Of a DNA stretch of 64,000 bases, positions 1 through 64,000 are shown piece by piece. The notes beneath the pieces are model-generated. The model did no database searches. It was given only the letters and a program-made list of their open reading frames with translations, and was not told the DNA's origin. This DNA is from Pseudomonas sp. (GTDB taxonomy: Bacteria; Pseudomonadota; Gammaproteobacteria; Pseudomonadales; Pseudomonadaceae). A program made the position numbers and the translations under genes. Each line of letters starts with the position of its first letter. Position 1 is the first letter of the stretch. The stretch spans positions 171,663 through 235,662 of the forward strand of contig NZ_JBLWTV010000007.1 in NCBI RefSeq assembly GCF_048269965.1, in the 5' to 3' direction.

Positions 1-250
1 CAGAGTCGTGCCAGAGACGGGGCAGACTTTGGTCGATAGTGCTGAAAGGCTTGCAGGCAGGGTATTTCAGGCTTTCATGCCTCACTCGGAAAGCCTGGAG
101 AGAGGCGTATAGGTGTCCATATTTTTGGATTTAGTCCGTAGATCTGGACTTTCAGGTTTGAATTTTGTCCAGATATTTGGATATTTAGAGTGTTTCGTAG
201 GGTGGAAATCGCTGTTTATTTCCACCATTGAGCTCGGCGATATAGCCAAT

Positions 251-442
251 GGTGGATCGGTGAAGCGTGATCCACCCTACGCCCGAGCTGCAGCCCGGAT
301 GCAATCCGGGACTTTTGTGGGCGCCTGATCCCCGGATTTCATCCGGGCTACAAATTGCGGACGGCAACGGTTTCCGTAGGAGCGGCTTTAGCCGCGAAGC
401 GATTTCCGATTCGGTGACAATCGCGGCTGAAGCCGCTCCTAC
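251..442. repeat. Mosaic of three REP-type palindromic units
   Basis: Hairpins read directly: GGTGGATC-N10-GATCCACCCTAC (251-280), CCGGAT-gca-ATCCGG (about 295-309), CCCGGAT-ttc-ATCCGGGCTAC (about 331-351) and GTAGGAGCGGCT..AGCCGCTCCTAC (376-442). The same unit types recur at 30099, 31676, 40871, 52924 and 63614. Confidence 0.8.
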
Positions 443-458
443 GACCAGCGACCAGCGC

Positions 459-1919
459 TCAGCCCTTTCGCCCCAGCCCGTGCTGTGCCAGCTTGGCGTA
501 GAACCCGGCGCGGGAAATCCCCAGGCGTTCGGCTGCCAATTGGCGATTGCCATCCGTTGCGGCCAGGGCCGCCAATAGTGCCTGGCGCTCGGCGTGCGCC
601 AGTTGTTCGGCCAACGACTGCGCTGCACTCGTGATTGGCGGCGCAACGGGCGTCGGCGAGCTCGGCGCTACCGGGTCGACCAGCAAGCCACGCAAGGCTT
701 CGCCATCCAGCCGCCCATCGACCGCCAGTTGCGCCCGCTCCAGCAGGTTGCGCAACTCACGCACGTTGCCGCGCCAGGGCTGCGCGCAGAGCAGGGCGAG
801 GGCATCTTCCGTCAGCTCCATGGGCGCCAGGCCGGAGCGGTTGGCCAGGTCATCGAGCAGATGCTCGATCAGCGCGGGAATGTCGCTCGCGCGTTCGCGC
901 AACGGCGGCACGCGCAGGGCCAGCACGTTGAGGCGGTAGTAGAGATCGTCACGGAACTGCCCGGCGGCCACCTTGGCCTCCAGGTCGATATGAGTGGCGG
1001 CGATCACCCGCACGTTCAGCGGCTTGACCTGATTGGAGCCGAGCGGCTCCACCTCCTGCTCCTGCAACACGCGCAGCAGCTTGGCCTGCAGCGGCAGCGG
1101 CAGGTCGCCGATCTCGTCGAGAAACAGCGTGCCGCCGTTGGCCACTTCGAACTTGCCGATGCGCGCCTTGCGGTCGGCGCCGGTAAAGGCGCCGGGTGCC
1201 GTGCCGAACAGTTCGGCCTCGACCAGGGTTTCCGGAATGGCCGCGACGTTGACCGCGACGAAGGGACCGTTGGCGCGCGGCGACAGGTTATGGATGCCCT
1301 GCGCCAGCAGCTCCTTGCCGGTACCGGTCTCGCCACGGATCAGCACCGTGGCATCGAGCTGGGCGGCGCGACGAGCCTGGCGCTTCACCTCACTGGCCGC
1401 CGCGCTGGCGCCGATGAACCCGGCGATGGTGTAGCGTGCGCGGCGCGCCTTGGCCAATTCGTGTTGGGTGGCGAGCAACTGCGTCTGCAGGTTGGCGTAC
1501 TTGGCCATCAGCGGCTTGAGGTGACGGGCGCGGTCGAACAATACGAAGCCCAGCGCGCCGACCAGGGTGCCGTCCTCGTCGCGCAGCGGAATGCGGGTGA
1601 CCACGAAGTGCTCGCTGCCGAAGGCCATCAGGTCGAGCATGCTCGGCTGGCCGCTTTCCACCACCTCGCGCAGGCGGCTGGCCGGCAGCACTTCCTCGAT
1701 TTCCTTGCCCAGCGCCGTGCGCGCATCGGCGATGCCGACCTTCTGCGCGTACTTGTCGTTGATCCAGACGATGCGCGCCTGGCGGTTGACCGCGATGGTG
1801 CCCTCGCACTGCGCATCGAGGTGATCGAACAGCAGCGGCATGGCCACCGCGCGAAAGCGCTCGGGCGACACGCCGATGATCAGGCCGTGCTGGTCGAGGT
1901 CGTCGCGGGAAATGGCCAT
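459..1919 (-). CDS. Sigma-54-dependent transcriptional activator (PAS-like sensor, AAA+ domain, Fis-type HTH)
   Basis: ORF 459..1985 has Walker A GETGTGKE, the sigma-54 contact motif GAFTGA, and a C-terminal HTH ([20 protein letters not shown]). It lies divergent from the TRAP operon. The track start at 1985 is TTG; the first ATG (MAISRDDL) is at 1919, so the start is uncertain. Confidence 0.85.
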
Positions 1920-2218
1920 GGGCGAGGGTCCGGAAGTGAAATGTCGGTGATTATGGGCAGCGCCGATCAGGCCGGGCAACGTCAACAGTCATCGGACAAT
2001 GGCATTCGCCGCGCGCTTCTGGAATAGTTGGGCGGCCGCGCGCAACCCGCCGGCACCTGCCGATCGCCCACAAGGCCTGCCCGGCAGCCGTGACACCTGC
2101 CGTGTCCCTTTCGCGTGCCGACCAGGCGCGCCAGGCGAGCCATCCGCCCGCCGCTGGATCCGCACCGCTTTGCCGGTGCCACAACGACAACGACCAAGAT
2201 CCATACAAGGACGCCCCG

Positions 2219-3220
2219 ATGAAACTCAAGCGACTCTTCTCCGCGCTCGCCGCCGGCGCTGCGCTGACCGCCCTGTGCGCCACCGCGCAAGCGCGTGAAT
2301 ACTCCGTTTCCACCGTGCTGTCGGACGCCTTCCCCTGGGGCCAGGCCGCGCAGAAGTGGGCCGATCTGGTCAACGAGCGCTCCGAGGGGCGCATCACCCT
2401 GCGCGTTTACCCCAATGCGCAACTGGTGGCCGGCGACCAGACCAAGGAATTCTCCGCCATGCGCTCCGGCCTGATCGACATGGCCGTGGGCTCGACCATC
2501 AACTGGTCGCCGCAGGTGCCGGAACTCAACCTGTTCTCCCTGCCGTTTTTGATGAAGAACGATGCCGACCTCGATGCCATCACCCAGGGTGAAGCCGGCA
2601 AACTGGCCTTCGCCGCCATCGAGCAGCGTGGCATCGTGCCGCTGGCCTGGGGCGAGAACGGCTTCCGCCAGCTGTCCAACTCGGCCAAGCCGGTGCGCAG
2701 CCCGGCTGACATGGCGGGTCTGAAGATTCGCGTGGTCGGCTCGCCGCTGTTCCAGGACACCTTCACCGCCCTCGGCGCCAACCCGACGCAGATGAGCTGG
2801 GCCGATGCCAAGCCGGCGCTGACCACCGGCGCGGTGGACGGCCAGGAAAACCCGCTGTCGGTATTCGACGTGGCGCGTGTCGACCAGGTTGGCCAGAAGT
2901 ACCTGACCCTGTGGGACTACATGGCCGACCCGCTGGTGTTCGCCGTCAACCAGCGCGTATGGAAATCCCTGCCCGAGGAAGATCGCGAGCTGCTCAGCCA
3001 GGCCGCCATCGACGCCGGCAAGTGGGAGATCGAACTGTCGCGCGGTGCCCAGGCGCAGCGCCTGGTCGACGTGCGTGAGCGCGGCGTGGAAGTGATCGAA
3101 CTGAGCGACGCCGAGCGCGCCGCCTTCGTCGAGGCCACCGCCAGCGTGCATGAGAAATGGGCACCGCGCATCGGCGATGCGCTGATGGACGCCGCGCGCA
3201 AGGCCGTGGCCCAGCCCTGA
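2219..3220 (+). CDS. TRAP transporter periplasmic solute-binding protein (DctP family)
   Basis: ORF 2090..3220 trimmed to ATG 2219, where a signal peptide begins (MKLKRLFSALAAGAALTALCATAQA). DctP-like sequence, followed by DctQ and DctM genes. Confidence 0.85.
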   Translation: MKLKRLFSALAAGAALTALCATAQAREYSVSTVLSDAFPWGQAAQKWADLVNERSEGRITLRVYPNAQLVAGDQTKEFSAMRSGLIDMAVGSTINWSPQVPELNLFSLPFLMKNDADLDAITQGEAGKLAFAAIEQRGIVPLAWGENGFRQLSNSAKPVRSPADMAGLKIRVVGSPLFQDTFTALGANPTQMSWADAKPALTTGAVDGQENPLSVFDVARVDQVGQKYLTLWDYMADPLVFAVNQRVWKSLPEEDRELLSQAAIDAGKWEIELSRGAQAQRLVDVRERGVEVIELSDAERAAFVEATASVHEKWAPRIGDALMDAARKAVAQP

Positions 3221-3293
3221 TTCGTTTCATCTGACCGGAAGCCCAAGGGCTTCGGGGCGTGATGCTGCAAGTCTGTCGCGCGACACCGATCCG

Positions 3294-3335
3294 CTCCCCT
3301 CTACCATTTATGGGAGAGGGGCTGGGGGAGAGGGC
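3294..3335. repeat. REP-type hairpin of the GGGAGAGGG family
   Basis: CTCCCCTCT-N11-GAGAGGGG followed by GGGGGAGAGGGC. Related units occur at 9481-9563, 55421-55472 and 56827-56946. Confidence 0.7.
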
Positions 3336-3383
3336 TAGCGGTACTTCTGTAGAACAACGCCAAGTCGGTCATTCGAGGTTCTT

Positions 3384-3860
3384 ATGAGCAAGCCAGTCGA
3401 CGCGCCGCTGGAGCGCGTGCTCGCCACCCTGGCCCTGGTGATCATCAGTCTGATCAGCCTGGCCAACGTCGTGGTGCGTTATTTCACCGATGCATCCTTC
3501 GCCTTCACCGAGGAAATCTCGGTGTTCCTGTTGGTCATCCTTACCTTCGCCGGCGCCTCGGTGGCCATGCGCAGCAACCGGCACATTCGTATCGGCCTGC
3601 TGGAGCGCATGTTCCCGCGTCTGCGCACGCCGCTGATCCTGTTGCAGTGGCTGGCCGGCGCGCTGGTGCTGGGGCTGGTGTGCTGGTTCGGTGGCCAGTT
3701 CGCCTGGGAGGAATTCCAGTGGGATTCCGAGTCGCCCGGCCTCGGCCTGCCCAACTGGTGGTACGTGATCTGGCTGCCGATCCTGGCGCTGCTGGTGTTC
3801 GTACGCCTGAGCCAGATGACCGTCGATCGTCTGCGCGGGAGGATCAGCGATGAGCCCTGA
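3384..3860 (+). CDS. TRAP transporter small permease (DctQ family)
   Basis: 158-aa hydrophobic ORF with four predicted TM segments. It sits between the DctP-like and DctM-like genes and overlaps the next gene by 11 nt. Confidence 0.85.
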   Translation: MSKPVDAPLERVLATLALVIISLISLANVVVRYFTDASFAFTEEISVFLLVILTFAGASVAMRSNRHIRIGLLERMFPRLRTPLILLQWLAGALVLGLVCWFGGQFAWEEFQWDSESPGLGLPNWWYVIWLPILALLVFVRLSQMTVDRLRGRISDEP

Positions 3861-5145
3861 TCTCTGGCTGATCCTCAGTTTCGCCGTGCTGCTGGCACTC
3901 GGTGTACCGGTGGCGTTCGCCCTCGGCCTGTCCGGCGCCATCGGCATCATCGCCGGCCTGTCGCCGGACATGCTCGCCACCCTCGGCACCAACACCTACA
4001 ACGGCGTGGCCAAGTACCCGCTGATCGCCATTCCGTTGTTCATCCTCACCGGCCTGGTGTTCGAGAAAGCCGGCGTGGCCCTGAGGTTGGTGCGCTTCGC
4101 CCAGGCGGTGATCGGCCCGCGTCATGGCGGCCTGGCCATGGTCGCGGTGCTGGTGTGCCTGATCATGGGCGGCATGAGCGGCTCCGGTCCGGCCGATGCC
4201 GCCGCCGTGGCCATGGTGATGCTGCCGAGCATGACCAAGGCGGGTTATCCGAGACCGTTCTCCGCCACGCTGATCGCCGCTTCGGCCTCGACGGCGATCC
4301 TGATTCCGCCGTCGATCGCGCTGATTCTCTACTCCATCGTGGTACCGGGCGTGGACCTGCGCGCGCTGTTCGCCGCCGGCCTGTTCCCCGGCATCCTGGC
4401 CGGCCTGGTGCTGCTGCTGCCGGCCTGGCTGCTGTCGCGCCGTTACGGCTGGGAGTCCCCGGAGCAGGGCGAGCGTCCGCCGCTGGGCGAGAGCTTCAAG
4501 CAGGCGCTGCCAGCGCTGTTCGCCCCGGTGCTGATCCTCGGTGGCCTGCGCAGCGGGCTGTTCACCCCCACTGAAGCCGCTGTGGTCGGCGTGACCTACG
4601 GCGTGCTGATCGGCCTGTTCGTCACCCGCGAGCTGGACTGGCGCAGCCTCTGGCGCCTGTGTGGCGAAGCCGGGGTGATCTCCGGTGTAGTCATGCTGAT
4701 CATCGCCCTGGCCGGCATCTTCGCCTGGGCCGGCACCCTGCTCGGCACCTTCCGCCACCTGGCCGAATGGCTGATCTCGCTGTCGGATAACGGCTGGGTG
4801 CTGCTGGCGCTGGTGATGCTCGCCGTGCTGCTGGCCGGCATGCTGCTCGATGCCATCTCCATCTACCTGATCCTGATGCCGATCCTGATTCCGGTGATGC
4901 AGCACTTCGGCTGGAACCCGGTGTGGTTCGGCATCCTGCTGGCAATGAACATCGCCATCGGCCAGTTCACCCCACCGGTGGCGATCAACCTGATGGTCAC
5001 GGCGGAGGTCGCCAAGATACGCCTGGAGCAGACCGTCGGCTGGGCCGCGCTGTTCGTCGTGGTGATGTCCAGTGCCCTGCTGCTGGTGGCGATCTTCCCG
5101 GAAATCGCCCTGTGGCTGCCGCGCATGCTGGGTTATGCGGTGTAA
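3850..5145 (+). CDS. TRAP transporter large permease (DctM family)
   Basis: 431-aa polytopic membrane ORF with a typical DctM N-terminus (MSPDLWLILSFAVLLALGVPVAFALG). Confidence 0.9.
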   Translation: MSPDLWLILSFAVLLALGVPVAFALGLSGAIGIIAGLSPDMLATLGTNTYNGVAKYPLIAIPLFILTGLVFEKAGVALRLVRFAQAVIGPRHGGLAMVAVLVCLIMGGMSGSGPADAAAVAMVMLPSMTKAGYPRPFSATLIAASASTAILIPPSIALILYSIVVPGVDLRALFAAGLFPGILAGLVLLLPAWLLSRRYGWESPEQGERPPLGESFKQALPALFAPVLILGGLRSGLFTPTEAAVVGVTYGVLIGLFVTRELDWRSLWRLCGEAGVISGVVMLIIALAGIFAWAGTLLGTFRHLAEWLISLSDNGWVLLALVMLAVLLAGMLLDAISIYLILMPILIPVMQHFGWNPVWFGILLAMNIAIGQFTPPVAINLMVTAEVAKIRLEQTVGWAALFVVVMSSALLLVAIFPEIALWLPRMLGYAV

Positions 5146-5301
5146 ACGTCTATAGTTGCCTGATGGTGCGCAGCGGGGGGTTGCGCACCGCTGAGGGCGG
5201 CGGCGCTGGGCACCAAGATGAGTGACGGCAACTATAACGATCACAGGGATGTAGGCGCAGGGCACTGCGAAGGGCTGCGCGAGTCGGGCAAGCGCAAGCT
5301 G

Positions 5302-6318
5302 ATGCGCACCATCCTGCTCGCCACCGGCCTGACCCTGGGCGGCTTTGCCGTGCTGCAGGCGCTGGCCGGCAACTATCCCTTCGCCATCCTCGAAGTGCTG
5401 TGCACCGCCTTGCTGCTGTTCGGCGCCTGGCGCATCGAAGGCGCCCGCCATCTGTACCTGTGGATCTACCTGTACCTGATCCCGACCTTCTGCTTCATCC
5501 TCTACATCATCGTCATGCCGGACGCCTCAGCGGCGGCGTTCGTCTGGCTGTACATGATCCCGCTGCTGGCCTACCTGCTGCTGGGCAAGCAGCGCGCCTT
5601 CCTGCTCACCGCGCCGTTCATGTTCGCCGGGCTTTTGCTGTACTTCGCCGACAACCACCTGACCCTGGACACCTTCGGCCTGATCGACCTGGGCAACGCC
5701 GCCCTGTGTGGCGTGCTGATCCTGGTGTTCGTGCACATCTACGACGGCTTGCGCATGCAGGCCCACGAGGAGTTGGAGCGCCTGGCGCAGACCGACTCGC
5801 TGACCGGCGTGGCCAGCCGCGGCAGCTTCCAGCACGCCCTGCAACGCAGCATTCAGGAGGCCGAACGCAGCAACGGGCATCTGGTGCTGGTGCTGCTCGA
5901 CGTCGACCACTTCAAGCAGGTCAACGATCAGTGGGGGCACGAGGCGGGCGATATGGCGCTGCAGCACATCTGTCAGATCCTCCAGCAACGCCTGCGCGTG
6001 ACCGACTTTCTCGGTCGCCTGGGCGGGGAGGAGTTCGGCCTGCTGCTACGCCATACCGACAGCGCCGGCGCCGACCCGCTGGTGGACAAGCTGCGCAAGC
6101 AGATCGCCGAACAGCCGCTTGAGTACGATGGTGAGCAGATCGCCTTGTCCGCCACCTTCGGCCTGGCTGCCTGGCCCGTTGACGGCCGCAGCGCCGCGGA
6201 GCTCTACCGCGCCGCTGATCGTCGCCTGTACAGCGGCAAGCAGCGCGGCCGCAATCAACTGGTCAGCGCCGACCTGCCGACCGAGCTGCTCCTGGACAAG
6301 TTCGACGTGCGGCTTTGA
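5302..6318 (+). CDS. Membrane-anchored diguanylate cyclase (GGDEF domain)
   Basis: ORF 5218..6318 has an N-terminal multi-TM region and a C-terminal GGDEF domain with GGEEF (RLGGEEFGLLL). A start at ATG 5302 (MRTILLATGL) is preferred but uncertain. Confidence 0.8.
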   Translation: MRTILLATGLTLGGFAVLQALAGNYPFAILEVLCTALLLFGAWRIEGARHLYLWIYLYLIPTFCFILYIIVMPDASAAAFVWLYMIPLLAYLLLGKQRAFLLTAPFMFAGLLLYFADNHLTLDTFGLIDLGNAALCGVLILVFVHIYDGLRMQAHEELERLAQTDSLTGVASRGSFQHALQRSIQEAERSNGHLVLVLLDVDHFKQVNDQWGHEAGDMALQHICQILQQRLRVTDFLGRLGGEEFGLLLRHTDSAGADPLVDKLRKQIAEQPLEYDGEQIALSATFGLAAWPVDGRSAAELYRAADRRLYSGKQRGRNQLVSADLPTELLLDKFDVRL

Positions 6319-6325
6319 GTGCCGG

Positions 6326-6694
6326 CTAGCGTGCTGCGCTGTTGGAGGCGGCGGGCACGCAGGGCTGCTGGCCCATGCCCGCCAGGTTTTCGACGTCGTT
6401 CAGCACGTTATGGCCCTGATTGACCTTCTGCGCGTTCTCCGCCACTTCCATGCGTTTTGCATAGGTCGCCGAGTTGCCATTGAAGCTCTGCTGTGTCTCC
6501 AGCACGGTGTTGGCCATCTCCAGCAGGCTGCGCCCGGTAGCGATCAGGTTGCTGGTCGCGCTCGGTGCGCAGGGATCGTTGGCCAGCTGGGTGTTCTGCA
6601 GCCCCTGGGTTTGCGTGTTCTGCGCCAGACATCCGCTCAGCGAGGCCAGCGCGGCGACGCTCATGAGGACGCCCAGTGTTCCTTTGCTGTTCAT
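6326..6694 (-). CDS. Small lipoprotein of unknown function
   Basis: Inner ATG at 6694 is preceded by AAGGGA. It has a signal peptide with a lipobox (VAALASLSGC) and encodes 122 aa. The longer track ORF to 6865 lacks a signal peptide at its start. Confidence 0.6.
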   Translation of the reverse strand: MNSKGTLGVLMSVAALASLSGCLAQNTQTQGLQNTQLANDPCAPSATSNLIATGRSLLEMANTVLETQQSFNGNSATYAKRMEVAENAQKVNQGHNVLNDVENLAGMGQQPCVPAASNSAAR

Positions 6695-6890
6695 CAAGCA
6701 TTCCCTTTCATGACCGGGCCCCGACCCTGTGTCGAGGCGTTGCCCGGATTCTAGGAACGGGTGGGAGCGCGCGAAATAGTACGGGTGTACTAGTGTCGTT
6801 GTGCCTGCCAAACAGCTCCTTGCGCGGGCTGCAGGCTCCGGCCTAAGGTGCCGACACGACCACATGCGCTGTCATCAGCAGGGAAATGTC

Positions 6891-8522
6891 ATGTACCGCA
6901 ACGCCTTCACCGTTTACGACACCGAACGCGCCCAGGCCGGGGTGCGGATGATCTTCATGTCGGTCGCCGCCTGCTACATCGTGATCCTCTACCATCTCGC
7001 GCTGATCGATCCGGCGCTGGTATGGAAGGTCTTTCTCCTGGAGGGCGCCTTCAGCGTCGCCGCGACACTGATCTGGTTCGATATCCGGCGGCGTCCGGGC
7101 GACTATCGCGGGCGCCGGCTGATCACCCTGCTCACCGACTATGCCGGTATCACGGTGGCCCTGGCATCTGGTGGCGCGGCCATGCTGCCGGTCTATGCGA
7201 TCCTCATCTGGGTCACCATCGGCTACGGCCTGCGCTACGGCTCCGGCTACCTGCTGCTGGCCACCCTGATGGCGCTGTTGTCGCTTGGCGTGGCCGCCAG
7301 CCTGTCGGCGTACTGGCAATCGCAGCCCTACCTGATCGTCACGCTGCTGCTCACCACCCTGATGGCGCCGGCCTACATGCACGTGCTGCTCAAGCGCTCG
7401 CGCCAGGCGGCAGAGGCCGAGCAGGCTGCCAACCGGGCCAAGTCGCAGTTTCTCGCCCAGGCCAGCCACGACCTGCGACAACCCATTCATTCCATCAGCC
7501 TGTTCACCGCCTGCCTGCGCGACAGCAGCCTGGGCACCGAACAGCTGCGCCTGGTGGAGAACATCGACAGATCACTGCATAGCGTCGCACGCCTGTTCCG
7601 CACGATTCTCGATATGTACTCGCTCGACAGCGGCAAGGTGGTGCCGCAGCCGGAATCGCTGGAGCTGCGCGGCCTGCTGCAGCAACTCATTCAGCAGAAT
7701 GTCGAGGCGGCGCGCTGGGCCGGGGTCGAGATACGCCTGCACTGCCCGTCGCTGCATGTGCGTGCCGACCCGGTGCTGCTCACCACCATGCTGCAGAACC
7801 TGCTGTCCAATGCGCTGAAATACGCGCCAGGCAAGCCGCTGCTGATCGCCTGTCGTCGCCGGGGGGCAGGCGTTGCCATCGAGGTCTACGACAAGGGGCG
7901 CGGCATCGCCGCCGGCCATCTCGACAACGTCTTCGAGGAGTTCTACCGCGTGCGGCAGGAGCGAGACAGCGATGTCGAGGGGATGGGCCTGGGTCTGGCC
8001 ATCGTCAGGCGCCTGGGAGCGCTGATGGACATGCGCGTGAGCATTCGCTCCGTGGAGGCACGCGGCACGCGGGTGGTGATCGCCGGCTTGCAGCGCGTCG
8101 AGGCGCCGCGCGAGCTGCCTTCGACAACGGGCGGCAGTCTGCAGGCGCCGCGCATGCTCGATGGCTTGCGCGTGTGCCTGATCGAGGATGACCAGAACGT
8201 GCTCATGGCCACCGCCACCTTGCTGCAGAAGTGGGGCTGCGAAGTCGCCACCTTCAGCACGCTGCCCGATGCCTCGGCGCATTTCGATCTGGTGGTGACC
8301 GACTTCGACCTGGGCACCGAGGCTTCGGGGGCCGACTGCATCCAGCACGTGCGGCGCAGCAGTGGGCGCAAGGTACCGGCGATCATCATGACCGGGCACG
8401 ACGTGCGCCGTGTGCAGGAGCAGGTGGGCGACAGCGATATTCCGATCCTGGCGAAGCCGGTGCAGCCCGCCGAGCTGCGTTCGCTGCTGGTGGCCTTGAA
8501 ACTCCAGCTCAGGGCTGCGTGA
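6891..8522 (+). CDS. Hybrid sensor histidine kinase (TM region, HisKA, HATPase, C-terminal receiver)
   Basis: H-box SHDLRQPIHSI, a G-box region (GMGLGLAIV), and a C-terminal receiver-like segment (VCLIEDD..LVVTDFDL). ATG 6891 is preceded by AGGGAA. Confidence 0.85.
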   Translation: MYRNAFTVYDTERAQAGVRMIFMSVAACYIVILYHLALIDPALVWKVFLLEGAFSVAATLIWFDIRRRPGDYRGRRLITLLTDYAGITVALASGGAAMLPVYAILIWVTIGYGLRYGSGYLLLATLMALLSLGVAASLSAYWQSQPYLIVTLLLTTLMAPAYMHVLLKRSRQAAEAEQAANRAKSQFLAQASHDLRQPIHSISLFTACLRDSSLGTEQLRLVENIDRSLHSVARLFRTILDMYSLDSGKVVPQPESLELRGLLQQLIQQNVEAARWAGVEIRLHCPSLHVRADPVLLTTMLQNLLSNALKYAPGKPLLIACRRRGAGVAIEVYDKGRGIAAGHLDNVFEEFYRVRQERDSDVEGMGLGLAIVRRLGALMDMRVSIRSVEARGTRVVIAGLQRVEAPRELPSTTGGSLQAPRMLDGLRVCLIEDDQNVLMATATLLQKWGCEVATFSTLPDASAHFDLVVTDFDLGTEASGADCIQHVRRSSGRKVPAIIMTGHDVRRVQEQVGDSDIPILAKPVQPAELRSLLVALKLQLRAA

Positions 8523-8525
8523 TGA

Positions 8526-9161
8526 TCACACCAGCCCGGCCTTGGCCCCCTTGGCGGCGGCGGCGGCACGGGTGCTGACGTCCAGCGTGCGCAGCAGCGA
8601 CGAAACGTGAATGCGTACGGTAAAGGGCGAGATCGCCAGCTCGCGGGCGATTTCCTTGTTCGACAGGCCGCGCACCACCAGCAGCAAGACCTCCTGCTGA
8701 CGTGGCGTCAGTTGCTCCAGCAGATGACGGCCCTCGGCGAAGGCCGGCACGCCGGCGGGGCCCAGGCTCATGACGAACTCCCCGGCGCGCACGGCCAGCA
8801 AGGCATCGGCGATTTCATCCGGCGGCACCGCCTTGCCGATGAAACCGTCCGCACCGGCCGCCATGACCTCATCGATCAACTCGCGGTTGTCGACCATCGA
8901 CACGATCACGATCGAGCTGCGCGCAAAGGTCTGACGCAGGGCGCTGATGGCCTGTGGCGACTGGCCGGGGAACAGCAGGTCGAGCATGAACAGGCTCGGT
9001 GCCGTGCCAGCGTGCCCCAGGCTCAGCACCTCATCCATGTCGCCGGCTTCGAGAATGCATGCCTGGGGGAAGACGCGCTGGGCGATACGACACAGGCCAT
9101 CGCGGAAAACCGGATGATCGTCGGCGACGATGATGCGTTCGTGTGGTGACTGTTCAGACAT
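8526..9161 (-). CDS. LuxR/FixJ-family response regulator
   Basis: Receiver domain ([13 protein letters not shown]...MLDLLFPG) plus a LuxR HTH ([36 protein letters not shown]). Convergent with the hybrid kinase. Start is either ATG 9161 or ATG 9176. Confidence 0.85.
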
Positions 9162-9320
9162 GCTGGGCGCCTTCATATTGGCGCCAGACTAGAGTCATAT
9201 CCCTGGCGGCGCCAGTGGCAGGTTCTCAGTATTACCGCTGGCTTGGTCGCCCCGAGTGAACTGCAAGGCGCTGCCCGCAGTCTGTTCAGGTACCCCTTAT
9301 GGAATGTAAAGGAGTACCGC

Positions 9321-9479
9321 ATGGACCTTATCCGTATCCTCATCGCCATCCTGCTGCCGCCGCTGGGAGTGTTTCTCCAGGTCGGTTTCGGCGGCGCGTT
9401 CTGGCTGAACATCCTGCTCACCCTGCTCGGCTACATCCCCGGCATCGTGCACGCGGTGTACATCATCGCCAAACGCTGA
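9321..9479 (+). CDS. YqaE/Pmp3-family small membrane proteolipid
   Basis: 52 aa (MDLIRILIAILLPPLGVFLQVGFGGAFWLNILLTLLGYIPGIVHAVYIIAKR). Strong SD AAGGAG at 9309-9314. Confidence 0.8.
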   Translation: MDLIRILIAILLPPLGVFLQVGFGGAFWLNILLTLLGYIPGIVHAVYIIAKR

Positions 9480-9480
9480 G

Positions 9481-9563
9481 GCCCTCTCCGAGCTTATTCG
9501 CCTGCCTAGTCGAACGCGCTTTCTCCCCTCTCCCGCTTGCGGGAGAGGGGCGGGGGAGAGGGC
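9481..9563. repeat. Composite REP element (GGGAGAGGG family)
   Basis: Outer arms GCCCTCTCC (9481-9489) and GGAGAGGGC (9555-9563) enclose the inner hairpin CTCCCCTCTCCC-gcttgc-GGGAGAGGGG. It sits between convergent genes, so it may terminate both. Confidence 0.7.
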
Positions 9564-9610
9564 AGAAGATCACGCAGCAATTTGCTTATCTCGCCCCTGG
9601 CGAAGCCCCC

Positions 9611-10573
9611 TCATTCCCGCCGCAAAAAGTGCACGCTGAACAACTGCGCCGGGTCGCGCCACATGGCGACCGAGGCGAAGCCGCATGCGCCCGCTAGATC
9701 ACGAAAACCGCTGGGCGTGTACTTGTAGGAGTTCTCCGTGTGCAGGGTTTCGCCAGCGGCGAACTCGAACACGCGATCCTCGATGCGCACCCGCTGCGCC
9801 TGGCGGCTGAGCAGATGCATCTCGATGCGTGACTCGGCTTCGTTGTAGAAGGCCCGGTGCTGGAAGCGGCGCGGGTCGATGTCGCTGTGCAGCTCGTTGC
9901 GGATGCGCTCGAGCAGGTTGAGGTTGAACAGCGCAGTGACCCCGGCCGCATCGTTGTAGGCGCGCTCCAGCACCTGGCGGTCTTTCACCAGGTCCACGCC
10001 GATCAGCAAGCCGCTGCCTGCCGGCAGTGCCTGATGCAGGTTGCGCAGAAAGGCGCGCGCCGCGTCCGGGTCGAAATTGCCGATGCTGGAGCCGGGAAAG
10101 AACGCCAGCGGCCGTTGCCCCAGCGCCTCGGTGGGCAGCTTCAAGGGCTGGCTGAAGTCGGCGCACAGCGCGTGCACGTCGAGCCAGCGATAGTCGGCGG
10201 CCAGGCGGCGCGTGCTGCCATGCAGAAAATCGCGGGAGATATCGATGCCCAGGTAACGCGCCGGGCGCAGGGCTTCGAGCAGCAGGCGGATCTTGCGACT
10301 GGCGCCGCTGCCCAGCTCCACCAGGCTGGCGTTGCGCCCGGCCAGCTCGGCGATATCGTGCGCCGCCAGGCGCAGAATGGTTTCCTCGGTGCGCGTCGGG
10401 TAGTACTCCGGCTGCAGGCAGATCAGCTCGAACAGCTGCGAACCGCGATGATCGTAGAAGAACTTCGGCGACATCGCCTTCGGGCTGGCCGCGAAGCCGC
10501 GCAACGCTTCTTCGCGCAACGACTCCAGCTCCGGGCTGATGGATTGTTCGTGGGTACGGATTGCCAATGCCAT
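9611..10573 (-). CDS. egtD: L-histidine N-alpha-methyltransferase (ergothioneine pathway)
   Basis: Full-length resemblance to EgtD as I remember the mycobacterial sequence: FFYDHRGSQLFELICLQPEYYPTRTEETIL, LVELGSGASRK, AYNDAAGVT, ESRIEMHL. Confidence 0.85.
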   Translation of the reverse strand: MALAIRTHEQSISPELESLREEALRGFAASPKAMSPKFFYDHRGSQLFELICLQPEYYPTRTEETILRLAAHDIAELAGRNASLVELGSGASRKIRLLLEALRPARYLGIDISRDFLHGSTRRLAADYRWLDVHALCADFSQPLKLPTEALGQRPLAFFPGSSIGNFDPDAARAFLRNLHQALPAGSGLLIGVDLVKDRQVLERAYNDAAGVTALFNLNLLERIRNELHSDIDPRRFQHRAFYNEAESRIEMHLLSRQAQRVRIEDRVFEFAAGETLHTENSYKYTPSGFRDLAGACGFASVAMWRDPAQLFSVHFLRRE

Positions 10574-10575
10574 GC

Positions 10576-11868
10576 TCAGAGCTCCCTGGCCAGGCGCAGG
10601 CCGGAGAACTGCCAGCGCATCGTGGGGTAGAAGAAATTGCGGTAGGTGGGGCGCACGTGGTCTTCAGGCGTAGCGCAGCTGCCGCCGCGCAGCACCATCT
10701 GCCCGGACATGAACTTGCCGTTGTACTCGCCCAGGCTGCCGCCCAGCGGCCGAAAGCCGGGGTAGGGCCGGTAGGCGCTGGCCGTCCATTCCCAGACATC
10801 GCCATAGAGCTGCTGCAGGCCCGTGCCGGCACCTGCTGCCACCGGCTGCAGGTGATCGTTCTCGACGAAATTGCCCCACAGCGGCTCCTCCTGCGCGGCC
10901 ACTTCCCATTCCTCTTCGCGCGGCAAACGCGCCTGCGCCCAGGTGGCGAAGGCCTCGGCCTCGAAGTAGCTCAGGTGGCAGACCGGCGCATGCAGGTCCA
11001 GCTCGCGCGGGCCGCCCAGGGTCAGCTCCAGCCAGTCGTCACCCTCGCGCAGCCAGTACAGCGGCGCCTGCCAGCCGGCACGCTGGATATGGTCCCAACC
11101 GTCCGCCAGCCACAGCGCCGTGCTGCGATAACCGCCATCGCGGATGAACTGCAGGTACTCGCCATTGCTCACCGGCCGGCTGGCCAGCTGAAAGGCCTCG
11201 ACGAACACCCGGTGGCGCGGCCGCTCGCAATCGAAGGCAAAGCCATCGCCGGTATGGCCGACATGGCGCAGCCCGGCGGGAAATTCGATCCATCGCAGCT
11301 CGCCGGCCGGCGCGCCGCCCGGCTTGAGGTCGTGGCGATAGACCGGGCGCAAGGGGTTCTGCGCCAGGATGTGCTTGATATCCATCAACAGCAGCTCCTG
11401 ATGCTGCTGCTCGTGCTCCAGCCCCAGCTCGATGCGCTGCAACAGCTCATCGGACAGCTCGCTGTGCGGCTGGCTGAGCAATTGCTGCATGGCCAGATCG
11501 ACATGGCTGCGATAGGCGTACACCTCGCTCACCGTCGGCCGCGACAGCAGCCCGCGCCGCGCCCGCTCGAAGGGCGTGCCGTGGGTCTTGTAATAGGAAT
11601 TGAACAGATGGTCGTAGCGCGCATCCAGCGGGCGATAGCCCGGCAGAAAGGGCTGCAGCACGAAGGCTTCGAAGAACCAGGTGACATGCGCCAGATGCCA
11701 CTTAGGCGGGCTGACGTCCGCCATGCTCTGGATCACATAGTCCTCGGCCTCCAGCGGCTCACAGAGCCGCTCACTGGCGGCGCGCACCCGCTGATAACGC
11801 TGCCATAGTGGTTCGAGGTGCGGCGGTGAAACGGCGATCCTGCTGGTGCGGTCTCGCATAACACGCAT
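10576..11868 (-). CDS. egtB: Sulfoxide synthase EgtB (DinB-like N-domain plus FGE-sulfatase-like C-domain)
   Basis: HLAHVTWFFEAFVL and EQQHQELL (DinB_2-like metal site), then GDVWEWTASAYRPYPGF and RGGSCATP (FGE-like). Stop lies 3 nt upstream of the egtD start. Confidence 0.85.
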   Translation of the reverse strand: MRVMRDRTSRIAVSPPHLEPLWQRYQRVRAASERLCEPLEAEDYVIQSMADVSPPKWHLAHVTWFFEAFVLQPFLPGYRPLDARYDHLFNSYYKTHGTPFERARRGLLSRPTVSEVYAYRSHVDLAMQQLLSQPHSELSDELLQRIELGLEHEQQHQELLLMDIKHILAQNPLRPVYRHDLKPGGAPAGELRWIEFPAGLRHVGHTGDGFAFDCERPRHRVFVEAFQLASRPVSNGEYLQFIRDGGYRSTALWLADGWDHIQRAGWQAPLYWLREGDDWLELTLGGPRELDLHAPVCHLSYFEAEAFATWAQARLPREEEWEVAAQEEPLWGNFVENDHLQPVAAGAGTGLQQLYGDVWEWTASAYRPYPGFRPLGGSLGEYNGKFMSGQMVLRGGSCATPEDHVRPTYRNFFYPTMRWQFSGLRLAREL

Positions 11869-12038
11869 CCTTTGCTGGCGCCGCGAAGCGCGACGGTACT
11901 AAAAGCCGACTGGCCAACAAGGGCAAAGGTTCAAGGAAAAGTGTGTCGTTTACATGGCAGGGGCCCGAAACGCATCGCAGCATGCGGCCCATGCTGAGTG
12001 CGGCGATCAGGCGCTGCGCTGTCACCACTGGCGGGCGT

Positions 12039-12566
12039 TCAGCGCGCCGCCCCGGCTCGAAAACGTCCACGCCACCAGCGCGCCAGCCACGATTGAGGCT
12101 CGCGCGGTGCTGAGTGGGTCTGCCGATGGAAGCGCGGCAACTCGCCCAGGGCGATCCACAGCTCACCCTGCCACTCCAGCAGATTGACCTGCTGATTGTC
12201 CCAGGCCATCAGGCAGCGGGATGGCTCATGAGCGGCCCACGCCGCACTGTCGCGCAGCGCTGGCAAGGCCACATGGCTGAGCCAGCGGCGCAGAAGACGG
12301 TTCTCCGGATGCGAGAAGCGCCACAGCGCCCGGTACATGCCCGACTCACTGAGCACCTCCACCGTCTCCAGCTGCCCGCTGGCCAGCTGGAAATGCACCG
12401 TCCGCACCTGGTCGGCATCCATCAGCCGGCAGATGCGCTCCGGGTGGCGATGGCCCAGCAAGCGCGCAAACTCCCAGGCACAGACCCACGGCTGGCGGTC
12501 GATCATCACGCCGCGCAACGGACGGTTATGCCGCATCAGTACGATGGGGACGTAGGCATCTTCCAT
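12039..12566 (-). CDS. Bro-N domain protein (prophage antirepressor-like)
   Basis: 175 aa. ESGMYRALWRFSHPENRLLRRWLSHVALPALR matches the conserved core of Bro-N/antirepressor N-domains. Divergent from an XRE HTH gene. Confidence 0.7.
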   Translation of the reverse strand: MEDAYVPIVLMRHNRPLRGVMIDRQPWVCAWEFARLLGHRHPERICRLMDADQVRTVHFQLASGQLETVEVLSESGMYRALWRFSHPENRLLRRWLSHVALPALRDSAAWAAHEPSRCLMAWDNQQVNLLEWQGELWIALGELPRFHRQTHSAPREPQSWLARWWRGRFRAGAAR

Positions 12567-12593
12567 AAGGCCTCCCGGCTGCTTGGTTCACTG

Positions 12594-12614
12594 TATCTGA
12601 AAATCAGATATCTG
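12594..12614. promoter_or_regulatory. Overlapping palindromes in the Bro-N/XRE divergent intergenic region (candidate operator)
   Basis: TATCTGA-AAA-TCAGATA (12594-12610) overlaps the perfect 10-bp palindrome CAGATATCTG (12605-12614). A further AGATAT half-site follows at about 12621. Confidence 0.5.
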
Positions 12615-12652
12615 GAGGTTAGATATACCGTGACTGTCCTGTCAACGGACGG

Positions 12653-12934
12653 ATGCCTCCTGTGGAAAAGTCGGTTTATCGAGACGAGAACCTGATTTTC
12701 TTGAAATTGCTCAAACAGTGTCGGGTCGAGGCAGGGCTGACCCAGGACGACTTCGCCAAAGCGCTCGACCGCCCACAGTCGTTTGTCAGCGATGTGGAGC
12801 GTGGGCTGCGTCGGCTGGATCTGATCCAGCTCCGGGATATCTGTCAGGTGCTGGGCATCAGCTTGAGCAGCTTTGTGCAGCGCTTCGAGGATGAGTTGGC
12901 TGGCAATAGTGGTGTGGACACAGGAAGGAGCTAA
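12653..12934 (+). CDS. XRE/Cro-CI family HTH transcriptional regulator
   Basis: 93 aa with a clean HTH_3 pattern: LTQDDFAKALDRPQSFVSDVERGLRRLDLIQLRDICQVLGISLSSF. Confidence 0.8.
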   Translation: MPPVEKSVYRDENLIFLKLLKQCRVEAGLTQDDFAKALDRPQSFVSDVERGLRRLDLIQLRDICQVLGISLSSFVQRFEDELAGNSGVDTGRS

Positions 12935-13015
12935 GGCTCCGGGTGGCGGTGCACCCAGGGCGATGTGCCGTCGCAGAGGATAATGAATCTCTCCCCACGT
13001 CATCTGGCGGCGACG

Positions 13016-13051
13016 ACGCATCAGCACGATGGGGATCAAGGCATCTTCCAC
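13016..13051 (-). pseudogene. Decayed duplicate of the Bro-N gene 5' end (GTG start, about 12 codons)
   Basis: 13018-13060 matches 12533-12575 at 37 of 43 positions by hand alignment. Encoded MEDALIPIVLMR compares with MEDAYVPIVLMR. The rest of track ORF 12536..13051 is antisense to the XRE gene. Confidence 0.6.
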
Positions 13052-13174
13052 AAGGCCACCTGATTGTCAGCCGCCTATGGCGGGTGGGTTCGAACGTGCG
13101 GGCAGGGGAATGCGCACGCATGGCGAGTCTGGAATGAGGGGTATTTGGTAGACTCTTAAGCGGCGATGCAGAAG

Positions 13175-13212
13175 GGTCCTAATTGGGACCAATATAGGTC
13201 CCCTTTGGGACC
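13175..13212. promoter_or_regulatory. Two adjacent palindromes upstream of the second HTH gene (candidate operators)
   Basis: GGTCC-taattg-GGACC (13175-13190) and GGTCCC-cttt-GGGACC (13197-13212), ending 20 nt before ATG 13232. Confidence 0.5.
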
Positions 13213-13231
13213 CTTGTCAATAGAGGGTGTG

Positions 13232-13471
13232 ATGGATCTGCCGGCAAAACTGAAGGCACTACGGATGCACGAAGGCCTCACGCAAGGTGACTTTTGTGAG
13301 CAACTGCAGATCAGTCTGAGCACCTACAAGAAGCAAGAGCTTTCCCTGCGGTCGGATATCAGCGCCACGGTTCTTCTAAAGGTCACCAATCACCCGAGGT
13401 TCAAGAAGTACACCCTCTGGCTGATGACAGGCGACACGGCACCGGAGTGTGGGCAGGTCAGTCCGCTGTGA
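13232..13471 (+). CDS. Small phage-repressor-like HTH protein
   Basis: ORF 13166..13471 trimmed to ATG 13232 (SD GAGGG). HTH: LTQGDFCEQLQISLSTYKKQE. The C-terminal KYTLWLMTGDT resembles short Cro/CI-type regulators. 79 aa. Confidence 0.65.
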   Translation: MDLPAKLKALRMHEGLTQGDFCEQLQISLSTYKKQELSLRSDISATVLLKVTNHPRFKKYTLWLMTGDTAPECGQVSPL

Positions 13472-13816
13472 GGTTTTGGTTGTGGAGTAAAGGATTATGA
13501 GTTGCCTCGAAACGCTTCAAACCCAGCAAAACCGTGAATAGCTTAATGCAAGTAAAATAAGCTGAAAGCAGCGTCGTTACTGGGCTTGAGCGTAATTTTG
13601 CAAAAGCGACAGAAGCTGGACGCTGTACCGTCAGTGTACTGTTTTTTGTACTGCGATGGCTTCCAGTGCAAGCTGCCACATTGGTTTGCATTGCACGGGT
13701 AATCCGCAGCGTTTTCGACTCATTGGGGTTCTACATGCAGTTATGTTGAGCTAGGGCTAAAGAAATCGTCAGCGCTAACTGGCTTGTGAATATGCTATTA
13801 CATGGTGCCCTAACTT

Positions 13817-14029
13817 TTATTGGGTTCTTTGATAGCTAAATGAGTTCATTATGTGAGCTCTGAAGTATACCCCGTGAGAGCTGGCGCCCATTAAGTCGGT
13901 GTATATAGACTCTGGTACTCCGTAGTATTCGTAGATGCGACCATTGAGAAACTCAATTTCGAGTGTTTCAGTTGACGGGTCATAACCGATTGAGGCGAGG
14001 TTACTAGATCCGACCTGTACACGTTCCAT
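13817..14029 (-). CDS. KTSC-domain protein (stand-alone, 70 aa)
   Basis: VGSSNLASIGYDPSTETLEIEFLNGRIYEYYGVPESIYTDLMGASSHGVYF fits the KTSC pattern (SSNI..GYD...L.VEF..G..Y.Y..VP...Y..L..A.S.G.YF). ATG lies 5 nt after the HerA stop, with AAGGA inside the HerA 3' end. AT-rich like its neighbours. Confidence 0.75.
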   Translation of the reverse strand: MERVQVGSSNLASIGYDPSTETLEIEFLNGRIYEYYGVPESIYTDLMGASSHGVYFRAHIMNSFSYQRTQ

Positions 14030-14034
14030 TTTGA

Positions 14035-15807
14035 TTATCCTTGATTGTTGGTTTGAGAACGCCAGCTATTTATTAGCTCTTTATAGTTTTCTACTTCCTT
14101 TGGTTTTTTCCAGGAATCCGCAACGCATGGGTCTTTACTGTTGGGGTACTTATCGTCTGGTAATAAGTTAAATCTGCAGCGTGTAGGTAGCTTTGCAGCT
14201 TCCCCTACAATTATGGCTTCGCCAGTTCTTAGGATTGGGAGAGTGTCTACTATGCCAGACAAGCCTTCGGACATTGCGGATTTAACTATGCCTCTGTCAG
14301 TGGTGTTGTTTATCCTTAATGAAATAATCGTGCCGCATTGAGATAAAATTGTTTCGTCAATTTCAGAGGGCCTTTGGCTTACTAGCATTGCGCCAACACC
14401 GAATTTACGTCCTTCTTTAGCAATTCGCTGAACCATTTCTTTTGCAAGACCAGTTTCAGATTTGGAAAGATATCTGTGTGCTTCTTCAAGAACTAAGAGC
14501 AACGGCCTTTTTCTCATTCCTGCCTGTAGCTCTCGGCCCCATATAGAAACCTCAAATAGCACATCTAGAATAGTTCCAAGTAATAGGCTGAGTCGCGAAG
14601 ATGGCATTCCCGACAAGTCAAGAATTGTTATTGGTTTTTCATGGCCGAGCCACCCTTCAACAAGTGCGTCTAAATCTTTTTCTATAACGCCATTTTTGTT
14701 TGGGCTCCATTCGCCGGGCTCTAACATAAATGAATATTGTGTGTCTGCTAGTCTTGACTTCATTAAGTCAAGCTGTCTCTTCATTAAACCTGCGCCACCT
14801 TTAAATGGTGGGGTATTTCCAGGTGCCGGAGGCTGAAATTTTGGTGCTATAAGGCTTTCACAGTCGCCCAAACCATTTGTGGCGTAGGCAGGCACTGTCT
14901 GGTCCTTATCCATCCAGTTCACATTATCTAGGAAACATAGTTCATGCCAAATTTTTTTAATGCTGTACGGAAGAGGTGTTGAGCTTGTAACTCTATCCGG
15001 GTTGACACCGTCGAAGTTATTGGCGGTAATGCTGTTTATTTTTTCAGAAACTGTTTTATCTAAAAAGATCGCTTTTTGGCTGTCACTTAAAGTTCCACAG
15101 AGAAATTCCATTAGGTGTGTCGGAGATATGCACCAGTAAGGCACGTATAGCTTGTTCTCAGCTTCAGGGAGAACTGAAAAAACATTAGCGATGTCGCCTA
15201 GGGCTGATTGGTATTCCCCATGTATGTCTATAAGTAGTATGCGAGCGGAAGGCATGTTTATTTTTTCCGCCGCTGTGACCATGGATCTCAATATGCTAGC
15301 TGTACTAGTAGATTTCCCTGATCCGGTTGATCCGAATATCGCGGAATGCCTTGTGACTAGTTTGTCTAAGTCCAAGCTAACGCTTATGCCGTCTGAGCTC
15401 GAAAGTGTCCCGACGTTAAAGTGGCCATCAATGTCCTTGCCAAATATTTTTTTCAGGTCACTGTCTACTACTATGTGTACCTCATTACCTATGCTCGGGT
15501 ACTCGCTAATGCCGCGTTCAAACTCACCGGCAACTATTTCCCCAATGAGCTCGATTTTTATCCAGCGACGATCAAGGTGGATGCCGTCTTGATCGTCTAA
15601 CTGAGACGACTCGCTGGAGCCGGCGATAACGCCGTACAAGTTATTATATCCAAGCAATATTTTTACAAAGCTACCAACCTGGCCAATTCGATAGTTTCTA
15701 CCTTCCAGTATGACTATGCCTGACTCCACAGAATCGGCGAGTTCAACAACTGCCGAGGAGCTTGAGACGGCGCTAATATTGCCAAGCAGTGTGGGGGAGT
15801 TATTCAT
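14035..15807 (-). CDS. HerA-type hexameric ATPase/helicase partner of SIR2
   Basis: HAS-barrel-like N-terminus, Walker A GSTGSGKST, Walker B LLLVLEEAHRYL, and SQRPSEI. Start moved from the track start (15867) to ATG 15805-15807 (MNNSPTLLG), which overlaps the SIR2 stop within ATGAATAA. 590 aa. Confidence 0.85.
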   Translation of the reverse strand: MNNSPTLLGNISAVSSSSAVVELADSVESGIVILEGRNYRIGQVGSFVKILLGYNNLYGVIAGSSESSQLDDQDGIHLDRRWIKIELIGEIVAGEFERGISEYPSIGNEVHIVVDSDLKKIFGKDIDGHFNVGTLSSSDGISVSLDLDKLVTRHSAIFGSTGSGKSTSTASILRSMVTAAEKINMPSARILLIDIHGEYQSALGDIANVFSVLPEAENKLYVPYWCISPTHLMEFLCGTLSDSQKAIFLDKTVSEKINSITANNFDGVNPDRVTSSTPLPYSIKKIWHELCFLDNVNWMDKDQTVPAYATNGLGDCESLIAPKFQPPAPGNTPPFKGGAGLMKRQLDLMKSRLADTQYSFMLEPGEWSPNKNGVIEKDLDALVEGWLGHEKPITILDLSGMPSSRLSLLLGTILDVLFEVSIWGRELQAGMRKRPLLLVLEEAHRYLSKSETGLAKEMVQRIAKEGRKFGVGAMLVSQRPSEIDETILSQCGTIISLRINNTTDRGIVKSAMSEGLSGIVDTLPILRTGEAIIVGEAAKLPTRCRFNLLPDDKYPNSKDPCVADSWKKPKEVENYKELINSWRSQTNNQG

Positions 15808-17044
15808 TATGATCCCCTTCAGGTGTACCCTCTTCAGCCTCGGCTGGTTGGGTGCCGGCAACTGCAATAAGAGCTTCGATATCTATCGGGTCCCTTATTG
15901 TGTTACTTGAAAAGTCGCCTCCGGCGGTTGCTAGGAATCTCGCTAGTCGACTAAAATCTCCCAATAAAAAGTTGCCTTCACTATAGTACTCGCCTCTTAT
16001 ATTTCTCCAGCCTTTACTTGGCAGTGCGCCTGTTCTCCACTTGGCCTCCACTCCATTGATAATGGCGCCATCTTTACAGTATGCACTTATGCCGGGACAT
16101 TTTAGTGCTAGATCTCGTATGTATGTTTCGGATTCGAGTTTTCCGTATTGAAACGCTAATAGGGCTGAAGAGGGATTGGCCTGCAAGCTTTCCAGCAATC
16201 TTGATGAGATGTGTGCGTCAGCGAATGAAAAGCCAGTTGAAATTAATAGGCTGTCAGGCTCGAGAATGAAATTTCTTAGCCGCTCAAATAGTGAAGAAAA
16301 TGGTGCGGCTTGGGTTTGATCATATTTGATGTGTGATGGGTAAACCATGCTTGCGTTGTTGGAGCGTGGGATTCTGATAATTTCATTTTTATCGTTTTTC
16401 TCCCACCCAATAGATCCATGAAGTTTCCATAGTCTTACCCATCGTGAAGGAAGGTCGTTTTTAGAAATGCTTGACGGGTCAAAGAAAGCATCTCTTGCAC
16501 CACTAAAGCCATCGAAATACGGTGTCTTAGAGCGTTCTAGTGCCTGTTCTAGCAAGAGGTCATAGTTTGTTGTGAAAACCTCTACGCCATGTTTTCTATT
16601 TACGCCATTAATCCAAGATACTAACTCTGAGTAAGGTGTTTGCCCTAGCGGTAATTCTTTGCTTACTGCATCCCTAATTAGGTTGCATATTTTTTCAGAT
16701 AGTTCTAGGAATTCGATTGAATTACAGCCATAAACAATTGAATCGCCAATGACTTCATTCAGGGCCCGTATTTTTGAAAGCACTTTCTCTAGGTTTGGGC
16801 TGAGAATTGATTCCTCAAGATCTTGATAGACTTTCAACTCCTTGGCGGAAAGGTTCTCTTTAACGGTCTTTGTCAATCCTTGAAGATTGGGGATCAGTGA
16901 TATCCAGTCGTCATTTGAGGGCCCTATATTAATGCTTACCGGAGCTCCTGCTCCCATAAGAACACCAATTTTCTTCTTTCCGTTACTAGCCAGCTGACGG
17001 AAGCCAAACATATACTGGTCCGGGTTATGTGTCGAATCACTCAT
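15800..17044 (-). CDS. SIR2-family (SIR2_2-like) NAD-utilising effector
   Basis: 414 aa with GVLMGAGAPVS, VFTTNYDLLLEQA, LWKLHGSIGW and GFSFADAHI, the hallmark blocks of defence-type SIR2 domains. ATG 17042-17044 is preceded by AAGGAT. Confidence 0.85.
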   Translation of the reverse strand: MSDSTHNPDQYMFGFRQLASNGKKKIGVLMGAGAPVSINIGPSNDDWISLIPNLQGLTKTVKENLSAKELKVYQDLEESILSPNLEKVLSKIRALNEVIGDSIVYGCNSIEFLELSEKICNLIRDAVSKELPLGQTPYSELVSWINGVNRKHGVEVFTTNYDLLLEQALERSKTPYFDGFSGARDAFFDPSSISKNDLPSRWVRLWKLHGSIGWEKNDKNEIIRIPRSNNASMVYPSHIKYDQTQAAPFSSLFERLRNFILEPDSLLISTGFSFADAHISSRLLESLQANPSSALLAFQYGKLESETYIRDLALKCPGISAYCKDGAIINGVEAKWRTGALPSKGWRNIRGEYYSEGNFLLGDFSRLARFLATAGGDFSSNTIRDPIDIEALIAVAGTQPAEAEEGTPEGDHNE

Positions 17045-17131
17045 CGCTGGCTTATATCCTTTTGGCTATTAATATTTTCAGAGAAAAGTCACGGATTAAT
17101 TTCTCTACGAGGTCACTCTTCATTGAAGTAG

Positions 17132-17141
17132 TAGATATCTA
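17132..17141. promoter_or_regulatory. Perfect palindrome TAGATATCTA upstream of the SIR2 gene
   Basis: Lies 88-97 nt upstream of the SIR2 ATG in a 135-nt AT-rich gap. It shares the AGATATCT core with the palindrome at 12605-12614. Confidence 0.35.
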
Positions 17142-17179
17142 GTCTCGGCAGTTTAATTAGGTGCGCTCGATAGATGGTG

Positions 17180-17950
17180 TTAAAGGCTCTGCATCGTCCT
17201 GCACCTCGGAAAGCCCGAGCATCCCCAGAACTGTTGTCCCATTTTCGGGCCTGTCTTCACCGTGCGGATCAGCAGCGCATTACCGCATCTCGGGCATTGC
17301 CGCTCGGCTGTCGGATCACTCCGGCGTTTGAGGTTTTGCACGTGCTCGCGGTGGGTGGCGAGGGTCGGCGAGCGGCGGCCGGTTTGTAGGGCGTGCAGCA
17401 TGGCGTCGACTTCAGCCTCGCTGAATACCGCCTGCTGGAATGATTTGATGTAGCGGATAAAGCCGATGCCCTGGGTCACGTTGGCCGGCACTTCGGTCTT
17501 GAAGGTGCTGCCGCCGACGAATGTGATGACCGAATGCAGATGCTCGGGGCTGACGCCCAGGGTGGCTTCCAGGGCTTTGAGGTGTTTGTAGTTCTGGCGC
17601 AACGGGTTCTGGAACTTGAAGGTGCGTTTGTAGAGCTTCTGCGTCCACTGCGCCTGTTTCTCGCTGCCGAAGATCCAGCCGCTCATGTTCTTCGTTTCCA
17701 GCACGAAGATGCCGTAGGGCGAGAGGAATACGTGGTCGATCTGCGTGGTGCCGTCTGGCGTGTTCAGGGTGATGTTGTGCAGGCGGCGGTAGGTCTGCTT
17801 GTCCAGCTGCCAATGGGCGAACAGGCGTACCAGCAGTTCACCGATATGCCCCTTGGCCCAGGGCGATTTGAGCAGGCCGATCAGCAGGGCTGCCGGGATG
17901 AACCAGGTCAGCATGCCCCAGACCTGGGCGACTATCGGGCTGTAATCCAT
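17180..17950 (-). CDS. Membrane-anchored NERD-domain nuclease-like protein with C-terminal topoisomerase-type Zn ribbon
   Basis: N-terminal TM (WGMLTWFIPAALLIGLL), a NERD-like core (GHIGELLV...IDHVFLSPYGIFVLETKN), and C-terminal CPRCGNALLIR...FWGCSGFPRCR. SD AAGGAAG. Confidence 0.75.
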   Translation of the reverse strand: MDYSPIVAQVWGMLTWFIPAALLIGLLKSPWAKGHIGELLVRLFAHWQLDKQTYRRLHNITLNTPDGTTQIDHVFLSPYGIFVLETKNMSGWIFGSEKQAQWTQKLYKRTFKFQNPLRQNYKHLKALEATLGVSPEHLHSVITFVGGSTFKTEVPANVTQGIGFIRYIKSFQQAVFSEAEVDAMLHALQTGRRSPTLATHREHVQNLKRRSDPTAERQCPRCGNALLIRTVKTGPKMGQQFWGCSGFPRCRTMQSL

Positions 17951-18123
17951 TTTCTTCCTTGAGCAGAGCTGCTTGATGGCTGGGCGAGCAGGTGTGCCGA
18001 AATCCAGATGCCTGGCACTGATCTCGATAATGGCTAATTGCTTTCAATGGCTCAAGGGGTTCGCGACCATTGTCCTATGGCCGCTGGGCGGTTACGCCTG
18101 GTTTGGTGCCTTTGCAGAAATGT

Positions 18124-18171
18124 TCAGTGTGGCCAGCCGGGCTGCTGCCAGAACCAGATCGGGTCATTCAA
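18124..18171 (-). pseudogene. 15-codon remnant of a second Fic gene 5' end (start decayed to TTG)
   Basis: Reads TTG AAT GAC CCG ATC TGG TTC TGG CAG CAG CCC GGC TGG CCA CAC TGA, i.e. (M/L)NDPIWFWQQPGWPH*. The intact Fic begins MNDPLWIWQQPDWPHF. The upstream spacer and operator are also conserved. Confidence 0.7.
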
Positions 18172-18185
18172 AAGGATTGTTTATC

Positions 18186-18218
18186 CATGAGCCGAATACG
18201 GGCGCTATTCGGCTCATG
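18186..18218. promoter_or_regulatory. Perfect 13-bp-arm inverted repeat (operator copy C of the Fic promoter type)
   Basis: CATGAGCCGAATA-cgggcgc-TATTCGGCTCATG, 14 nt upstream of the Fic remnant start. Confidence 0.6.
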
Positions 18219-18321
18219 GAATGGGTGACGTGATGATGCTCAACGAAGGCAACCTGCTGGCACAAGTCCTGACCAAGCGCCTGGGCGACCACTTCGAGCA
18301 TCTGGATGTTATGAGAGCGGC

Positions 18322-18974
18322 TCATGCCTGCAGCACCTTCTCGCGCAGCATCTGGTTGGCAAGATTGGCTTCTCTGGCGTTACCCAGGCGAATGGCATCG
18401 ATCAGGGCCAGGTATCCAGGTATTCATACAGGCGCGGGTCTTTCTTGACTGCGCCTGGCACCGTCCTGAACAGGGGCGTTATGGATTGTCCCTTGCGATT
18501 GCCGTAGGCGTCTGGCCAGACGTGGATAAGGTCGCCACCACTCATCAGGGTGCCTTGCAGCACGGGAGCGGAGAAGCTTGTAGGAATGCCTCGAACGATT
18601 TCAGCCGGTTTTAACGGGAATACGTAGCGCAAGCCATGCTCGATGAAGCCCAGCAGTGCCTTGCTGTTGACCCGAGGTAACTGTGTGTTCGGGTCCATTC
18701 GCAACAGACCTGTCTGTTGGCAGCGTTTCAGCGCGGAGGCAATTTCGCTTTTACTGATGCCCAGTGAGGCTTGCAGGGCGCGCACTGAGTAACTGTCGTG
18801 ATGGACGGGTGGATCTTGCTCGGCGTCATCCTCCCAGCCTTGCCACTGGTCGTGTGAGGGGACGTCGCTTTGCTTGAGCAGTTCTGCTGTTTCGCTCTCA
18901 AGCCTCTGTTGCAGGCGTTCGCGCTGCTCAAGGCAGATCAGCTTGACTAGCAACAGAACGTCTTGACTCTTCAT
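18322..18974 (-). pseudogene. Winged-helix-like DNA-binding protein gene disrupted by an 8-bp tandem duplication
   Basis: Track ORF 18402..18974 ends at ..RLYEYLDTWP*. CCAGGTAT is duplicated at 18408-18415 and 18416-18423. Removing one copy restores ..EYLALIDAIRLGNAREANLANQMLREKVLQA* with the stop at 18322-18324. A central SVRALQASLGISKSEIASALKRCQQTGLL segment looks like an HTH. Confidence 0.65.
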
Positions 18975-18991
18975 GGCGGCCTCAGTTAGCG

Positions 18992-19028
18992 ACTGTCCTT
19001 TGTCCTTTGTCCTAGGACTGAGGACAGT
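18992..19028. promoter_or_regulatory. Array of GTCC/GGAC half-sites upstream of the winged-helix gene
   Basis: ACTGTCC-TTTGTCC-TTTGTCC-TAGGAC-TGAGGACAGT. Outer 7-bp arms ACTGTCC/GGACAGT enclose the perfect palindrome GTCCTAGGAC. It lies 18-54 nt upstream of ATG 18974. Confidence 0.5.
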
Positions 19029-19219
19029 TTATGCGCTGGCAGGTTGCGTCTGTCAATGGCTTGGCTGGCTTGCCGCAGATTGGCATTCAAGGCCTGCAGC
19101 GCTCTATCCAGATTGTCGCCAAGGATTGAGGGAGGGGGGGATTTTTCAATGCGCCGGGGGGTGGCCATTGGCCTATGGCACGATGACGCACCAGAGGCTG
19201 ACTTGGTCGGCTTAGGTGC

Positions 19220-20341
19220 TCAGCGTGCTATCTGGTAACGGGTGCTGCGCCCACCACCGGGCAGTCGCTCGATGCAGCCCTTCTCCATCAGGTCGCTCAG
19301 ATGACGGGTGGCGGTGGCTTTGGATACCTTCGCCACGGCTTGGTACTGCGCCGCGCTGATACCGTTCTCGAAACCCTTTTCGCCGCCATCGAGCAGGCGA
19401 TTCAGCACTTTTATCTGCTCGGTCGATAGGGGTTGGCTGCGGTGTGCCTGCCAGAAGCGCGCCTTGACCAGCACGCGGTCGATACGAGCAAGGGCCTGCT
19501 CCAGGCTGTTGAGTAAGGTTGCGAGAAACCACTGCAGCCAGCTGGTGATATCCAGCCCACCTTTCTGACTGGCTTCGAGGATGCGGTAGTAACCGGCGCG
19601 GTCGTTGAGAATGCTAGCGGACATCGCGTAAAAGCGGATGGCCTGCTGTTCGCCCTGAGCCAATGCCAAGTCGGTAATGGCGCGAGTGAGGCGGCCGTTG
19701 CCGTCATCGAAGGGGTGCAGGGTCACGAACCAGAAATGGGCGATGCCGGCGCGGAGAAAGGGATCTAGGCTGACATCGTTGCGGCTGCTTTTGAACCAGG
19801 CGAGAAAGTCCGCCAGTTGCGCTTCCAACCCGGCGCGAGGCGGGGCTTCGAAATGTACGGTCGGTTGGTCGATGCGACCGGAAACCACCTGCATGGGCTC
19901 TTCGCCGCGCAGAGTGCCGATGTGTAATGGTCGAGCCAGCAGTTGGTCGTCGCTAGGGAATAGCCAGCGGTGCCAGGTGAAAAGTCGTTGTTCATCTAGC
20001 GGTTCTTGATGCAAGCGGGTTGCGTCGAACAGTAACTCTGCCAGGCCTTCGGAGCGCGAGGTGGTGCGGCCTTCTTCGTTCAGCCCCAGGCGCCGCGCCA
20101 GTGATGAACGCACCGAGCCGACATTTAGCTGCTCACCCTCGATGGCTGAGGAGGTGACGATGTTTTGCAGCATGGCATCCAGGCTGCTCTGCACTTCGGT
20201 GTCACTGCCCACCGCACCGAGCATCCCCAACAAACGTCCCTGAGCCTGACTGCAAGCGCGCAGCAGCGGGGCAAGCGTTTCGCCTTGCCAACTGAAGTGC
20301 GGCCAGTCGGGCTGCTGCCAGATCCAGAGCGGGTCATTCAT
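19220..20341 (-). CDS. Fic-family protein (DUF4172-type N-terminus, class II inhibitory helix, C-terminal wHTH)
   Basis: Active-site loop HPFDDGNGRLTR (HxFx[DE]GNGRxxR) and an inhibitory motif SSAIEG ([ST]xxxE[GN]) upstream of it. N-terminus MNDPLWIWQQPDWPHFSW. C-terminus ISAAQYQAVAKVSKATATRHLSDLMEKGCIERL. Confidence 0.85.
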   Translation of the reverse strand: MNDPLWIWQQPDWPHFSWQGETLAPLLRACSQAQGRLLGMLGAVGSDTEVQSSLDAMLQNIVTSSAIEGEQLNVGSVRSSLARRLGLNEEGRTTSRSEGLAELLFDATRLHQEPLDEQRLFTWHRWLFPSDDQLLARPLHIGTLRGEEPMQVVSGRIDQPTVHFEAPPRAGLEAQLADFLAWFKSSRNDVSLDPFLRAGIAHFWFVTLHPFDDGNGRLTRAITDLALAQGEQQAIRFYAMSASILNDRAGYYRILEASQKGGLDITSWLQWFLATLLNSLEQALARIDRVLVKARFWQAHRSQPLSTEQIKVLNRLLDGGEKGFENGISAAQYQAVAKVSKATATRHLSDLMEKGCIERLPGGGRSTRYQIAR

Positions 20342-20356
20342 AAGGGTTTTTCATCT

Positions 20357-20421
20357 ATGAGCCGATTAGCGAGCCTATTCGGCTCATTCAGTGAGCCGAT
20401 AATGCCGACTATTCGGCTCAC
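20357..20421. promoter_or_regulatory. Two tandem 31-bp palindromic operators upstream of the Fic gene
   Basis: ATGAGCCGATTA-gcgagcc-TATTCGGCTCAT (20357-20387) and GTGAGCCGATAA-tgccgac-TATTCGGCTCAC (20391-20421). Centre-to-centre spacing is 34 bp. The first begins 15 nt upstream of ATG 20341. Confidence 0.6.
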
Positions 20422-20565
20422 TGTCTAATCACTCCCATGTAGTGCGGCCACAGTTTTGGCATCCCTGGAGATTGTTATAGCCCTTGGGACGCGTAGACGC
20501 TCTGTGGGTGGCGGGGGTGAAGTTGGTGGGCCGCCGCAGCGATTTTTTCTCATCGCAGAAACACG

Positions 20566-20588
20566 AAAGCCGCGCAGTGCGCGGCTTT
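20566..20588 (-). terminator. Stem-loop terminator downstream of the tRNA
   Basis: AAAGCCGCGC-agt-GCGCGGCTTT, a 10-bp stem. On the minus strand it is followed by TTTCGTGTTTCT, and it sits 5 nt after the tRNA 3' end. Confidence 0.6.
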
Positions 20589-20593
20589 GAAGG

Positions 20594-20670
20594 TGGTGGG
20601 CCCAGCAGGACTTGAACCTGCGACCAATCGATTATGAGTCGAGTGCTCTAACCAACTGAGCTATAGGCCC
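20594..20670 (-). tRNA. tRNA with CAU anticodon, most like tRNA-Ile2 (lysidine type, ileX-like)
   Basis: Minus strand reads GGGCCTATAGCTCAGTTGGTTAGAGCACTCGACTCATAATCGATTGGTCGCAGGTTCAAGTCCTGCTGGGCCCACCA (77 nt). The cloverleaf folds by hand. The anticodon arm CGACTCATAATCG resembles E. coli ileX rather than elongator Met. G1-C72 are paired, so it is not an initiator. ileX also lies downstream of rpoD in E. coli. Confidence 0.9.
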
Positions 20671-20686
20671 CCAGAAGGCCGGCGGA

Positions 20687-23600
20687 TTATACCGGCGCGT
20701 TCTCGCCAGCGCCAACCGCTTGACCTGGCGGGAGAAACTTCCGGGTGAAGGCCTCGGCCGAAAGCGGGCAGCTGACCACGTAGCCCTGGATCTGCAGGCA
20801 GCCTTCGGCGGCCAGGCAGAGTTCCTGGGCCTTGGTTTCCACGCCCTCGGCGATCACTGTCAGTTGCATGCTGTTGCCCAAGGCGATGATGGCGCGGGTG
20901 ATCGCCAGGTCGTGCGGGTCGTCCGGCAGGCCACGCACGAAGGACTGGTCGATCTTCAGCACGTCCAGCGGCAGGCGCTTGAGGTAGCTGAGCGAGGAGT
21001 AGCCGGTGCCGAAGTCGTCGATGGCCAGTTGCACGCCGAGCTGTTTGAGGCGGTGGAGGATGTCCAGCGCTTCGCCGGCCTGGTTCATGATGAAGTTTTC
21101 GGTGATCTCCAGTTGCAGCAGCTGCGGTGCCAGGTTGTAGCGCTGCAGCAGTGCGCTGATGCGCGGCAGCAGGCTGGGCTGGTGCAGCTGGGCGCCGGCG
21201 AGGTTGACCGAGAGGGCGCCGAAGCCGTGGCCGCTTTCCTGCCAGATCTGCAGTTGCCGGCAGGCTTGTTCCAGCACCCAGTCGCCCAGCGGCAGGATCA
21301 GCCCGCTTTCTTCGGCCACCGGGATGAAGCGATCCGGCGGGATGTCGCCGAACACCGGGTGCGGCCAGCGTACCAGCGCTTCGGCGCCGACCAGGCTCTG
21401 GCTGCGCAGGCAGTACTTGGGCTGGTAATACAGGCACAGTTCGTCGCGCTCCAGGGCGCGGCGCAGTTCCTGTTCCATGGCCATGCGCTCGTTGACCTGG
21501 AAGGTCAGCGAGCGGGTGTAGAACTCGCTGCGGTTGCGCCCCTTGGCCTTGGATTGGTACATGGCCGCGTCGGCGTTCTTGACCAGAGTGGCGACGTCGA
21601 GGCCGTCCTTGGGGTAGAGGCTGATGCCGATGCTGGCGCTGATGAAGAACTCGTGGTTGTCGAGCTGGAACGGCGCGCCGAAGCATTCGAGCAGTTTCTG
21701 CGCGACCTGTTCGGCGTCCTGCGGCTGGTGCAGGCCGGGCAGCAGGATGATGAATTCGTCGCCGCCGAGACGGGCCACGGTGTCGATATCGCGCAGTTGC
21801 AGTTTCAGGCGCGCGGCAATGGCCTTGAGCAACTGGTCGCCGACCGGGTGGCCGAGGCTGTCGTTGATCTGCTTGAAGCGGTCGAGGTCGAGGAACAGCA
21901 CGGCGCCCAGCTGGTCGTCGGCGCGCGAGCCATCCAGAGCACTGCGCAGGCGGTTCTCGAACAGCAGGCGGTTGGGCAGACCGGTCAGCGGGTCGTGGTG
22001 GGCCTGATGATCGAGGCGTGCCTGGGCATGCTTGAGGCTGGAGATGTCGGCGAATACCCCGACGAAGTGGGTGATCTGGTTATCGCTGTTGCGCACGGCG
22101 CTGATGGTCAGCCACTCGGGGTACAGTTCGCCGCTCTTGCGCCGGTTCCAGATTTCCCCCTGCCAGTGGCCGTTGGCCGCGAGGCAATGCCACATGGCGG
22201 CGTAGAAGGCGTTGTCGTGCTGGCCGGAAGACAGCAGGCTGGGGCGCTGGCCGAGGGCTTCGGCCTCGCTGTAACCGGTAATCTGGGTGAAGGCGCGGTT
22301 GACCGCAGTGATGCGCTGTTCGAGGTCGGTGATCAGCACGCCTTCGGCAGTGCTTTCGAAGACGGTGGCGGCCTGCTGCAGTTCTTCCTGCATCTGCTGG
22401 CGTTCGGTGATGTCGCGAGCGATGGTCAGCAGGCATTCGTCGCCGCCTATGGGCAGCGGCTGTGCGGAAAGTTCGCAGAGGCGCAACTGGCCGCTCTTGG
22501 TGCGCACCGTGGCGATCAGGTCGCGCACGCTGCCTTGCTCGCGAATGCGTTGCACCAGGCGTTCACGATCTTTCGGATCGGCCCAGATGCCCAGGCTGAG
22601 GGTGCTTTGTTCGGCAATCTCGTCGAGGCTGTAGCCGGTGATGCGGCTGAAACCATCGTTGGCCTCCACCAGCATGCCGTCGCGCAGGCGGGTGATCAGC
22701 AGTCCATCGGGCGAGGCGTGGAAGGCCTTGGCGAACTTCTCTTCGGATATCTGCAACTGCTGCTGGGTGCTCTTGAGCTGGCTGATGTCGCGCACCACCA
22801 CGACCAGTGCCGGGGTGCTGTCGAGCACGAACTGGCTGGCCGAGATGAGGCCGGTGAACAGGCTGCCATCGGCGCGGCGAAAGGGCATTTCCAGGTTGCG
22901 CAGGCTTTCGTCCTGCAGGCGCAGCAGCAGGCTCGGGCCGATGCCAGGCACGCCCCACAGATCGAGGTCGGTGGCGGTCTTGCCGATGGCCTGCTCGACG
23001 CTGATGCCGGTCTGTTCGGTGAAGGCGGTGTTGACCTCCAGCAGCACGCCGTCGACGCGGCGGGCAATGATCAGGATGTCCGGGCACTGCTGGAAGACCG
23101 AGGCGAACTTCTGTTCCGACAGGCGCAGCGCCTGCTCGGTCTGCTTGGCGTCGCTGATGTCGACCATCAGGCCGCGAATCACCTGGCGGTCGTCGCGTTG
23201 CAGCAGGGTGACGATATCGCGCACCCACACCGTGCGCCCGTCGGCGGCGAGCAGGCGGTATTCCAGGGCGTGGTCGTTGCCGGCCGAGCATTGTTCCAGG
23301 CAGGTGCGCAGGGTGCGCTGGTGATCGTCCGGGTGCAGGTGGCGCTGCCAGAAGCCGGGCTCCAGCCATTCGTGCAGCGGGTAGCCCAGCAGTTTTTCCG
23401 CGTGGGGCGAGACGTAGGTGTAGGTGAGCCCGCTGGACTCGGTTTCCCAGGTGATGGCCGAGAGGCTTTCGACCATGTCGCGAAAGTGCTGCTCGCGGTT
23501 GCGCAGTTCCTGCTCCAGCGCTTCGCGGTTGCGCATCTCGCGTTTCAGGCGGCGGTTGATGCGCAGGATGATGGCGATGACCGCCAGCAGGCCGAGCAGG

Positions 23601-24421
23601 GCGGGCAGGCCGTAGAGCAGGGTTTCGTACCAGACGCTGCGTTTGTCCAGCACGCTGCCGACCCAGGGTTCCTGCAAGGCGGCGATTTCTTCGGCGCTGA
23701 GCTCGGCGAAGATTTTGTCGAGGATGCCGACCAGTATGCTCTGGCCGCGCGGTGCGGCCATGGCCAACTGGTAGCGATAGGGCGTCTCGCCGCTGATATA
23801 GACGCCGTCGAGCTTGAGCTGGCGCAGGCTCCAGACGCTGGAGGCGAGATCGCCGACCATGGCGTCGACCTGATTGGTCGCCAATGCCTGCAGGGCAGCG
23901 GCGACATTGCGCAGCGGCAGCAGGTTGAGATCGGGGTGTTGCTGGCGCAGCAGCTCGTGCGGTGCGTAGTCGGCCACCACGGCAATCTTCAAGCCGTACA
24001 GCTCATCGAGCTTTCTCGGCTGTGGCCCGCCGTTGCGAGCAAGGATGACGATGGGAAAATCCAGGTAGGGGCGGGTGAAGGTCAGGTATTGCTGGCGTTC
24101 GGGTGTCGACATCACGCCGGGAAGCAGGTCGATGCGGCCCATGCGCGCCTGCTCCAGTATCGCGCTCCAGTTGTCGGGCTCGACGGGTTGCAGCTCTAGG
24201 TCAAGGCGCTCTTCGATCAGCCGCACATAGGCGGCGGTCAGGCCGTGGTAGTTGCCCTGTTCGTCACGAAACTCGAACGGTGGCCAGGATGCATCGACAC
24301 CCAGGCGCAGTTCGCGGTGGGCTGCCAGCCAGGTGCGCTCGTCCTCGTTGAGTGTCAGGGCTTGGGCCGGGGTCATCCAGTACGCCAGGCACAACAGCAC
24401 AATGGCCGGCAAGCGGGGCAT
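20687..24421 (-). CDS. Multidomain c-di-GMP signalling protein (periplasmic solute-binding domain, TM, several PAS, GGDEF, EAL)
   Basis: ORF 20687..24580 trimmed to ATG 24421 (MPRLPAIVLLCLAYWMTPAQA signal sequence), giving 1244 aa. GGDEF motif RLGGDEFIIL. EAL domain EALVRW...QLEITE. Position next to rpoD and size match P. aeruginosa PA0575 (RmcA) as I recall it. Confidence 0.85.
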   Translation of the reverse strand: MPRLPAIVLLCLAYWMTPAQALTLNEDERTWLAAHRELRLGVDASWPPFEFRDEQGNYHGLTAAYVRLIEERLDLELQPVEPDNWSAILEQARMGRIDLLPGVMSTPERQQYLTFTRPYLDFPIVILARNGGPQPRKLDELYGLKIAVVADYAPHELLRQQHPDLNLLPLRNVAAALQALATNQVDAMVGDLASSVWSLRQLKLDGVYISGETPYRYQLAMAAPRGQSILVGILDKIFAELSAEEIAALQEPWVGSVLDKRSVWYETLLYGLPALLGLLAVIAIILRINRRLKREMRNREALEQELRNREQHFRDMVESLSAITWETESSGLTYTYVSPHAEKLLGYPLHEWLEPGFWQRHLHPDDHQRTLRTCLEQCSAGNDHALEYRLLAADGRTVWVRDIVTLLQRDDRQVIRGLMVDISDAKQTEQALRLSEQKFASVFQQCPDILIIARRVDGVLLEVNTAFTEQTGISVEQAIGKTATDLDLWGVPGIGPSLLLRLQDESLRNLEMPFRRADGSLFTGLISASQFVLDSTPALVVVVRDISQLKSTQQQLQISEEKFAKAFHASPDGLLITRLRDGMLVEANDGFSRITGYSLDEIAEQSTLSLGIWADPKDRERLVQRIREQGSVRDLIATVRTKSGQLRLCELSAQPLPIGGDECLLTIARDITERQQMQEELQQAATVFESTAEGVLITDLEQRITAVNRAFTQITGYSEAEALGQRPSLLSSGQHDNAFYAAMWHCLAANGHWQGEIWNRRKSGELYPEWLTISAVRNSDNQITHFVGVFADISSLKHAQARLDHQAHHDPLTGLPNRLLFENRLRSALDGSRADDQLGAVLFLDLDRFKQINDSLGHPVGDQLLKAIAARLKLQLRDIDTVARLGGDEFIILLPGLHQPQDAEQVAQKLLECFGAPFQLDNHEFFISASIGISLYPKDGLDVATLVKNADAAMYQSKAKGRNRSEFYTRSLTFQVNERMAMEQELRRALERDELCLYYQPKYCLRSQSLVGAEALVRWPHPVFGDIPPDRFIPVAEESGLILPLGDWVLEQACRQLQIWQESGHGFGALSVNLAGAQLHQPSLLPRISALLQRYNLAPQLLQLEITENFIMNQAGEALDILHRLKQLGVQLAIDDFGTGYSSLSYLKRLPLDVLKIDQSFVRGLPDDPHDLAITRAIIALGNSMQLTVIAEGVETKAQELCLAAEGCLQIQGYVVSCPLSAEAFTRKFLPPGQAVGAGENAPV

Positions 24422-24535
24422 AACGGCCTCGTTTCGCGATCGGTATCGTCGTAGTGTAGATCGGCCATCGCCGGGATGGCAGTTTGATTGCAGCGTCTGC
24501 GCTGCCTCTGGCTGGCGAGTGGCCGGGCGTGCTGC

Positions 24536-24570
24536 CCAGAAAGCAAAACCCCCGGCCTGGGCCGGGGGTT
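24536..24570 (-). terminator. Rho-independent terminator after rpoD
   Basis: Minus strand reads AACCCCCGGC-ccag-GCCGGGGGTT followed by TTGCTTTCT. It begins 7 nt after the rpoD stop. Confidence 0.8.
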
Positions 24571-24576
24571 CTGGTA

Positions 24577-26424
24577 TCACTCGTCGAGGAAGGAGCGCAG
24601 ATGCTCGCTTCGCGTCGGGTGGCGCAGCTTGCGCAGCGCCTTGGCTTCGATCTGACGAATACGCTCACGGGTAACATCGAACTGCTTGCCCACTTCCTCG
24701 AGGGTGTGGTCGGTGTTCATGTCGATACCGAAGCGCATGCGCAGGACCTTGGCTTCACGGGCAGTGAGGCCGGCCAGCACTTCGCGCGTGGCTTCCTTGA
24801 GGCTTTCGACCGTGGCTACGTCGATCGGGGACTGCATGGTGCTGTCCTCAATGAAGTCGCCCAGGTGCGAATCTTCGTCGTCGCCAATCGGGGTTTCCAT
24901 GGAGATCGGCTCTTTGGCGATCTTCAATACCTTGCGGATCTTGTCCTCGGGCATTTCCATGCGCTCACCCAGCTCTTCCGGGGTGGGCTCGCGGCCCATT
25001 TCCTGGAGCATCTGACGGGAGATGCGGTTGAGCTTGTTGATGGTCTCGATCATGTGCACCGGAATACGGATGGTGCGCGCCTGGTCGGCGATCGAGCGGG
25101 TGATCGCCTGGCGAATCCACCAGGTGGCGTAGGTCGAGAACTTGTAGCCGCGACGGTATTCGAACTTGTCCACCGCCTTCATCAGGCCGATGTTGCCTTC
25201 CTGGATCAGGTCGAGGAACTGCAGGCCGCGGTTGGTGTACTTCTTGGCGATGGAGATGACCAGACGCAGGTTGGCCTCGACCATTTCCTTCTTGGCGCGG
25301 CGAGCTTTCGCTTCACCGATGGACATGCGACGGTTGATGTCCTTGATCTCGGCCAGGGTCAGGCTGCACTCGGCTTCCAGGTCGGCAAGCTTCTGCTGGC
25401 AGCGCTGGATGTCGCCCTGCAGGTTGCCCAGGGCTTCGGCGTACTTGGCCTTGCCCTTGGCCAGGTCGGCGGCCCAGTCCATGTCGATTTCGTTGCCCGG
25501 GAACAGGCGCAGGAAGTCGGCACGCGGCATGCGCGCATCACGTACGCATAGCTGCATGATGGCGCGCTCTTGCGAACGCAGACGGTCGAGGGCGTCGCGC
25601 ACCTGGGTGACCAGGGCGTCGTACTGCTTGGGCACCAGCTTGATCGGCATGAACAGCTCGGCCAGGGTGGCCAGCTCTTCGATGGCCTGCTTGCTGCCAC
25701 GGCCATGCTTCTTCAGCGCCTTGAGGACTTTGTCCTGCTGCTCGGCCACGGCGTTGAAACGGCGAGCCGCTTCTTCCGGGTCCGGGCCGCCATCGCCTTC
25801 TTCTTCCTCGTCGTCGCCGCTCTCGTCTTCTTCTTCGTCGTCGCTTTCTTCAGCGGCGGCGCCTTCCTTGACGGGAACGGGGGCGGCGGCTTCGTCAGGC
25901 ACACTGCCGTCATCCGGGTCGATGTAGCCACTGAGGACTTCGGCCAGGCGGCCGCCCTCGGTGGTGACGCGGGTGTACTCGGCGAGGATGCCGTCGACGG
26001 TGCCGGGGAAGTGAGCGATGGCGCTCATGACTTCGCGGATGCCTTCCTCGATGCGCTTGGCGATTTCGATCTCGCCTTCGCGGGTCAGCAGTTCCACGGT
26101 ACCCATTTCGCGCATGTACATGCGCACCGGGTCAGTGGTGCGGCCGATATCGGTCTCGACGGCGGCGAGGGCAGCTGCGGCTTCTTCGGCTGCAGCCTCG
26201 TCGGTGTCGGCATCGGCCAGCATCAGGGCGTCTGCATCCGGAGCACTCTCGTGTACCGGGATCCCCATGTCATTGATCATGCGGATGATGTCTTCCACCT
26301 GCTCAGGATCTGAAATGTCCTCAGGCAAGTGGTCGTTGACCTCTGCGTAAGTCAGATACTTCTGCTCACGACCCAGGGTGATCAACTCTTTGATACGAGA
26401 TTGCTGCTGCGCTTTTACGGACAT
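24577..26424 (-). CDS. rpoD: RNA polymerase sigma-70 factor RpoD
   Basis: 615 aa. Begins [48 protein letters not shown], has an acidic insert, and carries conserved regions 2-4 ([50 protein letters not shown]). Confidence 0.98.
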
Positions 26425-26491
26425 AACACCCTATCCACTGAAGGTCTTGGCGGGCTGAAAACAAGCCGAGGATTATACCTCGGTTTTGGCT

Positions 26492-28492
26492 TTAGGCGCC
26501 AGTTGGGGACTTGCTGCTCTGCGAGGAGGCCAGGCTGTAGTGCTCTCTGAGCAATGTCTTTTCCTCGTCGGTGAGCTCGCTGGGGCTTTTATGAATGATG
26601 CTGCGGAGCGCCTTTTCACGCCGCCTCTGCGATTGACTGTTTGCAAGTGTAGTAATGGTGTCGAAAAACTGCTGTTCAAGGTTGTCACCCTGGATCAGCC
26701 ATTCCTTCTCCGCCAGCGCCCGCAGCAGGCGACCCTGTTCGGTGCCGTGCCAGCGGGCGATCAGTTGCAGCGAACGCAGGCTGGGCGTTTTCTGCAGGGC
26801 ACCGACCAGGGCCACGAGAAGCTGGGCGTAGGTGTCATCTTCATCGGCGAAATGGCTGACATCTTCGACCTTTTGCGCCAGGTGCGGATGGTGCAGCAGC
26901 GTGCGCAGTGCGATCAGGTGCGGTGATTCGACGCTCACGGCGGTGCGCGGGGCACGTGGTGCGAAATCGCCCTTGCCCTTCTTGTTCCACTTGCCGCCGC
27001 CATCTTTTTTCCAGCTGCCCTTACCGCCTTCGTTGCTGCGCTCGTAATGTTGCTGCGGTGGTGCGGGTTGCTCGTAACCGCCGACGTCCGGCAGGTTGTC
27101 GTAATAGGCGCTGTCGGGGACGTCGCCGTAATCCGGGTAATCGCTGCTGGGCGTCTGACTGGTGGTGCTCGGCGTGTGACTGCGCGGGGCGCTGGCGACC
27201 TGGCTCAATGCTTCGCCGGAAAGGCCGGTGATCTCGCTCAGGCGCTGGCGCATCAGGGCGCGCAGGTTGTTGCCGGGAATCTTGTCGATCAGCGGCGCGG
27301 CCAGGGTCACCAGGTGTGCCTTGCCTTCCAGCGAGCGCGGGTCGGCTTCTTCGCACAGTTGCTGGAAGAAGTAGTCGGCCAGCGGTTGCGCGTGCTGGTT
27401 GATGCGCGCGCGGAAGGCGTCGGTGCCCTCGGCGCGGACCAGGGTGTCCGGGTCTTCGCCGTCGGGCAGGAACAGAAAGCGTGCGCGCCGGCCATCCTGC
27501 AGGCTCGACAGGGTGGACTCCAGGGCGCGCCAGGCGGCATTGCGCCCGGCAGCGTCGCCGTCGAAACAGAACAGCACGCTGGGCACGATGCGGAACAGGC
27601 GCTTGAGGTGTTCCTCGCTGGTGGCCGTGCCCAGGGTCGCCACGGCATTGCGCAGGCCTTGCTGGGCCAGGGCGATGACGTCCATGTAGCCTTCGACCAC
27701 CATGATCTCGTCGAGATCGCGGTTGTGCTTGCGCGCCTCGTACAGGCCGTAGAGTTCCTGGCCCTTGTGGAACACCGGGGTTTCCGGTGAGTTGAGGTAC
27801 TTGGGCTTGTCGTCGCCGAGCACGCGGCCGCCGAAGGCGATCACCCGGCCGCGGCTGTCGCGGATGGGGAACATGATGCGGTCGCGGAAGCGGTCGTAGC
27901 GCCTGCCGTTTTCGGCGTTCTCGATCAGCAGGCCGGCATCGATCATGACTTTCTGCTGCAGGGCGTCGGCGCCCAGTTGCTTGAGCAGGTTGTCCCAGCC
28001 GGGCGGGGCGAAGCCGATGCCGAAGTCGCGGGCGATTTCCCCGGTCAGGCCGCGACCCTTGAGGTAGTCCACGGCGTACTTGCGTTGCGGATGGCTTTTC
28101 AGTGCCTGGCGATAGTGCTCGGCGGCGGCATTGAGCAACGGGTAGAGCGGTGAGTCGACCGGTTGCCTGGGTTTGTGTCCGCGACCACTTTCCTCGCGCG
28201 GCACGTCCATGCCGGCGCGCTTGGCCAGCTCCTCGATCGCCTGGGGGAATTCCAGTTGATCGTGGTCCATGACGAAGCCGAGGGCGTTGCCGCCGGCGCC
28301 GCAACCGAAGCAGTAGTAGAACTGCTTGTCCGGGCTGACGGTGAAGGAGGGGGTCTTCTCCTTGTGGAACGGGCAGCAGGCGCTGTAGTTCTTGCCGGTC
28401 TTCTTCAGCTGGATGCGCGAACTCACCACATCGACGATGTCGGTGCGGTTGAGCAAGTCATCGATGAAGGATTGCGGGATCAGGCCGGCCAT
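26492..28492 (-). CDS. dnaG: DNA primase
   Basis: Zinc-ribbon CCPFHKEKTPSFTVSPDKQFYYCFGCGAGGN, a TOPRIM region (VVEGYMDVIAL), and operon position between rpsU and rpoD. Confidence 0.97.
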   Translation of the reverse strand: MAGLIPQSFIDDLLNRTDIVDVVSSRIQLKKTGKNYSACCPFHKEKTPSFTVSPDKQFYYCFGCGAGGNALGFVMDHDQLEFPQAIEELAKRAGMDVPREESGRGHKPRQPVDSPLYPLLNAAAEHYRQALKSHPQRKYAVDYLKGRGLTGEIARDFGIGFAPPGWDNLLKQLGADALQQKVMIDAGLLIENAENGRRYDRFRDRIMFPIRDSRGRVIAFGGRVLGDDKPKYLNSPETPVFHKGQELYGLYEARKHNRDLDEIMVVEGYMDVIALAQQGLRNAVATLGTATSEEHLKRLFRIVPSVLFCFDGDAAGRNAAWRALESTLSSLQDGRRARFLFLPDGEDPDTLVRAEGTDAFRARINQHAQPLADYFFQQLCEEADPRSLEGKAHLVTLAAPLIDKIPGNNLRALMRQRLSEITGLSGEALSQVASAPRSHTPSTTSQTPSSDYPDYGDVPDSAYYDNLPDVGGYEQPAPPQQHYERSNEGGKGSWKKDGGGKWNKKGKGDFAPRAPRTAVSVESPHLIALRTLLHHPHLAQKVEDVSHFADEDDTYAQLLVALVGALQKTPSLRSLQLIARWHGTEQGRLLRALAEKEWLIQGDNLEQQFFDTITTLANSQSQRRREKALRSIIHKSPSELTDEEKTLLREHYSLASSQSSKSPTGA

Positions 28493-28540
28493 AGGCGCTC
28501 AGCATACTGCCCGGCGCAAGCGCGGGACAACGATGGGTAG

Positions 28541-28585
28541 AAAAGCAAAAACTCCGCTCACTCGCTGAAGCGCGAGGCGGAGTCT
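28541..28585 (-). terminator. Internal attenuator/terminator between rpsU and dnaG
   Basis: Minus strand reads GACTCCGC-(inner hairpin CTCGC..GCGAG)-GCGGAGT followed by TTTTGCTTTT. An analogous internal terminator is known in the E. coli rpsU-dnaG-rpoD operon. Confidence 0.7.
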
Positions 28586-28638
28586 TTCAAATGCAATGCC
28601 CGGCCAGAGCCGGGCATTCGAGCGTTGCGTGTACGGTA

Positions 28639-28854
28639 TTAGTACAGGCGAACGCTGCGACGCTGTTCGCGCTGCACTTTCTTGGCGTGACGCTTAACAG
28701 CGGCAGCGGCCTTGCGCTTACGCTCAGCGGTCGGCTTTTCGTAGAATTCGCGGCTACGGACTTCAGCCAGTACGCCGGCTTTCTCGCAGGAGCGCTTGAA
28801 ACGACGCAGGGCTACGTCGAAGGGTTCGTTCTCTTTAACTTTGACGGCTGGCAT
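28639..28854 (-). CDS. rpsU: 30S ribosomal protein S21
   Basis: 71 aa, [48 protein letters not shown]... Confidence 0.98.
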
Positions 28855-29057
28855 CCAGGTCGTACCTTCGTTAATTACCGGTGTTCAACGCGCTCCCGGC
28901 AAATGGCTCGGGTTGCGTCGGTTTTTAAGGGTTGCGGATGTTACCCCCTCGAGCCGAGGAATGCAAAGGCCTCTGATCGAAAAGCGCTGGCCGCTCCGCC
29001 GGGCGGCGCTTATCATGCGCGCCTTTGTTCCACGCGGCAAATCAAGGCTCAAGCTCC

Positions 29058-30083
29058 ATGCTCGTACTGGGATTGGAAACCTCCTGCGATGAAACCGGCG
29101 TCGCGCTCTATGACAGTGAGCGCGGCCTGCTGGCTGACGCCCTGTTCAGCCAGATCGACCTGCATCGCGTCTACGGCGGCGTCGTGCCGGAATTGGCCTC
29201 GCGCGATCACGTCAAACGCATGCTGCCGCTGATCCGCCAGGTGCTGGATGAGGCGGGCAAGCAGGCCAGCGACATCGACGCACTGGCCTACACGGCAGGC
29301 CCAGGCCTGGTCGGTGCGCTGCTGGTCGGCGCGTCCTGCGCGCAGGCGCTGGCATTTGCCTGGGGCGTACCGGCCGTCGGCGTGCACCATATGGAAGGTC
29401 ACTTGCTGGCGCCGATGCTGGAAGAGCAACCGCCAGCCTTTCCGTTCGTCGCCTTGTTGGTGTCCGGTGGTCATACCCAGTTGGTGCGAGTCGATGGCAT
29501 CGGCCAGTACCAGTTGCTCGGCGAGTCGCTGGACGACGCTGCCGGTGAGGCCTTCGACAAGACTGCCAAGCTGATGGGCCTGAACTATCCGGGCGGCCCG
29601 GAGATCGCCAAGCTGGCCGAGCAGGGCACGCCGGGGCGTTTCGTTTTCCCCAGGCCGATGACCGATCGTCCGGGCCTGGATTTCAGCTTCAGCGGCCTCA
29701 AGACCTTTGCGCTCAATACCTGGCAGCAATGCCGCGACAACGGTGACGACCTCGACCAAGCCCGTCGCGACATCGCGCTGGCCTTCCAGCAGGCGGTGGT
29801 CGAGACTCTGACCATCAAGTGCAAGCGCGCGCTCAAGCAGAGCGGGCTGAACAGCCTGGTGATCGCCGGTGGCGTGAGTGCCAACAAGGCGCTGCGCGAG
29901 CATCTGGAGCGCATGCTGGGCGAGATGAAGGGCAAGGTGTTCTACGCGCGGCCACGCTTCTGCACCGACAACGGCGCGATGATCGCCTACGCCGGGTGCC
30001 AGCGTTTGCTGGCCGGGCAGCATGAGGATCTGGCGATCAAGGTACAGGCGCGCTGGCCGATGGAGTCGCTGCCGGCGATTTAA
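29058..30083 (+). CDS. tsaD: tRNA N6-adenosine threonylcarbamoyltransferase TsaD
   Basis: ORF trimmed to ATG 29058 ([19 protein letters not shown]). Also has [10 protein letters not shown] and VSGGHTQL. Divergent from rpsU as in other gammaproteobacteria. Confidence 0.95.
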
Positions 30084-30098
30084 CGAAACGCATGTACC

Positions 30099-30145
30099 GT
30101 AGGAGCGGCTTCAGCCGCGAAAATCGCGGCTGAACCCGCTCCTAC
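30099..30145. repeat. REP hairpin (GTAGGAGCGG family) between convergent tsaD and plsY
   Basis: GTAGGAGCGGCTTCAGCCGCGAAAATCGCGGCTGAACCCGCTCCTAC. Likely a bidirectional terminator. Confidence 0.8.
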
Positions 30146-30152
30146 GGGTTAT

Positions 30153-30731
30153 TCAAAAGCGCCGCTCGCGGCCGGCGAACAGATCACGCAGATTGTTGCG
30201 GTGGCGCCAGACGATCAGCCCGGCCAGCACGCAGACCGGCAGCAAGGCAGCCGGTTGCTGCCAGGCCAGCAGCGGTAGCGTCAGCGGTGTGGCGATCAGC
30301 GAGGCCAGCGAGCTGGTGCGGGTCAGCAGGAATACCAGGGCCCAGGCTGCCAGGGCGAGCAAGGCGGCTGGTGGGTAGAGGCCGAGCAGCATGCCGGCGG
30401 CAGTGGCCACGCCCTTGCCGCCACGAAAACGGAAGTACAGTGGGTAAAGATGGCCGACGACCGCCGCCAGGCCGATCCAGGCCTGCTGATGCAGGCTGAG
30501 GCCGAGCAGCTTGGCGATCAGGATCGGTAGCAGGCCCTTGAGCAGGTCGCCGATCAGCGTCATCACGGCGAGCTTCTTGCCGGCCACGCGCAGCATGTTG
30601 GTGGCGCCGGGGTTGCCCGAGCCGCTGGCGCGCGGGTCTGGCCTGCCAGCGAGTCGGCTGAGCAGGATGGCGAAGGACAGCGAACCGAGCAGGTAGGCAA
30701 GGATTGCCAGAAGCCAGAACATGGTGGCCAT
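30153..30731 (-). CDS. plsY: Glycerol-3-phosphate acyltransferase PlsY
   Basis: Polytopic 192-aa ORF with SGNPGATN and FRGGKGVAT motifs. Start is either ATG 30731 or ATG 30722. Confidence 0.93.
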
Positions 30732-30797
30732 TCCAGGGCATGGGGTGGCCCGATTCTAACGAGGTGCAGCGCCCTTGTCGTGGCGCGGAGAGTGCGG

Positions 30798-31154
30798 GTG
30801 GACAGAGTATTTATCGAGGGGCTGGAAGTCGACACGGTGATCGGCGCCTACGATTGGGAGCGCGACATTCGCCAGTGCCTGCGTCTGGACCTGCAGATGG
30901 GCTGGGACAACCGCCCGGCGGCAGCCGGTGACGACCTCAACCTGGCGCTCGACTACGCCAGCGTGTCCACGCGCATTCAGGCCTTCGCCGCCGAGTCGCA
31001 GTTCATTCTGGTCGAGACCTTCGCCGAACGGCTGGTGCAGGTCCTGATGGATGAATTCAACATTCCCTGGATGCGACTGAAGCTGACCAAGCCCGGCGCG
31101 GTGCCAGCCGCACGCGGTGGCGTGGGCGTGGAGATCGAGCGCGGATGCCTCTGA
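30798..31154 (+). CDS. folB: Dihydroneopterin aldolase
   Basis: VDRVFIEGLEVDTVIGAYDWERDIRQCLRLDLQM. GTG 30798 is preferred (SD GGAGAG at 30786-30791) over the track start at 30780. Confidence 0.88.
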   Translation: MDRVFIEGLEVDTVIGAYDWERDIRQCLRLDLQMGWDNRPAAAGDDLNLALDYASVSTRIQAFAAESQFILVETFAERLVQVLMDEFNIPWMRLKLTKPGAVPAARGGVGVEIERGCL

Positions 31155-31663
31155 CACGCGTCTTTCTCGGCCTCGGCAGCAATATCGAGCGCGAGGCTCA
31201 TCTCGTCGCGGGCCTCGATGCGCTGACGGTGCTGCTCAGCGACATGCGCTGCTCGCCGGTGTTCGAGAGCCATGCCGTGGGCATCAAGAGCGGCAATTTC
31301 TTCAACCTGGTAGTGGTGGGCGAGACGGAGCTGCCGCTACTGGAACTGGATCGCCGGCTGAAATTCATCGAGGCCGACAATGGCCGCTACGCGCCGGACC
31401 GCAAGGGCTTGCCGCTGGACATCGACGTGCTGCTGTATGGCGAGCAGGTCGGCAATTTCAACGGCCTGATCCTGCCGCGCGCGGAAATTCTCAAGAACGC
31501 CTTCGTGCTCTGGCCGCTGGCATTGCTGGCTCCCGAGGCGTGTCATCCGGTCGATGGCCGTTCGTTCGCCGAGCTGTGGGCGTCGGCGCAGATCGATCAG
31601 CAGCTCTGGCCGGCGGCCTTCCAGTGGCGCGGTGTCGAACTGACGCCCGCTGAGTTGCTGTAG
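31145..31663 (+). CDS. folK: 2-amino-4-hydroxy-6-hydroxymethyldihydropteridine diphosphokinase (HPPK family)
   Basis: RVFLGLGSNIERE..L..A...L and LDIDVLLYG are typical HPPK blocks. Overlaps folB by 10 nt. Confidence 0.8.
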   Translation: MPLTRVFLGLGSNIEREAHLVAGLDALTVLLSDMRCSPVFESHAVGIKSGNFFNLVVVGETELPLLELDRRLKFIEADNGRYAPDRKGLPLDIDVLLYGEQVGNFNGLILPRAEILKNAFVLWPLALLAPEACHPVDGRSFAELWASAQIDQQLWPAAFQWRGVELTPAELL

Positions 31664-31675
31664 ACGCGCCCTGCG

Positions 31676-31828
31676 TAGCCCGGGTGCAATCCGGGGATCG
31701 GCCTCAGAATCGCCCCGGATTTCATCCGGGCTACGGGTTGGCGTTGATCGGTAGGAGCGGATTTATCCGCGAAAAGGCGTGCCGCGGAGTTTCGCGGCTG
31801 AAGCGGAATGCCGCCCAGCCGCTCCTAC
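31676..31828. repeat. REP cluster (CCCGGAT..ATCCGGG units plus a GTAGGAGCGG..CCGCTCCTAC unit)
   Basis: GTAGCCCGGGTGCAATCCGGGG, CCCCGGATTTCATCCGGGCTAC and GTAGGAGCGG...GCCGCTCCTAC (31751-31828). The last arm overlaps the cca stop codon (31825-31827). Confidence 0.8.
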
Positions 31829-33054
31829 GAGGCGTGCTGCTCTTTGTAGGCCTTGAGCGCTTGCAAGCGTTCGCGGTTGAGCGCTTCGCCCAGCTCCGCA
31901 CCCTTGAATCCCTTCTCCAATAGCGGTTTGACCGGCACTTGCCGTGCGGCCTCGGCGGCGCCCAGCAGGTAAGCGGCCTGCGGGTAGTCGCGTTGCTCCA
32001 GGCCCAGGCGACCGCGCGCATCCATCTCGCAGGCTGCGACGAACTCGGCGAAGCGCTGCGGGCGGCGAAACACGTCGAAGCGTTGCAGCAGTTCCAGCAG
32101 TGTCGAGGGGCGCAACTCCAGCGCGCGATGGCCATGGGTATGGAACTCGCCGACCAGCATTGCCAGCTCGGCGCAGTCGCGCGGTGCCTTGCAGCGCTCG
32201 TTGATCGCCTGGATCAGTGGCAGGCCTTTGGGCTCGTGGGCGATATGCCGTGGCCATTCGGCCTCCGGTGTCAGGCCTTTGCCGACGTCATGCAGCAGGC
32301 AGCCCCAGCGCACGTTCAGCGGCTGGTCGTGCTCCGCACACTGGCGCAGCACGCTCAGCACATGCACGCCGGTATCGATTTCCGGATGGTGCGCTTGCGG
32401 TTGCGGCACACCGAACAGAGCGTCGACTTCGGGCAGCAGGGCGGCCAGCGCGCCGCAGTCGCGCAGCACCTGGATGAACACGTCCGGGCGCGGCTCCATC
32501 AGGGCGCGGGATATTTCCTTCCAGCTGCGCTCGGCTGTGAGGTGGGCCAGCTCGCCGGATTCGGCCAATTGACGCATCAGCTCAAGGGTTTCTGGCGCGA
32601 CGCTGAAACCGAGCGGTGCATAGCGAGCGGCGAAGCGGGCCACGCGCAGGACGCGCAGCGGATCTTCGGCGAAGGCCGGCGATACGTGGCGCAGGACGCG
32701 GGCTTCAAGATCTTGCTGGCCGCCATAAGGATCGATCAGGTTGCCCTGGTCGTCCTCGGCCATGGCATTGACGGTCAGGTCGCGGCGGATCAGGTCTTGT
32801 TCCAGCGTGACCTCGGGGCTGGCGTGGAAGGTGAAGCCGCCATAGCCGCGCCCGCTCTTGCGCTCGGTACGGGCCAGTGCGTACTCCTCGCCCGTTTGCG
32901 GGTGCAGGAACACCGGAAAGTCGGCGCCCACCGGGCGATAGCCGAGTTCTAGCATTTGCTCGGCGCTGGCGCCGACCACCACCCAGTCCACTTCACTGAC
33001 GGGCCGGCCGAGCAGGCGATCGCGTACCGCGCCGCCGACTGTGTAGATCTGCAT
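31825..33054 (-). CDS. cca: Multifunctional CCA-adding enzyme
   Basis: ORF trimmed to ATG 33054 ([37 protein letters not shown]). Has an HD domain (LLHDVGK). 409 aa. Confidence 0.93.
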
Positions 33055-33164
33055 GTGTGTTCCTCCACTGAGCGCAGAGGATACCGAAGATCGGGGCAGG
33101 GCGTGTCCTGCCACGCTTAAGGCGTGGCCATGGTCGGCAGCCGGGCGCGCGCTGCAGATGCCGA

Positions 33165-34730
33165 TCAGATCGGCGGAATGATCAGGTCCAGCCTCGGGTA
33201 TTCGCTGTCGTTCTCCGAGCTGCCGCGCGGTGGTACATGCTGCGTGGTGATCAACTGGTCGCCCTGACAGACCTCCAGGTGAATGTCGAAGCCCCACAGC
33301 CGGTGCAGGTGCTTGAGCACCTCGCCGGTGGAGTCGCCCAGTGGTTTGCGGTCGTGCTGCTGATGGCGCAAGGTCAGCGAGCGGTCGCCACGGCGGTCGA
33401 TGTTCCAGATCTGCACGTTGGGCTCGCGGTTGCCCAGGTTGTACTGCGCGGCGAGCAGTTCGCGGATGGTGCGATAACCTGGTTCGTCATGAATGGCCGG
33501 CACCAGCAGTTCGTCCTTCTGGTCGTCGTCGAGGATGCCGAACAGCTTGAAGTCGCGAATCACCTTGGGCGAGAGGAACTGCAGGATGAAGCTCTCGTCC
33601 TTGAAGCTGTTCATGGCGAACTTGAGCGTGGTCAGCCAGTCGCTGCCGGCGATATCCGGGAACCAGCGTTTGTCTTCTTCGGTGGGGTTTTCGCAGATAC
33701 GGCGAATGTCGCGGTACATGGCAAAACCCAGGGCGTAGGGGTTGATACCACTGTAGTAGGGACTGTCGAACGGCGGCTGGTAGACCACGCTGGTGTGCGA
33801 CTGCAGGAACTCCATCATGAAGCCGTCGGTGACCAGGCCTTCGTCGTACAGGTCGTTCATCAGGGTGTAGTGCCAGAAGGTAGCCCAACCTTCGTTCATC
33901 ACCTGGGTCTGGCGCTGCGGGTAGAAGTACTGGGCGATCTTGCGCACGATGCGGATCACTTCGCGCTGCCAGGGCTCCAGCAACGGCGCGTGTTTTTCCA
34001 GAAAATAGAGGATGTTTTCCTGCGGTTCGGCGGGGAAGCGCTTGTTGTCCTTCTCGCCGCTCTTGTCCGCGTTCCTGGGAATGGTGCGCCACAGGTCGTT
34101 GATCTGCTTCTGCAGGTGTTCCTCGCGTTCCTTCTGGCGCCGCCGCTCTTCTTCGGCGGAGATGGGGTAGGGGCGTTTGTAACGGTCGACGCCGTAGTTC
34201 ATCAGGGCATGGCAGGAGTCGAGCAACTCCTCCACGGCGTCGATGCCGTAGCGCTCCTCGCACTGCATGATGTACTGCTTGGCGAACACCAGGTAATCGA
34301 TGATCGAGCTGGCGTCCGTCCAGGTACGGAACAGGTAGTTGCCCTTGAAGAAACTGTTGTGGCCGTAGCAGGCGTGGGCGATCACCAGCGCCTGCATGCA
34401 GATGGTGTTTTCTTCCATCAGGTAGGCGATGCAGGGGTCGGAGTTGATCACGATCTCGTAGGCCAGGCCCATCTGCCCGCGCTTGTAGCCTTTCTCGGTG
34501 GCGAGGAAGTGCTTGCCGTATGACCAGTGGTGATAGCCCAGCGGCATGCCGACCGAGGCGTAGGCATCCATCATCTGTTCGGCGGTGATCACTTCGATCT
34601 GGTTGGGGTAGGTGTCCAGCGCATAGCGCTCGGCGATGCGCGCGATCTCCTTGTCGTATTGGCGGATCAGGTCGAAGGTCCACTCCGAACCGGTGGACAG
34701 CGGTTGGCGTTTCTTGGCGGTGGCGCTCAT
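33165..34730 (-). CDS. SpoVR-family protein (YcgB-like)
   Basis: 521 aa, with [35 protein letters not shown]. Third gene of the prkA-yeaH-spoVR triad. Confidence 0.9.
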
Positions 34731-34740
34731 GGCATTGACC

Positions 34741-36012
34741 TCAACTCACCAGGCGACGCTGGAACAGTTCGCGGAACACCGGGTAGATGTCTGCGGCGGA
34801 CACCAGTTGCTGCTGGGCGAAGCTGTCGGCGAAGGCTTCGGCCACCTGTTCGTACTCGAACCACAGCGCCTGGTGCTCACGTGGGGTGATCTCGACGTAG
34901 GTGAAGTACTGCACGAACGGCATGATCTGGTTGATCAATATATCCCTGCATACCGGTGAGTCGTCATTCCAGTTGTCGCCGTCCGACGCCTGGGCGGCAT
35001 AGATGTTCCACTCGTTGATCGGGTAGCGCTCGGCCATGACTTCCTGCATCAGCTTCAGCGCGCTGGAAACGATGGTGCCGCCGGTCTCGCGGGAGTAGAA
35101 GAACTCTTCCTCGTCGACCTCTTTTGCACTGGTGTGGTGGCGGATGAACACCACGTCGATCTTGTCGTAATTGCGCTTGAGGAACAGGTACAGAAGGATG
35201 AAGAAGCGCTTGGCCACGTCCTTGGTGGCCTGGGTCATGGAGCCGGACACGTCCATCAGGCAGAACATCACCGCCTTGGAGCTGGGGTTGGGCTGCTTGG
35301 TCAGCAGGTTGTACTTGAGGTCGAAGGTGTCGAGAAACGGCACGCGATGGATGCGCACGCTGAGGCGTTCGATTTCTTCCTGAATGGCCTGTATATCGCC
35401 GAAGTTGTCCGGCTCTTCACGTCGCAGTCGCTCCAGTTCGGCCTTGGCTTCGCGCAATTTGGCGCGGCTGGAGCCGGACAGGGCGATACGCCGCGCGTGG
35501 GCCGAACGCAGGGTGCGCACGATGTTGATGCGTGAGGGGTTGCCCTCGTTGCTGATGCCGGCGCGCACGGTCTTGAAGGTTTCCGCGCCGGTCAGGTGGC
35601 GTTTGACCAGGTTGGGCAGCTCCAGGTCCTCGAACATGAAGTCGAGAAATTCCTCCTGGGTGATCTGGAAGACGAACTCGTCCATGCCTTCGCCGGAGTT
35701 GCTCGCCTTGCCACTGCCGCGCCCACCACCGCCGCCCTGTGGCCGTGGGATGCGTTCGCCGGTGGTGAATTCCTTGTTGCCGGGGTGGACGATGGTCTGC
35801 TTGCCGCCGCGACCATGATGCAGCACCGGCTCGTCGATATCACGACCGGGAATGCTGATCTGCTCGCCATGCTCCATGTCGGTGATGGAGCGCCGGCTGA
35901 CGGCTTCCTCCACCGCCTTCTTGATGTGTTCACGGTAACGCCGCAAAAAGCGCTGGCGGTTCACCGTGCTCTTGTTCTTGCCATTCAGGCGCCGGTCGAT
36001 CACATAGCTCAT
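34741..36012 (-). CDS. yeaH: YeaH/YhbH-family protein (DUF444, vWA-like)
   Basis: ORF trimmed to ATG 36012 ([26 protein letters not shown]). Contains a [14 protein letters not shown]-like motif. Confidence 0.9.
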
Positions 36013-36123
36013 AAGCCCCTCCGGGGCGGCTTCAAGCCGCAAGCCGCAAGCTGCAAGTAAGCAAAGGGCGGCCAGCGCCCCCGCTCGTTCTTGCCGCTTG
36101 AAACCTGTAGCTTGCGGCTGCTG

Positions 36124-38046
36124 TTATTGCGATTTGCGAACCCGCAGGTACCACTCCGACAGCAGGCGCACCTGCTTCTCGGTGTAGCCGCGCTCGACCA
36201 TGCGTTTGACGAAGTCGTTGTGCTTCTGCTGATCCTCCTTGCTGCCCTTGGCATTGAAGCTGATGACCGGGAGCAGGTCCTCGGTGTTGGAGAACATCTT
36301 CTTCTCGATCACCACGCGCAGCTTCTCGTAGCTGAGCCAGGTGGGGTTCTTGCCATTGTTGTTGGCGCGGGCGCGCAGCACGAAGTTGACGATCTCGTTG
36401 CGGAAATCCTTCGGGTTGCTGATGCCGGCAGGCTTTTCGATCTTCTCCAGCTCCTCGTTGAGCGCCACGCGGTTGAGGATCTCGCCGGTCTCCGGGTCGC
36501 GGTACTCCTGATCCTGAATCCAGAAGTCGGCGTACAGCACGTAGCGGTCGAAGATGTTCTGACCGTATTCGCTGTAGGACTCCAGGTAGGCGGTCTGGAT
36601 TTCCTTGCCGATGAACTCGATGTAGCGCGGCGCCAGGTACTCCTTGATGTAGCGCAGGTAGCGCTCGCGCACCTCGGCGGGGAACTGCTCCTGCTCGATC
36701 TGCTGCTCCAGCACGTACAGCAGGTGCACCGGGTTGGCGGCGATCTCGTGCGGGTCGAAGTTGAACACCTTGGACAGGATCTTGAAGGCGAAGCGGGTCG
36801 ACAGGCCGTTCATGCCCTCATCGACACCCGCGCTGTCGCGGTACTCCTGGATCGACTTGGCTTTCGGGTCGGTGTCCTTGAGATTCTCGCCGTCGTAGAC
36901 GCGCATCTTCGAATAGATGTTGGAGTTCTCCGGTTCCTTCAGGCGCGACAGGGTGGAGAACTGCGCGAGCATCTTCAGGGTGTCCGGCGCGCAATGGGCC
37001 TTGGCCAGCGAGCTGTTGATCAGCAGCTTGTCGTAGATCTTGATCTCGTCGGTCACGCGCAGGCAGTAGGGCACCTTGACGATATAGATACGGTCGATGA
37101 AGGCCTCGTTGTTCTTGTTGTTACGGAAGCTGTGCCACTCGGACTCGTTGGAGTGGGCCAGCAGGATGCCGCTGTAGGGAATCGCACCGAGGCCTTCGGT
37201 GCTGTTGTAGTTGCCTTCCTGGGTGGCGGTCAGCAGCGGGTGCAGCACCTTGATCGGCGCCTTGAACATCTCGACGAACTCCATCAGGCCCTGGTTGGCC
37301 CGGCACAGTGCGCCCGAGTAGCTGTAGGCGTCGGCGTCGTTCTGCGGGAATTCTTCCAGCTTGCGGATATCCACCTTGCCGACCAGAGCGGAAATGTCCT
37401 GGTTGTTCTCGTCGCCGGGTTCGGTCTTGGCCACGGCGATCTGGTTGAGGATCGACGGGTACAGTTTGACCACGCGGAACTGGCTGATGTCGCCGCCGAA
37501 CTCCTGCAGGCGCTTGGTGGCCCAGGGCGACATGATCGAGTTGAGGTAGCGCCGTGGAATGCCGTAGTCCTCCTCGAGGATGGCACCGTCCTCGGTGGCA
37601 TTGAACAGCCCCAGGGGCGACTCGAATACCGGTGAGCCCTTGATGGCGTAGAAGGGCACCTTCTCCATCAGTTGCTTGAGTTTCTCGGCCAGCGAGGATT
37701 TACCGCCGCCCACCGGGCCCAGCAGATAGAGAATCTGCTTCTTCTCTTCCAGGCCCTGAGCCGCATGGCGGAAGTAGGAGACGATCTGGTCGATGCACTC
37801 TTCCATGCCGTGGAAGTCGGCGAAGGCCGGGTAACGGCGGATGACCTTGTTGGAGAAGATGCGTGACAGGCGTGAATCGCTGGAGGTGTCCAGCAGTTCC
37901 GGCTCGCCAATGGCCATCAGCAGGCGCTCGGCCGCAGTGGCGTAGGCGCTGCGATCCTGTTTGCACAGTTCGAGGTACTCCTGCAGCGAGTACTCCTCCT
38001 GGCGGGTCGCCTCGAAACGTTGTTGGAAGTGACTGAAAATGCTCAT
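36124..38046 (-). CDS. prkA: PrkA-family serine protein kinase (YeaG-like)
   Basis: ORF trimmed to ATG 38046 (MSIFSHFQQRFE, SD GAGGTG). P-loop LLGPVGGGKSS. 640 aa. Confidence 0.92.
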   Translation of the reverse strand: MSIFSHFQQRFEATRQEEYSLQEYLELCKQDRSAYATAAERLLMAIGEPELLDTSSDSRLSRIFSNKVIRRYPAFADFHGMEECIDQIVSYFRHAAQGLEEKKQILYLLGPVGGGKSSLAEKLKQLMEKVPFYAIKGSPVFESPLGLFNATEDGAILEEDYGIPRRYLNSIMSPWATKRLQEFGGDISQFRVVKLYPSILNQIAVAKTEPGDENNQDISALVGKVDIRKLEEFPQNDADAYSYSGALCRANQGLMEFVEMFKAPIKVLHPLLTATQEGNYNSTEGLGAIPYSGILLAHSNESEWHSFRNNKNNEAFIDRIYIVKVPYCLRVTDEIKIYDKLLINSSLAKAHCAPDTLKMLAQFSTLSRLKEPENSNIYSKMRVYDGENLKDTDPKAKSIQEYRDSAGVDEGMNGLSTRFAFKILSKVFNFDPHEIAANPVHLLYVLEQQIEQEQFPAEVRERYLRYIKEYLAPRYIEFIGKEIQTAYLESYSEYGQNIFDRYVLYADFWIQDQEYRDPETGEILNRVALNEELEKIEKPAGISNPKDFRNEIVNFVLRARANNNGKNPTWLSYEKLRVVIEKKMFSNTEDLLPVISFNAKGSKEDQQKHNDFVKRMVERGYTEKQVRLLSEWYLRVRKSQ

Positions 38047-38288
38047 GACTTCACCTCGCTCGATGCTGAAAGCTGGCTCGGGATCGGTCGTGCGTGCAGG
38101 TGCTGGGCAACTCCGGCTCAGAGACAAGTCGGGAAGAATCCCCCAAAACCTAAAAGTCGTTACCGATGGCCCGATGCCGGTTGGCCGGCTCTACCTTGAG
38201 TGGGATGGCCTGAGTAACAGAATAGTTCGTTCTGCCGAGGGTCAAGGGCTGGGTAACAATAACTGGATGTTACCGTACGTCGGGAAAT

Positions 38289-38321
38289 GGCGGCAGGCCA
38301 GAGCGGACGCGGCTTGCCGCC
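38289..38321 (-). terminator. Stem-loop 10 nt downstream of glpE
   Basis: GGCGGCA...TGCCGCC 7-bp arms. There is no strong U-tract, so this is tentative. Confidence 0.4.
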
Positions 38322-38330
38322 TGAGGAAAT

Positions 38331-38660
38331 TTATTCTTCGCTGCTTTGCGCCGTTTCGCTTGGGTAGGTGGCGTGCCACAGCTCGAAACCGCCGTCGAGG
38401 CTGTACACCTCGGAGAAGCTCTGGCCGACCAGGTAGGCCGCTGCACCCTGGCTGGAGTTGCCGTGGTAGCAGGACACGATCAACGGCGCGTCGAGGTCGG
38501 CGTGGGTGATGAAATCATGCAGGGAGTGGTTGTCCAGGTGACGCGAGCCGCTGATATGGCCATTGGCGAAGCTCTGCGGGTCACGAATGTCGACCACGAC
38601 AGCGCCCTGGGTGCGCAGCTCCTGCGCCTGTTGTGGGGAAATACGCTTGAATTCGCTCAT
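38331..38660 (-). CDS. glpE: Thiosulfate sulfurtransferase (rhodanese) GlpE
   Basis: 109 aa, single rhodanese domain with active-site loop CYHGNSS. Confidence 0.88.
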
Positions 38661-38702
38661 GTGCGGTGCCTTCGAGTGATTCGTGGGGGGCGCCTCTGGC
38701 GC

Positions 38703-39521
38703 TTATTCCTTGGGACAGGTGCAGCGGTGAAGTGCTCCGCTGTCGACATCGAGCAGGGTCATCGCACCGCCCCAGACGCAGCCGGTATCCAGCGCGTAGA
38801 GGCCGGGCTCCGTGCAGTTGCCTTCCAGCGCTGCCCAGTGACCGAAGATGATCTTCTCGCCGCGCATCTTGCGCTGCGGGTGGCTGAACCAGGGGGCGAA
38901 GCCGGGTGGGGCGCTGCCAACACCTTCCTTGCTCTTCAGATCCAGTGTGCCATCGGCCTTGCAGAAGCGCATGCGGGTGAAATAGTTGGTGATCACCCGC
39001 AGGCGGGTCACGCCGTGCAGGTCCTTGTTCCATTTGGCCGGTTCGTTGCCGTACATGCCGTCGAGAAACAGCGGCAGACGGGCATCGTCACGCAACGCCT
39101 CTTCGACCTCGGCTGCGCGGCGCAGCGCCTTGCTCAGCGTCCATTGTGGCGGGATGCCGGCATGTACCAGGGTGACCTTGCGTTCGGCGTCGTGGTGCAC
39201 CAGCTTCTGCATGCGCAGCCAGTCGAGCAGGTCGTTGCGGTCCGGCGCATCGAGAATCTCGCGCAGGGTATCGCCCTTCTTCAGGCGCTCGATGTTGTGC
39301 GCTGCGGCCAGCAGATGCAGGTCATGGTTGCCCAGTACGCAGGTGACCGCATGGCGAATGGCGTAGAGAAAACGCAGGGTTTCCAGCGACTGCGGACCGC
39401 GATTGACCAGATCGCCGACCAGCCACAGCTGGTCTTGCGCCGGATCGAACGCCACTTGCTCGAGCAGGCACTGGAGCGGTTTCAGGCAACCCTGCAGGTC
39501 GCCGACGGCATACACCGCCAT
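38703..39521 (-). CDS. apaH: Bis(5'-nucleosyl)-tetraphosphatase (symmetrical)
   Basis: [12 protein letters not shown]...[16 protein letters not shown] metallophosphatase motifs. Start overlaps the apaG stop (TGATG). Confidence 0.95.
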
Positions 39522-39901
39522 CAGTGAAGTGACCCCGGTACGGCCAGGCGAAACGGAGCGATGGTCGCATCGAAGCGTTTACCGTCCTCGGCGAGCATCT
39601 GGTAGCTGCCCTGCATGGTGCCGACCTGCGTGGCCATGACCGTCCCGCTGCTGTAGGTGTGGCTGGCGCCGGGTTCGATATGCGGCTGCTGGCCGATCAC
39701 TCCGGCGCCACGCACTTCCTGCACACGGCCATCGCCGTCGGTGATGATCCAGTGACGCGACAGCAACTGGGCCGGCAACTCGCCGTTGTTGATGATGGTC
39801 ACGGTGTAGGAGAACGCATAGCGCTTCTGCTCCGGCTGCGACTGCGCGGCCAGGTAGCGGGTGGTGACGCTGACGTCGATCTGATAACGAGAGTCGGACA
39901 T
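39521..39901 (-). CDS. apaG: ApaG protein
   Basis: [63 protein letters not shown] 39901 (MSDSRYQ) is preferred over ATG 39907. Confidence 0.93.
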
Positions 39902-39930
39902 GCGCATGATCCGTTGAGCGTGATTGCAGT

Positions 39931-40740
39931 TTAGTCCTGCTCGGCCGAAGGCTGCAGTGCCAACTGGTCGGCCAGGCGGACGAAGGCGGCCAGATCCAGC
40001 TGCTCGGGGCGCAGGCTGCCGTCTACGCCTGCCGCTTCGATGGCCTCGGCGGGCAGCAACTGCTTGAGCGTGTTGCGCAGGGTCTTGCGGCGCTGGTTGA
40101 AGGCTTTACGCACCACGCGTTCGAGCAGGCGATGGTCCTTGGCCGGGTGCGGCAGGGTTTCATGCGGCACCAGGCGGACGATGGCCGAGTCGACCTTGGG
40201 CGGCGGGTTGAAGGCGCCGGGACCAACGTTGAACAGATGCTCCACGCGGCAGTGGTACTGCACCATGATCGACAGGCGACCCCAATCTCCACCGCCTGGG
40301 CCGGCGGCCATGCGCTCGACCACTTCCTTCTGCAGCATGAAATGCATGTCGCGAATCAGTGGCGCGTTGTCCAGCAGATGGAAAATCAGCGGCGTGGAGA
40401 TGTTGTAGGGCAGGTTGCCGACTACGCGCAGGCTGCGTGGCGCCGCTTCGAGGCGGGCGAAGTCGAATTTCAGTGCGTCGCCCTGATTCAGGCGAAAGCG
40501 CGGATTGTCACCGAATTTGCCTTGCAGGATAGGGATCAGGTCGAGGTCGAGTTCGATCACGTCGAGCTGCGCGCCGCTGCCGAGCAAGCCCTCGGTAATG
40601 GCACCCTGGCCTGGGCCGATTTCCAGCAGGCGCTCGTCGTCCTTGGCGCGAATGGCGCGCAGGATACGGTCGATCACCCCGGCATCATGCAGGAAATTCT
40701 GGCCGAAGCGCTTGCGCGCGCGGTGTTGGTATTCGGACAT
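39931..40740 (-). CDS. rsmA: 16S rRNA (adenine1518/1519-N6)-dimethyltransferase
   Basis: ORF trimmed to ATG 40740 ([19 protein letters not shown]). SAM motif [20 protein letters not shown]. Confidence 0.95.
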
Positions 40741-40870
40741 GGCGACAGCTCCAAGTCTCAAGCTGCAAGCATCACGCAGGCGCCGAGAGCGATAAGGCAA
40801 AGTCGCGCAGTTTAACAGCGAAAGACGCTGCGGCTGTAGGCGCGCGCGGATTTTATGACGCTGACGAGCC

Positions 40871-40928
40871 GTAGCCCGGATGCAATCCGGGAACGCCTGG
40901 CGGCGATGGCCCTGGATTGCATCGGGCC
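40871..40928. repeat. REP unit plus a degenerate copy
   Basis: GTAGCCCGGATGCAATCCGGG followed by the degenerate GCCCTGGATTGCATCGGGCC, between pdxA and rsmA. Confidence 0.65.
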
Positions 40929-40944
40929 ATATGGCCGGTCGCGA

Positions 40945-41958
40945 TCAACCCGCTGCTTGCGGCTTGCTGCGGGTGGCTGCTGCCATCTGGTAGGCGGTTT
41001 CCAGTGCCACCTGCAGGCTGCCGGTGTCGATATTGCCGGTGCCGGCCAGATCCAGGGCGGTGCCATGATCCACCGAGGTGCGGATGATCGGCAGGCCCAG
41101 CGTGACATTGAGCGCTGCACCGAAGCCCTTGAACTTGAGCACGGGCAGGCCCTGGTCGTGGTACATGGCCAGTACGGCATCGGCATGTTCGAGATACTTG
41201 GGGGTGAACAGGGTGTCGGCCGGCAGCGGGCCGATCAGGTGCATGCCTTCGCTGCGCAGACGCTCCAGCGTCGGCTCGATGATCTCGATTTCCTCGCGGC
41301 CCAGATGACCGCCTTCGCCCGCGTGCGGATTGAGCCCGCACACCAGGATGCGCGGCTCGGCGATGCCGAACTTGCTTCGCAGATCGGCATGCAGGATGCG
41401 CGTGACGCGTTCCAGGCGCTCGGCGGTGATGGCGGCCGCGACGTCTTTCAGCGGCAGGTGCGTGGTGACCAGTGCGACGCGCAAGCCACGGGTCGCCAGC
41501 ATCATCACCACCTGCTGGGTATGGGTGAGTTCGGCGAGAAACTCGGTGTGGCCGGAGAAGGCGATGCCCGCTTCGTTGATCACGCCCTTGTGCACGGGGG
41601 CGGTGATCATCCCGGCAAATGTCCCGTCCAGGCAGCCCTGGCCTGCGCGGGTGAGGGTCTCTAACACGTAGGCGGCGTTGGCAGGCGTCAGTTCGCCGGG
41701 GCTGACAGGGGCCGCCAGCGGCGTATCCCAGACAAACAGGGCGCCTGCTGCTGCAGGGCCGTCTGGCCATTGCTGTGGGCCAGCGCTCAGCAATTGGATA
41801 TCCAGCCCCAGCTGCTTTGCGCGGTCTGCCAGCAGCTCGCGACTGGCGATGGCGACCAGTGGCGCAGGCTGTGCCTGCTGCGCCAGCAGCAGGCACAGAT
41901 CGGGGCCGATGCCGGCAGGCTCGCCTGGGGTGAGGGCAAAACAGTGCTGCGCAGTCAT
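40945..41958 (-). CDS. pdxA: 4-hydroxythreonine-4-phosphate dehydrogenase
   Basis: [36 protein letters not shown]. Confidence 0.95.
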
Positions 41959-42054
41959 GGTCGCTCTCTGTACGGGCTGGTGCGTCAGTTTACGCTGCAG
42001 GGCCGATCACGAAAAAGCCCGGCACTTGGCCGGGCTTTTGGGGCGATACCGCTA

Positions 42055-43347
42055 TTACAGCTTGGTCTCGACGTAGGCTTCGTCGCGGATCTGGCGCAGC
42101 CAGGCCTGCAGTTCCTCGTCGTACTTGCGGTTGCGCAGCAGGTTTGCGGCCTGCTGTTCGCGGAACTGCACGCTGCTGTCGGTGGCGCGGCGGCCCATGA
42201 CCTGCAGTACGTGCCAGCCGTACGGGCTTCTGAAGGGTTTGGACAACTCGCCGCTGGGGGTGTCGTTCATCACTTCGCGGAATTCGGGAACCAGCGCGTT
42301 GGGGTCGATCCAGTTCAGGTCGCCGCCATTGAGCGCGGAGCCCGGATCTTCGGAGAAGCTCTTCGCCAGTTCGGCGAAGTCCTCGCCGGCGACGATGCGG
42401 TCATGCAGGCGCTCGACCAGGCGAAGGGTTTCCGTCTCGCTGCGAATCTCGCTGGGCTTGATCAGGATGTGGCGCACATGCACTTCGTCACGCACCTGGG
42501 TGTCGCCGCCGCGTTTCTCGATCAGCTTGAGGATGATGAAACCGCCCGGGGTTCGCACCGGTTCGGTGACTTCACCCGGGTTCAGCTGGCTGATCATGCT
42601 GTCGAACGGAGGCGGCAACTGGCCGGCCTTGCGCCAGCCCATTTCACCACCTTCCAGGGCGTTCTCGCTGGCAGAGCGAGAGACGGCCAGCTGGGCGAAG
42701 TCCGCACCTTGCTGCAGTTGCTGATACAGCTCCTGCGCCTGACGGTCGGCGGCCTGGATTTCGCTGGAGGACGCGCCCTCGGAAACCGGAATCAGGATAT
42801 TGGCCAGACGGAACTCTTCCGACAGCTGCATCTTGCCCAGGTCAGAGGCGAGAAAGTTCTGCACTTCCTGGTCGGTGACCTGGATGCGTTCGGCCACGCG
42901 GCGCTGGCGCACACGGCTGATGATCATCTCGCGACGCACCTGATCGCGGGCGTCTGCATAGGACAGACCGTCGCGTGCCAGGGCCTCACGGAACTGCTCC
43001 AGGCTCATGCCGTTACGCTGGGCGATGGTGCCCATGGCCTGGTTCAGTTCTTCGTCGGTGATGCGGATGCCGGAGCGATCGCCGATCTGCAGCTGGATGT
43101 TCTCGATGATCAGGCGTTCGAGCACCTGCTGACTGAGTACGTTATCGGGAGGCAGGGCGCCACCGCGCTTGTCGATGGTCTGTTGCACTTCACGCAGGCG
43201 CGCGTCGAGCTGGCTCTGCATGACCACGTCGTTGTCGACGATGGCCACGACGCGATCCAGTGGGCGAACCTGGGCCTGAGCCGTTGCCGCCAGCAGTGCT
43301 GCGCCCAACAGCAGGGGGCGCAGGCGATCAGAAAGCTTGGTCTTCAC
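42055..43347 (-). CDS. surA: Periplasmic chaperone/peptidyl-prolyl isomerase SurA
   Basis: Signal peptide ([24 protein letters not shown]) and two parvulin domains. GTG 43347 is proposed as the start. It overlaps the lptD end by 20 nt, and the track ATG 43401 would overlap by 74 nt, so the start is uncertain. Confidence 0.88.
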
Positions 43348-46138
43348 GTTCACGGTAACCTTGAATGCCTTGGTCGAGGAAAGATTCCACCTTGTTGCCA
43401 ACCACGCCGCCGAGGCCCTTGAGGACGATCTGCAGGAAGATGCCGCGGTCCGGCTCGTCGTTGCGCGATGGGTCGAGGCTGACTTCGTCGTAATCGATCC
43501 AGTAGCGGTTGATCAGGCGCAGTTTCCAGCAGCAGCTGTCGTATTCGAAACCGCCGAAGGCTTCGAGGGTACGGTTGCGGCCGTAGTCGTACTGCCAGCG
43601 CGAGATCAGGCTCCACTGTGGAGCCAGCGGCCAGATGACGGAGAAGTCATGCTGGTCGATCTTGTAGTAGTTCTTGATGTAGTTGGGGCTATCGGGAGTT
43701 CCGTAGTCCGGGTTGCTCGTCCAGGTACCGCTGTCACGGTCGTAGCGTACGGTGTCGTTACGATAGCGATAGCCGAAGTTGACGATCTTGTTCGGATTGG
43801 CTTCCGGCTGGTAATGGAACATTGCGCTGCCCGAGCGGGTGGCGTGCTGGTCCGGATCCCAGTTGAAGGTCGAGGAGAAGCGCCAGTCGCGGTTGAAGCG
43901 ATACAGGTACTCCAGCGCATAAGGCGAAACGTCGGCGGTGGATTCCTGGCGGGCACGGTAATCGATACCTGGCAGTTGAACCTTGCGGTCTTCGAAGTAG
44001 AAGGCCTGGCCGATGCTGAAACGCTGACGCTCGAAGCCGTTCGACTCGATCCAGCGGCTGGTCACGCCCAGCGACAGCTTGTTCTCGTCACCGATGCGAT
44101 CCTTGCCGCTGAAGCGGTTCTCACGCCACAGCGAGGCATAGCTGAAGGTCGGCTCGCCGGTGTCGAAGACCGGGATATCGACCTGGTCTTCTTCCGGCAC
44201 ATAGAGATAGAACGCGCGTGGCTCCAGGGTCTGGCGGGCGTCTTTGCCGAACAGCTGGGTGTTGCGGTCGAAATACAAGCCGCTGTCGACGCTGAACAGG
44301 CCGACGCCACGGTTGGGCGAACGCTTGTAGTCGACGCCGAACCACTGACTATTCGGGTTGAGGGGGTCGTTCGTTGCGCTGGCAAGATCTGCCTTGCCCT
44401 GACCGTCCAGGTTGACCTGGTACTGCGTCTGCAGGTACTTGACCTGAGGCTTGACGAAGCCCCAGCTCCAGTTCAGCGGCAGGGCAACACCTGGCTCCAG
44501 GTGCAGGCGTTCGCCGTCTGCGCGGTTGAGACCGGTCAGGCGGGCGTCGTACCAGAGGTCTTGCGGGCGGCCGGTCACGCCGTCCTCGTCGACGAAGAAG
44601 CCCGAACGCAGGTTGCGATCGAAGCGGACGTATTCGGTGCCGTAGGTGAAGTCCAGGCCACCCGGATTGAACGGCAGCTTGCCGTCCAGGGTGATCTGCG
44701 GCAGACGATCATAAGGCGTCACATCGGTGATGTTGGCCAGTTCGTATGCATGCACGTTCAGGCGTGCGGTATAGCTGCCACCGCGATAGGTCAGGGTGCC
44801 GCGCTGGTCGACGTAGGTTTGCTTGTCGATGCCCAGGTCGGTATCGAGATCCTGGAAGTAGTAGGGGTCGCTGATATTGGTGTAGTCGACCTCGGCGAGC
44901 AGGCGCGAGTTGAGCCCCTGCTTGTGCTGCCAGCTGTACATCCAGCGCTGGTCTTCGTACTCGGACTGCAGTTTGCGCTCGTCTTCGCTGTCGTTCAGCC
45001 ATGCGCCGCCGACCTGGCCTTCGCTGCTCTCGGTCAGGTAACGGAACTCACCTTCCATCAGCAGGCCGCGTTGGGCCATGTAGGTCGGGTACAGCGTGGC
45101 GTCGTAGTTCGGCGCCAGGTTGAAGTAGTACGGCGTTTGCAGCGAGAAGCCGTTGCTGCTCGACGTGCCGATGCTGGGTGGCAGGAAGCCGGACTGGCGA
45201 CGGTCGTCGATCGGGAAGTAGATGTACGGGGTGTAGAACACCGGAATGTCCTTGACCCGCAGCGTCACGTTGGTGGCGGTACCGAAGCCGGTCGCCGGGT
45301 TCAGGGTGACGTTGTTGCCCTTCAGGTGCCAGGCATTGTCGCCCGGTTCGCAGCGGGTGTAGGTACCATCCTTGAGGCGGATGATCGCGGTCTCTTCGCG
45401 CTTGGCGTAGAGCGCGCTGCCGCGCACGTGGGCCTGGTGCATCACGTATTCGGCGTTGTCGATACGGGCTTCGCCGTTATCCAGCTGCAGTTCGGCGCGG
45501 TCGCCAACCACCAGCGTGCCCTTGTCGCGCAGGCGTACGTTGCCGACCAGTTCACCACGGTTTTCCGTCTGGTGCAGGCTGGCTTCGTCGGCCTCGACCT
45601 GCATGCCGGACTGACGCAGGACGACGTCGCCTGCGAGCGTGGCGATCTGCTTTTCCTGCTCGAAGCGCGAGGCTTTGGCGGAAATGAACATCGGCGCCTC
45701 GTCCAGTGGCGTGGTGTCATCCATGCCCGGACGCAGCGGCTCGACGTAGGCGCCAGCGCAGTAAGGACCGGCCTCGGCCAGTTGCGCGGCAGTCAACTTG
45801 TCGCGCGGGACCCAGTCCAGGTGACTGTAATCAGGACTGCGCGAGGCGAGGGCGCGGCCCTTGCTTTCGGTGACCAGCACCGGGGCAGCATCCTGCTTGG
45901 CTACGGCCTCGCTGGTGGCGCCACCTACGCTGACAGCATCACGACTGTGCACCGGGCGCGGAGGCAGGGTGCTGGCCGCCGATTTCGGCGCGCAGGCCCA
46001 ACCGCCCGTGGGCGACGCCTGGCAATCGTATTGCTCGGCGGCAAAGGACTGTAGGCTGAACGCGGGCTGTAGGGCCAGGAGGCTGCCGGTGACCAGCAGC
46101 GGGAATTTTTTGCGGAACGCGGGGTATTTTACTGCCAT
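43328..46138 (-). CDS. lptD: LPS-assembly outer-membrane protein LptD
   Basis: ORF trimmed to ATG 46138 ([28 protein letters not shown]). A 936-aa beta-barrel protein upstream of surA. Confidence 0.93.
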
Positions 46139-46262
46139 CTTGTTAGTCCGGGCTTCCTGCGCGCTATCGGCCCAGGGGCCGCACGCCTCTCGATGGGCTG
46201 AAAAAGATGCTGGATAATAAAGCATGACCCGCGCAACGGCTAGCGCCGTCGGAGACCCCTTG

Positions 46263-47956
<1,694 letters not shown>

Positions 47957-48718
47957 GTGTTGTGGCCGGCGACCCTGCTCGGTGCTGCCGCCGGCCTCGC
48001 CCTGGCCAGCATCCCGGGTGCTCTGCTGGGCGGTCTGCTCGGGCAGGTGCTGGATCGCCGTCTGCGCCTGCATGGCTGGGACAATCTGCGTGAGCGTCTG
48101 GGCGGTCGTGCGGCGCCGACGGATGACGAGCTGCTGTTTCTGATGCTGGGGCGTCTGGCCAAGAGCGACGGCCGGGTAGTGCAGAGCCATATCCAGCAGG
48201 CACGCTCGGAAATGCAGCGGCTGGGATTGGACCCGGCGGCTCAGCGGCGCGCCATCGAGGCTTTCTCCCGTGGCAAGACCGGGCGTGACAGCTTGCGTGC
48301 CCCGCTGCAGCGTCAGCGCGAGCGCGCCGATGCCATGCTGCGAGCCTGCTGGCGCATGGCCTGGGTCGATGGACGGGTGTCGGCCAGCGAGCATGAACTG
48401 ATCCTGCTCTGGGGCAAGTGGCTCGGCTGGGACAGTGCCCGGCTCGATAGCCTGGGCGAGCAATACGCGCCGCGTCGCAGTCAGCAGCCGGCACCGGCTG
48501 GTGGCAGTTACCAGGAGGCGCTGCGGCTATTGGGTGTGAATGAAGGCAGCGAGCCGGAGCAGATCAAGCGCGCCTACCGGCGGCTGCTCAGCCGGCATCA
48601 CCCGGACAAACTGGCCGGCTCCGGCGCCTCGCCCGAGCGCATTCGTGAAGCCACCGACACCACGCGCCAATTGCATCAGGCCTATGCGCTGATTCGCCAG
48701 CGCCGAGGGATTCGCTAG
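47957..48718 (+). CDS. djlA: Co-chaperone DjlA (TM, TerB-like domain, C-terminal J domain)
   Basis: GTG 47957 sits 8 nt after AGGAGG. C-terminal J domain YQEALRLLGV..IKRAYRRLLSRHHPDK. Confidence 0.88.
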   Translation: MLWPATLLGAAAGLALASIPGALLGGLLGQVLDRRLRLHGWDNLRERLGGRAAPTDDELLFLMLGRLAKSDGRVVQSHIQQARSEMQRLGLDPAAQRRAIEAFSRGKTGRDSLRAPLQRQRERADAMLRACWRMAWVDGRVSASEHELILLWGKWLGWDSARLDSLGEQYAPRRSQQPAPAGGSYQEALRLLGVNEGSEPEQIKRAYRRLLSRHHPDKLAGSGASPERIREATDTTRQLHQAYALIRQRRGIR

Positions 48719-48740
48719 CAGGTATTTGTTCAGCCGCCTG

Positions 48741-49742
48741 CTAGCTGCCTGCAGCGCGTATATGCTGCGTCAGCCAGCCGCGTAGACGGCGGTAGAGCTG
48801 CTCTTGCTGAATATCCAGGTTACCCGGCAGGGCTTTCATCGACACCTGTATGTACGTGGGCAGCTTGGCTCGCTTGCTCGCCTGCAGGCGCTTCAAGGCA
48901 GCCGCGCGGTCGGTGGCTTGATCCTTGTAGAAGAAGTCGCCGGTGGCCACGGCCAGCTGTGTGACCATTTCATCCAGTGGCGGCGCGAAGCCGGCAGGTA
49001 GCTCGGCCGCCACCATCAGCAGATTCTGCACGTTGTCCGGCTGGCGTTCGCTCAGGTAGCGCGCCGCCCAGTAGGCGCCACTGCCGTGACCGAGGAGGAC
49101 GATTTCCCTGGCCTGCTGCTGCTGGCTGGCGAAGGCGATGGCGGCATCGATGCGGGCCAGCACCCGTTCGACATGTGCCTGACGCCTTTGCTCTGGGCTG
49201 ATGGTGCCGCTGTCCGCCGCTTGTGCCGCCTCGTCTACGGTCGCTTCGGGCGGGCTTTCGGCGGCTGGAGTGCTCTCGGTGGTTGCCGTGTCGCCTGGCG
49301 GGGCCGCTGTTGCAGCGCTCGCCTGGCGCAGTGGCAGCGGGTCACCGTCCGGGTCCGGCAGTGTCAGGCTCAGACTGTGCCAGCCGGCGTCGGGCAGCTT
49401 GCGCCGCAGCGGGCCAATCGCGGCGGCGCCGTCGGCGTTTTCCACATCGCCGGGCAGCAGAATCACCGCACCGCTGGGCTCGCCGACGTTGGCGGGTAGC
49501 CACAGGGCGAGAAAAGTGTCGGTGCCGGCCTGCAACATCTGCTGTTCACGTTTGTCCAGACGTTGCTCCAGCGTGTGCGCCTCGCTGACGCTGCGCTCGG
49601 GCAGCAGTGGGCGTTCGCTGGAAGTCGATGTTTCGGCCTCGTCGGCTGTCGCGTTCTGGGTGTCCTCGGGCGACTCCTGCGCCCAGCTCGTGGCGGCGAA
49701 GAGCAGGCAGAAACCGAGCAGTGCGAGTGAGTGGGGGGGCAT
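48741..49742 (-). CDS. Secreted protein, probably DUF3530/alpha-beta-hydrolase-like
   Basis: ORF trimmed to ATG 49742 (MPPHSLALLGFCLLFAATSWAQ signal peptide). The family assignment is from memory of the syntenic Pseudomonas gene and is not verified. Confidence 0.6.
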   Translation of the reverse strand: MPPHSLALLGFCLLFAATSWAQESPEDTQNATADEAETSTSSERPLLPERSVSEAHTLEQRLDKREQQMLQAGTDTFLALWLPANVGEPSGAVILLPGDVENADGAAAIGPLRRKLPDAGWHSLSLTLPDPDGDPLPLRQASAATAAPPGDTATTESTPAAESPPEATVDEAAQAADSGTISPEQRRQAHVERVLARIDAAIAFASQQQQAREIVLLGHGSGAYWAARYLSERQPDNVQNLLMVAAELPAGFAPPLDEMVTQLAVATGDFFYKDQATDRAAALKRLQASKRAKLPTYIQVSMKALPGNLDIQQEQLYRRLRGWLTQHIRAAGS

Positions 49743-49855
49743 CGATGAAGCTCCTTGGGGGCTGCTACAGAGCCTAATGCCGAGCTCCGCTTTTGTCAGG
49801 CGATTAGCGCAAGACTGGAGTAAGGTAGGGGATCGCGTCACCGGATTCGCCGTGC

Positions 49856-52261
49856 ATGAACTCCCTTCTCCGTTCCCTCGCCCTCCTGCTGATGCTGGCT
49901 GTTTCCTCCGCCTGGGCCGAGAGCACGCGCATGCCCTTGCGCCCCGTTTTCGATGCCGAGCAGCGCGCCTGGCTCAGGGAGCATCCGGTGCTGCGCGTGG
50001 GCCTGATTCAGCAGGCGCCCTGGGTACTGCGTGACCAGAACCGACAGTTGACGGGCGCCAATGTCGAACTGATGCAGCGTCTGCTCGAAGGCATGGGTGT
50101 CGCCCCCGATTGGCGCTTGTATCCGAATCTGGAAGCCCTGGAGCGTGCCGCCGGTGCAGGCGAGGTGGACCTGGCCCCAGGCCTGCAGCAGACACCGGCT
50201 GGCCTGCGCATCTGGCACTACTCCATGCCTTACCTGCGCGTGCCGCATCTGGTGGTCGGCGAGCGCAGCGGCAATGGCGCGGTGGATCTCGACCAACTGC
50301 CGCTGGAGCAGAGGGTCGCGTTGCGCATGCCCAGTCAGGCTGCCGAATACCTGGAGCGCACTCATACCAACCTGCGTCTGCACGCGACGACTTCGGAGCG
50401 TTCGGCGTTGCTCCTGGTTCTGAATCAGGAAGTCAGCTACGCGGTACTGGATGAAGCGAGCCTCAGCCAGCTGCTGCGCGAGTCACGTTTCTCCAGCCTG
50501 AGCATCGTCGGCGACATCGGTCTGCCGCAGCTCCTGCGCCTGGCCACGCGCCGCGATCAGGCACTGTTGTCCGACATCGTCGATCAGACCCTGAAAGCGC
50601 TGCCGGCTCGCGAGCTGGAGCAGTTGCGGGAAACCTGGATGCCTCTGCGCTATCCGCAGTCCACTGATTTCGTCGGTTTCTGGAAGACGCTCGCGCTATT
50701 TCTCGGCCTGGTGCTGATGCTGGTGGCAACCGCGCTCTATCGGCAAAGGCAGCAGACGCGTTTGCTCGAGCGAGGGCTGCTGGGGGCACGTGGCGAGCTG
50801 GATCGTCATCAGCAGGCGGCCGAGGCATTGCGCCTGAGCCAGTTCTCCATCGACCACAGCACGGTGGGCATTCTCTGGGTCAACTGGGACAGTCACCTGC
50901 GCTACGCCAACCGCGCCGCCGAACGCATGCTCGGCTACGCCGCCGGCGAGCTGGTGGACAAGCCATTGAGTCAGTTGGAGCCCGGCCTGCACATGGATCG
51001 CTGGCTCAACCTGTGGAAGCGCGTGCGCGAGCAGGACGAGGGTTCCCCCAGCTTCGAGGTCGACTGCCTGCGCGCCGACGGCAGCCGCATGCCGGCCGAT
51101 GTGTCCCTGAGCTTCCTGCGTTATCGCCAGGCCGAGTACCTGGTGGTGTTTCTCAGCGACGTCACCGAGCGCCGTCGGGCGCGTGCGGCGCTGGAGGAGA
51201 GCGAGGCACGCTTCAAGGGGATCGCCGGCAACGTGCCCGGCCTGGTGTTTCGCCTGGAGCGCGCCGGGCCGGGAGCGGTGGTCAACTTCGCCTACATCAG
51301 CGAGGCCAGTCAGGACATGGTCGGCTGGCCGGCGCACGAGTTGCAGCGCGAGGAGCGCGGTATCCGCAGCCTGGTGCATCCGCAGGATCTGAATAGCTAC
51401 CTGAACAGCCAGACGCTGGCGCTGGAGGGCGAGAGCGACTGGTACTGGCAGGGGCGCATCCTCACCGCCGAGCAGGAGGTGCTGTGGGCGGACATTCGTA
51501 CCACCGCGCGTCCGCTGGGCAATGGGCGCGTGGTGTGGGACGGCATCCTCTGGGATATCACCGAGAACAAGCTGGCCGAGCTGGCGCTGGCCGACTCGCG
51601 GGCGCGTCTGCGCGAACTGTCGGCGCACCTGGAAAGTGTGCGCGAGGAGGAAAAGGCGCGGATCGCCCGCGAAGTGCATGACGAGCTGGGGCAGGTGCTG
51701 ACCGTGCTCAAGCTGGAAACGGCGATGTGCGAGCTGGTTTGCGCCGGCCAGATTCCCGAGCTGGACGAGCGCCTCAACAGCATGAAACGCCTGATCGCTC
51801 AGTTGTTCCAGCTGGTGCGTGATGTGGCCACGGCGTTGCGCCCGCCGATTCTCGATGCCGGCATTGCCTCGGCCATCGAGTGGCAAGTGCGGCGCTTCGA
51901 GGAGCGCACGCAGATTCCTTGTCTGGTCGAGGTACCGGAGCACCTGTCGCACCTGCCGGATGCCCAGGCCATAGGCATGTTCCGCATTCTCCAGGAGGCG
52001 CTGACCAACGTGATGCGGCATGCCGGTGCGCACAGCGTCGAAGTGCGCCTGTGGCAGGAAGGGAGCGCCTTGTGTCTGTTGGTCGTCGATGATGGCAAGG
52101 GCTTCGATCCGGCGCTGCGCAAACCGGGGCAATCCTTCGGCCTGGTCGGCATGCAGGAGCGCATGCTCATGCTCGGTGGCCAGTTGCAGATTGACAGCCA
52201 GCCGGGCGAGGGCACTACGCTGTGTGCGCGCATCAATCTGGAAGAGGAGATCGCAGCGTGA
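49856..52261 (+). CDS. Sensor histidine kinase with periplasmic solute-binding domain, PAS domains and a HisKA_3/HATPase core
   Basis: Signal peptide, an SBP-like ectodomain, a TM segment, two PAS-like segments, H-box IAREVHDELGQ, and ATPase block GEGTTL. Position corresponds to PAO1 agtS (PA0600) as I recall it, unverified. Confidence 0.85.
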   Translation: MNSLLRSLALLLMLAVSSAWAESTRMPLRPVFDAEQRAWLREHPVLRVGLIQQAPWVLRDQNRQLTGANVELMQRLLEGMGVAPDWRLYPNLEALERAAGAGEVDLAPGLQQTPAGLRIWHYSMPYLRVPHLVVGERSGNGAVDLDQLPLEQRVALRMPSQAAEYLERTHTNLRLHATTSERSALLLVLNQEVSYAVLDEASLSQLLRESRFSSLSIVGDIGLPQLLRLATRRDQALLSDIVDQTLKALPARELEQLRETWMPLRYPQSTDFVGFWKTLALFLGLVLMLVATALYRQRQQTRLLERGLLGARGELDRHQQAAEALRLSQFSIDHSTVGILWVNWDSHLRYANRAAERMLGYAAGELVDKPLSQLEPGLHMDRWLNLWKRVREQDEGSPSFEVDCLRADGSRMPADVSLSFLRYRQAEYLVVFLSDVTERRRARAALEESEARFKGIAGNVPGLVFRLERAGPGAVVNFAYISEASQDMVGWPAHELQREERGIRSLVHPQDLNSYLNSQTLALEGESDWYWQGRILTAEQEVLWADIRTTARPLGNGRVVWDGILWDITENKLAELALADSRARLRELSAHLESVREEEKARIAREVHDELGQVLTVLKLETAMCELVCAGQIPELDERLNSMKRLIAQLFQLVRDVATALRPPILDAGIASAIEWQVRRFEERTQIPCLVEVPEHLSHLPDAQAIGMFRILQEALTNVMRHAGAHSVEVRLWQEGSALCLLVVDDGKGFDPALRKPGQSFGLVGMQERMLMLGGQLQIDSQPGEGTTLCARINLEEEIAA

Positions 52262-52887
52262 TTCGGGTTCTGGTGGCTGAAGACCACACCATCGTGCGGG
52301 AAGGCATCAAGCAATTGATCGGTATGGCGCGTGATCTCGAGGTGGCCGGCGAAGCCTGCAATGGCGAGCAACTGATCGAGGTGTTGCGGCGCACGCCTTG
52401 CGATGTGGTGCTGCTGGATATCTCCATGCCCGGCGTCAATGGCCTGGAGGCCATCCCGCGCATTCGCGCACTGACCGATGCCCCGGCGATTCTGGTGCTG
52501 TCGATGCACGACGAGGCGCAGATGGCGGCGCGTGCGCTCAAGGCCGGGGCTGCCGGCTACGCCACCAAGGACAGCGACCCGGCGCTGCTGATCACCGCGA
52601 TTCGCAAGGTGGCCGGCGGTGGTCGCTACATCGATCCGGCGCTGGCCGACCGCATGGTCTTCGAGGTCGGCCTGACCGATTCGCGCCCGCCTCATGCGCA
52701 ACTGTCCGAGCGTGAGTTTTCGGTGTTCGAGCGTCTGGTTCGGGGCGAGGGCGTCAACGATATCGCCTTGCACCTGGCGATCAGCAACAAGACCGTGAGC
52801 ACGCACAAGGCGCGCCTGATGCAGAAGCTCGGCGCGCATTCGATGGCTGATCTGGTGCGTTACGCCATGGAGCATCGCCTGGTCTGA
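52258..52887 (+). CDS. LuxR/NarL-family response regulator
   Basis: GTG 52258 overlaps the kinase stop (GTGA). Receiver IRVLVAEDHTIVREG..VLLDISMPG, and HTH LSEREFSVFERLVRGEGVNDIALHLAISNKTVSTHK. Confidence 0.88.
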   Translation: MIRVLVAEDHTIVREGIKQLIGMARDLEVAGEACNGEQLIEVLRRTPCDVVLLDISMPGVNGLEAIPRIRALTDAPAILVLSMHDEAQMAARALKAGAAGYATKDSDPALLITAIRKVAGGGRYIDPALADRMVFEVGLTDSRPPHAQLSEREFSVFERLVRGEGVNDIALHLAISNKTVSTHKARLMQKLGAHSMADLVRYAMEHRLV

Positions 52888-52923
52888 GCGACCGCTCCTG
52901 CAACACGCGGCGGTATGGCCGGC

Positions 52924-53009
52924 GTAGGGTGGATGACGCTCTTTTTCATCCACCGTGGCGATATGAGTACATCCGCACCGGTGGACATGAAAAGCGATGT
53001 CCACCCTAC
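52924..53009. repeat. REP pair of the GTAGGGTGGA family
   Basis: GTAGGGTGGATGA-N10-TCATCCACC and GGTGGACAT-N8-ATGTCCACCCTAC in inverted orientation. Confidence 0.75.
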
Positions 53010-53209
53010 CCACTGGTGCGCACAGCCTCGGCGGCCCCGCGACACCCTACGGGCGTGATGCCCGAGATACCTACTCGGGATTTGTAGGACAATCCCTACA
53101 CGAGATTCTCCTCGCGCCTGATACCAGCTTGTCATCCCGCCCGATTTTTCAGCCTGTCTCGCCGACCTAATCTTGGGTCATCGGCCTGAGACAAGAACAA
53201 GGGTGTGGT

Positions 53210-54310
53210 GTGATGGCAAACGATGTACTGGTGAGTTTCCGTGGCGTGCAGAAGAGCTATGACGGCGAAACGCTGATCGTCAAAGACCTCAACCTGGATA
53301 TCCGCAAGGGTGAGTTCCTGACCCTGCTCGGCCCCTCCGGTTCCGGCAAGACCACCAGCCTGATGATGCTGGCCGGTTTCGAGACGCCGACCGCTGGCGA
53401 GATCCTGCTCGATGGCCGCTCCCTGAACAAACTGCCGCCGCACAAGCGGGACATCGGCATGGTGTTCCAGAACTACGCGCTGTTTCCGCACATGACCGTG
53501 GCCGAGAACCTGGCCTTCCCGCTGAGCGTGCGTGGCATGTCGCGCACCGACATCAGCGAGCGGGTCAAGCGCGCGCTGTCGATGGTACAGCTCGACAGCT
53601 TCCGCAACCGCTATCCGGGCCAGCTCTCCGGTGGCCAGCAGCAGCGCGTGGCGCTGGCCCGTGCGTTGGTATTCGAGCCGCAACTGGTGCTGATGGACGA
53701 GCCCCTCGGTGCGCTGGACAAGCAACTGCGCGAACACATGCAGATGGAGATCAAGCACCTGCACCAGCGTCTGGGCGTGACCGTGGTCTACGTGACCCAC
53801 GACCAGGGCGAGGCGCTGACCATGTCCGATCGTGTAGCCGTGTTCCACCAGGGCGAGATCCAGCAGATCGCCCCGCCGCGCGAGCTCTACGAAGCGCCGC
53901 ACAACACCTTCGTCGCCCAGTTCATCGGTGAGAACAATCGCCTGGCCGGCGAGCTGATCAGCCGCGATGGCGAGCAGTGCGTGGTGCGTCTGGCGCGTGG
54001 CGAAGAGATACGCGCCACGGCGGTCAACGTCGGCGCGGTCGGCGAAGCGGTGAGCCTGTCGATTCGCCCCGAGCGCATCCGCTTGAATGGCCACAGCGAA
54101 GCCTGTCCGAACCGTTTCTCCGGGCGTATCGCCGAGTTCATCTACCTGGGCGACCACGTGCGTATTCGCATGGAGGTCTGCGGCAGATCCGATTTCTACG
54201 TCAAGCAACCCGTGGCCGAGCTCGATCCGGCGCTGACGGTTGGTGACCTGGTTCCGCTCGGCTGGTCTGTCGAGCATGTCCGTGCGCTGGATCCACTCCA
54301 AGTCGAGTGA
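53210..54310 (+). CDS. ABC transporter ATP-binding protein (PotA/polyamine-type)
   Basis: Walker [10 protein letters not shown], signature [15 protein letters not shown], Walker [13 protein letters not shown]. Has a C-terminal TOBE-like domain. Confidence 0.9.
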
Positions 54311-54363
54311 GCCTTTCGCGCAGTGCTTCATCTTTACCCCGTAACACAGAGGAGCTGATAAGA

Positions 54364-55395
54364 ATGACGAAATCCCTGAAGCTCGCGGCGTTGGCCCTGG
54401 GCGTTAGCTGTGCCATGCCGGCACTGGCGGTGGATCTGACGGCGGTTTCCTTCGGCGGCGCGAACAAGGCGGCGCAGGTCAAGGCGTTCTACGAACCCTT
54501 CGAGAAGGACACCGGCAACAAGGTGCTGGGCGGCGAATACAACGGTGAGATGGCCAAGGTCAAAGCCATGGTCGACACCCGCAGCGTGAGCTGGGACCTG
54601 GTGGAGGTGGAGTCGCCGGAGCTGGCTCGTGGTTGCGACGAAGGCCTGTTCGAGGAGCTCGACCCGGCACAGTTCGGCGATCAGGCCAACTTCATCGACG
54701 GCGCCATCCAGCCGTGCGGTGTGGGCTTCTTCGTCTGGTCCACGGTGCTGGCCTACAACGCCGACAAACTGAGCGCGGCACCGACCAGTTGGACCGATTT
54801 CTGGGACGTGGCGAAATTTCCGGGCAAGCGCGGCCTGCGCAAGGGCGCCAAGTACACCCTGGAGTTCGCCCTGATGGCCGACGGCGTGCCGGTCAAGGAC
54901 GTGTACAAGGTGCTGGCCACCAAGGAAGGCCAGGATCGTGCGTTCAAGAAGCTCGACGAACTGAAACCCAATATCCAGTGGTGGGAAGCCGGCGCCCAGC
55001 CGCCGCAGTACCTGGCCTCCGGCGACGTGGTGATGAGCTCGGCCTACAACGGTCGTATCGCGGCCGTGCAAGCCGAGAGCAACCTGCAAGTGGTGTGGAA
55101 CGGTGGCATCTACGACTTCGACTCCTGGGCCATCCCGCGTGGCGCCAAGAACGTGGAGCTGGCCAAGGAGTTCATCGCCTACTCGGTCAAGCCCGAAGCG
55201 CAGAAGACCTACTCGGAAAACATCGCCTACGGTCCGGCCAACAAGCAGGCCATCGAGTTGCTGGCGCCGGAGCGTCTGAACCTGATGCCGACCACCCCGG
55301 AAAACATCGCCAACCAGGTGGCCATCGACGTGACCTTCTGGGCCGACTACGGCGAGCAGCTTGAGCAGCGTTTCAACGCCTGGGCCGCCCGTTAA
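54364..55395 (+). CDS. ABC transporter periplasmic substrate-binding protein (PotD/PotF-like)
   Basis: ORF trimmed to ATG 54364 (SD AGAGGAG). Signal peptide MTKSLKLAALALGVSCAMPALA. Confidence 0.88.
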   Translation: MTKSLKLAALALGVSCAMPALAVDLTAVSFGGANKAAQVKAFYEPFEKDTGNKVLGGEYNGEMAKVKAMVDTRSVSWDLVEVESPELARGCDEGLFEELDPAQFGDQANFIDGAIQPCGVGFFVWSTVLAYNADKLSAAPTSWTDFWDVAKFPGKRGLRKGAKYTLEFALMADGVPVKDVYKVLATKEGQDRAFKKLDELKPNIQWWEAGAQPPQYLASGDVVMSSAYNGRIAAVQAESNLQVVWNGGIYDFDSWAIPRGAKNVELAKEFIAYSVKPEAQKTYSENIAYGPANKQAIELLAPERLNLMPTTPENIANQVAIDVTFWADYGEQLEQRFNAWAAR

Positions 55396-55420
55396 GCCAG
55401 GTGTCGCGTAGCGACGCCTT

Positions 55421-55472
55421 CCTCGTCCCCTTCTCCTGCGGGAGAAGGTGGCGCATAGCGCCGGATGAGGGG
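55421..55472. repeat. REP-type hairpin (GGAGAAGG variant)
   Basis: CCCCTTCTCC-tgcg-GGAGAAGGTG with flanking CCTCGTCCCC/GGATGAGGGG. Confidence 0.55.
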
Positions 55473-55543
55473 CGGAGCTGCTCAAACGATGTGTGTCGTA
55501 TCCCCCGATTCTCTGCCGCCTGGTGCGGCCTTAGCTTGCGGAG

Positions 55544-56797
55544 TTGTCCATGGCCGCCGTACTGCCCGCCAACGATTTGCCAGGGCCGAGCCTGAAGCAG
55601 CGTCTGGCTCGTGCCGAGCGTTTCAATCGCCTGAAATCCAAGGCGCTGATCCTGCCGCTGTTGCTGTTTCTCCTGCTGACCTTCCTGCTGCCCATCGGCG
55701 CGCTGCTGATGCGCAGCGTCGACAACCCGGAGGTGGTCGGCAGCCTGCCGCGTACCGTCGAGGCGATTGCCGGATGGGATGGTCGTGGTCTGCCGGATGA
55801 ATCGGTATACCGGGCGATTGCCGGCGATATGCTCGAGGCGCGGCGCAACCAGAGCCTGGGCGATCTGTCCAAGCGCCTGAACATGGAGCTGGCGGGCTTT
55901 CGCAGCCTGGTCAGCAGTACCGCACGCAAGCTGCCGCTGCGCGAGGAGCCGGCGTCCTACCAGGAAGCCTTCCTCGAGATGGACGAGCGCTGGGGCGATC
56001 CCGCCTACTGGCAGGTGATCCGCCGCAATGCTTCGTCGGTGACGCCGTACTATTTGCTGGCCGCGCTCGATCACCGCATCGACGACCTTGGCGAACTGGC
56101 CAAGGCCACGCCGGACCAGGCCATCTACCTGGACATCTTCGCCCGTACCTTCTGGATGAGCCTGGTGATCACCGCCATCTGCCTGGTGCTGGCCTACCCA
56201 CTGGCTTACCTGCTGGCCAACCTGCCCACGCGGCAAGGCAACCTGCTGATGATCCTGGTGCTGCTACCGTTCTGGACCTCGATCCTGGTGCGGGTCGCGG
56301 CCTGGATCGTGTTGCTGCAGTCGGGCGGGCTGATCAACAGCGCGCTGATCTCGCTGGGCATCATCGAGCAGCCGCTGCAACTGGTGTTCAACCGTAGCGG
56401 CGTGTACGTGGCCATGGTGCACATCATGCTGCCGTTCATGATCCTGCCGATCTACAGCGTGATGAAGGGTATCTCGCCCAGCTACATGCGTGCGGCGGTG
56501 TCGCTCGGCTGCCACCCGTTCGCCAGTTTCTGGCGGGTGTACTTCCCGCAGACCCTGGCCGGTGTCGGCGCCGGTTGCCTGCTGGTGTTCATCCTGTCGA
56601 TTGGCTACTACATCACCCCGGCGCTGCTGGGCAGCCCGAACGACCAGATGATCAGCTACTTCGTCGCCTTCTACACCAACACCACCATCAACTGGGGCAT
56701 GGCCACGGCCCTTGGCGGCCTGCTGCTGGCGGCGACCCTGGTGCTCTACGTGGTGTACAGCTGGCTGGTTGGTGCGAGCAAGCTGAGGCTTGCTTGA
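55544..56797 (+). CDS. ABC transporter permease (PotB-like)
   Basis: 417-aa polytopic ORF with an EAA-like loop (MRAAVSLGCHPFASFWRVYFPQT). Confidence 0.88.
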   Translation: MSMAAVLPANDLPGPSLKQRLARAERFNRLKSKALILPLLLFLLLTFLLPIGALLMRSVDNPEVVGSLPRTVEAIAGWDGRGLPDESVYRAIAGDMLEARRNQSLGDLSKRLNMELAGFRSLVSSTARKLPLREEPASYQEAFLEMDERWGDPAYWQVIRRNASSVTPYYLLAALDHRIDDLGELAKATPDQAIYLDIFARTFWMSLVITAICLVLAYPLAYLLANLPTRQGNLLMILVLLPFWTSILVRVAAWIVLLQSGGLINSALISLGIIEQPLQLVFNRSGVYVAMVHIMLPFMILPIYSVMKGISPSYMRAAVSLGCHPFASFWRVYFPQTLAGVGAGCLLVFILSIGYYITPALLGSPNDQMISYFVAFYTNTTINWGMATALGGLLLAATLVLYVVYSWLVGASKLRLA

Positions 56798-56826
56798 AAA
56801 CGGTCTGCGCAGCAGGCCATCTGATG

Positions 56827-56946
56827 ACCCTCTCCCATTCATGGGAGAGGGTGCCCGAAGGGCGGGAGAGGGCGGCTATTAGTTGCGCCCACCCCTCTCC
56901 CCTACGCCGGGCGCCCCCAACCCCTCTCCCGCAAGCGGGAGAGGGG
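56827..56946. repeat. Cluster of GGGAGAGGG-family REP hairpins between the two permease genes
   Basis: ACCCTCTCCC-attcat-GGGAGAGGGT, then GGGAGAGGGC, then CCCCTCTCCC-gcaagc-GGGAGAGGGG. Confidence 0.75.
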
Positions 56947-56976
56947 AGCTTAAAAAGCTCACTGGAGTAAAACCGC

Positions 56977-57804
56977 ATGCTCAGCCCCTACATGTCACCC
57001 GTCGAGCGTCTCTGGTACTACGGCCTGCGCATTCTCTGCGGCCTGGTACTGCTGTTTCTGATCCTGCCGGTGCTGGTGATCGTGCCGCTGTCGTTCAACT
57101 CCGGCACCTTTCTGGTCTACCCGCTGCAGGGCTTCTCGCTGCGCTGGTACGAGGACTTCTTCATGTCCGCCGACTGGATGCGCTCGCTGAAGAACAGCCT
57201 GATCATCGCTCCGGCCGCGACCATGCTGGCCATGGTCTTCGGCACCCTGGCGGCCATCGGCCTGACCCGTGGCGAGTTTCGCGGCAAGGCGCTGGTGATG
57301 AGCCTGCTGATCTCGCCGATGATCGTGCCGGTGGTGATCATCGGTGTGGCCAGCTACCTGTTCTTCGCCCCGTTGGGCATGGGCAACAGTTACCTGTCGC
57401 TGATCCTGGTGCATGCCGTGCTCGGCGTGCCGTTCGTGATCATCACCGTGTCGGCCACGCTGCAGGGCTTCAACCACAACCTGGTTCGCGCCGCCGCCAG
57501 TCTCGGCGCCTCGCCGCTGACGGCGTTTCGCCGGGTGACCCTGCCGCTGATCGCGCCAGGTGTGATCTCCGGTGCGCTGTTCGCCTTCGCCACCTCCTTC
57601 GATGAAGTGGTGGTGACCCTGTTCCTCGCCGGTCCCGAGCAGGCCACCCTGCCGCGGCAGATGTTCAGCGGCATCCGCGAGAACCTGTCGCCAACCATTG
57701 CGGCCGCCGCGACCCTGCTGATCGGCTTCTCGGTGTTGCTGCTGCTGACTCTGGAGTGGCTGCGTGGGCGGAGCGAGAAGCTGCGCACTTCGACGCCGGA
57801 ATAG
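56977..57804 (+). CDS. ABC transporter permease (PotC-like)
   Basis: 275-aa polytopic ORF with an EAA-like loop (VRAAASLGASPLTAFRRVTLPLI). Confidence 0.88.
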   Translation: MLSPYMSPVERLWYYGLRILCGLVLLFLILPVLVIVPLSFNSGTFLVYPLQGFSLRWYEDFFMSADWMRSLKNSLIIAPAATMLAMVFGTLAAIGLTRGEFRGKALVMSLLISPMIVPVVIIGVASYLFFAPLGMGNSYLSLILVHAVLGVPFVIITVSATLQGFNHNLVRAAASLGASPLTAFRRVTLPLIAPGVISGALFAFATSFDEVVVTLFLAGPEQATLPRQMFSGIRENLSPTIAAAATLLIGFSVLLLLTLEWLRGRSEKLRTSTPE

Positions 57805-57908
57805 ATCGCCGCAGCTGCAGGTTCAGGGCCTCGCCGGGAAACCGGCGGGGCCTTGCTCGTTTCCGGGCGTAGAATGTGCAGTTTCCCCTGTCGTAACAAG
57901 GCGGCCAG

Positions 57909-59279
57909 ATGGACTTCGATGATCCCGGTTTTCGCGAGCTGATCGACGCGTTGCACGATGGCGTCTACATCACCGACGCCGACGGCATCACCCTCAAGGT
58001 CAACAGCGCCTATGAGCGCCTGACCGGGCTGCGTGCCGAGGACGTCGTCGGCCAGCACATGCAGGCGCTGGTAGAGCAGGGCGTGATCTCGCAGTCGGTG
58101 TCCCTGCGTGTGCTCAAGGAAGGCAAGGCGCTATCGCTGATGCAGAGCGTCAGCCAGGGCAAACGCCTGCTGGTCAGTGGTACGCCGATCTTCGCCGCCG
58201 ATGGCCGCGTGCGCTACGTGGTCAGCACCGTGCGCGACATGACCGAGCTGCTGCGCATGAAGCACGAGCGCGACGAGCTGCAGCAGCTGAAGCAGTTGCG
58301 CAGCAGCACGGCCAGGCTGCATGCCGGGCAGCGTGACGATCTGCTCGATGCCTCGCCAGTCGCCGATCAGCCTGCTTCCGGGCGCGTCTTCATGCAGGCA
58401 CGGCAGGTCGCCGCCAGCGACGTGAAGGTGCTGCTGCAGGGGGAAACCGGCGTCGGCAAGACCCTGATCGCCCAGTACATCCACAAGAGCAGCCCGCGCG
58501 CGGCGCAGCCTTTTCTCGCGCTGAACTGTGGCGCGCTGCCGGAGAACCTGATCGAGGCCGAGCTGTTCGGCTATGTGCCAGGCGCCTTCACCGGCGCCGG
58601 CAGCAAGGGCAAGCGTGGTCTGCTCGAGCTGGCGCACCAGGGCACGGTGTTTCTCGATGAGATCGGTGATCTGCCGCTGCCGCTGCAGGTCAAGCTGCTC
58701 AAGGTGATCGAGGAGAGTCGCTTCATTCCGGTTGGTGGGCTGGAGTTGAAGGAAGTGGACGTGCGCATCATCACCGCCACCCACCACGACCTGCGTACGA
58801 TGGTCGCCGAGGGGCGTTTTCGCGCCGACCTCTACTACCGGCTCAACGTCGTGCCGATCCATATTCCGGCCTTGCGCGAGCGGCCCGAGGAAATTCAGCC
58901 GCTGCTGGATTTCTACCTGGCCGAGTTTAACCAGCGTTATGGTCGAGCGCTGAGCTGGGAACTCGAAGCGCTCGATGCACTGACCGACTACGCCTGGCCC
59001 GGCAACATCCGTGAGCTGATCAATCTGGTCGAGCGCCTGGTGGTCACTGCCAGCGGCGAGCGCATAGAGCTGTTCGACCTGCCGGAGGAGATGCGCATCG
59101 CCCGCAGCGACGCCGGCGAAGACGACCTGCTGCCCCTGCGCAAGCAGGTGGAAAACCTTGAGCGGCGCCTCATCCGTCGTGCGCTGATGCAGCACAAGAC
59201 CACCCGAGAGGCGGCCAAGGTGCTGGGGCTCAGCCAGGCGACGCTGGTGCAGAAGATGAAGCGCTGGGAACAAGGTTGA
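57909..59279 (+). CDS. Sigma-54-dependent transcriptional activator with N-terminal PAS domain
   Basis: PAS (ALHDGVYITDADGITLKVNSAYERLTG), AAA+ domain (GETGVGKT, GAFTGA), and C-terminal HTH (TTREAAKVLGLSQATLVQKM). Confidence 0.9.
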   Translation: MDFDDPGFRELIDALHDGVYITDADGITLKVNSAYERLTGLRAEDVVGQHMQALVEQGVISQSVSLRVLKEGKALSLMQSVSQGKRLLVSGTPIFAADGRVRYVVSTVRDMTELLRMKHERDELQQLKQLRSSTARLHAGQRDDLLDASPVADQPASGRVFMQARQVAASDVKVLLQGETGVGKTLIAQYIHKSSPRAAQPFLALNCGALPENLIEAELFGYVPGAFTGAGSKGKRGLLELAHQGTVFLDEIGDLPLPLQVKLLKVIEESRFIPVGGLELKEVDVRIITATHHDLRTMVAEGRFRADLYYRLNVVPIHIPALRERPEEIQPLLDFYLAEFNQRYGRALSWELEALDALTDYAWPGNIRELINLVERLVVTASGERIELFDLPEEMRIARSDAGEDDLLPLRKQVENLERRLIRRALMQHKTTREAAKVLGLSQATLVQKMKRWEQG

Positions 59280-59390
59280 TTGGAAAATGGATCGAAATAC
59301 ACGGCTTTGATTGGTTTTCTGATCAGTTGTGTACTGCGTGGCGCTGTGACAAATCGACGCAAGCCTTCTAGCACGCCGCTTTCGGCGAGC

Positions 59391-59406
59391 TGGCACAGGA
59401 ATGGCT
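59391..59406 (+). promoter_or_regulatory. Candidate sigma-54 (-24/-12) promoter
   Basis: TGGCACAGGAATGGCT. GG (59392-59393) and GC (59404-59405) are separated by exactly 10 nt, with one mismatch to TGGCAC-N5-TTGCW. It lies 51 nt upstream of ATG 59457 and just downstream of a sigma-54 activator gene. Confidence 0.6.
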
Positions 59407-59456
59407 ATGGCAAGCCCCGAACCCGCTCAGCACAACAACGCATAAGGGGCCTGCTG

Positions 59457-60605
59457 ATGAACACTGCCGCATTCAAGATCGCCAACAAGCTGCTGACCGG
59501 CCAGGGTGCCGTGGAGCAACTGGCGCTCGAACTGCCTCGACTGAATATCACCAACCCGCTGATCGTCACCGACGCCATCCTGATCAAGTCCGGTACGGTC
59601 GAGCATGTCCTCAAGCAACTCGGCGAGCGCCGCTATGGCATCTTTGATGGTGTCGAGCCGGAGCCGGAGATCGCCATCGTCGAGGCCTGCGCCAAGGTCT
59701 ATCGCGACGGCGGTCACGATGGTCTGATCGGCGTCGGCGGCGGCAGCGCCATCGATATCGCCAAGGCCGTGGCCGGTTATGTTGGTCATGACGGTGCACT
59801 GGAAGAGCTGTTCGGTGTCGATCAGGTCAAGCGCAAAGGCCCGCCGCTGATTGCCATTCCGACCACCGCCGGCACCGGCTCGGAAGTGACCAACGTGTCG
59901 ATCCTCTCCGACAAGCAGGCCCAGCTGAAGAAGGGCATCGTCAGCGATTACCTGTTGCCCGATGTGGCCCTGGTCAGCCCGCTGATGACCCTGACCTGCC
60001 CGCGCGGCGTGACCGCTGCCAGCGGCGTCGATGCATTGGTGCACGCGGTGGAGTCCTACCTATCGGTCAACGCCTCGCCGATCACCGACGCCCTGGCCAT
60101 TGGTGCGATCAAGCTGATCGCCAGGGCGCTGCCCAAGGCCTACGCCAACCCGGCTGACCTGGTCGCTCGCGAAGACATGGCCACCGCCAGCCTGATGGCC
60201 GGCATGGCCTTCGGCAATGCCGGCGTGGGCGCCGTGCATGCGCTGGCCTACCCGCTGGGCGGGCGCTTCAATATCGCTCACGGCGTCAGCAATGCCTTGC
60301 TGCTGCCCTACGTGATGGCCTGGAACAAGCTGGCCTGCGTCGAGCGCATGGCCGAGATCGCTGCTGCTCTTGGCGTGCAGACGCATGGCCTGGGCGACAA
60401 GGCCGCCGCCGACCTGGCCGTCGAGGCCATGGCCGAGCTGTGCGCCAGCGTCGACATTCCCAAGGGCATGCGCAGCTTCGGTGTACCGGAAGACGCCATC
60501 CCGGCCATGGCCGAGGAGGCGAGCAAGATCGACCGCCTGATGCGCAACAATCCGCGGCGCCTGACGGCTGGTGACATCGAACAAATCTACCGCGCTGCCT
60601 ACTGA
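59457..60605 (+). CDS. Iron-containing (group III) alcohol dehydrogenase
   Basis: ORF trimmed to ATG 59457 (SD AAGGGG). Has GVGGGSAIDIAK, PTTAGTGSEVT, and DALVHAVESY / HALAYPLGG metal-site histidines. 382 aa. Confidence 0.88.
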   Translation: MNTAAFKIANKLLTGQGAVEQLALELPRLNITNPLIVTDAILIKSGTVEHVLKQLGERRYGIFDGVEPEPEIAIVEACAKVYRDGGHDGLIGVGGGSAIDIAKAVAGYVGHDGALEELFGVDQVKRKGPPLIAIPTTAGTGSEVTNVSILSDKQAQLKKGIVSDYLLPDVALVSPLMTLTCPRGVTAASGVDALVHAVESYLSVNASPITDALAIGAIKLIARALPKAYANPADLVAREDMATASLMAGMAFGNAGVGAVHALAYPLGGRFNIAHGVSNALLLPYVMAWNKLACVERMAEIAAALGVQTHGLGDKAAADLAVEAMAELCASVDIPKGMRSFGVPEDAIPAMAEEASKIDRLMRNNPRRLTAGDIEQIYRAAY

Positions 60606-60674
60606 TCCACGCAACAACCGATGAACAGCCCCGGCCATGTCGGGGCTCGCTGCTTACAACTCTAATAAAGCTGG

Positions 60675-62063
60675 GTGACTCAAATGTCCGAACTGCATCA
60701 ACAAGACCTTGGTGTGGAAGCCCCCTACTGGCCGGTGGGGCCATTCAAGGTGCGTCTGCCTTTCATTCATTACCGCTTCGAAATCTCCGACTACATGCAG
60801 GGCCTGCTCATGTGTGCGGTGGACCTGGCGGCGATTCCGTTGATGACCGAATTCCTCGGCATGCCTTTCGAGGTGGCGCTGGCGGTGGTCATGCTCAACG
60901 GCCTGCTGTATCTGACCCACCACCTGCTGGGCGATCCGGTCGTTCCGGGCTGGATCACCCCGGCGATTCCGCTGTTGATGGCCTACTGCAGCCAGTTCCC
61001 GGAGGGCCCGGAGCGGGTGCATGCGCTGATTGCCTTCCAGTTGATGCTCGGGGTGTTCTCGATAGGCCTGGGCATGACGGGCATGGCGCGCAAGGTGGTG
61101 TCCCTGGTGCCCTCTGCGCTCAAGGCCGGCATCATCATGGGCGCCGGCCTTAGCGCGGTGGTGACGGTATTCAAGGAAGGCGGCCGCTTCGACAGCTTCC
61201 CCTGGACCATTTCCATCGCCGTCGGGATCGCCTTCTATCTGGTGTTCTCCCTTCACTTCCAGGAGCTGAAGAAGCGCAACCGCTTCTGGTGGAACTTCGC
61301 CAAGCTGGGCATCTTCCCGATCATTCTGCTGGCGGTGATCGTCGCGCCGATCTTCGGTGAGGCACCCTGGCCCAGCATCGAGTGGGGTATCAGCCAGCCG
61401 GACTTCGTCACCCTGTGGAACGAGTACACCGTATTCGGCCTTGGCATGCCGCCGCTGATGATGTTCGTCACCGCCATTCCCACCGTGTTCGCCGCCTATC
61501 TGGTGGTGTTCGGTGACGTGCTGGGGGCCAGGGCGATCCTGTCCGAAGCCGACCATGTGCGCAGTGACGAGAAGGTCGACTTCAACCCCAACCGCTCGCA
61601 CCTGATCTTTGGTGGGCGCAATGCCTTCATGAGCATCTTCGGCCCGGACGTGGCCATGTGTGGCCCGCAGTGGTCGGCCATGCAGGTGGTGATCACCGAA
61701 CGCTTCAAGGGCGGTGCCCAGGCAATGAAGTCCATCTACGGCGGCGTCGGCTCGTTCCGCTGGGGCACCAACACCGGCCTGTTGCTGCTGCCGGTGGTCA
61801 CCCTGCTGCAGCCGATTCTCGGTGTGGCGCTGGCGCTGACCCTGCTGATCCAGGGCTACGTCAGCGTGCGCCTGGGCATCATGGAGGCGCGCAGCCAGCG
61901 TGATCTGGGCATTGCCGGGGTGATCGGCGCAGTGCTGGCGATCAAGGGCGCCGGCTGGGCCTTCGCCATCGGCGTTGGCCTGTGCGCGCTGATCTATGGG
62001 GCAAGGATGTTCCGCGGCGAGAACGACCAGACCTTCACCAAGGACTTGCCGCCCGCCGAGTGA
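60675..62063 (+). CDS. Polytopic membrane protein, possibly an NCS2/AzgA-like permease
   Basis: 462 aa, more than 10 hydrophobic segments, and SALKAGIIMGAGL reminiscent of NCS2-type carriers. Family not verified. Confidence 0.6.
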   Translation: MTQMSELHQQDLGVEAPYWPVGPFKVRLPFIHYRFEISDYMQGLLMCAVDLAAIPLMTEFLGMPFEVALAVVMLNGLLYLTHHLLGDPVVPGWITPAIPLLMAYCSQFPEGPERVHALIAFQLMLGVFSIGLGMTGMARKVVSLVPSALKAGIIMGAGLSAVVTVFKEGGRFDSFPWTISIAVGIAFYLVFSLHFQELKKRNRFWWNFAKLGIFPIILLAVIVAPIFGEAPWPSIEWGISQPDFVTLWNEYTVFGLGMPPLMMFVTAIPTVFAAYLVVFGDVLGARAILSEADHVRSDEKVDFNPNRSHLIFGGRNAFMSIFGPDVAMCGPQWSAMQVVITERFKGGAQAMKSIYGGVGSFRWGTNTGLLLLPVVTLLQPILGVALALTLLIQGYVSVRLGIMEARSQRDLGIAGVIGAVLAIKGAGWAFAIGVGLCALIYGARMFRGENDQTFTKDLPPAE

Positions 62064-62126
62064 GGCCTTTGCAATCCCCCCATTCAGCCGAGGGGGGAAC
62101 GCCTCCCTCGGCAGCAGGAGAAAATC

Positions 62127-63587
62127 ATGCAACTGAACGATCCCGATCTGCTGCGCCATCAGGCCTATATCGACGGCCAGTGGTGTGACGCCAGTAATGG
62201 CGATGTGACTGAAATCTTCAACCCTGCCAACGGCGAGTCGCTGGGCAGCGTGCCGAACATCGGCGCCGCGCAGACCTGTCAGGCCATCGAGGCGGCGCAG
62301 GCTGCCCAGCCCGCCTGGCGTGCGTTGACAGCCAAGGAGCGGGCGGCACGACTGCGCAAATGGCACGAGCTGATGCTGGCCAATCAGGAAGACCTGGCCC
62401 GGATCATGACGGCCGAGCAGGGTAAGCCGCTGACCGAGGCGCGCGGTGAGGTGCTTTATGCGGCATCTTTCATCGAATGGTTCGCCGAAGAGGCCAAACG
62501 CGTCTACGGCGACACCATTCCCGGTCATCAGGCGGACAAGCGCCTGATCGTGAGCAAGGAACCCATTGGCGTGGCGGCTGCCATCACGCCCTGGAACTTC
62601 CCGGCGGCGATGATCACCCGCAAGGCTGGTCCGGCGTTGGCCGCTGGCTGCGCCATGGTGCTCAAACCGGCGCCGCAGACACCGTTCAGCGCGCTGGCGC
62701 TGGCGGTGCTGGCCGAGCGTGCGGGGATCCCGGCCGGGCTGTTCAGTGTGCTGCCGGCCGATGCCGAGCGTTCTCGGGACGTCGGTGCCGAGCTGTGCGC
62801 CAACCCCATCGTGCGCAAGCTGTCGTTCACCGGCTCCACCGGTGTCGGCATCAAATTGATGGAGCAATGTGCACCGACGCTGAAGAAACTTTCGCTGGAA
62901 CTCGGTGGCAATGCGCCGTTCATCGTCTTCGAGGATGCCGATCTCGATGCGGCGGTCGAAGGTGCGCTGGTCGCCAAGTACCGCAACGCCGGGCAGACCT
63001 GCGTCTGCGCCAATCGCTTGTATGTACACGAGGCTGTCTACGACGCCTTTGCCGAAAAGCTGGCCGCGGCCGTGGCCAGGCTGCGGGTTGGGCCGGGTGA
63101 TGAAGCAGGCGTCGTCATTGGCCCGCTGATCGATGGCAATGCCGTGGCCAAGGTGCAGGCTCACCTGGCCGATGCGCTGGAGAAGGGCGCCAAGCTGCTG
63201 CAGGGCGGCAAGCCGCACGCCTTGGGCGGGCACTTCTTCGAGCCCACGGTCATCACCGGTGTCACGGCGGATATGCGCGTGGCGCGCGAAGAGACCTTCG
63301 GCCCGCTGGCGCCGCTGTTCCGCTTCAGTGACGAAGCCGAAGTCGTGCGTCAGGCTAACGACACCGAGTTCGGCCTGGCCGGCTACTTCTATACCCGTGA
63401 CCTGGGCCGCACCTTCCGTGTAGCCGAGGCGCTGGAGTACGGGATGGTGGGTATCAATACCGGGCTGATTTCCAACGAAGTGGCGCCATTCGGCGGCATG
63501 AAATCCTCGGGCCTGGGTCGCGAGGGCTCCAAGTACGGGCTGGATGAGTACCTGGAGATCAAGTACCTCTGCCTGGGTGGTATCTGA
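62127..63587 (+). CDS. NAD(P)+-dependent succinate-semialdehyde dehydrogenase-like aldehyde dehydrogenase
   Basis: ALDH motifs FTGSTGVG, ELGGNAP and GQTCVCANR (catalytic Cys). Overall GabD-like. Confidence 0.88.
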   Translation: MQLNDPDLLRHQAYIDGQWCDASNGDVTEIFNPANGESLGSVPNIGAAQTCQAIEAAQAAQPAWRALTAKERAARLRKWHELMLANQEDLARIMTAEQGKPLTEARGEVLYAASFIEWFAEEAKRVYGDTIPGHQADKRLIVSKEPIGVAAAITPWNFPAAMITRKAGPALAAGCAMVLKPAPQTPFSALALAVLAERAGIPAGLFSVLPADAERSRDVGAELCANPIVRKLSFTGSTGVGIKLMEQCAPTLKKLSLELGGNAPFIVFEDADLDAAVEGALVAKYRNAGQTCVCANRLYVHEAVYDAFAEKLAAAVARLRVGPGDEAGVVIGPLIDGNAVAKVQAHLADALEKGAKLLQGGKPHALGGHFFEPTVITGVTADMRVAREETFGPLAPLFRFSDEAEVVRQANDTEFGLAGYFYTRDLGRTFRVAEALEYGMVGINTGLISNEVAPFGGMKSSGLGREGSKYGLDEYLEIKYLCLGGI

Positions 63588-63613
63588 GGCCGGCGGCTCC
63601 CACGGTGCCTTGA

Positions 63614-63915
63614 GTAGGGTGGACAACGCGAAGCTTGTCCGCCTTTTGTCATGCAGCGTCGCAGCCGAACCATGGTGGACAAGCCTTCGGCATGTCGCAC
63701 CCTACGCGAAGCTGGCTTCGGTCGATTGAAGGCTCTACAGCCGCTACAATGCGCGCCCCAGTGCGTAGGGTGGACAACGCGAAGCTTGTCCACCTTTTCT
63801 TCATGCTGCGTCGCAGCCGAACCATGGTGGACAAGCCTTCGGCATGTCGCACCCTACGCCAAGCTGGCTTCGGTCGATCGAAGGCGCCACAGCCGTTACA
63901 ATGCGCGCCACCGTG
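63614..63915. repeat. Two tandem copies of a 151-bp composite REP unit
   Basis: GTAGGGTGGACAACGCGAAGCTTGTCC..CATGGTGGACAAGCCTTCGGCATGTCGCACCCTACGC..CAATGCGCGCC starts at 63614 and again at 63765. The copies are near-identical by eye. Confidence 0.85.
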
Positions 63916-63938
63916 ACCCAAGCCCTTAGAGGTGCGCC

Positions 63939-64000
63939 ATGCAACCCTTCGCCATCGCCCCGTCGATCCTTTCCGCCGACTTCGCCCGCCTGGGTGAGGA
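63939..64000 (+). CDS. rpe: Ribulose-phosphate 3-epimerase (5' end only, runs off the window)
   Basis: ATG 63939 follows AGAGGTG. MQPFAIAPSILSADFARLGE is the canonical Rpe N-terminus. Confidence 0.85.
   Translation, partial: MQPFAIAPSILSADFARLGE

Follow-up and report, generated by a model that had tools for sequence, protein, structure and literature searches.

The KTSC-domain gene that follows SIR2 and HerA in this Pseudomonas genome most probably encodes an integral subunit, made as a protein of its own, of a Paenibacillus-type SIR2-HerA anti-phage system; we put the probability of this reading at about 0.8. The window, that is the whole stretch of 64,000 nucleotides that was analysed, carries the three genes as consecutive cistrons on the reverse strand. 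The split three-gene form constitutes neither a new class of defence system nor a new mechanism, and the evidence for its reading comes from the layout of the genes, from the constancy of KTSC next to related HerA genes, where the two are found both fused and separate, and from the homology of KTSC to the C-terminal end of a structurally solved HerA.

Organization of the cassette and of the surrounding island

The first cistron (15800..17044, reverse strand) codes for a 414-residue SIR2 NADase effector which matches Pfam SIR2_2 (E=2e-17) and the PADLOC SIR2 model PDLC04094 (E=8e-157), has the Paenibacillus SIR2 8w9l as its nearest solved structure (E=2e-79), and keeps its catalytic motifs intact, with TTNYD at residue 158 and KLHGS at residue 207. 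The second cistron (14035..15807, reverse strand) encodes the HerA ATPase, a protein of 590 residues recognized by Pfam DUF87/HerA_C and by the PADLOC HerA model PDLC04105 (E=2e-151). Its ATG start at 15807 produces an 8-nt overlap with the SIR2 stop (ATGAATAA), and both the Walker A motif (GSTGSGKS, residue 159) and the Walker B motif (LLLVLEEAH, residue 436) are intact. The SIR2_2 and HerA/DUF87 genes are thus adjacent and co-oriented, all the SIR2 and ATPase motifs are present, and the cassette can be identified, from its genes, as a predicted SIR2-HerA anti-phage system.

The third cistron (13817..14029, reverse strand) specifies a protein of 70 residues whose match to the Pfam KTSC family (PF13619) reaches 88.8 bits against a gathering cutoff of 25 (E=1.8e-25) and extends over profile positions 2-58 of 58, that is 57 of the 58 positions, in agreement with the full KTSC pattern that an earlier note on this DNA had recognized in the open reading frame; no PADLOC model matched this protein. 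Direct reading of the sequence places the HerA stop TAA at 14037..14035, the spacer tcaaa at 14034..14030 and the KTSC ATG at 14029..14027 (CAA GGA TAA tcaaa ATG), leaving a gap of 5 nt between HerA stop and KTSC start. The Shine-Dalgarno sequence AAGGA of KTSC (14038..14042, reverse strand) falls within the final two sense codons of HerA (CAA GGA), 8 nt 5' of the KTSC ATG, and both the 5-nt distance and the location of this signal inside the HerA coding end had been correctly given before. Such a start/stop layout is typical of translational coupling. The GC content is 0.446 for KTSC, 0.440 for HerA and 0.434 for SIR2, hence about 44% in all three genes, against 0.64-0.66 (~65%) in the flanks, which bears out the low GC that KTSC had been said to share with the cassette. 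A scan for promoters and terminators returned nothing beyond shuffle expectation, and no such site was present between HerA and KTSC. The two coding sequences are separated by a stop codon and the 5-nt spacer and lie in differing reading frames, so they do not form a covalently joined product. A programmed frameshift or readthrough that would join them was considered and rejected: KTSC does lie in the -1 frame in the window, yet no slippery heptamer accompanies it, and among related loci, where the gap can be anything from -11 to +51 nt, the frame of KTSC relative to that of HerA is not conserved.

The low-GC cassette is located within a variable region of about 8-9 kb, with egtD/egtB-like genes on one side and a tRNA-Met on the other. 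The former (9611..11868, reverse strand) encode an EgtD-like histidine methyltransferase (Methyltransf_33) and an EgtB-like DinB/FGE-sulfatase protein, an ergothioneine-type biosynthesis pair belonging to the high-GC flank. Downstream of KTSC there is a non-coding stretch of 345 nt with 46% GC (13472..13816), followed by two divergently oriented XRE-type HTH genes (12653..12934 and 13166..13471, forward strand) and by a gene for a Bro-N domain protein (12039..12566, reverse strand); the region 12039..13471 looks like the remnant of a mobile or prophage element. Directly upstream of SIR2 lies a gene for a protein with a NERD domain and a topoisomerase-type C4 zinc ribbon (17180..17950, reverse strand), which is placed outside the low-GC cassette because its GC content is 0.60 (0.603) and its GC3 0.82, and which may be a separate defence-type gene. 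A gene for a DUF4172-Fic/DOC protein (19220..20341, reverse strand) adjoins the tRNA-Met (20594..20670, reverse strand), and beyond the latter come a PAS-GGDEF-EAL gene and rpoD. The tRNA-Met is probably one boundary of the variable island around the SIR2-HerA-KTSC cassette, and the part of the island that was examined showed no integrase.

Linkage of KTSC to HerA in split and fused forms

An alignment of 16 HerA homologues was scanned against one genome per species (185,579 species), a search that, being seeded on HerA, was blind to KTSC. It returned 80 loci, 73 of which have a HerA 38-70% identical to that of the window. A KTSC open reading frame lies directly 3' of HerA, on the same strand, in 73/73 of these loci with HerA at least 38% identical, and this is the count that the earlier note had set as a check on its proposal. 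KTSC is a separate gene in 72 of the 73 and is fused in frame to HerA in the remaining one (L048, Solidesulfovibrio magneticus, 687 aa). The seven distant loci (HerA 28-31% identical) lack KTSC; a divergent KTSC 3' of the distant HerA genes (L074-L081) was also considered and dismissed, since no plausible small open reading frame occurs there. Across loci, KTSC starts at -11 to +51 nt from the HerA stop, the commonest gap being -1 (20 loci) and the next 8 nt (12 loci); as the commonest arrangement is an overlapping stop/start, it can be taken as a signature of HerA-KTSC translational coupling.

The loci are distributed over Gamma-, Beta- and Alphaproteobacteria, Bdellovibrionales, Desulfovibrionales, Bacteroidota (Pedobacter), Bacillota and Acidobacteriota MAGs. 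Among these several phyla the cassette is met in flanks that are unrelated to one another, with an Mrr-like gene alongside in one locus (L001) and a filamentous-phage-like block with an integrase in another (L002). Pairwise distances of KTSC correlate with those of HerA (r=0.80, Mantel p=0.001), as do those of SIR2 (r=0.95), and the mean divergence of KTSC (0.47) is close to that of the two large proteins (0.44 and 0.46), indicating the same overall rate. Where dS is unsaturated, the dN/dS of KTSC is 0.02-0.07, denoting strong purifying selection. Its invariant residues are R3, S8, S13, G15, E24, E26, F27, Y33, Y35 and P39. Conservation in 73/73 related loci together with these dN/dS values makes the KTSC gene far more than a chance open reading frame, and linkage, co-divergence and purifying selection identify it as a constant, selected member of the cassette and no passenger. 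The claim that KTSC was acquired with SIR2-HerA and is transcribed with it is likewise upheld by the 73/73 loci, the co-divergence and the unrelated flanks.

HerA proteins 98% identical to that of the window carry a Pseudomonas annotation and were found on 742 contigs. In a Logan contig (L085, SRR23274247, 1-11842) a type I R-M operon is split between hsdS and hsdM by the SIR2-HerA-KTSC cassette, after which comes McrBC, one defence system being nested within another. Decaying or disrupted relatives of the cassette were also found among the loci: HerA is broken by an interruption of ~0.8 kb in one (L068, 6960-7779), HerA and KTSC are both fragmented in two others (L071 and L082), and in a fourth (L061, 3459-5953) SIR2 has been replaced by IS21-like IstA/IstB and the HerA N-terminus is truncated. 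This last locus, without a SIR2 match, was considered as an endonuclease-HerA-KTSC variant, but the IS21-like IstA/IstB upstream and the truncated HerA identify it as a disrupted SIR2 locus.

Fused proteins proved abundant when the Solidesulfovibrio fusion was used as query against a collection of 5.8 billion proteins. Among the best 120 clusters considered, 108 are ~680-aa proteins with DUF87, HerA_C and KTSC, one of these fused clusters carrying the JGI name 'Helicase HerA, central domain/KTSC domain', and the rest are ~610-aa proteins without KTSC. The ~680-aa fusions, such as those of Methylorubrum sp. SL192 (P0307) and Solidesulfovibrio magneticus (L048/P0289), belong to the HerA clade of the window (48-65% identity) and have the same SIR2 partner and the same KTSC module, but a two-gene architecture; the Methylorubrum protein, for instance, follows SIR2 in a two-gene operon (L086). 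In the Logan contig, where HerA is unfused (P0293, 613 aa), a KTSC gene for 70 aa comes next and overlaps it by 4 nt. In the NJ tree built from 216 HerA core sequences, fused forms (109) and split forms (100) are intermingled, and the basal ingroup lineages are split; parsimony on this tree requires 8 changes, one of them the gain of KTSC with respect to the KTSC-less outgroup, a number which is approximate since the tree is rough. These sequences show that HerA and KTSC have been fused and split repeatedly, the two forms interconverting.

In the fused proteins the KTSC module begins with a Met that hardly varies (M616 in the alignment), matching the starts of the free KTSC proteins, and the linker ahead of the module is variable, with about 20-27 aa. 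When a fused protein is modelled with AF2, this linker (residues 590-615, ~26 aa) has a pLDDT below 50, and KTSC folds well and independently; the monomer model deviates from the cryo-EM chains by an rmsd of about 19 Å when KTSC is included and of 3.6 Å without it. The invariant Met and the linker predicted as disordered fit an independently folding, tethered domain that could be separated or joined with no functional loss.

The KTSC module of the Paenibacillus HerA

The SIR2-HerA system of Paenibacillus sp. 453MF, which is the one of Garb et al. 2022, provides the closest comparison. In a sequence search of the PDB, the best match of the window HerA is by far 8wiv_A, the 696-aa HerA of this system (E=3e-141), with residues 3-585 aligned to residues 9-603 of the chain. 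The same chain is the best match of the 70-aa KTSC protein, whose residues 2-68 align to residues 629-695 (E=5.8e-17), and for this query it outranks 7x8c and 4rgi, the two crystal structures of KTSC proteins that stand alone. Modelled with AF2 (pLDDT 95.6), the window KTSC has the order strand-strand-strand-strand-helix-helix-strand and superposes on 8wld_L, 8wof_B and chains of 8wiv with a TMq of 0.90 and an rmsd of 1.1 Å over 69 columns at 45% identity, and on 7x8c and 4rgi with TM values of 0.97 and 0.93, respectively, which places it in the KTSC fold. It follows from the superposition on the 8wld, 8wof and 8wiv chains that the KTSC module was built in the cryo-EM models of the solved complex. 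The number of modelled residues per HerA chain in these entries goes from about 480 to 673, and such varying chain lengths imply that KTSC is ordered in some protomers only.

The solved Paenibacillus complex (8WIV/8WLD/8WOC, PMC11472057) thus supplies the closest solved homologues of both large proteins of the window, and the two systems are composed of the same modules, namely SIR2, a HerA core with arm helices, and KTSC. Residues 576-696 of the Paenibacillus HerA were named the 'C-terminal arm domain' and termed 'unique' by Liao et al. (NAR 2024, PMC11472057). The authors described that this domain wraps the adjacent RecA-like domain in trans and stabilizes the split-spiral hexamer, mainly through helices alpha19-20, and that formation of the complex activates the NADase, ATPase and nuclease activities and confers defence; KTSC is nowhere mentioned in that paper (PMC11472057). 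These arm helices, alpha19-20, are kept in the window HerA, and just the distal KTSC module is separately encoded. In Paenibacillus, KTSC is joined to HerA through a linker as residues 629-695 of the 696-aa protein; the window HerA, on the contrary, ends after the arm helices, at 590 aa, and KTSC begins 5 nt downstream as a 70-aa cistron of its own. With HerA and SIR2 nearest to 8WIV and 8W9L and KTSC homologous to HerA 629-695, the cassette groups with the Paenibacillus-type subclade, and sequence homology indicates that in the window the KTSC module at the tip of the arm has its counterpart in a gene of its own.

This identity alters part of what had been proposed from the window alone. The statement that described SIR2-HerA systems consist of two genes agrees with the literature found, but the 'two genes' of the Paenibacillus system already contain KTSC, and for this reason the window is best described as the three-gene, or split, architecture of a known system. 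An undescribed three-component variant was foreseen, and the three-gene layout is indeed absent from the defence literature searched and has no PADLOC model; the component itself, however, is known. It is not a new third component, given that the same module forms residues 629-695 of HerA in a validated and solved system and is present in more than 100 fused clusters.

Other solved systems are more distant. The SIR2-HerA systems of E. coli (also called Nezha; 8SUB, 8J4U) and of S. aureus (8YHO/8YHX) are of the same type, combining a SIR2 NADase with a HerA hexamer, and act by an abortive-infection-type NAD+ depletion. Their HerA proteins match that of the window with E=1e-27 to 1e-30 and show 19-20% identity in the fold search, and no KTSC module is detectable in their solved chains. 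DUF4297-HerA (HerA-DUF; 9C1M, 8XAU, 8ZIQ) contains the second-closest solved HerA (E=6e-61 to 6e-53); its effector is a Cap4-like nuclease, whereas that of the window is SIR2, and in this case also KTSC was not detected in the solved chains. The stand-alone KTSC proteins 7X8C, from Methanolobus vulcani, and 4RGI, the YPO2434 protein from Yersinia pestis, have the same size and fold as the window KTSC, with identities of 46% and 40%, respectively; unlike the window protein they are not known from a HerA context, they carry no functional assignment, and a literature search for both entries found no paper.

Possible role of the proposed KTSC subunit

If KTSC is an integral subunit, coupled translation would yield the protein in a ratio of about 1:1 with HerA, and the free protein would dock non-covalently outside the HerA hexamer, at the place taken by the tethered domain in the fused form. 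The brace helices of the arm would remain within HerA itself, and docked KTSC may serve as a non-catalytic module for recognition or for modulation of assembly, most plausibly by binding nucleic acid or another conserved ligand; such binding could help to couple phage sensing or DNA loading to activation of the SIR2 NADase. KTSC would not, in this scheme, be an antitoxin that neutralizes a toxin. Since the module is ordered in some protomers only, and its position was not reproduced by AF2, docking is perhaps weak or conditional; the ~19 Å misplacement and the partial order also suggest that the contact is probably made in trans. KTSC is likely to be more than a brace, because the brace helices stay in HerA, the motif is conserved elsewhere and the module recurs. 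Its function may nevertheless be generic and not specific to HerA, as the family is very large and promiscuous.

The KTSC family comprises 9354 representative clusters, and its contexts include phage copies, operons of the E2-E1-KTSC type, tandem arrays and fusions to TPR, Sel1, ankyrin and Mrr_N domains. In the Halorubrum sp. CBA1229 plasmid NZ_CP054586.1 (L087, 2181-5213), an E2/UBC-ThiF(E1)-KTSC operon situated beside an integrase ends in a KTSC gene that overlaps the ThiF gene by 4 nt and whose product is 50-56% identical to the window KTSC; KTSC also overlaps the ThiF gene in two further haloarchaeal plasmids (H29 and H34). E2-ThiF-KTSC adds another operon of the conflict type, unrelated to SIR2-HerA, in which the last gene is a coupled KTSC. 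A 68-aa stand-alone KTSC protein from a Nostoc commune HK-02 plasmid (AP018332.1, 15428-15631; H31) is annotated as 'lysS_2: lysyl-tRNA synthetase', which is an annotation error spread from the domain name. Iyer et al. 2022 (PMC9503650) briefly referred to a coupling of HerA and KTSC genes that they had not published, and likewise to unpublished HerA+KTSC+endoDNase variants; none of these variants occurred among the sampled HerA loci.

Stand-alone KTSC proteins were moreover found in 54 phage genomes, with 40-49% identity to that of the window (phage records H1-H25), and no HerA was seen near the phage genes. Examples are those of Providencia phage PSTNGR2lys (L083, 4001-4210) and Caulobacter phage Seuss (L084, 4001-4213), the latter located just 3' of rIIA/rIIB amid small early-type genes. 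The phage proteins could be mimics of the host KTSC subunit. The broader notion, in which unrelated defence systems such as HerA-SIR2 and the haloarchaeal E2-E1(ThiF)-KTSC operons share KTSC as a portable module for sensing or as an adaptor, and the phage copies are anti-defence mimics, is speculative and unlikely; if true, the mimics would compete with host KTSC for its docking site or its ligand, and systems with the split three-gene layout would be particularly vulnerable to them.

Other explanations for the presence of KTSC have to be weighed against that of an integral subunit. The earlier note had considered that KTSC might be an antitoxin-like brake or an assembly inhibitor, holding the SIR2-HerA NADase off until infection, an idea that suits a small protein tightly coupled to, and co-inherited with, a toxic effector operon, and also a module ordered in some protomers only, as would be compatible with a regulated and releasable contact. 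The same module is, however, part of one polypeptide with HerA in the Paenibacillus system and in over 100 clusters, and such repeated in-frame fusion is hard to square with a releasable or degradable antitoxin; when the Paenibacillus complex assembles, KTSC included, its NADase, ATPase and nuclease are switched on and defence results (PMC11472057), and SIR2-HerA systems of the E. coli and S. aureus types function without any KTSC. A brake is accordingly disfavoured, and we regard it as very improbable; a sensory or regulatory function of the module itself may still apply. Even less can be said for KTSC being an unrelated small cargo or remnant gene that came to lie after HerA by chance: although bacteria, archaea and phages very often carry KTSC as a stand-alone gene, the gene keeps the same position and orientation in all 73 related HerA loci, among unrelated flanks and in several phyla, it diverges together with HerA and it occurs in in-frame fusions, so that the conservation counts already refute this reading and its probability is negligible.

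A further proposal is that KTSC goes beyond a structural appendage and acts as a trigger or substrate recognition module, a sensor of nucleic acid or of another ligand that is portable between defence systems, the split form permitting its independent exchange or titration. This is a refinement of the integral-subunit explanation and no true alternative to it. It is favoured by a motif kept across contexts, with the 46% identity to the archaeal stand-alone protein and the 40% identity to Yersinia YPO2434, by the position of KTSC as the coupled last gene of the unrelated E2-E1(ThiF) operon in haloarchaeal plasmids, by its tandem arrays and its fusions to TPR, Sel1, ankyrin and Mrr_N domains, and by the prediction of DNA or RNA binding made by Aravind and co-workers (PMC9503650, PMC7824862). 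On the other hand, full-text literature searches found no binding experiments on any KTSC protein, the relevant statements being two remarks of that group. The recognition module is for these reasons put forward tentatively, as a possibility that we consider less probable than not, and a specific sensing role, in which KTSC would couple the engagement of DNA or of a trigger by HerA to the activation of SIR2, is held with similarly low confidence.

The integral-subunit reading bears on how these systems are handled and studied. SIR2-HerA has been catalogued and cloned as two genes, and constructs or annotations made on this basis would omit a conserved third gene in a large clade; omission of KTSC could yield inactive or misbehaving systems, including the cassette that is common in Pseudomonas. 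The recognition of KTSC in what was termed a unique C-terminal arm ties a domain of unknown function with more than 9000 clusters to a tractable, solved complex, and the natural pairs of split and fused forms offer material for trans-complementation on the role of KTSC.

What the first reader, a model, noticed from the sequence alone, without database searches (positions are those of the whole stretch)
14035..17044. Translationally coupled SIR2-HerA defence pair in an AT-rich cassette
Seen: two co-directional minus-strand genes. The upstream 414-aa product has the defence-type SIR2 blocks GAGAPVS, TTNYD, KLHGS and GFSFAD. The downstream 590-aa product has a HAS-barrel-like N-terminus, Walker A GSTGSGKST, Walker B LLLVLEEAH and SQRPSE. 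The SIR2 stop (TAA 15800-15802) and the HerA ATG (15805-15807) overlap within ATGAATAA, which implies stoichiometric co-expression. Established: SIR2+HerA pairs are a described anti-phage family in which the assembled complex depletes NAD+ and can attack DNA. Inference: this is the functional core of the island. The context (third cistron, NERD neighbour, tRNA-proximal islet without an integrase) is unusual.
Basis: partly seen in the sequence, partly recalled or inferred. Interest (0 to 1): 0.75.

Follow-up and report, generated by a model that had tools for sequence, protein, structure and literature searches.

The report
SIR2-HerA-KTSC three-gene phage defence operon
This is a real but ordinary SIR2-HerA anti-phage system; the small "extra" third gene is the tail domain of HerA encoded separately, as in most relatives of the one lab-studied version in which that domain is fused.

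Summary
SIR2 (15800-17044, minus strand, 414 aa) and HerA (14035-15807, 590 aa) overlap by 8 nt. They match PADLOC SIR2-HerA models at E=8e-157 and 3.5e-151. The catalytic residues are present, and the genes lie in a 42-48% GC cassette within a 65% GC genome.

The closest characterised relative is the Paenibacillus sp. 453MF system (PDB 8W9L, 8WIV, 8WLD).

The "unusual third cistron" (13817-14029, 70 aa, KTSC) matches residues 629-695 of that 696-aa HerA (E=6e-17). Its model superposes on the domain resolved by cryo-EM (TM 0.90). All 37 sampled loci with HerA at least 34% identical have KTSC: 34 as a separate adjacent ORF and 3 fused. None of 51 more distant HerA loci has it. A tree puts fused forms at two places, each nested among split forms, so split appears ancestral.

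The unit is therefore a conserved three-gene operon, not a pair plus an oddity. NERD, Fic and a PDC-M21A-like gene are island neighbours, not conserved partners.

The NERD-to-KTSC block is 94.6% identical to a locus found in hundreds of Pseudomonas assemblies, while the flanking core is 76% identical. This indicates lateral transfer into a syntenic tRNA-Met site.

Verdict: a new member of a known kind, plus a useful point about the system's architecture.

The parts
15800..17044 (-). SIR2 gene (414 aa), a defence-type sirtuin and the predicted NADase effector. Catalytic N160 (16565-16567), D162 (16559-16561) and H209 (16418-16420).
   Evidence: PADLOC PDLC04094 E=8e-157 covering residues 4-380. 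Pfam SIR2_2 2e-17. PDB 8w9l (Paenibacillus SIR2) E=2.3e-79, 38.7% identity. N160, D162 and H209 align with the putative catalytic N163, D165 and H212 named in PMC11472057.
14035..15807 (-). HerA gene (590 aa): N-terminal beta-barrel, RecA-like ATPase with Walker A K165 (15313-15315) and Walker B E441/E442, and a helical bundle. It ends just after the WRSQ helix and lacks the linker and KTSC part of the reference 'arm' domain.
   Evidence: PADLOC PDLC04105 E=3.5e-151, residues 3-587 on profile positions 7-574 of 576. Pfam DUF87 9e-31 and HerA_C 1e-6. PDB 8wiv_A E=3e-141; query 3-585 aligns to chain 9-603 of 696, 40.6% identity. K165 aligns with K173, whose K173A mutant loses defence.
13817..14029 (-). 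KTSC gene (70 aa). It is the detached equivalent of residues 629-695 of the fused Paenibacillus HerA and the third subunit of the system.
   Evidence: Pfam KTSC 1.8e-25. PDB 8wiv_A residues 629-695, E=5.8e-17, 48.5% identity. AF2 model pLDDT 95.6 superposes on HerA chains 8wld_L, 8wof_B and 8wiv_O with TMq 0.88-0.90 and rmsd 1.1 A. A separate KTSC ORF follows HerA in 34 of 37 related loci.
15800..15807 (-). SIR2-stop/HerA-start overlap ATGAATAA (8 nt), the translational-coupling junction, with a purine-rich GAAGGGGA stretch just upstream.
   Evidence: Sequence read directly. The same type of overlap (ATGA, GTGA or ATGnnnTAA) recurs in most of the 26 related loci examined.
14027..14042 (-). HerA-stop/KTSC-start junction: AAGGA (14042-14038) TAA (14037-14035) TCAAA ATG (14029-14027). 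The Shine-Dalgarno-like AAGGA lies within the last HerA codons, 8 nt before the KTSC ATG. The two ORFs are in different frames.
   Evidence: Sequence read directly. The HerA-to-KTSC spacing is -29 to +25 nt in 24 related loci.
13482..18081 (.). Laterally exchanged block (NERD, SIR2, HerA, KTSC and about 330 bp downstream). The low-GC (0.41-0.48) cassette proper spans about 13500-17150.
   Evidence: 94.6% DNA identity to the Pseudomonas loci L005, L008 and L009. The adjacent core (tRNA-Met, GGDEF/EAL sensor, rpoD; 20566-25998) is only 76% identical. GC profile.

Best explanation
The locus is a three-gene, translationally coupled operon, SIR2-HerA-KTSC. It encodes an abortive-infection system of the same subfamily as the Paenibacillus sp. 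453MF SIR2-HerA. By homology (inferred, not shown here), HerA forms a hexameric ATPase ring whose N-terminal beta-barrels dock a SIR2 12- or 14-mer. Assembly and a phage cue would then release SIR2 NADase activity, together with HerA ATPase/helicase and complex-associated nuclease activity. NAD+ would collapse and the infected cell would stop supporting phage growth. The 70-aa KTSC protein supplies in trans the domain that, in the fused homologue, forms the distal part of the HerA C-terminal 'arm'. That arm is reported to wrap the neighbouring subunit and stabilise the resting split-spiral ring. The overlapping or closely spaced start and stop codons would keep the three products co-expressed. 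The cassette was acquired horizontally (low GC) and sits in a syntenic tRNA-Met hotspot alongside unrelated defence genes.
For: Identity: PADLOC and Pfam hits. The best PDB relatives are the Paenibacillus SIR2 and HerA. Catalytic N160/D162/H209 and Walker A K165 are conserved. KTSC as part of the system: it matches 8wiv_A residues 629-695. Its model superposes on the ordered domain in the HerA-alone and SIR2/HerA complex cryo-EM chains. KTSC is present in 37 of 37 loci with HerA at least 34% identical and in 0 of 51 more distant HerA loci, Fisher p=1e-25. SIR2 lies upstream in every clade locus with enough sequence to tell. The clade is monophyletic in 99/100 bootstraps, and fused forms appear at two places nested among split forms. 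Fused linkers keep an M-E/D-R-E motif at the old KTSC start. HerA-KTSC gaps are -29 to +25 nt, and pairwise distances correlate (HerA/SIR2 r=0.955; HerA/KTSC r=0.61, Mantel p<=5e-4). The trio recurs in unrelated contexts: a Serratia integrase islet at smpB, Acidovorax, a second P. aeruginosa lineage, and E. coli and Sulfitobacter plasmids. Mechanism: experiments on the Paenibacillus homologue are reported in PMC11472057.
Against: Nothing was tested experimentally on this locus. Identity to the characterised homologue is moderate (SIR2 38.7%, HerA 40.6%), so the oligomer state and the trigger may differ. SIR2-HerA subtypes are known to differ in their activities (PMC13434337). Of four HerA residues whose combined mutation abolished SIR2 binding in Paenibacillus, only Y60 is identical here (Y54); the others are conservative changes (F39 to I33, I100 to V92, Q110 to E102), read from the alignment. 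Whether the free KTSC protein binds HerA is inferred from the fused structure and from co-occurrence only. No convincing promoter or terminator was found above chance.
Confidence: 0.8

Rival explanations
1. The functional system is the SIR2-HerA pair alone. KTSC would be a dispensable accessory, for example a nucleic-acid-binding regulator or a leftover, that merely travels with the operon.
For: PADLOC 2.0.0 has no model that hits KTSC. Other SIR2-HerA subfamilies work without any KTSC; 6 loci in the sample have SIR2 upstream of HerA and no KTSC. The paper on the fused homologue attributes the inter-subunit contacts mainly to helices alpha19-20 of the arm, not explicitly to the KTSC part.
Against: Retention is 37 of 37 across HerA identities of 34-98%, with at least two independent fusions to HerA. 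The domain is ordered in the solved complex. Tight spacing is conserved.
Confidence: 0.12
2. The unit has four genes: the NERD/zinc-ribbon nuclease-like gene upstream (17180-17950) would be a functional partner of SIR2-HerA-KTSC.
For: NERD lies 135 nt upstream on the same strand and inside the 94.6% identical transferred block. A NERD-like ORF also sits directly upstream of SIR2 in the unrelated low-GC metagenome locus L016, where HerA is 57% identical.
Against: NERD is absent from all other distinct trio loci examined (L001-L004, L010, L013-L015, L017-L034, L048 and the plasmids). Its GC of about 0.60 differs sharply from the cassette's 0.43. The L016 NERD is only 25.7% identical over 113 aa.
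Confidence: 0.06
3. SIR2 here would act mainly as an ADP-ribosyltransferase on DNA or protein delivered by the HerA translocase, rather than as an NAD+-depleting hydrolase.
For: Iyer et al. 2022 (PMC9503650) proposed this from gene-neighbourhood logic: in related HerA systems the sirtuin is exchangeable with endoDNases, some of which have a KTSC gene.
Against: NAD+ depletion on infection and in vitro NADase activity are reported for the closest characterised homologue and for other SIR2-HerA systems (PMC11472057, PMC11514289, PMC13434337). No endoDNase-for-SIR2 swap was seen in the 37 KTSC-clade loci.
Confidence: 0.05
4. The locus is an inactive remnant with intact-looking ORFs but no function in this host.
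For: There is no integrase or mobility gene nearby. One related strain (L006) carries a disrupted SIR2 of 121 + 284 aa, so decay does occur at this site.
Against: All three ORFs are full length. The proteins are 93-98% identical to those in hundreds of assemblies. The catalytic residues and coupling junctions are intact.
Confidence: 0.04

Closest known systems
Paenibacillus sp. 453MF SIR2-HerA (PDB 8W9L, 8WIV, 8WLD; PMC11472057)
   Same: It belongs to the same subfamily and gives the best PDB hits for all three window proteins. The domain content is the same (SIR2, HerA beta-barrel, RecA-like domain, helical bundle, KTSC). The putative catalytic N/D/H and the Walker A Lys are conserved. SIR2 lies upstream of HerA.
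   Different: There KTSC is fused to HerA through a linker of about 25 aa (696 aa in total). Here HerA stops at 590 aa and KTSC is a separate 70-aa protein with its own ATG and SD-like sequence. Identity is only 39-49%. The host is a Gram-negative Pseudomonas. The tree indicates that the fused form is the derived, minority state.
E. coli SIR2-HerA 'Nezha' (PDB 8J4U) and E. coli types I-III (PMC13434337); S. aureus SIR2-HerA (PMC11514289)
   Same: Same general logic: a SIR2 NADase effector plus a HerA ATPase ring, acting by abortive infection.
   Different: The sequence relationship is distant (8j4u SIR2 E=1.7e-14, HerA E=1.7e-30). No KTSC was found in any of the 51 sampled distant HerA loci, including 6 with SIR2 upstream. 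Oligomer states, interfaces and enzymatic repertoires differ between subtypes.
HerA + KTSC gene + endoDNase systems noted by Iyer, Burroughs, Anantharaman and Aravind 2022 (PMC9503650, as unpublished observations)
   Same: A HerA-like ATPase coupled to a separate KTSC-domain gene in a conflict system.
   Different: That remark concerns variants with an endoDNase in place of the sirtuin. Here, and in every KTSC-clade locus sampled, the effector is SIR2.
Stand-alone KTSC proteins (PDB 7X8C Methanolobus vulcani; 4RGI Yersinia pestis YPO2434; Pfam PF13619)
   Same: Same fold: TM 0.97 to 7X8C and 0.93 to 4RGI, with 40-46% identity. The size is the same, about 70 aa.
   Different: Those proteins have no assigned function, and I did not examine their gene context. 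Nucleic-acid binding by KTSC is only an inference in the literature.

Membership tests
SIR2-HerA anti-phage system (PADLOC/DefenseFinder sense) | A defence-type SIR2 (SIR2_2) protein with the NAD-binding Rossmann motif and catalytic Asn/Asp/His | tested here: met
   PADLOC SIR2 PDLC04094 8e-157 and Pfam SIR2_2 2e-17. GAGAPVS at 31-37. N160, D162 and H209 align with N163, D165 and H212 of 8W9L.
SIR2-HerA anti-phage system (PADLOC/DefenseFinder sense) | A HerA/FtsK-superfamily ATPase with an N-terminal barrel and Walker A/B motifs | tested here: met
   PADLOC HerA PDLC04105 3.5e-151, full length. Pfam DUF87 and HerA_C. Residues 3-585 align with 8wiv_A, including its beta-barrel (aa 1-132). K165 corresponds to K173; Walker B is LLLVLEE. 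The Pfam HAS-barrel model itself gave no hit at E<=0.01.
SIR2-HerA anti-phage system (PADLOC/DefenseFinder sense) | The two genes are adjacent and co-directional in one operon | tested here: met
   8-nt overlap of the SIR2 stop and HerA start, conserved in type across relatives.
SIR2-HerA anti-phage system (PADLOC/DefenseFinder sense) | Confers phage resistance with NAD+ depletion on infection | not testable with these tools
   Experimental property, shown only for homologues (PMC11472057, PMC13434337).
Paenibacillus-453MF-type SIR2-HerA subfamily (KTSC-bearing clade defined here) | HerA falls in the monophyletic clade that contains the 8WIV HerA | tested here: met
   NJ tree with 99/100 bootstrap support for the clade against 7 outgroup HerAs without KTSC.
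Paenibacillus-453MF-type SIR2-HerA subfamily (KTSC-bearing clade defined here) | A KTSC domain at the C-terminal end of HerA, fused or as the next ORF | tested here: met
   A separate ORF at 13817-14029, 5 nt after the HerA stop, matches 8wiv_A residues 629-695. 37 of 37 clade loci have it, against 0 of 51 others.
Paenibacillus-453MF-type SIR2-HerA subfamily (KTSC-bearing clade defined here) | SIR2-HerA docking interface (HerA F39, Y60, I100, Q110 in Paenibacillus numbering) | tested here: inconclusive
   Read from the alignment, Y60 is conserved (Y54). The other three are conservative substitutions (I33, V92, E102). Binding cannot be judged from sequence.
E. coli Nezha-type SIR2-HerA (8J4U) | Close sequence relationship to EcSIR2 and EcHerA, including the EcSIR2 C-terminal extension | tested here: not met
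   Only distant hits (SIR2 1.7e-14 over the core; HerA 1.7e-30 over the C-terminal half). The NCBIfam antiphage SIR2 and HerA equivalog models score far below their cut-offs.
tRNA-integrated genomic island with its own integrase | A tyrosine integrase next to the tRNA and a direct repeat of the tRNA 3' end at the far border | tested here: not met
   No integrase homologue anywhere in the window. No tRNA-derived direct repeat in 11.5-20.8 kb. Related strains do carry other integrase-bearing elements at this tRNA (L008).

The most novel reading that the evidence does not exclude
KTSC is an obligatory third subunit of this SIR2-HerA subtype and, because it is a free protein in most members, it acts as a regulatory or sensing lock. 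Bound to HerA, it would hold the ring in the resting split-spiral state. Displacement, titration or nucleic-acid binding during infection would let the ring close and switch on SIR2. If so, two-gene definitions and two-gene clones of this subtype would be incomplete, and the fused lab model would mask a regulatory step.
Probability: 0.2. Interest if true: 0.6.

Novelty: new member of a known kind. Interest (0 to 1): 0.33.

Why it matters
For the window itself the result is simple: this is a standard, probably functional SIR2-HerA abortive-infection system in a Pseudomonas defence islet, nearly identical to a locus common in Pseudomonas assemblies.

The wider point concerns one large SIR2-HerA subfamily, found in Pseudomonas, Serratia, Acidovorax, Xylophilus and on many plasmids, 58 of 82 of them conjugative. 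This subfamily is normally a three-gene system. Its third gene is the KTSC domain that happens to be fused to HerA in the single structurally studied representative.

PADLOC 2.0.0 has no KTSC model. In the searchable literature I found no paper that links KTSC to SIR2-HerA, apart from one passing remark about endoDNase variants. Anyone cloning or annotating these systems as SIR2 + HerA alone may omit a subunit. The natural split also offers a simple genetic handle, a KTSC deletion, for asking what the HerA 'arm' does.

Tried and rejected
(1) Exact-sequence look-ups of the window's HerA, SIR2 and M21A-like proteins found nothing on record, so the source genome was not identified.

(2) The genome-contig scan with the single HerA protein returned only 4 loci. 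Wider sampling came from the profile scan of metagenome contigs and from look-ups of individual homologues.

(3) Promoter and terminator scans over 13.4-17.4 kb gave counts no higher than shuffled sequence. I make no claim about transcript ends.

(4) I searched for att-like direct repeats and for terminal repeats around the cassette and found nothing convincing.

(5) L026 first appeared to lack SIR2 and so looked like a possible endoDNase variant. That was an artefact of my ORF-gap filter; SIR2 is present at E=7e-122.

(6) A first tree script with Biopython bootstrapping timed out. I redid it with a numpy distance bootstrap.

(7) The P. aeruginosa core defence hotspots cDHS1 and cDHS2 are different loci (tRNA-Pro and ssrA flanks), so that paper does not describe this site.

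(8) The phage collection holds no relative of this HerA beyond a terminase-like hit.

(9) I could not determine whether any E. coli type (I-III) of PMC13434337 is the KTSC type, because no supplementary files are held. A DNA search of E. coli genomes gave only short weak hits.

(10) Rfam found only the tRNA in the window.
Full report
1. Observation. A TTG-started extension to 610 aa exists, but homologues do not support it; the 98%-identical cluster P0001 is 590 aa. Read on the minus strand, the junction is ...GGGGATCATAATGAATAACTCC.... The HerA ATG is at 15807-15805 and the SIR2 TAA at 15802-15800, an 8-nt overlap. Every quoted motif is present at the stated places. GC falls to 0.41-0.48 between about 13.5 and 17.2 kb, against 0.65-0.68 on both sides. 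This is the lowest GC in the 64-kb window.

2. Identity of the pair. Pfam gives SIR2_2 (2e-17), and DUF87 (9e-31) with HerA_C. PADLOC gives SIR2 PDLC04094 (8e-157, near full length) and HerA PDLC04105 (3.5e-151, residues 3-587 on profile positions 7-574 of 576). Against solved structures, the best hits are the SIR2 (8W9L, 2.3e-79, 38.7% identity) and HerA (8WIV, 3e-141, 40.6% identity) of Paenibacillus sp. 453MF, described in PMC11472057. SIR2 N160, D162 and H209 align with the putative catalytic N163, D165 and H212 of that protein. HerA K165 aligns with K173, whose K173A mutant no longer protects. The E. coli 'Nezha' pair (8J4U) and the S. aureus pair are only distant relatives. NCBIfam's antiphage SIR2 and HerA equivalog models score far below their cut-offs. 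This fits the generic public names: 'SIR2 family protein', 'ATP-binding protein' and 'KTSC domain-containing protein'.

3. The third cistron. The reference HerA is 696 aa, and PMC11472057 describes its residues 576-696 as a C-terminal 'arm' domain. The window's HerA aligns only to residues 9-603 of that chain and then stops. Five nucleotides later, in another frame, a 70-aa ORF begins (13817-14029). An AAGGA Shine-Dalgarno-like sequence sits inside the last HerA codons, 8 nt before the ORF's ATG. The ORF is a KTSC domain (Pfam 1.8e-25). Its best hit in the whole PDB is residues 629-695 of the Paenibacillus HerA chain (5.8e-17, 48.5% identity). An AlphaFold2 model (pLDDT 95.6) superposes on stand-alone KTSC crystal structures (7X8C TM 0.97, 4RGI TM 0.93). 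It also superposes on HerA chains from the HerA-alone and SIR2/HerA complex cryo-EM entries (8WLD, 8WOF, 8WIV; TM about 0.90, rmsd 1.1 A, 69 columns). The KTSC domain is therefore an ordered part of the solved assembly. The window encodes it as a separate polypeptide.

4. Is the split real and conserved? All 120 best HerA homologues (59-98% identity) are 522-605 aa long, and none carries the KTSC Pfam domain. They come from Pseudomonas, Variovorax, Xylophilus, Roseateles, Acidovorax, Serratia and others. Among 150 representatives at 50% identity, only two contain a fused KTSC, and both are N-terminally truncated fragments. I assembled 94 loci and searched all their ORFs with iterated KTSC, SIR2 and HerA profiles.

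All 37 loci whose HerA is at least 34% identical to the window's have a KTSC domain. In 34 it is a separate ORF directly downstream, and in 3 it is fused (L017, L019, L039). The script flagged four of those 34 as 'elsewhere', only because my longest-ORF rule made the KTSC ORF overlap HerA by more than 60 nt. None of the 51 assessable loci with more distant HerAs has KTSC, including six that do have SIR2 upstream (Fisher p=1e-25). SIR2 lies upstream in every clade locus with enough sequence to tell, including L026 once a filter artefact was corrected. With KTSC starts set from the profile alignment, the HerA-to-KTSC spacing is -29 to +25 nt in 24 loci, and KTSC is 67-73 aa long. Pairwise distances correlate strongly between HerA and SIR2 (r=0.955). 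The correlation between HerA and the short KTSC is weaker but significant (r=0.61, Mantel p<=5e-4).

5. Direction of change. I built a neighbour-joining tree on 571 HerA columns. It recovers the KTSC-linked clade in 99 of 100 bootstraps. The Paenibacillus fused form falls inside a 7-member group (100/100) whose other six members are split. L017 and L019 (100/100) fall inside another group with the split L018 and L021 (89/100). All the deeper branches are split. The fused proteins retain Met-Glu/Asp-Arg-Glu exactly where the free KTSC proteins start (MER...), preceded by a linker of about 25 residues. The most economical reading is that the three-gene form is ancestral and the usual one. Fusion to HerA would then have arisen at least twice, and the model system belongs to the derived minority. 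This rests on a distance tree of 38 sequences and should be confirmed on a larger set.

6. Translational coupling. The overlap of the SIR2 stop with the HerA start recurs across the clade as ATGA, GTGA or ATGnnnTAA. Together with the tight HerA-KTSC junction, this supports co-translation of all three products. The coupling is shown at the sequence level. Stoichiometric expression is an inference.

7. Context. The trio recurs in unrelated settings:
- next to an integrase and an Ogr/Delta gene at smpB in Serratia (L010);
- in Acidovorax (L013);
- next to an integrase and ParB/DUF932 genes in a second P. aeruginosa lineage (L014);
- as a four-gene insert with a Bro-N gene in Pseudomonas sp. (L001);
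- on plasmids, in 82 PLSDB records of which 58 are conjugative, including an E. coli IncF plasmid and a Sulfitobacter plasmid where RefSeq annotates all three genes.

No phage genome in the collection carries it.

The window's own arrangement is tRNA-Met, Fic, (M21A-like gene), NERD, SIR2, HerA, KTSC. It matches a locus present in about 790 index blocks of Pseudomonas assemblies, where it lies between the dnaG-rpoD-GGDEF/EAL-tRNA-Met side and the IMPa side. At the DNA level, 13482-18081 (NERD to KTSC plus about 330 bp) is 94.6% identical to those loci, and Fic is 87.6% identical. The adjacent core, from tRNA-Met to rpoD, is only 76% identical. So the window comes from a different Pseudomonas species that shares a recently exchanged block at a syntenic site; synteny resumes at the small Pmp3 gene. 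There is no integrase in the window and no att-like repeat. In other strains this same tRNA has captured an integrase island, a group II intron and prophage genes (L007-L009). The 'integrase-less islet' is therefore a common state of a busy hotspot rather than an anomaly. NERD is absent from all other distinct trio loci except one low-GC metagenome contig (L016), where a weakly similar NERD ORF again precedes SIR2. Its GC (about 0.60) also differs from the cassette's. I treat it as a neighbour and give a small probability to its being an accessory.

8. Mechanism (inferred by homology). For the Paenibacillus system, PMC11472057 reports the following:
- SIR2 alone is an auto-inhibited dodecamer.
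- HerA alone is a split-spiral hexamer 'stabilized by a unique C-terminal extension'.
- Mutations in the catalytic sites, or mutations that break the complex, abolish protection.

Work on other subtypes adds ATP-mediated inhibition and phage SSB-type triggers (PMC13434337). I therefore expect the window's system to deplete NAD+ in infected cells through a HerA-SIR2 supercomplex, with the free KTSC protein occupying the position of residues 629-695 of the fused arm. KTSC itself has no demonstrated function; the literature calls it RNA- or DNA-binding by inference only. The trigger, the oligomer state and the role of KTSC in this locus are not shown.

9. Novelty. SIR2-HerA is a well-described family, and this locus is close to sequences already in public genomes, so it is a new member of a known kind. 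In the searchable literature I did not find the recognition that the distal 'arm' of the model HerA is a KTSC domain, or that most members of the subfamily encode it as a separate third gene. The only related statement is a remark on HerA + KTSC + endoDNase variants, given as unpublished observations in PMC9503650. PADLOC 2.0.0 has no model that hits KTSC. This is a modest but practical correction to how the subtype is defined and cloned.

10. Verdict. It needs correcting on two points. The unit is a conserved SIR2-HerA-KTSC trio, and the surrounding context is common rather than unusual. Interest is low to moderate.

Noticed in passing
window 18082-19155 (ORF 18402-18974, minus strand): A 1.07-kb segment absent from the otherwise collinear Pseudomonas loci lies between Fic and NERD. 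It carries a 190-aa ORF that matches the PADLOC candidate-system protein PDC-M21A (E=5e-78), with a weak MarR-like wHTH hit. No PDC-M21 partner protein was detected among the neighbours tested.
   Followed up: partly
window 18126-18217 and 20296-20387: A 92-nt direct repeat (84% identity) duplicates the upstream region and first ~15 codons of the Fic gene (MNDP.W.WQQP.WPH). This leaves a Fic 5' remnant just upstream of NERD, which suggests that the M21A segment arrived by recombination between two Fic-type modules. The repeat includes a 29-nt palindromic element (TGAGCCGA...TATTCGGCTCA) present three times: 18188-18216, 20358-20386 and 20392-20420.
   Followed up: partly
window 19220-20341 (minus strand): A DUF4172-Fic-wHTH protein lies next to tRNA-Met and matches the PADLOC SoFic model (E=9e-39). 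It is below the NCBIfam SoFic equivalog cut-off and is 87.6% identical in DNA to the Fic gene at the same site in other Pseudomonas genomes. It may be a second, independent defence gene in the islet.
   Followed up: partly
window 17180-17950 (minus strand); L016 1706-2641: A NERD + topoisomerase-type zinc-ribbon protein lies 135 nt upstream of SIR2 and travels with the cassette in the 94.6% identical block, yet its GC is about 0.60 against 0.43 for the cassette. A distantly similar NERD ORF also sits directly upstream of SIR2 in an unrelated low-GC metagenome locus (L016), which has a Fic gene 2 kb downstream as well. This could be chance within defence islands or a loose accessory link.
   Followed up: partly
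window 12039-12566 (minus strand), 12516-12575 and 13001-13060; L001 12208-12714: A Bro-N domain ORF lies downstream of the trio, and a 60-nt, 78%-identical second copy of its 5' end lies 485 nt away. Two small HTH genes (12653-12934 and 13166-13471, plus strand) lie between it and KTSC. In Pseudomonas sp. locus L001 a 34%-identical Bro-N ORF follows KTSC directly, so Bro-N may belong to the vehicle that moves the cassette.
   Followed up: partly
L006 8765-10008: In one assembly with the near-identical locus, SIR2 is called as two ORFs (121 + 284 aa). The effector gene is apparently disrupted while HerA and KTSC remain intact.
   Followed up: no
L007, L008, L009 (about 1-6300 in each locus): Different elements sit between tRNA-Met and the Fic gene in different strains: phage tail-fibre genes in L007, a tyrosine integrase with DUF3987/DUF5681 genes in L008, and a group II intron reverse transcriptase in L009. 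The tRNA-Met site is thus an active insertion hotspot even though the window's copy has no integrase.
   Followed up: no
L010 3559-8569 (Serratia marcescens): The trio forms a minimal islet of integrase, SIR2, HerA, KTSC and an Ogr/Delta-type zinc-finger gene immediately downstream of smpB. This resembles the P4-satellite or P2-type defence hotspots described in enterobacteria.
   Followed up: no
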